From positions 1-30,433 of the forward strand of contig JAZGFI010000279.1 in NCBI GenBank assembly GCA_036479435.1: DNA of 30,433 nucleotides, read 5' to 3'. The DNA is from Planctomycetota bacterium (GTDB taxonomy: Bacteria; Planctomycetota; GCA-002687715; DRQF01). Each line of letters opens with the position of its first letter. The first letter of the stretch is position 1. The notes under the pieces were generated by a model. That model was not told where the DNA came from, made no database searches, and saw only the letters and a list, made by a program, of their open reading frames with translations. A program made the position numbers and the translations under genes. This document shows, in pieces, positions 1-30,433 of this stretch.

Positions 1-59
1 AACAAGACTCGCAATTCGAAGGCGCTATTCTCCGCATCAAACCTACGCCCCGCCTCTAA
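1..59 (+). CDS. Possible 3' end of a gene entering from the left (…QDSQFEGAILRIKPTPRL*)
   Basis: Frame 3 is open from the window edge to TAA at 57-59. Too short to assign a function. Confidence 0.25.
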   Translation, partial: QDSQFEGAILRIKPTPRL

Positions 60-215
60 ACCACCTTTGAGGCTCGTTGGCCTTGCCTGAAGGGATGGCG
101 AGAACCAGCAGATGCGGAATCGCTGGATCCGTGCACCTTCATCTTGACGCTAGAGGCAAGCAGGTTTAGGGTCGTCGCTACATTGCAGGCAGACTGAACC
201 ATTCGAGGTAAGACC

Positions 216-803
216 ATGAGCCGACGTTGCACAGTATTGGCTGCGTTTGTCGTCCAACTCCAACTCCTATTCCTGTGCGGCATCATGCATGGCCAAATTT
301 TCAACCTTGCCGCTGCTCCGGAAAACACGCAAGCGCTTGTCATTACAGGCACGCCAGCGAGTGGCAGTGTTTTGACAGCAAGCGTCATGGCACCTCCGGG
401 TTCTGCCGTCAGCTTCTTGTTCGCAACAGCCACAGCCGATTTCCTCATCGCCGGCGTTCGCGTTCAGATCTTGCCTGCATCGGTATTCCTGATAATTACG
501 GTTGGAGTAGATTCTACCGGGATAGCAGTGATTTCGGGTCCCCTTGCTGCGGCCGCTCCCGGAACATTCATCGCCTGCCAAGCGTGCATTGTCGAGTCGG
601 ACGGTACTCTGCAGTTCACCAACCGTTCCGATTTGGTCATTGTCCTTGATGAAATGGGGCCGCTGTTTCCAGGCTCGGTGGCTGCGGCGGGCAACGATCC
701 TTTTTCGGTTGCGATCGCTGATCTCAACGGCGACGGCCTCCTCGATCTCGCCGTTGCCAACTTTTTCTCGGATAATGTATCGGTGCTGTTGAACCAGCAG
801 TAG
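216..803 (+). CDS. Secreted protein with a β-rich N-terminal domain and a single C-terminal FG-GAP/VCBS-like repeat
   Basis: Hydrophobic N-terminus; C-terminal 'PFSVAIADLNGDGLLDLAVANFFSDNVSVLLN' is a canonical FG-GAP/VCBS Ca-binding repeat. Confidence 0.7.
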   Translation: MSRRCTVLAAFVVQLQLLFLCGIMHGQIFNLAAAPENTQALVITGTPASGSVLTASVMAPPGSAVSFLFATATADFLIAGVRVQILPASVFLIITVGVDSTGIAVISGPLAAAAPGTFIACQACIVESDGTLQFTNRSDLVIVLDEMGPLFPGSVAAAGNDPFSVAIADLNGDGLLDLAVANFFSDNVSVLLNQQ

Positions 804-877
804 TAGGGGGTGTGGATCTCACGATTGAGGGGTTTCTTGCGCGTGTGCTTACAGGGGTGAAGTTCCAGCCCAAATAT

Positions 878-892
878 GCGGAGTCACTCCGC
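878..892. terminator. Small perfect hairpin GCGGAG-TCA-CTCCGC downstream of the 216-803 gene
   Basis: 6-bp GC-rich inverted repeat in the convergent intergenic region; no clear U-tract. Confidence 0.25.
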
Positions 893-931
893 TAATTCGC
901 CTTGGAATCGAAACGCGTCACTTTCGCTTAT

Positions 932-1042
932 CAACTCGACGAGATGGACAAGGAGTTGGAAAATCGAGGGCATCGCTTGGTGCGATACGTAGACGACGTA
1001 CAGATTTACGTAAATTCAAAGTCGGAGGGTGAGCGAGTGCTG
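932..1042 (+). pseudogene. Remnant of a group II intron reverse transcriptase/maturase (RT motif 5-6 only)
   Basis: Translation 'QLDEMDKELENRGHRLVRYVDDVQIYVNSKSEGERVL' matches the bacterial group II intron RT pattern LDELDKELERRGHRFVRYADDCNIYVRSxxAGERVM. The upstream PQGG motif and the downstream thumb domain are absent. Confidence 0.8.
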
Positions 1043-1054
1043 ACTGCCCAAAGG

Positions 1055-2074
1055 TCAACGTGGGCGCGGGGCTCGCGTACTGAGAAATTCAGCTGAGTAG
1101 TGCCGGGCCAAGGCCTCGCGTTTTGGACCCTCGCCCAACACCGATCCCGCGGTCGCGAGGGCGTCGGCCAAGGTCGCGTTGTTGGCGATGCAAGTCAGCT
1201 CTTGGTCGGTCACAAGGCCCTTGCCGTGGCCGGGATCGAGGATGTGTGACTGCCGTCTTGATGCTTGCAAAAGGTATTTGAAGGTCGCCCCCGATGTCGC
1301 GACGCCACAATGGCTCAAGTGCCGCGTCTCGCCTTGGTAGCCGAGTTGCACGCTCCATCCGGTCTTACCGGGCGGGGCGGCGCCAAGTCTCAGGTCGCCA
1401 CCGGCGTCGATCAAGTACTGGCGATAACCCATCGACTCCAAGACTTTTGCCGCTTCGTCCGCCGCATCGCCTTTGGCGATCCCGCCGAAATCAAAAGCGA
1501 GCCCCGGGCAATCGTGGCGGAGGGTCGAATCTTTGGGCGACCAAGTCAACTTCTCCCAACCAGTTTGGGCCCTGGCGGTCTCGATTTGGGCGGGGCTCAG
1601 CTCTTGTTGAAGAGTTCGTGCCCGCCGCCACTGCTGCGTTAAAGCTCCGAGAGTCGGGTCGAAGGCGCCACCGCTTTGGGCCGCGATCTTAAGGCTCACC
1701 TTGAGAATGCGACTCATGTCTTTGGAAACACGAACTGTCTGACTTTCGGCGGCCGTCGTGAGGCGTCGAGCTTCGCTGTTAGCGCGGTAGTCGCTGAAAA
1801 TACGCTCAAGCCTAGAGATGCGATCAAAGGCCGCGCGGGCAGCGGCCGCGGCCTTTGATTTCGAATTGGCGTAGAGAACGAGGCGAAACTTTACCCCCAT
1901 GAGCCCACGGCTATACTCATAGCGTGTCGGACTTGCGACTTTAGTCGAACTTACGACAGCTGCCGGATTCCTCCGGCAGCTTCCTCCCAACCCCGAGGTA
2001 AAAAGCGCAATGATTAGGGCAAGCAGGACACCAGGTTTCCGCGCTGACCGTTGTCGAGGACTCGTCCTCATCAT
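1055..2074 (-). CDS. apbE: FAD:protein FMN transferase (ApbE family) lipoprotein
   Basis: Motifs MGVKF, 'SGGAFDPTLGAL', 'FDFGGIAKGDAAD', 'IDAGGDL', 'VATSG', 'SHILDP', 'ADALATA'; lipobox-like LGGSC after a hydrophobic stretch. Start chosen at ATG 2074 (GAGGA 8 nt upstream); ATGs at 2089 and 2071 are alternatives. Confidence 0.9.
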   Translation of the reverse strand: MMRTSPRQRSARKPGVLLALIIALFTSGLGGSCRRNPAAVVSSTKVASPTRYEYSRGLMGVKFRLVLYANSKSKAAAAARAAFDRISRLERIFSDYRANSEARRLTTAAESQTVRVSKDMSRILKVSLKIAAQSGGAFDPTLGALTQQWRRARTLQQELSPAQIETARAQTGWEKLTWSPKDSTLRHDCPGLAFDFGGIAKGDAADEAAKVLESMGYRQYLIDAGGDLRLGAAPPGKTGWSVQLGYQGETRHLSHCGVATSGATFKYLLQASRRQSHILDPGHGKGLVTDQELTCIANNATLADALATAGSVLGEGPKREALARHYSAEFLSTRAPRPR

Positions 2075-2948
2075 TTTCGGATTCCTCATCGCTTGTGAGC
2101 CCGCCGAACGCGTCAAGCCCTTCCCGACGAAAAAGGCTGCGGCCAAGGTTAGTGAAGTCGCCATCGACTCGCCCCTAAAAGCGAGTCAACCACCCGCGGC
2201 GATCGTCGTTCCGAAACCATACCTTCAAGTGCTTCCCGGCACGAACGAGAAGATCTACATGGTGCCGGTGCCCGATGGAGCCGGCGGCGGCTTTTGGATG
2301 TCGGCCAAAGAGATTACATGGGATGTCTACGACCACTACATCTACGGCCTTGGCGCTGAACGCGACGTTGAACCGCCGCGTACCGGCGAAGAACCACCCG
2401 AAGGCGAACAAGACGCCATTAGCCGTCCGAGCAAACCCTACGTTCATCCCGATCGCGGCTTTGGCCACGATGGCTTCGCCGCCATCTCTTGCAGCGCTCT
2501 CAACGCGGAGTGTTTTTGTGTGTGGTTCAACGACAAGACGAAGCTCAAGTTTCGCTTGCCGGAAGAAGAAGAGTGGGAGCGGGCTTGTCTGGCCGGTGCC
2601 AAGGGCCCGTTTTACTTCGCCGATGCCAAAAAAATCGGCGACTACGCCTGGTTCACAAAAAACTCCAACGACAGCCCCCAAGCTGTGGGCTCGAAAATCC
2701 CCAACTCCCTTGGCCTGTATGACATGCACGGCAACGCCAGTGAGTGGGTCTACGGCCGGGATGGCGAATTTGTGCAAAAAGGGGGCTGCTTTTGGGACGA
2801 ACCCGAGTTGCTTCACGCCAGCGCGCGCACCGCGTACGATGAATCCTGGCAAATGACTGATCCTCAGCTGCCAAAAAGCCAGTGGTGGCTTTCGGATGCG
2901 CCCTTCGCCGGGCTTCGAATTGTTCGCGATTTCAAAGACGCCAAGTAA
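2010..2948 (+). CDS. FGE/SUMF1-fold (formylglycine-generating enzyme family) lipoprotein, probably non-catalytic
   Basis: 'FRLPEEEEWERACLAG', 'PNSLGLYDMHGNASEW', 'GLRIVR' are FGE-sulfatase fold motifs; lipobox FLIAC; lacks the catalytic CxxxxC of true FGE. Confidence 0.85.
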   Translation: MIRASRTPGFRADRCRGLVLIIFGFLIACEPAERVKPFPTKKAAAKVSEVAIDSPLKASQPPAAIVVPKPYLQVLPGTNEKIYMVPVPDGAGGGFWMSAKEITWDVYDHYIYGLGAERDVEPPRTGEEPPEGEQDAISRPSKPYVHPDRGFGHDGFAAISCSALNAECFCVWFNDKTKLKFRLPEEEEWERACLAGAKGPFYFADAKKIGDYAWFTKNSNDSPQAVGSKIPNSLGLYDMHGNASEWVYGRDGEFVQKGGCFWDEPELLHASARTAYDESWQMTDPQLPKSQWWLSDAPFAGLRIVRDFKDAK

Positions 2949-2958
2949 GGACCCCGTG

Positions 2959-4293
2959 ATGACCGAGACCGTGACCGACCCCAAAAACACCTCGACTGGA
3001 TTCAACCGGCGCCAATTCATGAAGAGTTCGGCCATCATGGCCCCGGCGGTTCTCGCTATCGGCCCTCGCGCCTTTGCGTCCGACGACAGCACTTTGAAGT
3101 TTGGCCTCATCGGTTGTGGTGGCCGCGGCACCGGCGCGGCTAACCAAGCTCTGCGGGCCGACAAAAACAACGTGCTCTGGGCGGTTGCCGATGCCTTTGA
3201 AGATCGTATCGGCGGGGCCATGGGTCTGCTCAGGGCCGAAGGCGAAAAACTCAAAGCCAAACACAACAGCAATCAGATTCAGGTGACACCGGAGCGCCAG
3301 TTCAGCGGTTTCGACGCCTATCAAAAGCTCATCGACTCCGGTGTCGATGTGGTGTTGTTGGCGACACCACCTTACTTCCGGCCCGAGCAGTTGCGCGCGG
3401 CGATTGATGCCGGCAAGCACGTCTTCAGCGAAAAACCCATGGCCGTTGACGGTCCAGGTGTGCGTTCGGTCATGGAATCCGCGAAAATTGCCAAAGAGAA
3501 AAACCTCAGCTTGGTGGCGGGGTTTTGCTGGCGTTTCAAAGAGAACGACCGGCAATTCGTTAAGCGGCTCCACGACGGGATCATCGGCGACATCCGCGCG
3601 GTCTACACTGACTACCTCACCGGCATCCTCAACACCCACCCTCGCAAAGAGGGTTGGACCGATATGGAATTCCAGTTGCGCAACTGGCAGCATTTCAATT
3701 GGCTGAGCGGCGACCACATCGCCGAGCAGGCCGTGCACAGTATCGACAAGATCAACTGGTTCATGAATGATGTCGCCCCTGTCAAAGCGATTTCCGTCGG
3801 GGGACGCCAATCCCGAGCAGATGTTCCTCGGACCGGTGACGTCTTCGACCACTTTGGTGTCATCTTTGAATACGCCGACGGGGCGCGTGGTTTTCACCTT
3901 GCCCGCCAAAGCGCTAACTGCTTTGGACGCAACACCGACTACATCATGGGCTCCAAGGGCATTGCCGATGTCAATAGTTGGGGACCCAAGCACGTGGTGA
4001 CTGGCGAGAACAACTGGACCGGTAAGCGCCGCCATATGAACGGCATGTACCAACAAGAACACGACGAGCTGTTTGCAGCGATCCGAAAGGGTGAGCCCAT
4101 CAACGACGGTGCCTGGATGGCCCAAAGCACCTTAATGGCGATCATGGCCCGGATGTCCGCTTACACCGGTAAGGATGTCAGCTTCGAAGCCGCTCTCAAT
4201 TCCAAAGAAGTGCTCGGGCCCAAAGTCGTCGCCCTTAACGGCGAAGCCCCCCGCATTGCCACCGCGATCCCCGGCCAAACGAAGTTCGCCTGA
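2959..4293 (+). CDS. Tat-exported Gfo/Idh/MocA family oxidoreductase
   Basis: Tat motif FNRRQFMK; Rossmann GLIGCGGRGTG; 'GKHVFSEKP'; RBS TAAGGA at 2946-2951. Confidence 0.9.
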   Translation: MTETVTDPKNTSTGFNRRQFMKSSAIMAPAVLAIGPRAFASDDSTLKFGLIGCGGRGTGAANQALRADKNNVLWAVADAFEDRIGGAMGLLRAEGEKLKAKHNSNQIQVTPERQFSGFDAYQKLIDSGVDVVLLATPPYFRPEQLRAAIDAGKHVFSEKPMAVDGPGVRSVMESAKIAKEKNLSLVAGFCWRFKENDRQFVKRLHDGIIGDIRAVYTDYLTGILNTHPRKEGWTDMEFQLRNWQHFNWLSGDHIAEQAVHSIDKINWFMNDVAPVKAISVGGRQSRADVPRTGDVFDHFGVIFEYADGARGFHLARQSANCFGRNTDYIMGSKGIADVNSWGPKHVVTGENNWTGKRRHMNGMYQQEHDELFAAIRKGEPINDGAWMAQSTLMAIMARMSAYTGKDVSFEAALNSKEVLGPKVVALNGEAPRIATAIPGQTKFA

Positions 4294-5213
4294 TGGACCG
4301 CCGCGATTTCGTCAAATCAAGTTCGTTGGCGGCAGCCGGTGTGCTTGGAACTCCAATCCTAAGCTCCAAGCTTGGCGAACAATCCACGAAACCGACGAGC
4401 GCCCCGTCTCAAGAACTCAAGATCAAGATGGCGGTCAAGTTCGGGATGGTGCAGGGACCCAAAACCGTCCTCGCCCGCTTTGAGCTGCTCAAAAAGTTGG
4501 GATTCGACGGCGTCGAAGTGGGGCGGCCCGCCAAGACGCCGCTTAAAGAACTGATCGCCGCGAGCACCGCCACCGGCTTGCCCATTCACGGCGTGGTGGA
4601 CTCCGACCATTGGAACAACCGATTCTCCGACCCGCGTCCCGAGATTCGAAAAAAGGCCGTCGCGGCCCTAGAAGGCGCCATCCGTGACGCCAAGACCCTC
4701 GGTGCCTCCTCCGTCTTGGTGGTTCCCGGCGTGGTGGACCAATCGGTTCGCTACGACGAGTGCTACCAGCGCTCGCAAACCGAGATACGAAAAGTCCTTC
4801 CCCTCGCCACTGAACTGAACATCAAGATCGCCTTCGAAAACGTCTGGAACAACTTCCTCCTAAGTCCCCTCGAAGCCGCGCGCTATTGCGACGAATTCGA
4901 AAGCCCCTTAGTCGGTTTTTACTTCGACGTCGGCAACGTCATCCGCTACGGCTGGCCCGAGCACTGGATACACGCCCTCGGCCACCGCATCTTCAAACTC
5001 GACGTCAAAGAGTACAGCCGCAAAAAACAGTTCGACGAGGGCCCTTGGAAGGGCTTCAAAGTCAAGATCGGCGACGGCGATTGTAATTGGCCCGGCGTGC
5101 GCAAAGCGCTCAAGGCCATTGGCTATTCCGGCTGGGCCACCGCCGAAGTCGGTGGCAGCGGCGAAGAACGCCTGGCCGACATCAAGGCCCGCATGGACCG
5201 CGCCCTAGGCTAG
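4293..5213 (+). CDS. Tat-exported sugar phosphate isomerase/epimerase (xylose-isomerase-like TIM barrel)
   Basis: Tat motif MDRRDFVK; 'GFDGVE', 'IAFENVWNNFL', 'FDVGN', 'YSGWATAEV'; TGATG coupling to the upstream gene. Confidence 0.88.
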   Translation: MDRRDFVKSSSLAAAGVLGTPILSSKLGEQSTKPTSAPSQELKIKMAVKFGMVQGPKTVLARFELLKKLGFDGVEVGRPAKTPLKELIAASTATGLPIHGVVDSDHWNNRFSDPRPEIRKKAVAALEGAIRDAKTLGASSVLVVPGVVDQSVRYDECYQRSQTEIRKVLPLATELNIKIAFENVWNNFLLSPLEAARYCDEFESPLVGFYFDVGNVIRYGWPEHWIHALGHRIFKLDVKEYSRKKQFDEGPWKGFKVKIGDGDCNWPGVRKALKAIGYSGWATAEVGGSGEERLADIKARMDRALG

Positions 5214-5288
5214 GTTGATTCACATCCCATAGGCCGGTGGCCAATCGGCTGAGACCTGTCGTCGCCGTCCGAGAGAGCATGCGGCACA

Positions 5289-5579
5289 TCAGCGTTTTGA
5301 TTCAGAGTTCTTCATGCGTCCCCGCTTCATTTTGATACTTGCGAAGACGATGTCGCTATCGATCTCTTCGCCATTGTCGAGCTGTCGGGCCCCTTCTTCG
5401 ATCAGTTGTTGGGCGCGAGTAATGGCCCTTTGTCGGGTGCCCTCACGATCTTCCAGTAGACCTATGGCCTCACGCACGACGTCGCTCGTGGACTGATAGC
5501 GTCCGGTTTCGACACATCCTGTGAGGAAGGCAGCTTGTTCCGGAGTCAATGAAATACTGATTCGCTTGCGGCTGGTCAT
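5289..5579 (-). CDS. Type II antitoxin, ParD/CopG-Arc-MetJ ribbon-helix-helix family
   Basis: 'ISISLTPEQAAFL…VETGRYQSTSDVVREAIGLLEDRE…IEEG' is the ParD-like signature; RBS AAAGGGG upstream. Confidence 0.85.
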   Translation of the reverse strand: MTSRKRISISLTPEQAAFLTGCVETGRYQSTSDVVREAIGLLEDREGTRQRAITRAQQLIEEGARQLDNGEEIDSDIVFASIKMKRGRMKNSESKR

Positions 5580-5609
5580 CGAGGTCCCCTTTCTGGAATT
5601 TAGATCTGT

Positions 5610-5649
5610 ATGACAGTGTCGCGCAGCATGGTCGACGGATCAATGTCAT
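5610..5649 (-). promoter_or_regulatory. Putative antitoxin promoter with an inverted-repeat operator
   Basis: Minus strand TTGATC-N17-GACACT (-35/-10), flanked by the 9-bp inverted repeat ATGACAGTG (5610-5618) / CAATGTCAT (5641-5649), one mismatch. Confidence 0.45.
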
Positions 5650-5689
5650 CTTGCTCTTGGCTGAGGCCAACCGCCTGGCGGCAGCGGGA

Positions 5690-6703
5690 CTAACCCCTCA
5701 GGGCTTCGCGCTCTCGCTTCAGGAGGTCGGCGACGGCGATGGCGTCGTCGAGGTTGAGGCGGGCGGGGCAGCGGTTTTCTAAGACGTCGATGAAGTGGCG
5801 CACTTCGCCGTCGTAGCCGCTGATGGATTCGAGTTTGACGGGGCTGGAGGCGTCCCCTTCGATTAGGAGCAGTGGGTCTTGGCGGCTCAGGTCATAGTCG
5901 GCGGTGGCGCGCTCGAAGTTGACGAGGTAGCGCATGCGAAAGGGCGTGCCAGGCTGTTGGTCCCAGGCGCCTTCGGCGATGACGTGGGAGGGGCCTTTTG
6001 AGTAGCGGTAGAAGGTCGTGATGTGCAATAAGTCCCCGGCGGATTCGACGGCGTCGGGCTCGCCGAAGAGATGCCGAACGAAGTCGGCGTCGTGGATGTG
6101 AAGGTCGCTTAGGGCTCCGCCGCTTTTTTTGAAGTCCTCGTAGAAACCCTTGGACCAGGTGGGGAGGCTGCCGAGGCGTTGGAAGGTGGCGCTGCGGACG
6201 GCTCCGTAGCGATTGGATTCGACGGCGTCTTTGAGCCAATCCCAACCGGGCCAAAATCGCATGCACATGGCGGGCATGCAGTGGACTCGGTGAGCCTTGG
6301 CCGATTCGGCGAGTCGTCGGATGCGGGCGGAATCTATGTCGACAGGTTTTTCGACCAAGACGTGCTTGCCCGCTTCCATCGCGGAAAGCGTCAGGGCGAC
6401 GTGGGTTGGCGTGGGCGTGCAGAGACTGACGATGTCAACTTGCTCATCGGCGAAGAGTTGGGCTGCGGTTTCGAAGCCACGGACCTGCGCCGGGTCAAAC
6501 ATTCGAGTTGCGGTGGTGTCGCCGAGGTCCAGATTGCCTTGGGCGGGAGGGATGCCCTGGCGGCGGTCTTCGTTGCGATCGGCAACGGCTACCAGTCGAA
6601 CGGGATAACCGGCCGCTTGGGCTGCATTCCAGGCTTCAATATGGGTACGCCCCATGAAGCCGATGCCCACGACGCCAACTCCCCAGATCTTTTGAGAACT
6701 CAA
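5690..6703 (-). CDS. Cytoplasmic Gfo/Idh/MocA family oxidoreductase
   Basis: GVVGIGFMGRTH, 'GKHVLVEKP', 'SGGALSDLHIHDAD'; no signal peptide. Confidence 0.9.
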   Translation of the reverse strand: MSSQKIWGVGVVGIGFMGRTHIEAWNAAQAAGYPVRLVAVADRNEDRRQGIPPAQGNLDLGDTTATRMFDPAQVRGFETAAQLFADEQVDIVSLCTPTPTHVALTLSAMEAGKHVLVEKPVDIDSARIRRLAESAKAHRVHCMPAMCMRFWPGWDWLKDAVESNRYGAVRSATFQRLGSLPTWSKGFYEDFKKSGGALSDLHIHDADFVRHLFGEPDAVESAGDLLHITTFYRYSKGPSHVIAEGAWDQQPGTPFRMRYLVNFERATADYDLSRQDPLLLIEGDASSPVKLESISGYDGEVRHFIDVLENRCPARLNLDDAIAVADLLKREREALRG

Positions 6704-7533
6704 TTCTCAATCCTTGTCACCTCGGCTGCGACCAGGCTGCGCGCGCTCTTGATGTCGAGGCTGCGTTGGTCTCCGGATTCACGTTCGATGATCAGATCGC
6801 ACATGAGCTTGCGGTCGCGAAGGAGGTTGAAGAATCTGGCCCACACCACGGCACCTGTTCCGGCGCAGACTTCTTGCCCCCACTGACCGCTTTCGTCGGT
6901 GTAGAGCGCATCTTTGATGTGGATCTGGCGCACCCGCGGGGCCAGTTTTTCGAGGGCGACAAGGGGATCACCCATGCCGTAGAGAATCATGTTGGCAGGG
7001 TCGAAGTTGATGCCCACGGTGGCGCGGTTCAGTTCGGCCAGCACCCCGACTAAAGTCGAGGCGGTTTCTTGCCCTGTTTCCAAACCGACAGCGACGTCGT
7101 ACTTGGCGAATAAGTCAACGATGGTTTGGATGCGCTCGATCATGGTGCGGCGCAAAGGCGACTTTGGGTCGTGCGGGATGAAGCCGGCGTGGAAAGTCAC
7201 CAGCTTGAGGTCGAGTTTGTGCGCGTGCACGGCGGTCTTTTTGGCGCGGTCGAGGTTTTCGAGCCAATGCTCTTCCGGCCGGAGGCCACCGCTGCGGGCA
7301 ATGGATTCAAGACTTGTGTAGTCCTCGCCCTTAGTCTCCATCATGCCGGACACGATCGTAAGGCCCGCATCATCAAGGGCTCGACGCGTTTCCTCCGGCG
7401 ACCAATCGCCGTCGACGAGCGGGTTGAGGGCCAACTGCACGAACTTGATGTCGCAAGCCTTGAGCTCGCGCGCGAGTTCAACGGGTGATTCGGGTCGAAA
7501 AGACCAAGAACAGGCACCGAGTCGTCGCTGCAC
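6700..7533 (-). CDS. Sugar phosphate isomerase/epimerase (TIM barrel)
   Basis: 'VTFHAGF', 'LETGQET', 'INFDPANMILYG', 'QIHIKDA', 'LIIERE'; GTG start with GGGAG RBS; 4-nt overlap with the next gene. Confidence 0.88.
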   Translation of the reverse strand: MQRRLGACSWSFRPESPVELARELKACDIKFVQLALNPLVDGDWSPEETRRALDDAGLTIVSGMMETKGEDYTSLESIARSGGLRPEEHWLENLDRAKKTAVHAHKLDLKLVTFHAGFIPHDPKSPLRRTMIERIQTIVDLFAKYDVAVGLETGQETASTLVGVLAELNRATVGINFDPANMILYGMGDPLVALEKLAPRVRQIHIKDALYTDESGQWGQEVCAGTGAVVWARFFNLLRDRKLMCDLIIERESGDQRSLDIKSARSLVAAEVTRIEN

Positions 7534-7622
7534 GCATGCGCTCCCAATAAAACGAGAAGGACCAGGGGCCGGAAGCCAAAACCTCCGGATTAAGGGGCCA
7601 AGGGCTCAAGCCCCAGCTGGCG

Positions 7623-8684
7623 TCAGGATAGCATGTCTCGAAGAATCCTTGCGGCGTCGGCATCGTCGCCTTGGCGCACCTGCTCAAGCGCCTCTTCAAC
7701 TCTGGCTAGGCTGAAAGCCGCGCCGGGGCCAGGGGAGCGGAGGAGGAGCGGTGAAAGGGCGGGAACCAATCTCGCTTCGTTGGCGTGCCAAAGTCTCTCG
7801 AAACGTCGATCCCCCGGGCGCAAAGCGGCCAGCTCAAAACGCAACCGCGATGGTTGGTAGCCCTGCTCCTGCGCGAGTTTCGTCGCCAACTGCCGAATCT
7901 CGATAGCAGGCCCCGGGTCGGCGGCCACCAAGTCTCCCGATTTACCAACGACCAAGGCCGCCAAGATCGCGTCCACGGCTTCGCGCGGCGAAATGAAGAA
8001 ACGAGTTGAGTCCTCGCCGTGGAGAGTCAGCGCTTCGTCGGCGGCCAAGGCGCGTTCAAAGCGCGGCAACACGCTTCCGGAACTCCCGAGCACATTGGCG
8101 AGGCGAATCGTCTTCCAGCTCGTCCCGCTCGCGCCGGACTCTGCCGCCCCTTGCAGCAGCCTTTCGGCTAGACGCTTGGTTTGACCCATGATGGCAGTGG
8201 GGTCCACCGCCTTGTCGCTCGACACAAAAAGCGCCTCGGCCGGCATCAGTCTTTCGACGGCGCGCGCCATCGCCAAGGCGGCACCGACGTTGTTGAGGAA
8301 TGCCGTGCGAGCGTTGGCTTCCAGCAAGGGCACGTGCTTGTGGGCGGCGGCGTGAATGATGAGATCGCAAGGCTCGTTCGCTTGCGACGGCAGCCAAGCC
8401 GAAGGATCGCAGCAATCGGCAAGGCGCAGGGTCAAGCGATTGCGGTGGGAGGTCCCGAAGCGTTGAGAAAGCTCGTAGAGGCCCGCCTCGCTGTGGTCGA
8501 CGGCGATGAGTTCGAGGATGTCTTCTTGCAGCAATCGATCGCAAAGACTGGACCCAATGCTGCCGCCAGCTCCGGTGACGAGGATACGGCGGCCGTTCAG
8601 GCGCGGTGATACAGCGCTAAGATCTAGACGATTTTCCTCGCGCCCGAGAAGGGCCAGCGTGCGTTGTGGATTCCAAGCCGTCAC
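7623..8684 (-). CDS. CapD/PglF-like nucleotide-sugar 4,6-dehydratase (catalytic domain only)
   Basis: 'ILVTGAGGSIGS', 'IIHAAAHKHVPLLE', 'SSDKAVDPTAIMGQTKR', 'NVLGSSGSVLPRF', 'LRPGD'; no N-terminal membrane domain. Confidence 0.85.
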   Translation of the reverse strand: MTAWNPQRTLALLGREENRLDLSAVSPRLNGRRILVTGAGGSIGSSLCDRLLQEDILELIAVDHSEAGLYELSQRFGTSHRNRLTLRLADCCDPSAWLPSQANEPCDLIIHAAAHKHVPLLEANARTAFLNNVGAALAMARAVERLMPAEALFVSSDKAVDPTAIMGQTKRLAERLLQGAAESGASGTSWKTIRLANVLGSSGSVLPRFERALAADEALTLHGEDSTRFFISPREAVDAILAALVVGKSGDLVAADPGPAIEIRQLATKLAQEQGYQPSRLRFELAALRPGDRRFERLWHANEARLVPALSPLLLRSPGPGAAFSLARVEEALEQVRQGDDADAARILRDMLS

Positions 8685-9334
8685 GGCTGATCCTTGCGGC
8701 CGGGTCGAATGAGGGCGACGCCAGTTTGCAGGAGCACCGCAAGATCGCGGCAGAAATTGCGCCGGAGTTTATAGCGTGCTGACAAGGCCAGTTTTTTGGG
8801 CAACAAATGTTCGCGATAAAAGGCCTCCGGGTCGTCCACTCCTCTGAGGATTTCGGCCTCGTCGAGCGACGCCAAAGTTGCAGGGTCTGTGAGCCCCGGT
8901 CGCACCGAAAGCAGTAGCGGCAAATGTGGGCCGTAGTCCGCGAGGAAACACGGCAACTCGGGCCGCGGCCCAACAAAGGACATTTGCCCGACGAGAATAT
9001 TCAGCATCTGCGGCCATTCGTCGATGCGGTAGCGCCGAACCCCCCCCCCGATCTTCGTGACGCGCGCATCGTCAGCTGCGGTCAAACCAGGCCCTGCCTG
9101 TCGGTTCATCGTGCGCAGCTTGTAGACCAGGAAAAAAGTGCCGTTTCGCCCGACGCGGGATTGGAAAAAAAACGCGGGGCCGCCGCCGCCACAACGGATC
9201 ACCAGAACGGTCAAGGCGAACAGTGGTAACAGCGATAAGAGCAAGGCGGCGGCCAAGCCAGTATCGAACAGGCGACAGATTGGGCGAAATCGCCCCCTCT
9301 CAAGATGGAGTAAGTCTTGCGGCAAAGCCATCAA
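8681..9334 (-). CDS. Bacterial sugar transferase (PglC/WbaP-type priming phosphoglycosyl transferase)
   Basis: 'RLFD', single hydrophobic segment, 'QSRVGRNG', 'YKLRTM', 'IDEWPQMLNILVGQMSFVGPRPE', 'VRPGLT'. Confidence 0.9.
   Translation of the reverse strand: MMALPQDLLHLERGRFRPICRLFDTGLAAALLLSLLPLFALTVLVIRCGGGGPAFFFQSRVGRNGTFFLVYKLRTMNRQAGPGLTAADDARVTKIGGGVRRYRIDEWPQMLNILVGQMSFVGPRPELPCFLADYGPHLPLLLSVRPGLTDPATLASLDEAEILRGVDDPEAFYREHLLPKKLALSARYKLRRNFCRDLAVLLQTGVALIRPGRKDQP
9040..9049 (-). repeat. G10 homopolymer tract inside the sugar-transferase CDS
   Basis: Ten consecutive C on the + strand; the coding strand reads ATC GGG GGG GGG GTT (I-G-G-G-V), currently in frame. Confidence 0.9.
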
Positions 9335-10521
9335 GACCGACTCCCCTTAGCCGATCGTCGATCGAGTTGCTTACGCAAACAAGTGATGACGCGATCGACC
9401 TGCGAGGCTTTTAGGCCGGGAAATAGCGGCAGGCTGAACACGCTTCGACCGCGCGCTTCGGCGATCGGAAACGACAGCTCGGGCTGTTCTTTTCTCCAGA
9501 TACTCATTTCGTGGAGAGGCTTGAAGTGCACCGACGTTTGGATGCCTTCGGCGCCCAATGCCAACAACAGGTCGTCGCGATGAACGGCGCTTTCGTCGTC
9601 CCGAAAACGCGGGCTAAAGAGGTGCCAGGCGTGGCGGCTGTTCTCAGGCTCAGGATCGGCGGGCAACTCCAGGCATTCAAGATCGGCCAGGCCTTCTCGG
9701 TACTGAGCGACAAGCTCGCGACGCTGGGCCTGAAAAGTCTCGACGCGCCCCAACTGGACCAAGCCGATGGCGGACAAGACATCGCTGGGATTGACTTTGA
9801 GTCCGTGGCGATGAAGGTCGTAGGCCCACGGTCTCGACTTGCCGTCGCGGCTCCAACTGTCGCGATCTAGCCCGTGGTTGCGCAAAGAGCGAAGTTCCTC
9901 GATGAGCTTTGGGTCCTCCGCGCACACCATGCCTCCTTCGCCCATCGTCAGGTTCTTAGAGGCATAGAAAGAAAAACAGGCCGCCGCGGTTTTTGTGCCC
10001 GGGGCCCCAAGTTCGCTTTTGGTTTCGAAGGCGTGTGCCGCGTCTTCGATGATCTTGAGGTCGTGCTTTTGGGCCAAAGCCACGAACTTAGCCATTTCCG
10101 CGGGGTGACCTCCAACGTGGACGACCACGATGGCTTTGGTGCGAGCCGTGATGGCGGCGGCGGCCGCTGCGGGGCAAAGATTGCCGGTGCCCAAGTCGAT
10201 ATCGGCGAAGATCGCTACGGCGCCGACGGCCGTGATGGCCTGCGCGGTGGCGGCAAAGGTGTAGGGCGTGGTGATGACTTCATCGCCTTGGGAGATCCCA
10301 ATCCCAAGCAAGGCGAGCGTCATGGCACTCGTGCCCGATGTCGTGGCGGCGCAGGATTTATCGCCACCTCCCAAATAAGCCGCTGCCGCCCGCTCGAATT
10401 CTGCGCTTACCGGTCCCGTCGTGAGCCAGCCAGAGCGGATGACCGCCGCGGCCGCTTCGACTTCTTCTTCGCCCAAAAAGGGCCGATGGAAGGGGATGGT
10501 CACATCTGAGGGATCAGGCAT
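9331..10521 (-). CDS. DegT/DnrJ/EryC1/StrS family PLP-dependent sugar aminotransferase
   Basis: 'IPFHRP', 'SGWLTTGP', 'GDEVITTPYTFAAT', 'IIEDAAHA', 'FSFYASKNLTMGEGG' (PLP Lys); start at ATG 10521 overlapping the upstream stop. Confidence 0.92.
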   Translation of the reverse strand: MPDPSDVTIPFHRPFLGEEEVEAAAAVIRSGWLTTGPVSAEFERAAAAYLGGGDKSCAATTSGTSAMTLALLGIGISQGDEVITTPYTFAATAQAITAVGAVAIFADIDLGTGNLCPAAAAAAITARTKAIVVVHVGGHPAEMAKFVALAQKHDLKIIEDAAHAFETKSELGAPGTKTAAACFSFYASKNLTMGEGGMVCAEDPKLIEELRSLRNHGLDRDSWSRDGKSRPWAYDLHRHGLKVNPSDVLSAIGLVQLGRVETFQAQRRELVAQYREGLADLECLELPADPEPENSRHAWHLFSPRFRDDESAVHRDDLLLALGAEGIQTSVHFKPLHEMSIWRKEQPELSFPIAEARGRSVFSLPLFPGLKASQVDRVITCLRKQLDRRSAKGSRS

Positions 10522-12322
10522 GTTGCGTGAGGATGTCCGGTGATTTCTGGTTTCGGTACAGCAAAAACTCGTGGCTCGCAAAGGCCGAAGTCGTCGTCAA
10601 AAAAGCACTGGCCTGTCGCCAGCACTTGCCTTTGCCCTCGGTCCTAGTCTGCGCCGCAATGCCCACTCGTTGCCGTTGCCAAGCTGGGCCCCAGAGCTCC
10701 TCAAATTCAGCTCGGTTGACGGGGTGCCAGGCTCGGCCAGGGACCGGCAGTCGAAGGTCATAGATCAGGATAATACCACCGGGTGCCACCACGCGTTGCG
10801 CCTCGGTCAGCAGTTTCGCTCGCTGGTCTTGGTCCAAAATGGAACTGAGAACCGTCGCCAACACCAAAAACTCAAAGGAAGAATCGGCGAAGGGAAGAGC
10901 CTGTCCCGAAGCTCGTGCGAGGAAGATCGGGCCGAGCCGTCGACGGGAACGCTGGAGGCGATCGCAGGAAAGGTCCACGCCGTAGTAGTCGACACTTCGA
11001 CCGGCCAAGTCAATGAAGTCGCGGGCGAAATCACCCTTGCCGATTCCCACTTCGAGCCCGCAGCCCATAGTTGATGCATGCAGGCCGGAATTTCCAAGGA
11101 GCGTGGCGAGGGCGCGGCGGCGGCGCTTGCCCTCTTCTTGGTCCGGATAGCGGGCGTTTGAGATGGACTGATCACGATCGGCAACCAGCCGGCCTTGAAT
11201 CTCGTCTTCGCCGCCAACGCCGACGGCCGGGATTTGCGGGGCCGGACGCATGGGGCCGCGCAGGACCCCGCAGAGAAAACCCATTCCGTAGGAAAACTGT
11301 TGGACGGCCGCGACGGCGATGACGACGGCGGCAAGAGAAATTCTGTGCCTCTGGCGGCGAACTCGCCGCGCCACTTTCAGATTGAGCAACAGCCAAAGGG
11401 CGCCGAGTAGTGATAGGGCAAGGCCGGCGGCGCTCGATAAAAACGCGGCGACGCCGAGGAGAGCCGTTGCCAACACCAAGGCGAAAGGGGCTAAGTGGCG
11501 AAGCCGAATCTCCTGCGGATAGCGCCACAAAACACGCGGTTTCCAAAGGCCAAACCCGAAGTACTGCTTCGCCACGGCAAGCAGCGAGGTGCGGGCTTCG
11601 TAGTGCGAAGCAAGAAGGGGATCAAGCATGACCTGACCGACGCGACGGCGCAGCCGGAACGAAAATTCGTCGTCTTGGTTGCGCGCCAAAGACTCGTCGA
11701 ATCCACCGAGCCGCGAAAAAGCTTCACGCGGCCAAGAGCCGAGGTAGACGGTGTCGACTTCGCGAGGGTTGACCGCCATCTCATGAGCGGCCGTTCCTTG
11801 GGCGCGGTAGGACGCTCCTCCGCTCGCGATGGGGTCGGCCGAAATCGCAGCGATGGCCTCAGCGATCTGTCCGTTTCCCTGTGGTCGCTGCGCGCCGCCG
11901 ATGCAGATGAGGGGGGAGGGCTCGTCATCACGGTTTTTGAACTTGAAGGTTCTCGCGGCGAAGAAACGATCGATCCGTCCCAAGTAGTCCGGGGCGATGC
12001 GAGTCCGGGCATCGACGCGAACGATGATCTTTCCGCGCGCTGACCTAAGCCCGCAGTTTAAAGCCGCGGCGGCGCTGCGGCCGGGGTGGACCAAGTGCCG
12101 GAGCCGGTCGTCCTCAAAGCCTGCAACTTGCGCCGCTGTGTTGTCAGGGCTTTGGCCCTCGATGATCAAGACCTCGAAAGAGGGTGCTGACTCATCGTGC
12201 GCCAAGATCGAGTCCAGACAGGCGCTGAGACGAGCGCGCTCATCCCACACCGGGATCAGGACCGAGATGCCGATCTCGGCCGATGATTTTTCTTTTGAGT
12301 TTCCTGTCGCGGCTGCATTCAT
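10514..12322 (-). CDS. GT2 glycosyltransferase (ExoA-like) fused to a C-terminal class I SAM-dependent methyltransferase
   Basis: N-terminal: 'ISVLIPV', 'LNCG', 'IVRVDA', 'VDTVYLG', 'GGFDESLARNQDDEF', then TM helices. C-terminal: 'LEVGIGKG', 'GVDLS', 'LPFADSSFE', 'RVVAPGGIILIYD'. One uninterrupted ORF. Confidence 0.85.
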   Translation of the reverse strand: MNAAATGNSKEKSSAEIGISVLIPVWDERARLSACLDSILAHDESAPSFEVLIIEGQSPDNTAAQVAGFEDDRLRHLVHPGRSAAAALNCGLRSARGKIIVRVDARTRIAPDYLGRIDRFFAARTFKFKNRDDEPSPLICIGGAQRPQGNGQIAEAIAAISADPIASGGASYRAQGTAAHEMAVNPREVDTVYLGSWPREAFSRLGGFDESLARNQDDEFSFRLRRRVGQVMLDPLLASHYEARTSLLAVAKQYFGFGLWKPRVLWRYPQEIRLRHLAPFALVLATALLGVAAFLSSAAGLALSLLGALWLLLNLKVARRVRRQRHRISLAAVVIAVAAVQQFSYGMGFLCGVLRGPMRPAPQIPAVGVGGEDEIQGRLVADRDQSISNARYPDQEEGKRRRRALATLLGNSGLHASTMGCGLEVGIGKGDFARDFIDLAGRSVDYYGVDLSCDRLQRSRRRLGPIFLARASGQALPFADSSFEFLVLATVLSSILDQDQRAKLLTEAQRVVAPGGIILIYDLRLPVPGRAWHPVNRAEFEELWGPAWQRQRVGIAAQTRTEGKGKCWRQASAFLTTTSAFASHEFLLYRNQKSPDILTQHA

Positions 12323-12376
12323 GGTCTCAGTGTAGCCAAGCTCACGCTATCTGTAATATTGCCGAGTTGGCGCATC

Positions 12377-12405
12377 TTGAAACCCATCCCCCTCTCGACC
12401 ATAGT
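12377..12405 (+). promoter_or_regulatory. Sigma70-like promoter for the cobalamin-riboswitch leader
   Basis: TTGAAA (12377-12382)-N17-CATAGT (12400-12405); the predicted start (~12412) falls just before riboswitch P1. Confidence 0.55.
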
Positions 12406-12414
12406 GCAGCCAAC

Positions 12415-12592
12415 GCTTTCGGAATCCAGGGAAGGTGGTGCAAATCCACCGCGGTCCCGCCGCTGTAAGTGGGGACGAGAGCGACCCGGTCATGATCATT
12501 CTATCTGGTCATGGCTGTTCAGCCACTGCGCTTAGCGTGGGAAGGCGGTCGCTTAAGGACGAACCACAAGCCAGAACACCTGATTCGAAAGC
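12415..12592 (+). ncRNA. Cobalamin (B12) riboswitch, AdoCbl/class-I-like with peripheral extension
   Basis: Conserved elements in the correct order: AGGGAA (12428-12433), GGTG-CAAAT-CC T-loop hairpin, CCCGCCGCTGTAA, GCCACTG (12522-12528), GGGAAGGC, B12-box AAGCCAGAACACCTG (12568-12582); closing stem GCTTTCGGAATC / GATTCGAAAGC. Confidence 0.93.
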
Positions 12593-12663
12593 TTCGCGAC
12601 CGAACCCCCGGGCACTTGGGGTTGGTGGCGCAGCTTCGTCGACAGGTCTCTTTGCGAAAAGAA

Positions 12664-12768
12664 CTCCTCGTCTTCAGCGCCGCGTTTCCGGCTTCTTCCC
12701 GACATTCGGTTATTGACCTGGTCCATTGCTTCTCGAGCACGCGTGATGCCGAGTTGTGAAGGAAGGAG
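12664..12768 (+). promoter_or_regulatory. Putative riboswitch expression platform: anti-Shine-Dalgarno / SD pairing
   Basis: CTCCTCGTCTTCA (12664-12676) is nearly complementary to TGAAGGAAGGAG (12757-12768), the RBS of the 12774 gene. No obvious intrinsic terminator lies between aptamer and gene. Confidence 0.45.
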
Positions 12769-12773
12769 CACTC

Positions 12774-13805
12774 ATGATTCGTTTTGCCTCCCAAGTTGTG
12801 TTGATTCTGGCCGTCTGCGTAACCCTCACCGCCGCGGCTTCGGCGCAAGCGCAGTTTGCGACTCAAGTCCTTAGCTTTAATCAAGGCGCCCTTGGCGGCG
12901 GGATTTTTAATCCCGCCAACGTCTTAGGCGGGCCCGATCCCAGCGATTTCCAGGGCGTTTTGAGCCTGGGTGAAGGTGGTGACGTAACCCTCGGTTTTGG
13001 GGTCACGATCGTTGACGGCCCTGGCGCTGACTTCAGCGTTTTTGAAAACGGCTTCGAGTTTCCCAGCGGCAGCGGCATGATTTTCTCTGAGGTGGTCTTC
13101 GTTGAGGTCTCGAGCAACGGCATCGACTTTGCTCGTTTCCCCACGACCTTTGGCGCGCCCTCCGTCCCGCACTTGCAGTTCAATGCGACGGCCATGGGAA
13201 GCTACGACGGCTTTGCCGGCGGCACCCCCGTTCTTGCCGACGTCGGGGTCAACTCCATCGATCCCGCCAACCCCGCGATCTCGGGTGGCGATGCCTTCGA
13301 TTTGGCGCGTTTGGCGAGCGATCCCCTGGTAACGAGCAACCTCGTGGACCTGCAGAACATCAGTTTTCTGCGTTTGGTGGACGTGGTGGCGGGGCAGGCG
13401 GTTGATTCTAGCGGCGTTACGGTCTACGACGATTTCGGCAGCCTTAATGATAGCGCCGACATCAACGCGGTTGCGGTTATCAACCACGCTGGAAACCAAA
13501 GCGCGCTCTCGCCGGATATCGTGATCGACTACGACGCCTTGGGCCGTATCGAAATCACGATCTTTGACCCGAGCGGCCTCGGCGCTCTGGTTTCGAGCAG
13601 CTTTATTCTCAGCGCGAATTTCATTCCGCTGACGACGACGCAGATCGCCCAGTTCTTTGATCTGGTCTCGATCCTTCCCAACGAGATCACCCTCCGCAGC
13701 AAGTTCGTGATTCCGGGCTCAACGATCCCGACTTTGGTCTTGGGCTCTTCAATTGAAAACCTGAGCCAAAAGAAAGTTGCGGCGCAGTTCTCGGTGCAAC
13801 CCTAA
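12774..13805 (+). CDS. Secreted cell-surface protein under B12-riboswitch control; candidate cobalamin-binding protein
   Basis: Sec signal ending ASAQA; motifs 'SLGEGGDVTLGF…DGPGADFSVFENGF…EVVFVEVSSNGIDFARFP…GGDAFDL…ISFLRLVD'; strong RBS AAGGAG. Confidence 0.75.
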   Translation: MIRFASQVVLILAVCVTLTAAASAQAQFATQVLSFNQGALGGGIFNPANVLGGPDPSDFQGVLSLGEGGDVTLGFGVTIVDGPGADFSVFENGFEFPSGSGMIFSEVVFVEVSSNGIDFARFPTTFGAPSVPHLQFNATAMGSYDGFAGGTPVLADVGVNSIDPANPAISGGDAFDLARLASDPLVTSNLVDLQNISFLRLVDVVAGQAVDSSGVTVYDDFGSLNDSADINAVAVINHAGNQSALSPDIVIDYDALGRIEITIFDPSGLGALVSSSFILSANFIPLTTTQIAQFFDLVSILPNEITLRSKFVIPGSTIPTLVLGSSIENLSQKKVAAQFSVQP

Positions 13806-15538
13806 TGAGAAACCTCGACGCTCTGTCGTTCTTTGCGGGGCTTTCGCTCTTTTTTGCGACTTGGCTACCGGCACAACACGTCTTGCTTGAGACGGCGGGC
13901 CAGGTCGGCGGAGAGCGTCGAGGTGCATCCTTGGCCGTCGTCGGCGATCTTGACGGCGACGGTTTTTCAGATTTCCTGCTCGGCACATCCCACAACCGAG
14001 TCGATTTGGTTTCTGGCGGAGACGGTTCGCTGATTCAGAGTTTCTTCGGGGATAGCCCTGGCGATGACTTCGGCGTGAGTGTCGTTGCTTTGGGCGATGT
14101 TGATTTCGACGGTTTTGGCGACTTCGCCATCGGTGCTTCGCAGCGCTCAAGCGGCGGGGCCGGCTACGTTCGAGTGTTCTCGGGAGGGCCGCGGCTGGCA
14201 CTCTACACGCATGGCGGCAACATGCCGGGGGATCGTTTCGGCGAGACTCTGGCTCTGCTCGGCGACGTTAGCCAAAACGGCATCCCCGATTTCGGCGTCG
14301 GGGCTCCGACGGCGGAACACGGCGGTAATCAGGTCGGAGACGTAACGGTTTACGACGGACTAACGGGGTTCTTAGTTCACAGCCTGGTGGGCATCGCGAG
14401 CGGAGATTTTTTCGGCACTGCGATGACGGGCCCCGGCGACCTCGACGGTGACGGCTTTGATGACATTCTCGTTGGAGCGCCGATCGCCAACGTGGTCGGT
14501 GGATCTTTCTTCGGCGGTTTTGGCGGCGTCTATTTGTATTCGGGGCTCAGCGGAAATCTGTTGAGCCAATGGGCAGGTGACAATCCAGACGATGCTTTCG
14601 GCGCCTCCTTAGCCGCACTAGGCGATGCCGACTTCGATGGCGTGGCCGAGTTCGCGGTGGGCATGCCGGGTTTCGATCAAGGCGGTTTCAATGCGGGAGC
14701 CGTTCGAATTCTGCAAATGAACGGGCCGGCCATTCAGACGATCGTTGGCAGTAGCGCGCAAGCGCGTTTTGGCTCGGTGCTTGCCGATGCGGTGGATCTC
14801 AATGGCGATCTGGTTCCCGAAATGTTCATTGGTTCGCCCGATTACAGTGGGGTCGCGCCGGCAAGCGGTCGCCTCGAAGTTTTCACGCCCTTGTTGCAGG
14901 CGAACTTTTGGCAGATCGATGGCGATGTTGTGTTCGGGAACATGGGGGCCGCCTTTTGTGCCGCCGACTTCGATGGTGACGGCTTGATCGAAGTGGCGGT
15001 GGCGGAGCCAGGAGCCGGCAGTCCGCTGGCATCAGGGCGTGTCCGTGTTTTTGGCGTGGAACGTGTTCTCGGTCCGGCGGCGCAAAGCCGCGTCGAAGAT
15101 TTAGGCGGCGATCGTGAAGACGTCCTTTTTGTGAACGGTTCCGCTGGAGGCGGAGCGCGCCGGGTCGACTTGTCTCCTTTGGAGTCTTTCCAAGTTGAGG
15201 TGGCGCAACCCAGTGCCAACGCGACCCCGGCGAGGTTCGTCCTTTTCGGCGTGATTGCGCGGCCGCGTTTCCACGATGCCTTTCCCTTGCCTTTAGGTTT
15301 GGGAGCGATGGCCTTTCCGCCCTGTGCCTTGCTTCCGAGTGCCGAGCCGACTTTGTTCGTGGTTGCTGACACGATCGGGGGCATGGCTTGCACACCCTTG
15401 GTCGTAGCCAGCCCCGCTCCATGGAGTGTCTTGGCCGGAGGGATCGCCTTTTCCGCCAGCTACACTCTGCAAGCGGTCATTGAAGAACAGCCAGGACAAC
15501 TCAAAGTTAGCAACGGGATCTTGATCCGCGTCTTGTGA
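13805..15538 (+). CDS. Secreted integrin-alpha-like FG-GAP seven-bladed β-propeller protein with a C-terminal domain
   Basis: Signal peptide; seven FG-GAP repeats with DxDxDG-type loops (GDLDGDG, GDVDFDG, GDVSQNG, GDLDGDG, GDADFDG, VDLNGDL, ADFDGDG); TAATG coupling with the upstream gene. Confidence 0.88.
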   Translation: MRNLDALSFFAGLSLFFATWLPAQHVLLETAGQVGGERRGASLAVVGDLDGDGFSDFLLGTSHNRVDLVSGGDGSLIQSFFGDSPGDDFGVSVVALGDVDFDGFGDFAIGASQRSSGGAGYVRVFSGGPRLALYTHGGNMPGDRFGETLALLGDVSQNGIPDFGVGAPTAEHGGNQVGDVTVYDGLTGFLVHSLVGIASGDFFGTAMTGPGDLDGDGFDDILVGAPIANVVGGSFFGGFGGVYLYSGLSGNLLSQWAGDNPDDAFGASLAALGDADFDGVAEFAVGMPGFDQGGFNAGAVRILQMNGPAIQTIVGSSAQARFGSVLADAVDLNGDLVPEMFIGSPDYSGVAPASGRLEVFTPLLQANFWQIDGDVVFGNMGAAFCAADFDGDGLIEVAVAEPGAGSPLASGRVRVFGVERVLGPAAQSRVEDLGGDREDVLFVNGSAGGGARRVDLSPLESFQVEVAQPSANATPARFVLFGVIARPRFHDAFPLPLGLGAMAFPPCALLPSAEPTLFVVADTIGGMACTPLVVASPAPWSVLAGGIAFSASYTLQAVIEEQPGQLKVSNGILIRVL

Positions 15539-15615
15539 ACGCGGTGTTGATCCGCGTTCTGTAAACGGGATCTTGATCCGCGTTCTGTAAACGGGATCTT
15601 AATCCGCGTTCTGTA
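15512..15615 (+). repeat. Tandem repeat, 4 x 26 bp (consensus AACGGGATCTTGATCCGCGTTCTGTA), each unit self-complementary
   Basis: Units start at 15512, 15538, 15564 and 15590; unit 1 is the last 8 codons and stop of the FG-GAP gene. Confidence 0.92.
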
Positions 15616-15794
15616 GACATGGTGCCAACCCATCTTGTTCAACTCAGAGCCGTTTTGAGTTTCATGCCAAGCTGAAGTCCCTTAGGAGTAAAGTCTTGCG
15701 GGCGACGCGGCTAAGCGCGCGGGCCGAAGCCGACTATCGCCTTCGAGCCAGCGCCTAAGACTGATAGAGTGTGGCTCACCGACGAGGTATCCCG

Positions 15795-17729
15795 ATGAGA
15801 AGCCCACGATTCATGTCCCTTTCTTGCCGAGTTTTTCTAATCGTCTGCCTCGGCACCTTGGGTCTGAGTTGCGTCTCATCGTCAGTTCGCGCCCAGTTTT
15901 TTCCGACCGGGGTGGTGGCAGAGAACATGAGCCCTTCGGGCAGCCTCGTGCGGCCCATTGCCATGGAGTTCTTGCCAGACGGCAGGCTCTTAATCGCCGA
16001 GCATCACAGTGGTCGGATCTTGAGCTGGTCGCGCGGTGCCCTTCGGACTGTGGGCACCGTTGAGAACCTCGTGAACGGGCTAGAACATGGATTGCTTGGG
16101 ATGGCGCTGCACCCGCAGTTTCCACGACGGCCTTTCCTCTATCTCTACTTGACTCACGACATCGGTGGTGGCGTTCCGGATAAGCGCGTTGTTCGCTATC
16201 GCCTAAAGGGAGACTTGGCTTTTGGGGGCCAAGGCGAGTTGGAGATGGTCGAGCGCTACGAAGTGCTGACTGGTATCCCGGCTCCTGTCGATTTGCACGA
16301 CGGTGGTGGCTTGCGTTTTGGGCCCGACGGATGCCTCTACCTTGCGGTTGGCGATGCGACGATGTCCTGCGAGGCGCAGAACGTGAACTCGCCATTCGGG
16401 AAGATCCTGCGCATGGATGTGCGCGGTTTGCCAAGGTCAGGCCCCCCTCCGCCAATCCTTGATCTTGTTCCGGCCGGAGGTAACCCTCTCGGCGGATCGA
16501 CGGACATCTCGCAGCTCGTCTTCGCGATGGGCCTGCGCAACCCCTTTCGCTTCAGCATCGATCCCCTTAGCGGTACCCTCATCATCGCTGACGTTGGCGA
16601 GAACACTTGGGTAGAGATCAATTTTTGCACCGGCGGCGAGAATTTCGGGTGGCCCTGGTTTGAAGGTCCCGCTCCTTTTTCGACTTGCCCCCCGGGACCG
16701 GTTCCCAGCAACTTGACGGCCCCCGTTGTTGCGGGCGCGCATGGCGGCAGCTTGAGCTTTGCCGCGGCCGTGCCCTTTGCTGGTATCTACCACAACCGTT
16801 ACGGCGCCCGCTTTAACTTTGGCCCGGCTTATGAAGGTTCGCTGTTTATTGCCGACCTGGGGATTCCCACCGACATTTTTCGCTTGGATTTCGACGGTCA
16901 GGATTGGAACATCGCGCCCGCGCTGCCCGGGCAGGCCAACCCGAACGTTTGGGGTTTTTCGTTGTTTCCGACGGACTGCCAGATCGGCCCCGACGGCGCT
17001 TTTTGGCAGCTGACATTCCTCGACGGTGATGTGCGTCGGACGCGCCCCGAGGCCGGTGGCACTCAGTTGACGATCAAGAGCGGTCAAAGCCAAAAAGGCA
17101 ACGCGGGTACCCTGTCCTTCGTGCCCATGGAAGTCGAGCTGACGGATCTCAACAATCAAGCCCTCGCTAACGAGATCGTGTTTTTCACCATCGAACGTGG
17201 GGGCGGCCAGATCACGGCGTCGGCTCTGACGGATGCCAATGGCCGGGCGACGGTCTCCTATCGATTTTCGGACACTTGGACCGGAGAGCACCCCGAGATC
17301 ATCGCCTGGCACGAGGGCGGTGAGCCCCAACGGTTTTCTTTTGAATGGCGTGGCTTAGAGACCCTGCTCGCCACCGCCGCGAAGTACTTGTTCAAATTTC
17401 GGCACAGCGAAGCGAACTCGCCGGTGGTTGCGGTGATCGACATCGCGCGCACGACGCCCGTGCTTACGGTACCCGCGGGAGAAATTTGGACGAGTTTACT
17501 AGCTCCACTACCGAGCTTGATCGTCTTGGGTGATGGTTTTGGATTTGTCGGTCCGCAGAACAGAGGTTTCGTGACGGATGCCGCGGGCCAACGCCTGATC
17601 GAGTTCAAGGTGCCGCCGACTTTGACGGGACAAGTCATCATTCAAGCCTACGCGATCGACTTCGCGGCGAGCACGGCCGAAGAAGTCACGGTTTCCAATC
17701 CGGTGACGCTGACGTTGATCAGGCGCTAA
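15795..17729 (+). CDS. Secreted PQQ-dependent glucose/sorbosone dehydrogenase-like (GSDH) β-propeller with an Ig-like (Big_1-type) domain and a C-terminal domain
   Basis: 'FLPDGRLLIAE', 'EHGLLGMALHPQF', 'HDGGGLRFGPDG', 'GLRNPFRF', 'NFGWP'; Ig-like 'SGQSQKG…VELTD…TDANGRATV'. Start at ATG 15795 (GAGG RBS); 15771 and 15813 are alternatives. Confidence 0.85.
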   Translation: MRSPRFMSLSCRVFLIVCLGTLGLSCVSSSVRAQFFPTGVVAENMSPSGSLVRPIAMEFLPDGRLLIAEHHSGRILSWSRGALRTVGTVENLVNGLEHGLLGMALHPQFPRRPFLYLYLTHDIGGGVPDKRVVRYRLKGDLAFGGQGELEMVERYEVLTGIPAPVDLHDGGGLRFGPDGCLYLAVGDATMSCEAQNVNSPFGKILRMDVRGLPRSGPPPPILDLVPAGGNPLGGSTDISQLVFAMGLRNPFRFSIDPLSGTLIIADVGENTWVEINFCTGGENFGWPWFEGPAPFSTCPPGPVPSNLTAPVVAGAHGGSLSFAAAVPFAGIYHNRYGARFNFGPAYEGSLFIADLGIPTDIFRLDFDGQDWNIAPALPGQANPNVWGFSLFPTDCQIGPDGAFWQLTFLDGDVRRTRPEAGGTQLTIKSGQSQKGNAGTLSFVPMEVELTDLNNQALANEIVFFTIERGGGQITASALTDANGRATVSYRFSDTWTGEHPEIIAWHEGGEPQRFSFEWRGLETLLATAAKYLFKFRHSEANSPVVAVIDIARTTPVLTVPAGEIWTSLLAPLPSLIVLGDGFGFVGPQNRGFVTDAAGQRLIEFKVPPTLTGQVIIQAYAIDFAASTAEEVTVSNPVTLTLIRR

Positions 17730-18301
17730 GCCAAGTCTTTGAAGATGGCCCACGCTTTTTGAGGCGAGAGCATGTCGCGCCTCAAGTCATCGCTAGTGGG
17801 CGGCGCGCCGTCGAAACGCTTTTGCCAAAAGGCGACATCCCACCAGCGCCCGAATTTCCAACCGGCGTCTTTGATGACGCCGGCGGGCTCGAATCCGAGT
17901 TTTTGGTGCAGGGCTTCGCTGGCTTCGTTGGGCCGCGTGATGCCGCCGATGGCGGAGCGAAAACCTTGCAGCTCCAAGACTGCCAACAAGGTTTCGTAAA
18001 GCCCCAATCCTAATCCCTGGCCGCGCTGAGCCGCATCGAGGTAGATCGTGGTTTCGGCGGTCCGGTCGTAGGCGGCGCGGGTCCGGTAGGGCCCTGCTTT
18101 GGCAAAACCGGTGATCTCGTGGTCTTGGGTCGCCACCAGCCAGGGATAGTACTGCTTCGTCGCTTCGAATTGGCTCATCAGATCCTCCAGGGACTCTTCT
18201 TCGAGGTGGAAATTTGCCGGGCTCGTGCGGATGACGGCATTGCTGATCCGAAGGATCTCGGGCAAATGTTCCCTTGCGGCCATGCGTAGTGACAAACTCA
18301 A
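17726..18301 (-). CDS. GNAT N-acetyltransferase, phosphinothricin/methionine-sulfoximine (Pat/YncA-like) family
   Basis: 'YPWLVA', 'GFAKAGPYRTRAAY', 'RGQGLG', 'PNEASEALHQKLGF', 'GWKFGRWWDV'. Confidence 0.88.
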   Translation of the reverse strand: MSLSLRMAAREHLPEILRISNAVIRTSPANFHLEEESLEDLMSQFEATKQYYPWLVATQDHEITGFAKAGPYRTRAAYDRTAETTIYLDAAQRGQGLGLGLYETLLAVLELQGFRSAIGGITRPNEASEALHQKLGFEPAGVIKDAGWKFGRWWDVAFWQKRFDGAPPTSDDLRRDMLSPQKAWAIFKDLA

Positions 18302-18373
18302 GTCGTCATAGCTCCCAAAGTGTTCCTTCGGTTATCATCTTCGTCTTGGACCCCCCCTGTCGAGGCAAAACCC

Positions 18374-19360
18374 ATGAAAACACCGTCAATTCTCTTCTCC
18401 TTTTTGATCTTGGCCCTGGCCTTACCCTGCGGGGCCCAAGTCGGAAACCCGGCTCCCACTACGAAGCTTGAGGGCTTCACTCAGACCAAGGCCAAGGCCT
18501 TGGGGGACTATGTGGGGCGAGCCCTGGTCGTCGAGTTTTTCGCGTTTTGGTGAGGACCTTGTGTCGGTGCCGTGAAGCACCTCAATGAACTCGAAGCAAA
18601 ATACGCCGACAAAGGGCTCTCCATTCTCGCGGTTACCTCCGAAGGTGCGGCGAAGACTGAGCCCTGGATCGCAAAACACAAGGCCACTTATGGCTACGCC
18701 TACGATCGCTCGGGGTCATTGATGCGAGAGCTCGGCGGCACAGGATATCCGAGTGCGGCGCTCATCACGCCGGACGGCATGATCGCTTGGACGGGCCATC
18801 CGAGCGGCCTTAATGATGTCCTCATCGAAAAGGCCCTCGAAGGCGCCCTCAAAAAGCCGGTGTGGGATTGGCCGTCACAAGCCAAACCCGTGGTGTCAGC
18901 CTTGGCCAAAAAGAAGTACGCCAAAGCCATCTCCACCGCCCGCAAGCTGGCGCTGAAAAGCCAAGACGAAGAACTCGACGCGATCGGCAACGCCATCGAA
19001 GCGATGGTCAAAAGCAAAGTGCTCGCCGCCCGCAAAAAGTTCAATGAGGGTGACTTCCTCGGCGCCAAGACCATGACCAAAGCCCTTCAAAAGCAATTAA
19101 AGGGCCTCCCGGAAGTCGACGAGATCAAAGCAATCGCCGCCGAAATCAAGGCCAACCCAGAGGCTTCCAAAATCATCAAGGCCCAAAAGACCCTCAAAAA
19201 GGTGCGCAGCGAAATCCCGGACGCCAAGCGCAGAAAGCACGTCGACGTCCTCATCAAAAAGGCCAAGTCCGCCGTCAAGAAACTCAGCGACACTTTCGCC
19301 AACATCAGCGCCGAAAAGCTACTCCAAACCCTGCGCGCCCGCCGCGCAAAATTGAAGTAA
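18374..19360 (+). CDS. Secreted TlpA/AhpC-TSA thioredoxin-fold selenoprotein (UxxC; Sec at codon 60) with a Lys-rich helical C-terminus
   Basis: ORFs 18320-18553 and 18572-19360 are in the same frame and join as '…ALVVEFFAFW-[TGA 18551-18553]-GPCVGAVKHLNEL…'. TGA sits at the first Cys of the WCxxC motif; 'GYPSAALI' cis-Pro loop; signal peptide from ATG 18374. Confidence 0.85.
18559..18585 (+). promoter_or_regulatory. Candidate bacterial SECIS hairpin
   Basis: GGTGC (18566-70) / GCACC (18577-81) stem with loop CGTGAA; the loop starts 17 nt after UGA with G-U at loop positions 2-3; possible lower pairing TTG/CAA. Confidence 0.65.
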
Positions 19361-19437
19361 GCCCAAACCCTATCCAATCGCGTCAGACGATTTTCACTAT
19401 CCCTTCCTCCCCCGGCGGAGCCCCAATACCCTCCTTC

Positions 19438-20280
19438 ATGAAAGTCTTAGTCGTCGACTATCAATCGGATGAGGCTCCGCAGCATTTCGTGGAGTCTCTT
19501 TGCGAAACCGGTTTTGCCGTCCTGCGCAACCATCCGATTAGCCGCGAGCGCGTCGCCGCCATTTATGAAGAATGGCTGGCGTTTTTCGATTCAGATGCGA
19601 AACGCCAGTACGCCTACGACCACCGGCGGCAGGACGGCTACTTCGGGCCCGAGATTTCGGAGACCGCCAAGGGCTTCCGAGAGAAAGACCTGAAGGAGTA
19701 CTACCACGTCTTTGATTGGGGGCGTTTTCCGAAAGAAGTGTCTCGTGCCGCTCAAGACTACTTCCGCGATGCGAGTGGTGTTGCCGCGACTCTTTTGTCG
19801 TGGATCGAACTGCAGACTCCGGATGAGATCAAAGCGCAGTTTTCGATGCCGCTATCCGACATGATTAGCGCGAGCCCACGAACGTTGCTTCGCGTGTTGC
19901 GTTATCCGCCGTTGACCGGCGATGAAGCGCCGGGTGCCCAACGTGCTGCGGCTCACGAAGACATCAATTTGCTGACGGTCCTTCCCGCCTCGAACGAGCC
20001 GGGCTTGGAGGTTCGCGACCGCGAGGGCGGCTGGCATGCTGTGCCCTGTGACTTTGGCACTTTGGTGGTGAATGCTGGCGACATGTTGCAGGAGGCCAGT
20101 GGCGGATATTACCCGTCGACGACGCACCGGGTCACCAACCCAAGAGGCGATGAGCGACATCGCTCTCGCATCGCGATGCCGCTGTTTTTGCACCCGCGCG
20201 ATGAAGTCATCTTGTCAGCGCAGCACACCGCCCTCAGCTATCTTGAAGAGCGGCTCCGCGAGATGGGGTTAGGAAACTAA
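19438..20280 (+). CDS. 2-oxoglutarate/Fe(II)-dependent oxygenase, isopenicillin N synthase-like family
   Basis: 'ETGFAVL.NHPI', 'LLRVLRYPP', HxD in 'AAHEDINLLT', 'VNAGDMLQ', distal His in 'STTHRV', Arg in 'SRIAMPLFLHP'. Confidence 0.88.
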   Translation: MKVLVVDYQSDEAPQHFVESLCETGFAVLRNHPISRERVAAIYEEWLAFFDSDAKRQYAYDHRRQDGYFGPEISETAKGFREKDLKEYYHVFDWGRFPKEVSRAAQDYFRDASGVAATLLSWIELQTPDEIKAQFSMPLSDMISASPRTLLRVLRYPPLTGDEAPGAQRAAAHEDINLLTVLPASNEPGLEVRDREGGWHAVPCDFGTLVVNAGDMLQEASGGYYPSTTHRVTNPRGDERHRSRIAMPLFLHPRDEVILSAQHTALSYLEERLREMGLGN

Positions 20281-21101
20281 ACGTCGATCTCGTTGCTGGA
20301 GCTGTTGGAAGCGGGAAAGCGGGACTGCTTCACATCGTCGAGATACTCCCGAGCGGCGCCGCGGATGACTTCGCCGATTTGGGCGTAGCGGCGGGAGTGC
20401 TTGGGCAAGAACTCTTCGTACATGCCCATGATGTCGTGAAAGACCTGAACCTGGCCGTCGCAATGCGCACCCGCGCCAATTCCAATCGTCGGAATGGTGA
20501 GGGACTCAGAGATCTCGCGAGCCAGTTTGGCCGGGACGAGTTCGAGGACGACAGCAAAGGCGCCGGCGCGTTCGAGTTCGATGGCGGCTTTCTTGAGGCG
20601 GTCGGCGGCCTCTTTTTCGCGGCCTTGAATGCGGTAACCGCCGATCATGTGGATTGACTGCGGGGTTAGCCCTAGGTGTCCCATGACCGGGATGCCCGAG
20701 GCCACCAGGGTGCCGATGACCGGCCCCATGCGCCGCCCGCCTTCGACTTTGACGGCCTGAGCGCCACCCTCGGCGATGGCCCGCGCCGCGTTTTGGAGCG
20801 ATCGAGGCAGGTCGGAAGCGGAGTAGGTCGAAAACGGCAAGTCGATCACGATCATGCTGTTTTTCGCGCCGCGGGAGACGGCGTCGCAGTGGTGCACCAT
20901 CATGTCGAGCGTGACTTGCAGCGTGGATTCGTGCCCGAGCACCACCATGCCCAGCGAGTCTCCCACGAGAATCATGGGGATTCCGACCTCGTCGATGATC
21001 TTGGCTGAGGTGTAGTCGTAGCAAGTCACCATGGCGATCTTGTCGCCGCGCTCTTTCATGCGGCGAAGATCGTGAATGTTCGGGCGTTTGTTCTTAGCCA
21101 T
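20277..21101 (-). CDS. panB: 3-methyl-2-oxobutanoate hydroxymethyltransferase
   Basis: 'KIAMVTCYD', 'LVGDSLGMV', 'AVKVEGG', 'MGHLGLTPQS', 'PTIGIGAG', 'DGQVQVFHD'; real start MAKNKR at 21101. Confidence 0.96.
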   Translation of the reverse strand: MAKNKRPNIHDLRRMKERGDKIAMVTCYDYTSAKIIDEVGIPMILVGDSLGMVVLGHESTLQVTLDMMVHHCDAVSRGAKNSMIVIDLPFSTYSASDLPRSLQNAARAIAEGGAQAVKVEGGRRMGPVIGTLVASGIPVMGHLGLTPQSIHMIGGYRIQGREKEAADRLKKAAIELERAGAFAVVLELVPAKLAREISESLTIPTIGIGAGAHCDGQVQVFHDIMGMYEEFLPKHSRRYAQIGEVIRGAAREYLDDVKQSRFPASNSSSNEIDV

Positions 21102-21114
21102 GCGATGCGATCCT

Positions 21115-23322
21115 TCAGCTGCGGTAGTGACGCGGAGGAATCCAAGACCAGCCCCGCGTGGAGCTTTGGATCTTGATGTCGAGGACTTCGCGGCAGGCGG
21201 CCTGCACGTCGCTCTTTGTGAGGACCGTAGCCTTTTCGAGGATCGGCGATTGACCGACGCCAGGGACGTTTTTTTGTCCGATAGCGCGGGTCGGCAAGCC
21301 GGGGAATTTCTCGACGGCTGCGCCCTGAATCGAGCGTACGAAACCGGCAAAACTCCGGTCTTCGGCGGCGACGACAAGGCGGCCAGTTCGTTTGATGCTC
21401 TCAAAGACGGTGTCGAGATCCGGCGGCACGAGGGTGCGCAGGTCGATCACTTCGCATTGTATTCCTTGCGCGGCCAACTCTGCGGCGGCATCCATGGCGG
21501 TCCATACCGCTCGCCCCCAGGCGACGACCGTGACATCTGTGCCTTCGCGGCGGATCGCGGCTTTGGAAAAGGGTACGCGATGGCTGGGATCAATCGAGGG
21601 GATCTCGCCACGCATGATCGACTTTTTGAGTTTCGCGATCGCTGTCTCGTCGGTCGGTTCGTCGGGAAAGGCCGAGCCAAGGGCTAGACGATACATCCAT
21701 TTTGGTTCGAGCACGATGACCGGCCCGCCGTACTCCGAAGCCGTCATCAACAAACCGTAGATGTCCCAACTGGTGGATGGCATGACCATCACCAGGCCAG
21801 GGATGGGTGAAAAGTAACCGTCGAGGCTCATCGAGTGGTAGAGCGCGCCGCCGCCGAAAGGATCAGTCGGGGTGCGCATGATGACCGAGAAACTCGAGTT
21901 GCCATCCGTGGACCAATGCAGGTTGCCCATGTGGACGAACCAGTGAAAGGCGTTCAAGGCGTAGTCGCCGAACTGGATCTCAGGCATCACGGTGATGCCG
22001 TCGTGAAGACTGGCGCCACAGGCGGTGCCGATGATCAAGGGCTCATTGAGAGGCGCGTCGATGACGCGGTCGGGATGTTTGGCCTTGAGCCCAGCCGTCG
22101 CCGTCATGACCCCGCCCAAGCGACCGATGTCCTGTCCCCAGACCATGCCGTTGTCGTGCGTAATGATGTTGTCGATGGCGGCGCGGATAGCACCGGCATA
22201 AGTGATGTTGGTCTTGCCTTTGCCAGGTGCCTCATCAACTTCAGGGAAGGGCGCGTAGATTTTGTCGAACACGCGCGAGGGATCGGAATCCGGCTCTTTG
22301 CGTACTTGATTGATGATGGCGCGGACGCCTTCGATTTCTTTGGCCATGATGCGACCGGGCTCGTGGTGTGCGAAAAAGTCGCGACCTTCGCCCTCGACGC
22401 GGGTCATGATGTCTTCGGCTTCCAAGACACCTCGCTCGACCAAGGCTTCGCCGAAGCGAATCAAAGGGTCATCTTGGCCAAGGTCAAAGGTGACGTCGGC
22501 GGCCGAGCTGTGGCCGTTGAAGCGGGGGAGATGCTTGACGTGAAAAAGGAGCGGTTTTTGTTCCTCTTTCACGTAGCGGGCGGCTTCGAGCGTCGCCTCG
22601 TAGGTCGCCCAAAAATCGCGCCCGTCGCAACTGATGTGGCGGATGCCGAAGCCTTCGGCGTAGGCGGCGAAGTCTTTGATACCGCGGCCTTCGGAAGGAA
22701 GTGTGCTGATGGCGACCGAGTTGTCGGTGATCATCAAGATCGTCGGCAAGTCCCAGACCGAACAAGCGTTCATCGCCTCGTGCAGGTCACTTTCGGCTGA
22801 TGTGCCGTCGCCGATGATGCCCAAGGTCATGGCATCGTGGATGTCTTTTTTCTTGAACCCCATGGCGTAGCCAGCGGCTTTGCCGAGTTGCATACCCACG
22901 GGGCTTTGCACCGGAAGGATACCGACCTCTCTCATGTCCAAGTGGTAGACCATTTGACGGCCGCGACTCATGACATCGGTGTCTTTTGAGAATTGCTGGC
23001 GGAACAGGGACAAAGAAAAGTCCTTCACGCCGTTCAGCTCACACCACATCGAGCAAAGGCAGCCCGAGCGGTAGTGGGGGATCATCCCAAAGCGATCTGG
23101 CCCGACGTAGCGCGACAAGGCGAGGGCCGTCGCGGTGCCGTGGATCTCTTCGCCCGGCCCCCAAATCGCGAACTTGACCTCGCCCTTGTTGACGAGGCGC
23201 ACGATGTACTCTTCTGCCGCGCGGGAACGGACGGCGACTTGATAGGCGAGTCGGAGTTCATCGTCGCGGACTACGAAGTCCGTTTCACCGGCTTCGGCGG
23301 CGGCAGACTGAGTCTTCGGCAT
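21115..23322 (-). CDS. Fused E1 alpha/beta 2-oxoacid dehydrogenase (TPP-dependent; probably branched-chain 2-oxoacid)
   Basis: Alpha: 'GEE', 'HYRS', TPP motif 'GDGTSAESDLHEAMN…DN', 'GHSS'. Beta: 'GQDIG..GGV', 'DAPLNE', 'PEIQFGDY', 'GGALYHS', 'EVIDLRTL.P'. Start ATG 23322 with GAGGA RBS. Confidence 0.9.
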   Translation of the reverse strand: MPKTQSAAAEAGETDFVVRDDELRLAYQVAVRSRAAEEYIVRLVNKGEVKFAIWGPGEEIHGTATALALSRYVGPDRFGMIPHYRSGCLCSMWCELNGVKDFSLSLFRQQFSKDTDVMSRGRQMVYHLDMREVGILPVQSPVGMQLGKAAGYAMGFKKKDIHDAMTLGIIGDGTSAESDLHEAMNACSVWDLPTILMITDNSVAISTLPSEGRGIKDFAAYAEGFGIRHISCDGRDFWATYEATLEAARYVKEEQKPLLFHVKHLPRFNGHSSAADVTFDLGQDDPLIRFGEALVERGVLEAEDIMTRVEGEGRDFFAHHEPGRIMAKEIEGVRAIINQVRKEPDSDPSRVFDKIYAPFPEVDEAPGKGKTNITYAGAIRAAIDNIITHDNGMVWGQDIGRLGGVMTATAGLKAKHPDRVIDAPLNEPLIIGTACGASLHDGITVMPEIQFGDYALNAFHWFVHMGNLHWSTDGNSSFSVIMRTPTDPFGGGALYHSMSLDGYFSPIPGLVMVMPSTSWDIYGLLMTASEYGGPVIVLEPKWMYRLALGSAFPDEPTDETAIAKLKKSIMRGEIPSIDPSHRVPFSKAAIRREGTDVTVVAWGRAVWTAMDAAAELAAQGIQCEVIDLRTLVPPDLDTVFESIKRTGRLVVAAEDRSFAGFVRSIQGAAVEKFPGLPTRAIGQKNVPGVGQSPILEKATVLTKSDVQAACREVLDIKIQSSTRGWSWIPPRHYRS

Positions 23323-23374
23323 GTGGAGTCTGTCCTCATGGGAATTGAGAATGGGGCCCGATTGGGCAAGCCCC

Positions 23375-23403
23375 AGGATAGCGCGTTTGGGACATTTGGA
23401 CAA
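23375..23403 (-). promoter_or_regulatory. Sigma70-like promoter for the E1-panB operon
   Basis: Minus strand TTGTCC-N17-TATCCT about 50 nt upstream of the E1 start. Confidence 0.45.
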
Positions 23404-23588
23404 GGTCGAACCGTCTTGATCGAAAATCTTAAGTTGATTGATGGCATGGGATTGTGATCGAATACCGCTTTGCCGCCAACAAGGTCAATGGGCATTCAAA
23501 ACGTCCCTCAGGGGCGTTACAAATGCCGGGTGGCAACTTCGGCCGCCCTGCCGTCCGCTAATCGCCCTCTGCCTCGAGGAATCGCAAC

Positions 23589-24386
23589 TTGCAAGCCTAT
23601 CTCGAACTTCTACGCAAAGTCCGCAACGACGGCCTTGTTCGTGAGGACCGCACTGGCGTGGGTACGAAGAGTCTTTTCGGTCATCAGATGCGTTTTGACC
23701 TCGCCGATTCATTCCCCGCGGTGACGACCAAAAAACTGCACTTTCCGGCGGTGGTCCACGAGCTGTTGTGGTTTTTGCGGGCGGAGTCGAACATTGCCTA
23801 CCTGCGGGAAAACAAGGTGCGTATTTGGAACGAGTGGGCCGATGAAAACGGCGAACTCGGTCCGGTCTACGGCTGTCAGTGGCGCTCGTGGCCCGCTCGC
23901 AACGGCCAGGGCACGATCGACCAGATCACCGGCCTTATCGCTGACCTAAAGACCAAGCCCTTTTCACGGCGTCACATCGTGAGCGCCTGGAATGTTGCCG
24001 ATCTCGACGACATGGCGCTGCAGCCCTGTCATGTGATGTTTCAGTTTTACGTCGCCGACGGGGCGCTTTCCTGTCAGCTCTACCAGCGCAGTGCCGACGT
24101 CTTTTTAGGCGTTCCCTTTAACATCGCCTCCTATTCTTTATTGACGGCCATGATCGCCCAGGTTGTTGGCTTGCGATGCGGTGAGTTCATTCACTGCTTC
24201 GGTGACGTCCACCTGTACTTGAATCACCTCAAACAGGCTGACGAGCAGCTCGCGCGCGCTCCTTTAGCTCTGCCGCGACTCGTCTTGGATCCTTCGATTC
24301 AAGACATCGACGATTTTCGGGCCGAGCACATCGTCTTCGAGGGCTACGAGTCTCACCCGGCCATCAAGGCCCCGATCGCGGTTTGA
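23589..24386 (+). CDS. thyA: Thymidylate synthase
   Basis: 'DRTGVGT', 'TTKKLH', 'ELLWFL', 'LGPVYG.QWR', '[10 protein letters not shown]', 'PCH', '[18 protein letters not shown]'; TTG start with GAGGA RBS. Confidence 0.97.
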
Positions 24387-24390
24387 TGAG

Positions 24391-24918
24391 GTGAAGAGTC
24401 ACGAGCCTAGGCTTTCTTTGGTGGTAGCGATGGGAATCGGGCGCGTGATCGGCAAAGGCGGCGAGCTGCCTTGGCACCTTCCGGCAGATCTCGCCTATTT
24501 CAAACGTACGACGATGGGCAAACCCATCCTCATGGGTCGTAAGACCTATGAATCGATCGGCCGCCCCTTGCCCGGCCGACTCAACCTCGTGATGACGCGT
24601 GATGCCGAGTTTTCGGCTCCCGGTTGCCAAGTCGTCACCGAAATCGCCGCGGCCAAAAAAGCGGCCGAGGCAAATGGCGCCGGCGTCAACGAACTCATGG
24701 TCATCGGGGGTGAACAGATTTACCGTTTGTGCTTAGCCCAAGCCGATCGGCTTTACCTGACCAAAGTAGACGCGATCGTCTCAGGCGACGCCTTTTTTCC
24801 CGCCTTCGACGAGGACCTCTTCACCGAGACTTCGCGCTTGGTACGGCCTCGCGATGAAAAGAACGCCTATACCATGACCTTTTTGGTCTTAGATCGGCTA
24901 CGATCCGCGCAGTCGTAG
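24391..24918 (+). CDS. folA: Dihydrofolate reductase
   Basis: 'VIGKGGELPWHLPADLAYFKRTTMGKPILMGRKTYESIGRPLPGR', 'VIGGEQIY', 'GDAFFP'. Confidence 0.96.
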   Translation: MKSHEPRLSLVVAMGIGRVIGKGGELPWHLPADLAYFKRTTMGKPILMGRKTYESIGRPLPGRLNLVMTRDAEFSAPGCQVVTEIAAAKKAAEANGAGVNELMVIGGEQIYRLCLAQADRLYLTKVDAIVSGDAFFPAFDEDLFTETSRLVRPRDEKNAYTMTFLVLDRLRSAQS

Positions 24919-25016
24919 GAGCTGCCTGAGCAAGATGTTGTGTGAGTTGACGAAAAACTCCGCAGCGAATCCCGGGATATTCGGGCGGCCGCGACTTCAA
25001 GCTGGGGAACGCCGCC

Positions 25017-26342
25017 GTGGACGATCTTTTTTCCGCCCGTGCTCAGATGGGTCTCTCTTTAGCCTTTCACATCCTCTTTGGCATCGCGGGAATGGCGATG
25101 CCCTTGATGATGGCGATCGCCGAAACGGTCTGGCTTAGAACCGGCAATCAGATCTACCTCGAACTCGCCAAGCGCTGGTCCAAAGGCACCGCCATTCTGT
25201 TCGCGGTGGGAGCCGTGTCGGGCACGGCCTTGAGCTTCGAGCTTGGTTTGCTGTGGCCCGGGTTCATGAAGTACGCCGGTCCCGTCATCGGTACGCCCTT
25301 CAGCCTTGAAGGCTTCGCGTTCTTCTTCGAAGCGATTTTCTTGGGCATCTATCTTTACGGTTGGAACAAGATATCGCCCAAAATGCATTGCCTGGCTGGC
25401 TATCTTGTTGCCTTTTTCGGATTGGCCAGCGGCACGATCGTGATCGCGGTCAACGCCTGGATGAACACCCCGGCCGGATTCACCACCGTCGCGGGCACCA
25501 ACGAGATCGCGACGATTGACGTTTGGGGCGCCGTCTTCAATCCTGCCTTTCCCACCCAGGCGATGCACAGTGGTCTTGGCGCCTACTGCGCGGTTGCTTT
25601 TGCCGTCTTGGGCATCCACTGCTTTGGTTTGCTGCGTGAAAAAAACAACGCCTTTCATTTGGCCGCCGCGAAGATTGCCTTCGGGATGGCCTTGGTAGCG
25701 ACTCCCTTGCAAATGCTGAGCGGCGATATTTCAGCCCGCCATGTCGGCGAATACCAGCCAGCAAAGCTGGCCGCCATGGAGGGCCTCTACAAGACACAAA
25801 AGGGGGCGCCCTTGGCTCTCGGAGGGATCCCGATTGACGACGAAGAGCGCATGATCGGCGCGATTCACATCCCTAAGGCGCTCAGCTTTTTGCAAACCGG
25901 CGATGCCGACGCCGAGATCAAGGGCCTCGACGCCTTTCCCGAAGAGGACCGCCCCAACACGTTTTGGGTCCACCTCGCCTTCCAGCTCATGGTGGCTTGC
26001 GGCAGCGCCATGATGGGCCTGGTTTCACTGGGGGCGTTTTTGTGGTGGCGCGGCAAAAGATTCCCAACGCAGCGCTGGTTTCTAAAGGCAGCCTTGCTGG
26101 TACATCCATTGGGTCTCGTCGCGGTCGAGGCGGGCTGGTGCGTGACCGAACTCGGTCGGCAGCCCTGGGTCATCTACAACATCATGCGAACCGAAGATGC
26201 GGTCACGCCGATGCCGGGTCTTTGGGTTCCCTGTCTGTTCTTCACCGCTCTCTACGTCTTCTTGGGAATCACGGTGCTCATCTTGCTGAATAATCATGTG
26301 TTTCATTCCCCTTCGGTGGTGGCGGTGGAGCGTTCAAAATGA
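25017..26342 (+). CDS. cydA: Cytochrome bd ubiquinol oxidase subunit I (short Q-loop)
   Basis: 'FHILF', 'AVGAVSG', 'EGFAFFFEA', 'NAWMNTP', 'QPAKLAAMEG', 'GW..TELGRQPW'. Confidence 0.95.
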   Translation: MDDLFSARAQMGLSLAFHILFGIAGMAMPLMMAIAETVWLRTGNQIYLELAKRWSKGTAILFAVGAVSGTALSFELGLLWPGFMKYAGPVIGTPFSLEGFAFFFEAIFLGIYLYGWNKISPKMHCLAGYLVAFFGLASGTIVIAVNAWMNTPAGFTTVAGTNEIATIDVWGAVFNPAFPTQAMHSGLGAYCAVAFAVLGIHCFGLLREKNNAFHLAAAKIAFGMALVATPLQMLSGDISARHVGEYQPAKLAAMEGLYKTQKGAPLALGGIPIDDEERMIGAIHIPKALSFLQTGDADAEIKGLDAFPEEDRPNTFWVHLAFQLMVACGSAMMGLVSLGAFLWWRGKRFPTQRWFLKAALLVHPLGLVAVEAGWCVTELGRQPWVIYNIMRTEDAVTPMPGLWVPCLFFTALYVFLGITVLILLNNHVFHSPSVVAVERSK

Positions 26343-27340
26343 TTGGTGTCGATCTATTTTGGTGGATCATGGGCACGGGCTTGATCATCTACGTCATGAC
26401 GGGCGGTGCTGACTACGGTGGAGGCGTGTGGGACCTGTTGGCGCGTGGTAAAGAGCAAGCGCGTGAGCGGCGCATGATCGAGGCCGCGATCGGGCCGATT
26501 TGGGAAGTGAACCACATTTGGGTCATCTTCATTATCGTCACCATGTTCAGCGTCTTTCCGAAGGCTTTTGCGGCCATCTGTATCGCTTTGCACATCCCGA
26601 TCTCGCTCGTGGTCGTAGGGATGATCTTGCGAGGTGCTTGTTTCACATTTCGCGGCTACGGGCTGCAACCTGGTGCTACCGCCAAGCGCTGGGGGATGAT
26701 TTTTGCTTGGGCGAGTCTCATCACACCGATCTTTTTGGGGATGACGCTCGCCGCCACTTCATCGGGTGAGATCAGACTTGTCGATGGCGAAGTCACGAGT
26801 GGCTACTTCAGCGGCTGGCTAAGTCCCTTTGCGGTTTGCACGGGTGTCTTGACCTTGGTGATCTTCAGCTTGACGGCGGCCGTCTATCTTTTGCACGAAG
26901 TCGAGCCCGACATGGTGCAGCGTTTTCGCGATCGAGCCTTCAAAGCCCAAATCGTCGTTTTGGTTTTATTGGCGATCGTCTACGGACTCGCGCACCGCGA
27001 CGCTCCGATTTTTGCGGAGCAACTCGACAACTCGGCGTTGATCTGGCCGTTGCGCTTTTTCATTGTTCTCGCCGTGGGTGCTGTGTTTTGGTCCTTGAAG
27101 AACAAGCACGACGATCTCGCTCGCATGGCGGTCGTCGCGCAAGTGGCGGGTGTCGTGTTGGGATGGGGACTGGCGATGGATCGCTACCTCGTCATTCCTG
27201 ACCTAACCATCGACAACGCGGGGGCTCACCAAGAGACTCTCGAGGCCATGGCGCCCGTGTTCATCGCTGGGGCCGTGTTGCTGGTGCCCGCGCTTTTCAT
27301 GCTGTTTCGGGTCTTCAAGTCGAAGTCCAAAGAGGCCTGA
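26339..27340 (+). CDS. cydB: Cytochrome bd ubiquinol oxidase subunit II
   Basis: 'GGADYGGG', 'IGPIWEVNHIW', 'FPKAF', 'ILRG..F.FR'; ATGA overlap with cydA. Confidence 0.93.
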   Translation: MIGVDLFWWIMGTGLIIYVMTGGADYGGGVWDLLARGKEQARERRMIEAAIGPIWEVNHIWVIFIIVTMFSVFPKAFAAICIALHIPISLVVVGMILRGACFTFRGYGLQPGATAKRWGMIFAWASLITPIFLGMTLAATSSGEIRLVDGEVTSGYFSGWLSPFAVCTGVLTLVIFSLTAAVYLLHEVEPDMVQRFRDRAFKAQIVVLVLLAIVYGLAHRDAPIFAEQLDNSALIWPLRFFIVLAVGAVFWSLKNKHDDLARMAVVAQVAGVVLGWGLAMDRYLVIPDLTIDNAGAHQETLEAMAPVFIAGAVLLVPALFMLFRVFKSKSKEA

Positions 27341-27466
27341 GGCAACCGAGGCGAGCGTACCCGTGGACCGTTAAGAATAGCGGTCTCGCCCGGTCAAAAA
27401 AGGCGACCTCTCGTCGCCGCGCGTGACGGCCTCGAAACCTAATGATGAGACGCATACACTTATCCC

Positions 27467-28321
27467 ATGGTCAAAGCCCTCAAGAAGAACGCCAAGTCGC
27501 CCAAGACTGAGTCCAAGTCCCGGGCAAAGGCGAAATACACGGCCAAAACGGCCGACAAACACCTGCTGTATCAGCTCTCCGTGCAAAGCACCGAGCAAGA
27601 GGTCGAGATCCTCGAAGAAACTTTCGAAGAGCGAAGGGACCGCAAGGCGATGTCGCTCAAAGAAGACTTTTGCGGCACTTCCTTACTCGCCTGCGAGTGG
27701 ATCAAGTCGGACCCGAAGCGGACCGCCGCCGGTCTTGATATCGACCGCTCAACGCTCGACTGGGGCATCAAGCACAACGTTTCCGGTCTCGGTGATGCGG
27801 CGTCACGGTTGACTTTGCTGGAACAAGACGTCCTCGAGCCTACGAAGTCGAAGTTCGACATCTGTGTCGGGATGAACTTCAGCTACTTCCTGTTCAAAAA
27901 GCGAAATCAGCTGAAGGCCTACTTCGAAGCGGCCTACAAGTCTCTCAACAAAGACGGTGTCTTTTTCCTCGATTGCTACGGCGGTTGGGAATCCCAACAG
28001 GTGATGGAAGAAAAGCGCAAGCAAAAGGGCTTCGACTACATCTGGGATCAAGCCGATTTCAATCCCATCGACAACAGCGTCACGAATCACATCCACTTTC
28101 GCTTCAAAGACGGGTCGAAGATGGACAAGGCCTTCACTTATGTGTGGCGCTTGTGGACTCCGGCGGAAGTTGTGGAGCTGCTGGAGGAAGTCGGTTTCAA
28201 AGAGATCGACGTCTTGTGGGAAGACGAAGATGATGATGGCGAAGGCATCGGCACGCACAGCGCCGTGATCGACGTCGAAAACCAACCGGGCTGGCTTTGC
28301 TACATCGTTGGTGAAAAATAG
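27467..28321 (+). CDS. Class I SAM-dependent methyltransferase of unknown substrate, with a Lys-rich N-terminal extension
   Basis: 'LYQLSVQ', motif I variant 'LKEDFCGT', 'GLDID', 'FDICVGMNFSY', 'LNKDGVFFLD'. Confidence 0.8.
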   Translation: MVKALKKNAKSPKTESKSRAKAKYTAKTADKHLLYQLSVQSTEQEVEILEETFEERRDRKAMSLKEDFCGTSLLACEWIKSDPKRTAAGLDIDRSTLDWGIKHNVSGLGDAASRLTLLEQDVLEPTKSKFDICVGMNFSYFLFKKRNQLKAYFEAAYKSLNKDGVFFLDCYGGWESQQVMEEKRKQKGFDYIWDQADFNPIDNSVTNHIHFRFKDGSKMDKAFTYVWRLWTPAEVVELLEEVGFKEIDVLWEDEDDDGEGIGTHSAVIDVENQPGWLCYIVGEK

Positions 28322-28380
28322 AGCGGCCCAACCGAGTTTGCGCTCCGGGCCCGTCCTAACCGTGCCCGATCTCCGATCTC

Positions 28381-28407
28381 CGGGCTCGGACCAGCCGAGC
28401 CCGTTTT
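28381..28407 (+). terminator. Rho-independent terminator after the methyltransferase
   Basis: Perfect 9-bp stem CGGGCTCGG / CCGAGCCCG, 5-nt loop, followed by TTTT. Confidence 0.65.
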
Positions 28408-29483
28408 CATCGCCCTGCTGTCACCGCCCGTGAACGGCCGTAATCAGCGATGCCGTCCGCGATAGCGCGCGCCAGCCGGCGACGGTAGTCCGCGTCATCG
28501 AGCATGGCGCTTTCTCGCCAGTTGCTCAAAAACCCCAGCTCTACCAAGGCTGCGGGATGCTTGTTGTAGCGCAGCACTTGGTAGCCCGGCGAGGGTTTGA
28601 CGCCGCGATCGCCGTGTGGCGACACGGTTTCGAGCCGTCGGTATAACGCACGAGCAAGGGCCGAAGATTCACGTTTGGTGTACGACTCTTGCCGCATGGC
28701 TTTGAAGACTTCAATGCCCAAGGCACCCGAGCGGGTGTGCGAATTGGCGTGGATCGACACAAAGGCGATCGGCTGATTGCGGTTCGAAATCGCCGCGCGC
28801 TCGCGGAGTTCCACAAAGTGATCGCTGTCGCGGGTCATGATCACGCGCGCCCCGGATGCTTGCAAGAAACGATCGACTTGGAGGGAGACGTCGAGGGCCA
28901 CTTCTTTTTCACGGAGACCGTTAGGTGCGATGGCGCCCGGGTCGCGGCCGCCGTGGCCGGGATCGATGACGAAAGTCATGCCGCGCAGGTGTTGGCCGCG
29001 ACTCGGCCTGCGCCGGGTAGTCTTGGGTTTAGTCTGAGGCTTGGGCTCAACTCGGGCGAGGGGCGGCGACACTCGGTGACGGGGGGCCGAAGCCCGGCGG
29101 GCCCAAGACTCCAGTTTGCCCGCAAAGCGCTGCGGGATGAAGAGCCGACCTTTCACTTCTTGCGTGGCTTCTCTCATGAGGGCCAAATCACCCTCGATAT
29201 AGGCGACGCGACTGGCCGGTTGGAGTTCGACGCGGGCGCTCCCCTTCGAAATCCAGTGGCGGCCGCGAAGGCGATCAAATCCGCTGTGACAACGACACAG
29301 CGAGGCGAGTTGATCGAGAGCAACAAAGCCGATGGGGACGGTGCTGGCGGGCCTCGCTTCGACGCGAGTCGTGGAAACGGGCTCGGCACGGTTTCGCCGC
29401 GGCGTGCTGCAGGCCGCGGCGCTCAGCGCCAAAAAAGTGATGGCCAAGACCAAATATCGGCCCCGTGGGCATGGGTGCCCCAT
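28407..29483 (-). CDS. N-acetylmuramoyl-L-alanine amidase (Amidase_3), probable lipoprotein
   Basis: Zn ligands and catalytic residues in 'IDPGHGG.DPGA', 'EKEVAL', 'FVSIHAN', 'LVELGFLSN'; lipobox SAAAC; GGAGG RBS 8 nt before ATG 29483. Confidence 0.9.
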   Translation of the reverse strand: MGHPCPRGRYLVLAITFLALSAAACSTPRRNRAEPVSTTRVEARPASTVPIGFVALDQLASLCRCHSGFDRLRGRHWISKGSARVELQPASRVAYIEGDLALMREATQEVKGRLFIPQRFAGKLESWARRASAPRHRVSPPLARVEPKPQTKPKTTRRRPSRGQHLRGMTFVIDPGHGGRDPGAIAPNGLREKEVALDVSLQVDRFLQASGARVIMTRDSDHFVELRERAAISNRNQPIAFVSIHANSHTRSGALGIEVFKAMRQESYTKRESSALARALYRRLETVSPHGDRGVKPSPGYQVLRYNKHPAALVELGFLSNWRESAMLDDADYRRRLARAIADGIADYGRSRAVTAGR

Positions 29484-29668
29484 AGTCATTCCCTCCCCTA
29501 ATCCAAACCGCGCGTGCCCGCTCGGAGCCAATTCAAGAAGTTGCCAGCGAGCGAGGCCCGATTCTAAACTCCCGCCCCGACCGATGCTACGCAGTTGTGA
29601 GAATGTTCCGTCGCCCCACCGGCTCATGCGGGATTTCCCCGAGAACTCAGTCGAGTTAGGATCTGGGC

Positions 29669-30433
29669 ATGACCCCTCAAGACCTCCTCAAACGCCCACT
29701 GCGTAACCTGCGACTTTCGGTCACGGACCGCTGCAACCTTCGTTGCGGCTATTGCATGCCCGAAGAGAACTACGCTTGGCTCCCGCACCAAGACATCTTG
29801 AGTTTTGAGGAAATGGGGCGCCTGGTCGAGATATTCTCCCGACTCGGTGTCGACAAGGTGAGGCTAACGGGCGGAGAGCCACTTCTGCGCCGCGACCTGC
29901 CGGTGTTGATCGACATCGTGGCCAATATCCCGGCGATCCGTGATATTGCTTTGACGACCAACGGGGTTTTGCTGGTCGACCAAGCTCAGGCCCTAAGGGA
30001 TGCGGGCCTTCGGCGCCTCACGGTCAGTTTGGACACTCTCCGCCGCGAGCGATTTCAGCAGATGACACGTCGCGATGACCTCCCCCGAGTTTTAGCCGGC
30101 ATCGAGGCCGGCCGGAATGCGAATTTCGACGCCTTGAAACTCGATACGGTGGCCGTCAAAGGTCAAAATGACGACGAGATCGTCGATATGGTCGCGTTCG
30201 CGCGCGAAATCGGCGCCGAGGTTCGCTTTATCGAATACATGGATGTCGGCGGGGCGACGCAGTGGTCGCCCGCAAAGGTGATCTCGCGCGACGAAATCCT
30301 GGCCCTCATCGGCGCGGCCTACGGCAAGCCCGAGCCCTTGCCCAAGACCGATTGGGCCCCGGCAAATCGCTACCGACTTCCCGATGGCAGCGTTTTCGGC
30401 GTCATCGCCTCGACGACCGCACCCTTTTGTCAA
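29669..30433 (+). CDS. moaA: GTP 3',8-cyclase (molybdenum cofactor biosynthesis radical SAM), runs off the window
   Basis: Not in the ORF track because there is no stop. Translates MTPQDLLKRPLRNLRLSVTDRCNLRCGYCMP…KVRLTGGEPLLR…LTTNG…LTVSLDTL…RFIEYMDVG. Confidence 0.96.
   Translation, partial: MTPQDLLKRPLRNLRLSVTDRCNLRCGYCMPEENYAWLPHQDILSFEEMGRLVEIFSRLGVDKVRLTGGEPLLRRDLPVLIDIVANIPAIRDIALTTNGVLLVDQAQALRDAGLRRLTVSLDTLRRERFQQMTRRDDLPRVLAGIEAGRNANFDALKLDTVAVKGQNDDEIVDMVAFAREIGAEVRFIEYMDVGGATQWSPAKVISRDEILALIGAAYGKPEPLPKTDWAPANRYRLPDGSVFGVIASTTAPFCQ

What the first reader, a model, noticed from the sequence alone, without database searches (positions are those of the whole stretch)
1055..5213. ApbE + FGE-fold lipoprotein + two Tat-exported sugar enzymes: possible periplasmic redox module with a non-canonical flavinylation site
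Seen: apbE is physically interlocked with an operon for a non-catalytic FGE-fold lipoprotein, a Tat Gfo/Idh/MocA oxidoreductase and a Tat TIM-barrel protein. No classical ApbE substrate gene (NqrB/C, RnfD/G, NosR, FMN_bind) is recognisable in the window. The FGE-fold protein carries D-A-I-S-R-P-S (nt 2412-2432). Established: ApbE attaches FMN to Ser/Thr in D-x-x-[ST]-G-A-[ST] motifs. Inference: DAISRPS has the same spacing and may be a variant acceptor. That would make the FGE-fold lipoprotein a flavinylated electron carrier that re-oxidises the cofactor of the exported dehydrogenase.
Basis: partly seen in the sequence, partly recalled or inferred. Interest (0 to 1): 0.7.

Follow-up and report, generated by a model that had tools for sequence, protein, structure and literature searches.

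The report
Flavin relay for exported sugar dehydrogenase
A secreted protein with a "sulfatase-maturase" fold probably gets a flavin attached at an unusual site by the enzyme encoded beside it and docks on an exported NAD-type sugar dehydrogenase, which would explain how such enzymes shed their electrons outside the cytoplasm.

Summary
Observation confirmed; interpretation largely supported by comparative evidence, unproven at the bench. In 271 family sequences the acceptor column (S141) is always Ser or Thr (153/118) and D(-6) holds in 260. Where both R and P change the result is GA (8 of 10) or SA; 7 rows read the canonical D-x-x-[ST]-G-A-[ST]. This apbE is a spare paralogue (nqr has its own), is catalytically intact and sits in a dedicated clade (45 of 50 rows FGE-linked). 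apbE is in 22 of 22 family-positive versus 22 of 39 negative genomes of this phylum. The FGE-fold family and this Tat Gfo subfamily co-occur in the same 23 of 80 genomes. A co-fold scores 0.75 against 0.00 for controls and places the loop after S141 at the Gfo NAD site. Homologues fuse to c-type cytochromes, NapC/NirT and DUF1080. Best reading: an FMN relay that re-oxidises periplasmic NADH. Corrections: the lipid anchor and the TIM barrel are not conserved parts. No paper found; this scan noted the same system before in three other genomes.

The parts
1055..2074 (-). ApbE FAD:protein FMN transferase of a dedicated FGE-linked clade; signal peptide with LGGSC (longest ORF starts 2164)
   Evidence: PF02424; S-H-D triad motifs ATSG/SHILDP/ADALA aligned to solved ApbEs; clade of 50 rows, SH-aLRT 99; clade-specific W-R; start
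2010..2948 (+). FGE-sulfatase (C-type-lectin-like) fold protein without conserved catalytic Cys; predicted covalent-FMN relay; lipoprotein in this copy
   Evidence: PF03781; fold matches TvpA Z 25.4 (rmsd 2.1, 193 aligned) and PvdO Z 22.6 (rmsd 2.5, 201 aligned); the Cys in the FGE core region is Ser in 191 of 271 rows
2412..2432 (+). D135-A-I-S-R-P-S141: candidate non-canonical flavinylation motif; acceptor S141 = nt 2430-2432
   Evidence: S/T 271 of 271, D 260 of 271, canonical GA[ST] in 7 rows; low-pLDDT loop
2859..2873 (+). D284-P-Q-L-P288 loop, family signature; predicted docking loop on the Gfo glycine-rich NAD loop
   Evidence: conserved; lowest-error contacts in the co-fold
2959..4293 (+). 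Tat-exported Gfo/Idh/MocA NAD-type oxidoreductase (RRQF, GCGGRG, EKP, E-x3-H); substrate unknown, probably a sugar, glycoside or cyclitol (longest ORF from 2896)
   Evidence: PF01408/PF22725; best solved relatives are only inositol dehydrogenases, E 4e-26 by profile; directly downstream in 73 of 115 loci
4293..5213 (+). Tat-exported AP_endonuc_2 TIM barrel (keto-sugar isomerase/lyase type); accessory
   Evidence: PF01261; close homologues in 5 of 115 loci; no PDB hit at 1e-8
5690..7533 (-). Second Gfo + TIM-barrel pair without Tat motif, convergent; possible cytoplasmic leg of the same sugar pathway
   Evidence: Pfam; the pair lies near the family gene in 5 of 115 loci, all from close relatives

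Best explanation
A three-part extracytoplasmic redox module. (1) The dedicated ApbE uses FAD to attach FMN to S141 of the FGE-fold protein at D-x-x-[STA]-R-P-[ST], a variant of the known D-x-x-[ST]-G-A-[ST] motif (inferred from comparative data). (2) The FGE-fold protein binds the Tat-exported Gfo/Idh/MocA enzyme at its NAD-binding face, so the flavin lies next to the tightly held nucleotide (binding predicted; flavin position inferred from S141 lying beside the interface). (3) The Gfo oxidises a sugar, glycoside or cyclitol to a keto form. NADH passes a hydride to FMN, and FMN hands electrons singly to a c-type cytochrome or a quinone-linked haem protein, fused to the FGE domain in some homologues and unidentified here. 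This turns an NAD enzyme cut off from the cytoplasmic NAD pool into a respiratory dehydrogenase. The TIM barrel and DUF1080-type enzymes process the keto-sugar. Shown: gene anatomy, motif conservation, linkage, fusions. Inferred: covalent FMN (about 0.7), binding (about 0.75), direction of electron flow, substrate.
For: Motif: acceptor S153/T118 in 271 of 271 rows; the family was defined by a different region (DPQxP columns); canonical motif in 7 rows; the x-A state needs 4 changes on a tree built without the motif columns. When both R and P are replaced the result is GA 8, SA 2 of 10, against a background GA share of about 1%. The motif lies in a low-confidence loop, pLDDT 63-78 against mostly above 90 for the core. 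ApbE: second apbE beside nqr in this genome; dedicated clade with intact triad, S 49, H 50, D 49 of 50; a second, separate recruitment of apbE into the same operon in Bacteroidota (5 rows); apbE within 2 kb in 54 of 87 loci with enough flank; 19 of 40 family-positive genomes have apbE but no FMN_bind, DUF2271, DUF3570 or full NqrB/RnfD, 14 with no weak hit either. Gfo: directly downstream in 73 of 115 loci, 71 of them with a twin-arginine motif; same 23 of 80 genomes. Co-fold 0.75 against best control 0.00, a mark reached by 116 of 157 solved and 2 of 215 mismatched pairs; runs agree in at least 82% of contacts; partner pLDDT at least 85; FGE residues K142, Y144-H146, R149-F151 and P285-P288 touch the Gfo GRGTGAAN loop. 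Fusions to Planctomycete cytochrome c, NapC/NirT tetrahaem and two DUF1080 domains. NADH being a two-electron donor and haem a one-electron acceptor, so that a flavin is needed between them, is established knowledge.
Against: No experiment shows flavin. In a model substrate G-to-A and A-to-V already halve flavinylation (PMC12052999 passages), so R-P is a drastic change. The five second-recruitment ApbEs beside RPT proteins have the ordinary W-G-F-G loop, so a specialised ApbE does not explain every case. 33 of 87 loci lack apbE within 2 kb; 11 of 271 rows lack D(-6) and 40 lack S/T(-3). G013, G019, G021 and G022 have the family but no ApbE of the dedicated clade among those placed. D-x5-[ST] also occurs at DPQLPKS and in the Gfo. 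A third ApbE clade sits between Tat Gfo genes with no FGE gene in view, so ApbE-Gfo links can exist without this protein. This copy has no haem motif and no conserved membrane partner was found near the family. The co-fold used my own alignments and ligands, unlike its calibration, and did not report where FMN sits. Kin are not independent in the genome counts; 12 of the 23 double-positive genomes contributed to the search alignments.
Confidence: 0.6

Rival explanations
1. Flavinylation and binding are real, but the relay is not a continuous respiratory drain. It only resets the bound NAD of a redox-neutral oxidise-eliminate-hydrate-reduce glycoside cleavage cycle, or it runs in reverse to reduce a keto-sugar.
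For: Tat Gfo enzymes with non-exchanging NAD recycle it on 3-ketoglucose (10.1101/2024.03.25.586180 passages). DUF1080 fusion and TIM-barrel neighbours point to that pathway type. NapC/NirT proteins normally carry electrons from quinol outward (recalled).
Against: Quinol-to-NAD is strongly uphill (established potentials, recalled). A dedicated maturase and haem fusions suggest flux, not occasional priming. This Gfo is far below the cut-off for the BT_2158 family, 21 against 750 bits.
Confidence: 0.15
2. The FGE-fold protein is a non-flavinylated partner of the Gfo (lectin-like sugar-binding or anchoring subunit). The S/T is structural or binds a free cofactor, and ApbE acts on the Gfo or another protein.
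For: The fold is C-type-lectin-like and used for ligand binding. The FGE-Gfo link (23 of 23 genomes) is tighter than apbE adjacency (54 of 87 loci). A third ApbE clade flanks, and in two loci runs in frame into, Tat Gfo genes. R-P departs from the tested motif.
Against: It does not explain why double substitutions land on GA or SA 10 of 10 times, the free S/T exchange at one column, or the dedicated ApbE clade. The Gfo alignment shows no column with a G-A-type motif; its one D-x5-[ST] column is the DVVxLAT strand before the conserved PP, which I recall as part of the Rossmann core.
Confidence: 0.17
3. apbE adjacency is incidental; this ApbE serves Nqr or other canonical substrates encoded elsewhere.
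For: The genome has nqr and 13 canonical-motif matches in long ORFs, most of them probably chance.
Against: nqr has its own apbE in a different clade. The linkage recurs in four gene arrangements (30, 17, 6 and 2 of 55 pairs) and in two ApbE lineages. In G001, G005, G015, G020, G078 and G288 the only apbE found is in this locus and no known substrate family was found.
Confidence: 0.05

Closest known systems
ApbE-flavinylated extracytosolic electron-transfer proteins (FMN_bind in NqrC/RnfG/NosR; DUF2271, DUF3570; Flavodoxin_4 and FMN_red variants; PMC8238504, PMC11334425)
   Same: Exported protein, neighbouring intact apbE, D-x5-[ST] acceptor in a flexible loop, found by orphan-apbE context; some homologues carry the exact canonical motif.
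   Different: FGE/C-type-lectin fold; R-P in place of G-A in 208 of 271 rows; dedicated ApbE clade; the partner is an NAD-type Gfo enzyme. 'FGE' and 'GFO' do not occur in the main text of either paper.
3-ketoglycoside / Gul-type clusters (BT2156-2159, AL1-4) and glucose-fructose oxidoreductase
   Same: Tat-exported Gfo/Idh/MocA enzyme, TIM-barrel and DUF1080 partners; bound NAD(P) that must be recycled in the periplasm.
   Different: Different Gfo subfamily (21 bits against a cut-off of 750). Those recycle NAD on a second sugar; here a flavin/haem relay is predicted.
LacABC/ThuAB periplasmic glycoside 3-dehydrogenases
   Same: Periplasmic sugar oxidation coupled to cytochrome c (passages).
   Different: Those are flavoprotein dehydrogenases of another family (recalled); this system would use NAD plus an ApbE-attached FMN.
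PvdO and other Cys-less FGE-sulfatase domain proteins (TvpA, PorK/GldK, CarF)
   Same: Same fold (Z 22.6 for PvdO). PvdO is needed for a periplasmic oxidation and purified without a cofactor (PMC6206403 passages).
   Different: PvdO scores 40 against a cut-off of 500. No flavinylation of any such protein was found in my searches.

Membership tests
ApbE flavin transferases | PF02424 domain over the cut-off | tested here: met
   189 bits against 25.6
ApbE flavin transferases | Ser-His-Asp catalytic triad | tested here: met
   ATSG, SHILDP and ADALA align with solved ApbEs; spacing 16 and 27 against 16 and 28 in the V. cholerae numbering given
ApbE-flavinylated substrates | Canonical D-x-x-[ST]-G-A-[ST] motif | tested here: not met
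   This copy reads DAISRPS; the canonical form is in only 7 of 271 homologues, at the same columns
ApbE-flavinylated substrates | Known acceptor domain (FMN_bind, DUF2271, DUF3570, NqrB/RnfD) | tested here: not met
   Only PF03781 hits the domain in 67 of 67 members
ApbE-flavinylated substrates | Exported, with conserved acceptor Ser/Thr in an accessible loop and a co-occurring apbE | tested here: met
   Signal peptide; S/T 271 of 271; low-pLDDT loop; apbE in all 42 family-positive genomes checked
ApbE-flavinylated substrates | Covalent FMN phosphoester shown biochemically | not testable with these tools
   Needs co-expression and mass spectrometry
Formylglycine-generating enzyme (catalytic FGE) | Conserved copper-binding Cys pair | tested here: not met
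   The one Cys in that region is Ser in 191 of 271 rows; no invariant Cys
PvdO dihydropyoverdine dehydrogenase | NF051459 cut-off | tested here: not met
   39.9 against 500 bits
Gul / BT2156-2159 glycoside pathway | BT_2158-family glycoside 3-dehydrogenase | tested here: not met
   21.2 against 750 bits
Gul / BT2156-2159 glycoside pathway | DUF1080 and TIM-barrel partners | tested here: inconclusive
   TIM barrel in the operon; DUF1080 not among the window ORFs scanned but 7 matches elsewhere in the genome and fused to the FGE domain in L126

The most novel reading that the evidence does not exclude
A widespread, undescribed way to wire NAD-dependent dehydrogenases outside the cytoplasm to respiration. 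An FGE-fold protein carries FMN attached by a dedicated ApbE clade at a non-canonical R-P motif, docks on the NAD site of a Tat-exported Gfo enzyme and converts hydride to single electrons for cytochromes or quinone. A third ApbE clade beside other Tat Gfo genes may be a parallel solution.
Probability: 0.55. Interest if true: 0.8.

Novelty: new variant of a known kind. Interest (0 to 1): 0.7.

Why it matters
How periplasmic Gfo-type enzymes with non-exchanging NAD are re-oxidised is left open in print: 'specialized proteins, such as cytochromes' (10.1101/2024.03.25.586180). So is what the remaining orphan apbE genes modify (4% of genomes in PMC8238504). This module gives one testable answer to both. 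It would add a new acceptor fold and motif to ApbE biology, give a function to a subfamily commonly annotated as formylglycine-generating enzyme, and offer an ApbE/tag pair that may be orthogonal for flavin-tagging. Relatives were found in genomes of this phylum (Planctomycetota by the names of the closest homologues), in Bacteroidota and in Verrucomicrobiota.

Tried and rejected
Profile search of cluster representatives: swamped by multi-domain FGE proteins; it gave few extra family members. No ApbE-FGE fusion among 16 longer hits (weak search). The single-protein genome search under-called the family (missed G001, G005, G044), so presence/absence was redone by alignment (at most 29 candidates scored per genome). 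The first motif table had a script fault that carried motifs over between rows; it was replaced. Idea that x-A motifs occur where no dedicated apbE is linked: 1 of 5 against 53 of 82, too few and clustered, not claimed. Idea that the second ApbE recruitment converged on W-R: rejected. Distance correlation of the FGE and Gfo alignments (rho 0.42): explained by shared ancestry, not used. Promoter and terminator scan: not above shuffles. ESM Atlas gave only generic FGE clusters. Sequencing runs: no RNA holder listed. The careful ApbE tree did not finish; the quick tree is cited and no one-clade test was run. ApbE with the FGE-fold protein was not co-folded (one job, spent on Gfo). Paper searches found no paper linking ApbE to an FGE-fold or Gfo protein. 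The supplements held for PMC8238504 and PMC11334425 were only 5,406 and 2,235 characters, so their large gene-cluster tables were probably not seen and could list this context.
Full report
Observation. The window holds apbE on the minus strand (1055 to about 2074), head to head with a plus-strand run of an FGE-sulfatase-domain gene (2010-2948), a Gfo/Idh/MocA gene (2959-4293, RRQF) and an AP_endonuc_2 TIM-barrel gene (4293-5213, RRDF). DAISRPS is residues 135-141, nt 2412-2432. The two signal-peptide coding regions overlap by about 62-65 nt, and 13 of 24 divergent homologous pairs with callable starts also overlap (6 of 30 pairs could not be called). The closest named homologues are from Planctomycetota.

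The ApbE. The genome has two apbE genes. The other lies beside an nqr operon whose NqrC and NqrB carry DGISGAT and DGATGAT. The window's ApbE keeps the ATSG, SHILDP and ADALA motifs, which match the Ser-His-Asp triad described in PMC12052999 (passages). In a quick IQ-TREE tree of 115 ApbE domains it falls in a 50-row clade (SH-aLRT 99): 45 rows lie within 2 kb of the FGE-fold gene, 1 lies further off in such a locus, 3 come from genomes with the family elsewhere, and 1 (G010) is at a contig edge in a genome where the family was not found. The tree holds most but not all ApbEs of the genomes searched. The clade has its own residues, such as W-R (50 of 50 against 5 of 65) where others mostly have W-G. 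Five more FGE-linked ApbEs from Bacteroidota nest among conventional ones and keep W-G-F-G. The linkage therefore seems to have arisen twice, but a special ApbE is not always present.

The motif. I aligned 407 sequences, kept the 274 that carry the C-terminal DPQxP signature (a region other than the motif), and dropped 2 gapped rows and 1 duplicate. In the 271 left the acceptor column is Ser 153, Thr 118; D(-6) is in 260; position -3 is T 125, S 106, A 37; R-P is in 208. Seven rows read the canonical D-x-x-[ST]-G-A-[ST]. All 10 rows in which both R and P are replaced have GA (8) or SA (2), while GA makes up about 1% of [ST]-x-x-[ST] in this genome. On a FastTree tree of 129 rows without the motif columns the x-A state needs 4 changes, and GAT appears in one 10-row clade and separately in L118 (no one-clade test). 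Two structure predictions place the motif in a lower-confidence loop on a confident core. Against this, D-x5-[ST] also occurs at DPQLPKS and in the Gfo, and milder changes at G and A already halve flavinylation in a model substrate (as summarised in PMC12052999; the primary paper was not read).

Genome context. apbE lies within 2 kb in 54 of 87 loci with enough flank; 28 more loci were too short. It occurs in four arrangements. Among 61 genomes of this phylum apbE is in 22 of 22 family-positive and 22 of 39 family-negative genomes (kin are not independent). All 19 positive genomes from other phyla and G074 have it too. Of 40 positive genomes tested, 19 have no FMN_bind, DUF2271, DUF3570 or full-length NqrB/RnfD, 14 with no weak hit either. 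These are incomplete assemblies, and G019 and G022 have an ApbE that groups with nqr-linked ones. In G001, G005, G015, G020, G078 and G288 the only apbE found is the one in this locus.

The Gfo partner. A Gfo of this subfamily lies directly downstream in 73 of 115 loci, 71 with a twin-arginine motif. In 80 genomes the FGE-family profile hit 24 and the Gfo profile 23, the same 23; the extra hit lacks the family signature. Twelve of the 23 contributed to the alignments, 11 did not, and 56 genomes had neither. The Gfo keeps GCGGRG, EKP and the catalytic His, but its nearest solved relatives are distant inositol dehydrogenases and it fails the BT_2158 cut-off, so the substrate is unknown. A co-fold of Gfo and FGE domain with NAD and FMN riding along scored 0.75 against a best control of 0.00; that mark was reached by 116 of 157 solved and 2 of 215 mismatched pairs, counts that hold only roughly for this job. 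Runs agree in at least 82% of contacts and partner pLDDT is at least 85. The confident interface uses K142, Y144-H146 and R149-F151, directly after S141, and P285-P288, against the GRGTGAAN loop of the Rossmann fold. This explains the DPQLP signature as a docking loop and puts S141 at the edge of the NAD face. The position of FMN was not reported. My PDB searches showed no solved complex of this kind.

Fusions. The same domain is fused to one or two Planctomycete cytochrome c domains (P0086, P0134; 9 of the first 120 hits carry PF07635), to a NapC/NirT tetrahaem cytochrome (L176, motif DAISGPT) and to two 3-keto-disaccharide hydrolase domains (L126). The copy here has no haem motif, and no conserved membrane partner was found among neighbours.

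Mechanism. ApbE attaches FMN to S141; the flavoprotein docks on the exported Gfo; sugar oxidation gives bound NADH; FMN takes the hydride and passes single electrons to a cytochrome or quinone-linked haem protein. A flavin is the usual two-to-one-electron converter, and NADH to quinone is downhill (established knowledge). I put the whole chain at 0.6 and covalent FMN alone at about 0.7. Rivals: a reset-only or reversed relay (0.15); a non-flavinylated binding subunit with ApbE acting elsewhere (0.17), helped by a third ApbE clade that flanks other Tat Gfo genes without an FGE gene in view; incidental adjacency (0.05).

Comparison with what is known. It works like the ApbE-dependent extracytosolic carriers but fails their motif and domain tests. 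It resembles the 3-ketoglycoside clusters, where re-oxidation of bound NAD is left open (10.1101/2024.03.25.586180 and PMC8121099, passages; PMC9007349, passages), but has another Gfo subfamily. It is not a catalytic FGE or PvdO (PMC6206403, passages). Of PMC8238504 and PMC11334425 I saw term-matched passages and the small supplements held; neither mentions FGE or Gfo there. Searches found no paper on this link; most subscription papers are not in the library. Three earlier notes of this scan propose the same system in other genomes; my reading was stated before I saw them, and the tests above are my own.

Verdict. Real, conserved and probably an undescribed flavinylation target with a predicted partner. 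New variant of a known kind; interest 0.7.

Noticed in passing
L195-L197, L202-L206, L209, L214 (G011-G014, G017, G019, G021, G022, G024, G173): A third ApbE clade, apparently without signal peptide, lies beside or between Tat-type Gfo/Idh/MocA genes. One Gfo type has EAP instead of EKP and a conserved [DN]-A-T loop. In L202 and L203 ApbE runs in frame without a stop into that Gfo, twin-arginine motif included. Possibly a second undescribed ApbE-Gfo system.
   Followed up: partly
L213:2129-5801: apbE followed by a DoxX-like membrane protein (weak hit) and a Gfo with a twin-arginine-like motif: another possible route from a Gfo to quinone.
   Followed up: no
window 2010-2074: Head-to-head overlap of the two signal-peptide coding regions, seen in 13 of 24 divergent pairs; each promoter must lie inside the other gene.
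   Followed up: partly
window 896-1057 (+): 54-codon remnant of a reverse transcriptase with YVDD, best match group II intron RT/maturase (E 1e-7), ending at the apbE stop.
   Followed up: partly
window 5289-5579 (-): ParD-type antitoxin gene between the operon and the second Gfo; no toxin gene was recognised beside it among the ORFs scanned.
   Followed up: no
G000:C274:5335-6444 (L241): Second Gfo of the same subfamily in this genome with no FGE-fold or apbE gene in its 12-kb contig; one relay may serve several dehydrogenases.
   Followed up: partly
L024, L052-L054: A divergent paralogue group (DAV[TS]KPS, DPNVPP) beside a distant Gfo, without adjacent apbE.
   Followed up: no
P0122-P0133, P0135: About 720-residue family members with a long N-terminal region, FG-GAP-like in some, in place of a cytochrome domain.
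   Followed up: no
window 12756-17729 (+): Three exported-looking genes: LIC_13355-like lipoprotein (weak), FG-GAP repeat protein and a PQQ-type glucose/sorbosone dehydrogenase with an Ig-like domain.
   Followed up: no

Follow-up and report, generated by a model that had tools for sequence, protein, structure and literature searches.

Extracellular capture of vitamin B12 by accessory binding proteins has so far been a Bacteroides story. The BtuH-type domains of B. thetaiotaomicron are found in BtuH1 (BT1488), in BtuH2 (BT1956, PDB code 7BIZ) and as the H-domain of BtuG1/BtuGH (BT1490, PDB code 8BLW chain B). The passages on BtuH in a 2026 review describe the B. thetaiotaomicron proteins as lipoproteins, put BtuG-BtuH fusions on record, and place BtuH in Bacteroidota and three Firmicutes with its role given as unknown. 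In BtuH2, residues N399, F401 and E406 make phosphate/metal and DMB contacts, according to the binding-site passages of PMC8941943 and PMC13616437. DUF4465 (BtuJ, PF14717) is an experimentally demonstrated B12 binder, and the relevant passages of PMC13398666 present this family as exported, riboswitch-linked and extending beyond Bacteroidota to include a planctomycete protein. For BtuH in Planctomycetota our literature search gave only a preprint mention of DUF4465 there; a search for cobalamin riboswitches with FG-GAP proteins found no paper, and the titles listed for B12 uptake in Planctomycetes held nothing relevant.

We analysed a 30,433-nucleotide stretch of a Planctomycetota genome (the window), in which a cobalamin riboswitch precedes two coupled genes, ORF1 and ORF2 (Table 1). 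Judged from its sequence, the operon is a new form of BtuH-type cobamide capture, with B12 binding as a prediction. The first-pass annotation had proposed a corrinoid-scavenging module of two secreted proteins at this locus; its observations were partly confirmed and its interpretation is supported, with each computational check that it suggested turning out in its favour.

Table 1 Features of the riboswitch locus in the window.
Feature	Position	Strand	Residues	Description
Promoter-like site TTGAAA-17 nt-CATAGT	12377-12405	+		Directly 5' of aptamer, 9/12
Cobalamin riboswitch aptamer RF00174	12405-12601	+		78.4 bits, full model 1-189
Leader/expression platform	12602-12773	+		SD AAGGAAGGAG at 12759-12768
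ORF1	12774-13805	+	343 aa	Putatively exported, BtuH-type jelly-roll and Ig-like domain
ORF1 BtuH-type jelly-roll domain	12846-13496	+	25-241	
ORF1 Ig-like domain	13503-13802	+	244-343	
ORF2	13805-15538	+	577 aa	Putatively exported, integrin-alpha-like, start overlaps ORF1 stop
ORF2 seven-bladed FG-GAP propeller	13877-15064	+	about 25-420	
ORF2 C-terminal beta-sandwich, thigh-like	15092-15535	+	about 430-577	
ORF3	15771-17729	+	652 aa	Putatively exported, glucose/sorbosone-dehydrogenase-like propeller and Big_1 domain

The aptamer had been read as complete, and it is: the match spans the whole Rfam model (189/189 positions, E 6e-18) and lies above the gathering score of 31.5 bits. It is the sole Rfam match in the window and, among the first-look candidates scored (74-150 of about 350 per genome), the single RF00174 match in this genome of 5.47 Mb and 92% completeness. 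Two other elements claimed for the leader do not exceed chance expectation. The putative promoter is the one sigma-70-like match in 12250-15900, a count at chance level (shuffled sequences gave 0.8 +/- 0.9); the sole point in its favour, a suggestive one, is that it lies immediately 5' of the aptamer. As for the anti-SD element, a CUUCUUCC stretch (12691-12699) pairs with the SD in the minimum-energy fold of 12585-12790 with a z-score of -0.26, and a linker-versus-SD duplex test gave z = -0.03 for the window; among 36 homologous leaders, only 6 fall below -1.64. The leader also contains one weak hairpin resembling a terminator (12621-12643), in a region that holds 8 such sites against 6.0 +/- 2.5 expected. 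The leaders of most homologues are short, which suggests translation initiation as a candidate control point.

ORF1 was called at 12756..13805 from a GTG; the in-frame ATG at 12774, 5 nt past the SD, yields the protein of Table 1. Its TAA (13803-13805) shares one base with the ATG of ORF2 (13805-13807), giving the TAATG junction described in the first-pass annotation. The signal peptides noted there were also recognized by eye: the N-termini of ORF1 (MIRFASQVVLILAVCVTLTAAASAQA, about residues 1-24) and ORF2 (MRNLDALSFFAGLSLFFATWLPAQ) both resemble Sec signal peptides. That of ORF1 has no conserved lipobox cysteine, C15 being unconserved in an alignment of 47 family members. ORF3 (GSDH match, 4.7e-37) begins 232 nt further on in the same orientation, and a scan of 12250-15900 found no terminator-like site between ORF2 and ORF3. 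An ORF3 homologue follows the ORF1-ORF2 pair in only one of six relatives, and ORF3 is probably not a core part of the operon.

The N-terminal 215-residue augmented jelly-roll of ORF1 is, by profile homology, a relative of the BtuH B12-binding domain, and is predicted to bind B12. A single-sequence phmmer search of the PDB with ORF1 returned no match, as did a single-sequence search of Pfam, and the only NCBIfam match, to the LIC_13355 family lipoprotein, scored 35.8 bits, below the 120-bit cut-off. The profile of the 47-member alignment had one match in the PDB by hmmsearch, 8blw_B residues 390-473 (E 0.027). Aligned by hhalign to 10 Bacteroidales BtuH domains (anchored to 8blw_B at 6e-121 and 3e-71, and to 7biz_A at 2e-47 and 6e-49), it gave 92.1% probability and E 6e-7 over the first 95 columns only, with ORF1 and the BtuH domains sharing 17-20% identity; the likeness to BtuH suggested in the first-pass annotation is thus supported. 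In this alignment ORF1 ‘FEN92xF94...E106’ lies opposite ‘GNAF...SEPG’ of the BtuH domains. The 7BIZ sequence at the aligned site reads N-A-F-D-G-S-S-E, so that N399, F401 and E406 match ORF1 N92, F94 and E106, which are invariant across the 47 members. The five motifs quoted in the first-pass annotation are likewise all present in the translation, in alignment columns that vary little or not at all. Taken by itself, the C-terminal half aligns with BtuH non-significantly (0.8-5.5%). That alignment places the invariant D176 opposite the FD of FDIDWAVD and SADxDAV opposite GEiSTEV; equivalents in ORF1 of BtuH2 D522, S582 and E584 and of the corrin contacts H476, Y510, W511 and W577 would on this basis be putative.

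The structural comparisons agree. ORF1 displays the fold of the C-terminal globular domain of BtuH2, and an exhaustive VIA search, which settled the ranking, placed BtuH domains 4 Z units above every CBM. Foldseek alone had put endo-beta-N-acetylglucosaminidases above 8blw_B, the overall superpositions being poor (TM 0.19-0.33), an outcome attributable to the two-domain architecture of ORF1. DUF4465/BtuJ shares the augmented beta-jelly-roll with ORF1, and ORF1-type domains occur beside it or fused to it. However, likeness of ORF1 to this family could not be upheld: PF14717 gave no match to ORF1 even at E <= 10, and structures 9FCT, 9I2L and 9HMU were not among the best 50 of the VIA lists, although a similarity may still exist below that rank. 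We take the ORF1-type domain to be a family separate from DUF4465/BtuJ.

ORF1 also departs from BtuH in architecture and context. An insertion of roughly 100 residues that BtuH domains carry is missing from it, as is the surface-lipoprotein signal of the B. thetaiotaomicron proteins, and its Ig-like domain is C-terminal where that of BtuH is N-terminal. As in BtuH loci there is a riboswitch, but no neighbouring btuB or btuG. The protein is planctomycetal, and its similarity to BtuH is undetectable by single-sequence search.

The closest sequence relatives outside Planctomycetota are T9SS-tailed Bacteroidales proteins (E down to 3e-29, profile positions about 55-240), and 40 of 81 Bacteroidales genomes contain the domain. 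The domain gene lies downstream of RF00174 in 11 of the 12 Bacteroidales loci fetched, next to genes for DUF4465, a TonB-dependent receptor (BtuB) and a BtuG homologue; ORF1-type homologues are thus found near btu genes, within riboswitch-btuB-btuG loci. Like ORF1, these proteins are about 330-350 residues long, but they carry a Por_Secre_tail (T9SS) in place of the Ig-like domain, some are fused to DUF4465 and, unlike ORF1, they are encoded within DUF4465-TonB receptor-BtuG operons. The ORF1-type family as a whole has 3,636 representative clusters, at least 2,500 at 50% identity, and no Pfam model; structural neighbours of the domain occur in Verrucomicrobiota, Sumerlaeota and Pseudomonadota.

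Within Planctomycetota, 37 of 44 informative loci have a same-strand cobalamin riboswitch upstream of the ORF1 homologue, at a distance of under 300 nt in 35 and of 1.4-1.6 kb in the other two. Four loci have no riboswitch and three have one on the opposite strand. In two loci (L007 and L008) the operon runs on into genes for FecCD and PBP_2. A phmmer search with 6 receptor queries, of unproven sensitivity to very divergent receptors, found no TonB-dependent receptor in the window or in some 600 kb of Planctomycetota loci. The slot held here by ORF2 is occupied by a YVTN propeller in 5 loci (44% against BtuG by hhalign) and by a protein of what we call family X in 6. Elsewhere the next gene is diphthamide-synthase-like, LysR or thioredoxin-TPR, or there is none on the same strand. 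These neighbour counts are approximate, because the GC3-based gene caller got several genes wrong, for example in L007 and L008 and at the DegT gene of the window; Pfam or phmmer results, wherever obtained, served to correct them.

ORF2 had been described as a seven-repeat FG-GAP propeller. It matches FG-GAP at 1.3e-27 over 5 stretches, and in the AlphaFold2 model 28 strands spanning residues 26-417 form 7 four-stranded blades, followed by a thigh-like beta-sandwich as in integrin-alpha-type proteins. BtuG, the DUF5074/YncE-type lid of BtuB, is likewise an exported seven-bladed propeller found beside a BtuH-type domain and a B12 riboswitch, but ORF2 belongs to the FG-GAP/integrin-alpha family, the shared blade number reflects fold class only, and there is no BtuB here to cap. 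An ORF2 alignment compared by hhalign with BtuG homologues (themselves tied at about 1e-80 to the structures of BtuG2 and BtuG3) showed no detectable homology (0.6%). BtuG entries are absent from the best 50 VIA structural matches of ORF2, where again a similarity may exist at lower rank. An ORF2 homologue directly follows ORF1 in all 7 genomes of the same family (our own and 6/6 others), the genes overlapping or lying close and the proteins diverging down to 33-50% identity. Among 48 loci, an FG-GAP gene adjoins the ORF1-type gene in 2, both on contigs equal in length to contigs of two same-family genomes (G089 and G085); beyond this clade the neighbour is a different gene. A complex prediction for ORF1 residues 25-343 with ORF2 residues 24-577, made from our own alignments and without controls, gave ipSAE values of 0.00 and 0.00, which speak neither for nor against a complex. 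ORF2 would be a partner limited to one family-level clade, acting perhaps as a scaffold or anchor, or as a hand-over station.

The organism is B12-dependent: it encodes MetH, methylmalonyl-CoA mutase, an IcmF-like mutase and a B12-radical-SAM enzyme, and searches of its 92%-complete genome turned up none of the synthesis markers CobS, CobD/CbiB and CbiC, and no PF14717 protein. The earlier statement that the system has no transporter is correct for the operon and fails for the genome, which encodes one TonB-dependent receptor and one PBP_2-FecCD-ABC operon (contig C66) elsewhere. The riboswitch, the BtuH-type protein with its propeller partner and the absence of an adjoining transporter gene together point to an undescribed route of B12 scavenging.

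The locus is probably an operon for cobamide scavenging that is repressed by B12. At low intracellular cobamide levels its riboswitch would be unliganded and the coupled ORF1 and ORF2 would be expressed and exported by Sec. ORF1 would be the binder, its BtuH-type domain carried on the Ig-like domain, and ORF2 a lineage-specific anchor, scaffold or second hand-over station in the slot held by YVTN or family X proteins in other Planctomycetota and by BtuG in Bacteroidota. Captured cobamide would then reach an importer whose genes lie outside the operon, the PBP_2-FecCD-ABC system of contig C66 being the likeliest candidate. Once cobamide is plentiful, the ligand-bound riboswitch would switch the operon off.

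Not every part of this scheme need hold. ORF1 might bind B12 alone, with ORF2 an unrelated surface or adhesion protein on the same transcript, as could be expected from the abundance of FG-GAP proteins in Planctomycetota (the scored candidates alone gave 868 matches at E <= 1e-20), the quite different genes that ORF1 homologues precede elsewhere and the lack of homology between ORF2 and BtuG. We regard this as doubtful, since the pair is kept in all seven same-family genomes despite its sequence divergence, other lineages have a different propeller-type protein in the same slot, and the review's passages on Bacteroides note BtuG-BtuH fusions. That ORF1 is instead a CBM32/discoidin-like carbohydrate binder, in an operon for glycan adhesion or uptake coupled only indirectly to the riboswitch, is highly improbable: the VIA gap stands against every CBM, the profile homology of ORF1 is to BtuH and to no CBM Pfam family, and association with the riboswitch is a repeated finding across two phyla, in btuB-btuG loci and with DUF4465 fusions. 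The Atlas scores also fall below the tool's own lead threshold of 0.9.

The location of the pair is a separate matter. Each protein carries a simple Sec signal and lacks a lipobox, a T9SS tail and any further sorting signal, the ORF1 homologues of L007 and L008 share an operon with PBP_2 and FecCD, and no linked outer-membrane receptor was found in the Planctomycetota loci searched, all of which would suit a periplasmic cobamide store or chaperone feeding BtuF-BtuCD rather than surface capture. We find this unlikely. The combination of an integrin-like propeller and Ig-like domains is typically seen in proteins of the cell surface, and the characterised relatives are all surface-exposed or secreted, from BtuH to the T9SS-tailed Bacteroidales forms and the PKD giants of loci L049 and L051.

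Returning to the scavenging operon, a wider reading can be offered as speculation, and tentatively. An order of Planctomycetota may take up cobamides without a BtuB-type TonB-dependent receptor, through an exported kit, driven by their single B12 riboswitch, that captures the vitamin and hands it on through the unusual planctomycetal envelope to a BtuFCD-type importer. The kit would combine a BtuH-type binder with an interchangeable propeller (FG-GAP, YVTN or family X), and in sister families it would pair a YVTN-like protein with an FGE-sulfatase-domain protein; the ORF2-type propeller would be a new B12-handling or docking protein, and the ORF1-type domain a widespread unannotated B12-binding family.

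The BtuH-type domain thus belongs to a much larger unannotated family, a candidate for a Pfam-level entry. It occurs here without linked btuB or btuG, beside an integrin-like propeller never before tied to B12, in a B12-dependent host which lacks three synthesis markers and in which this locus is the only riboswitch target found. The locus offers a testable handle on planctomycete cobamide import, and its ORF1 is a simple, soluble representative of the BtuH type on which binding could be studied. Should ORF2 or the proteins that replace it elsewhere participate, they would constitute a new class of B12-handling propeller.

The cobalamin riboswitch that the first-pass annotation read as complete was recovered by cmscan over the whole RF00174 model, the sole Rfam match across the 30.4-kb window. 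ORF1 and ORF2 follow it on the same strand. The ORF1 ATG lies 5 nt downstream of AAGGAAGGAG, and the junction of the two genes reads TAATG because the ORF2 ATG and the ORF1 TAA have one base in common, which bears out the coupling described earlier. Both N-termini appear Sec-like by eye, in agreement with the reported signal peptides, and all five ORF1 motifs quoted in that annotation are present and coincide with columns of a 47-sequence family alignment that are invariant or nearly so. Its promoter and anti-SD element did not rise above chance: a single promoter-like site was found where shuffled sequences gave 0.8 +/- 0.9, and in the window the z-scores were -0.26 for the leader fold and -0.03 for the SD-linker duplex. 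Only 6 of 36 homologous leaders gave a duplex z below -1.64. The aptamer is just 14-80 nt from the start codon in most homologues, and these short leaders would be consistent with translational control.

About 12 of the 36 homologous leaders (raw count; L024, L027, L032, L036, L039, L041, L044, L045, L047 and others) carry a GACGCC-like motif at most ~18 nt 5' of the start codon, with a counterpart in the window. Possibly this motif supplies the 3' side of a helix or kissing loop of the riboswitch that masks the ribosome-binding site. The divergent genes upstream of the riboswitch, encoding a 602-aa GT2 glycosyltransferase/class-I methyltransferase fusion and a DegT/DnrJ/EryC1 aminotransferase, belong to envelope-glycan metabolism and have no obvious connection to B12.

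Coordinates of features in the window, in related loci (L) and in a contig of the same genome (C177)
Sequence	Feature	Position	Strand	Remarks
Window	Cobalamin riboswitch RF00174	12405-12601	+	78.4 bits, E 6e-18
Window	ORF1 start	ATG 12774; gene call GTG 12756	+	343 aa from the ATG, as first quoted
Window	ORF2	13805-15538	+	577 aa
Window	GATGCC	12745-12751		GACGCC-like motif
Window	Envelope-glycan genes	9331-12322	-	
L043	TPP riboswitch	4166-4261	-	
L049	PKD protein	1640-6061		1,474 aa
L051	PKD protein	2722-6972		1,417 aa
L051	Family X	1477-2715		
L011	Family X	6926-8218		
L030	Family X	3029-5862	-	
L034	Family X	3271-4665	-	
L013, L014, L016, L040, L042	Family X			
L007	ORF1 homologue, FecCD, PBP_2	7193-11240		
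L008	ORF1 homologue, FecCD, PBP_2	3144-5799		
L103	ORF1-type/DUF4465 fusion	3405-5054		
L142	Riboswitch and exported pair	811-5048		
C177 (L167)	SdrD_B protein	1579-3396		606 aa

A related-locus search returned 58 loci, with clear ORF1-family members in L001-L048. All of these except L018 (47 of 48) were scanned with Rfam, and 44 were informative, the upstream DNA of L001, L006, L015 and L018 being too short. In 35 of the 44, RF00174 shares the strand of the homologue and precedes its estimated start by less than 300 nt; in two more (L019, L048) it is on that strand 1.4-1.6 kb upstream. The homologues are repeatedly downstream of B12 riboswitches. It is on the opposite strand in three loci (L016, L030, L042) and absent from four (L004, L021, L037, L046); L034 has two, one per direction. 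The homologues in L037 and L046 comprise the N-terminal domain only (42-45% identity) and lie on contigs titled as Thermoplasmatota/Thermoplasmata archaeon MAGs, which may reflect mis-binning or gene transfer. L043 also carries a TPP riboswitch, on the strand opposite to its cobalamin riboswitch and 1.4 kb upstream of it.

ORF1 has no match in Pfam, even at E <= 10, or in the PDB by phmmer, and its sole NCBIfam match, the LIC_13355 lipoprotein, is sub-threshold. More than 286 close homologues of ~340 aa each, mainly from Planctomycetota MAGs, are all called "hypothetical protein" where the source names them. Searched with the family profile, 1.84 billion representatives yielded 3,636 proteins at E <= 1e-3 (2,510 at <= 1e-10), many of them multi-domain. 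The AlphaFold2 model, with the family alignment as input (pLDDT 94, pTM 0.90), resolves into two domains, one at residues 25-241 and an Ig-like one at 244-343. Elsewhere in the same genome, an exported SdrD_B-domain protein with no nearby riboswitch contains two degenerate copies of the ORF1 domain's N-terminal half.

The resemblance to the BtuH-type domain, first noted from motif spacing, is upheld by structure and profile. In an exhaustive search of 48,161 PDB representatives, the best matches to ORF1 were BtuH2, a B12-binding lipoprotein of B. thetaiotaomicron (7biz_B, chain residues 317-593; Z 13.7, rmsd 2.9 over 162 residues), and the fused H-domain of BtuG1 (8blw_B, residues 388-660; Z 13.0, 173 residues aligned); the next fold, the CBM32 of AlyQ, scored 9.0. 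The ORF1-family profile matched only the BtuG1 H-domain in the PDB (E 0.027). As references we aligned ten genuine BtuH domains from Bacteroidales genomes, including a BtuGH fusion (L154; 6e-121 to 8blw_B) and a BtuH1-like protein (L163; 3e-71 to 8blw_B, 6e-49 to 7biz_A), and hhalign related the ORF1 family to them at 92.1% probability (E 6e-7, 95 columns). It pairs ORF1 SLG-GG-TLGF with BtuH SLG-GGY-FGFDH, and DFxVFENxF...AEVxFVEV with DFxIxGNAF...SEPGIVxV; the C-terminal half of the domain gave no significant alignment to BtuH. At the second stretch, 7BIZ has GNAFDGSSEPG, consistent with N399, F401 and E406 as numbered in the literature; according to PMC8941943 and PMC13616437, these hold the nucleotide loop's phosphate and the metal site and contact the DMB base. 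Throughout the ORF1 family their predicted partners N92, F94 and E106 do not vary. ORF1 thus resembles BtuH in fold, profile and this N/F/E part of the binding site, but is no lipoprotein and lacks linkage to btuB. On sequence and model, we consider it likely that it works like BtuH, as a riboswitch-controlled cobamide-binding scavenger. A distant ORF1 homologue also forms the C-terminal domain of giant PKD proteins from other Planctomycetota MAGs (L049, L051), each within a riboswitch-headed operon, a PKD-plus-H-domain layout that mirrors BtuH2.

The ORF1-type domain also occurs in Bacteroidales: of 81 genomes from the order of locus L056, 40 match the profile (E down to 3e-29). These proteins consist of the domain and a T9SS tail, and 560-aa forms are fused to DUF4465. 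Such fusions occur in L079, L086, L090 and L103, one with two DUF4465 copies; Atlas clusters also join the domain to DUF4430, which we take to be a transcobalamin-like C-terminal domain. RF00174 lies upstream in the same orientation in 11 of the 12 loci fetched from the best 25. The six whose neighbours were scanned are typically arranged as riboswitch, DUF4465, ORF1-like gene, TonB-dependent receptor and DUF5074; variants fuse DUF4465 to the ORF1-like gene or place the receptor first. The DUF5074 neighbour is a BtuG homologue (2e-80 to 8BMX, 7e-82 to 8P97, codes named in PMC10404256), and PMC13398666 presents DUF4465 proteins as demonstrated B12 binders. Two phyla therefore show the ORF1-type domain together with the cobalamin riboswitch, and one of them has the domain within canonical btuB-btuG loci.

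The partner of ORF1 varies. The FG-GAP gene (ORF2 in the window) follows the ORF1 homologue in only 2 of 48 loci of the species-level set. Within the window's own taxonomic family, 8 of 9 genomes place an ORF1 homologue behind the riboswitch, and a full-length ORF2 homologue (33-41% identity) comes next in all six relatives with enough DNA (7/7 counting this genome); in the ninth (G082) the riboswitch precedes PBP_2 and FecCD genes. We regard the reality of an ORF1-ORF2 partnership as evenly balanced. Elsewhere the slot holds a ~400-aa YVTN propeller (five loci; TIGR02276, 1L0Q at 3.7e-8) or family X (six loci), which hhalign relates to the YVTN group at 83.5%. Family X comprises 413-585-aa proteins under cobalamin riboswitches with no Pfam or NCBIfam match, encoded directly after the ORF1 homologue or divergently with their own riboswitch. 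The opposite-strand riboswitch of L030 heads such a gene, L016 and L042 also have family X on that strand, and in L051 it is the first gene of the operon of the PKD giant. In L007 and L008, genes for a FecCD-type permease and a PBP_2 protein (BtuC/BtuF-like) follow the ORF1 homologue on the same strand, the only direct link of the family to a transporter found in Planctomycetota; six receptor queries of ~600 kb of Planctomycetota loci returned no TonB-dependent receptor.

In other families of the window's order (L142-L151; genomes G090-G097, G099, G101), the single cobalamin riboswitch is followed by a gene for a 476-515-aa protein without a Pfam family, a distant relative of the YVTN partners, and then by one for a 711-834-aa FGE-sulfatase-domain protein (PF03781; 6/6 tested). 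These proteins form a further exported pair under B12 regulation, also unexplained.

The genome itself (5.47 Mb, 299 contigs, 92% complete) encodes a five-module MetH, methylmalonyl-CoA mutase, an IcmF-like fused mutase and a B12-radical-SAM protein; searches for CobS, CobD/CbiB, CbiC and DUF4465 in it found none. Its one TonB-dependent receptor most resembles heme receptors and is encoded beside a tonB gene, and there is one PBP_2-FecCD-ABC operon plus an orphan PBP_2; for the PBP_2 and FecCD that accompany ORF1 in L008, this genome's own proteins match best. Scoring 74-150 of ~350 first-look candidates gave a single RF00174 match.

The open-access literature yielded no account of BtuH-type proteins from Planctomycetota or of FG-GAP proteins under cobalamin riboswitches, though supplementary tables on BtuH/DUF4465 might list homologues of this kind. 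The analysis establishes the riboswitch, the fold, the homology, the synteny and the organism's dependence on B12. In the biochemistry that we infer, low cobamide would leave the riboswitch unliganded, and ORF1 and ORF2 would be co-translated and exported. The BtuH-type cleft of ORF1 would bind cobamide, ORF2 would act as anchor or relay, and the captured cargo would pass to a BtuFCD-type importer; high cobamide would turn the operon off. Compared with known BtuH, this BtuH-type system is new in its phylum, architecture and partner and is without a linked outer-membrane transporter.
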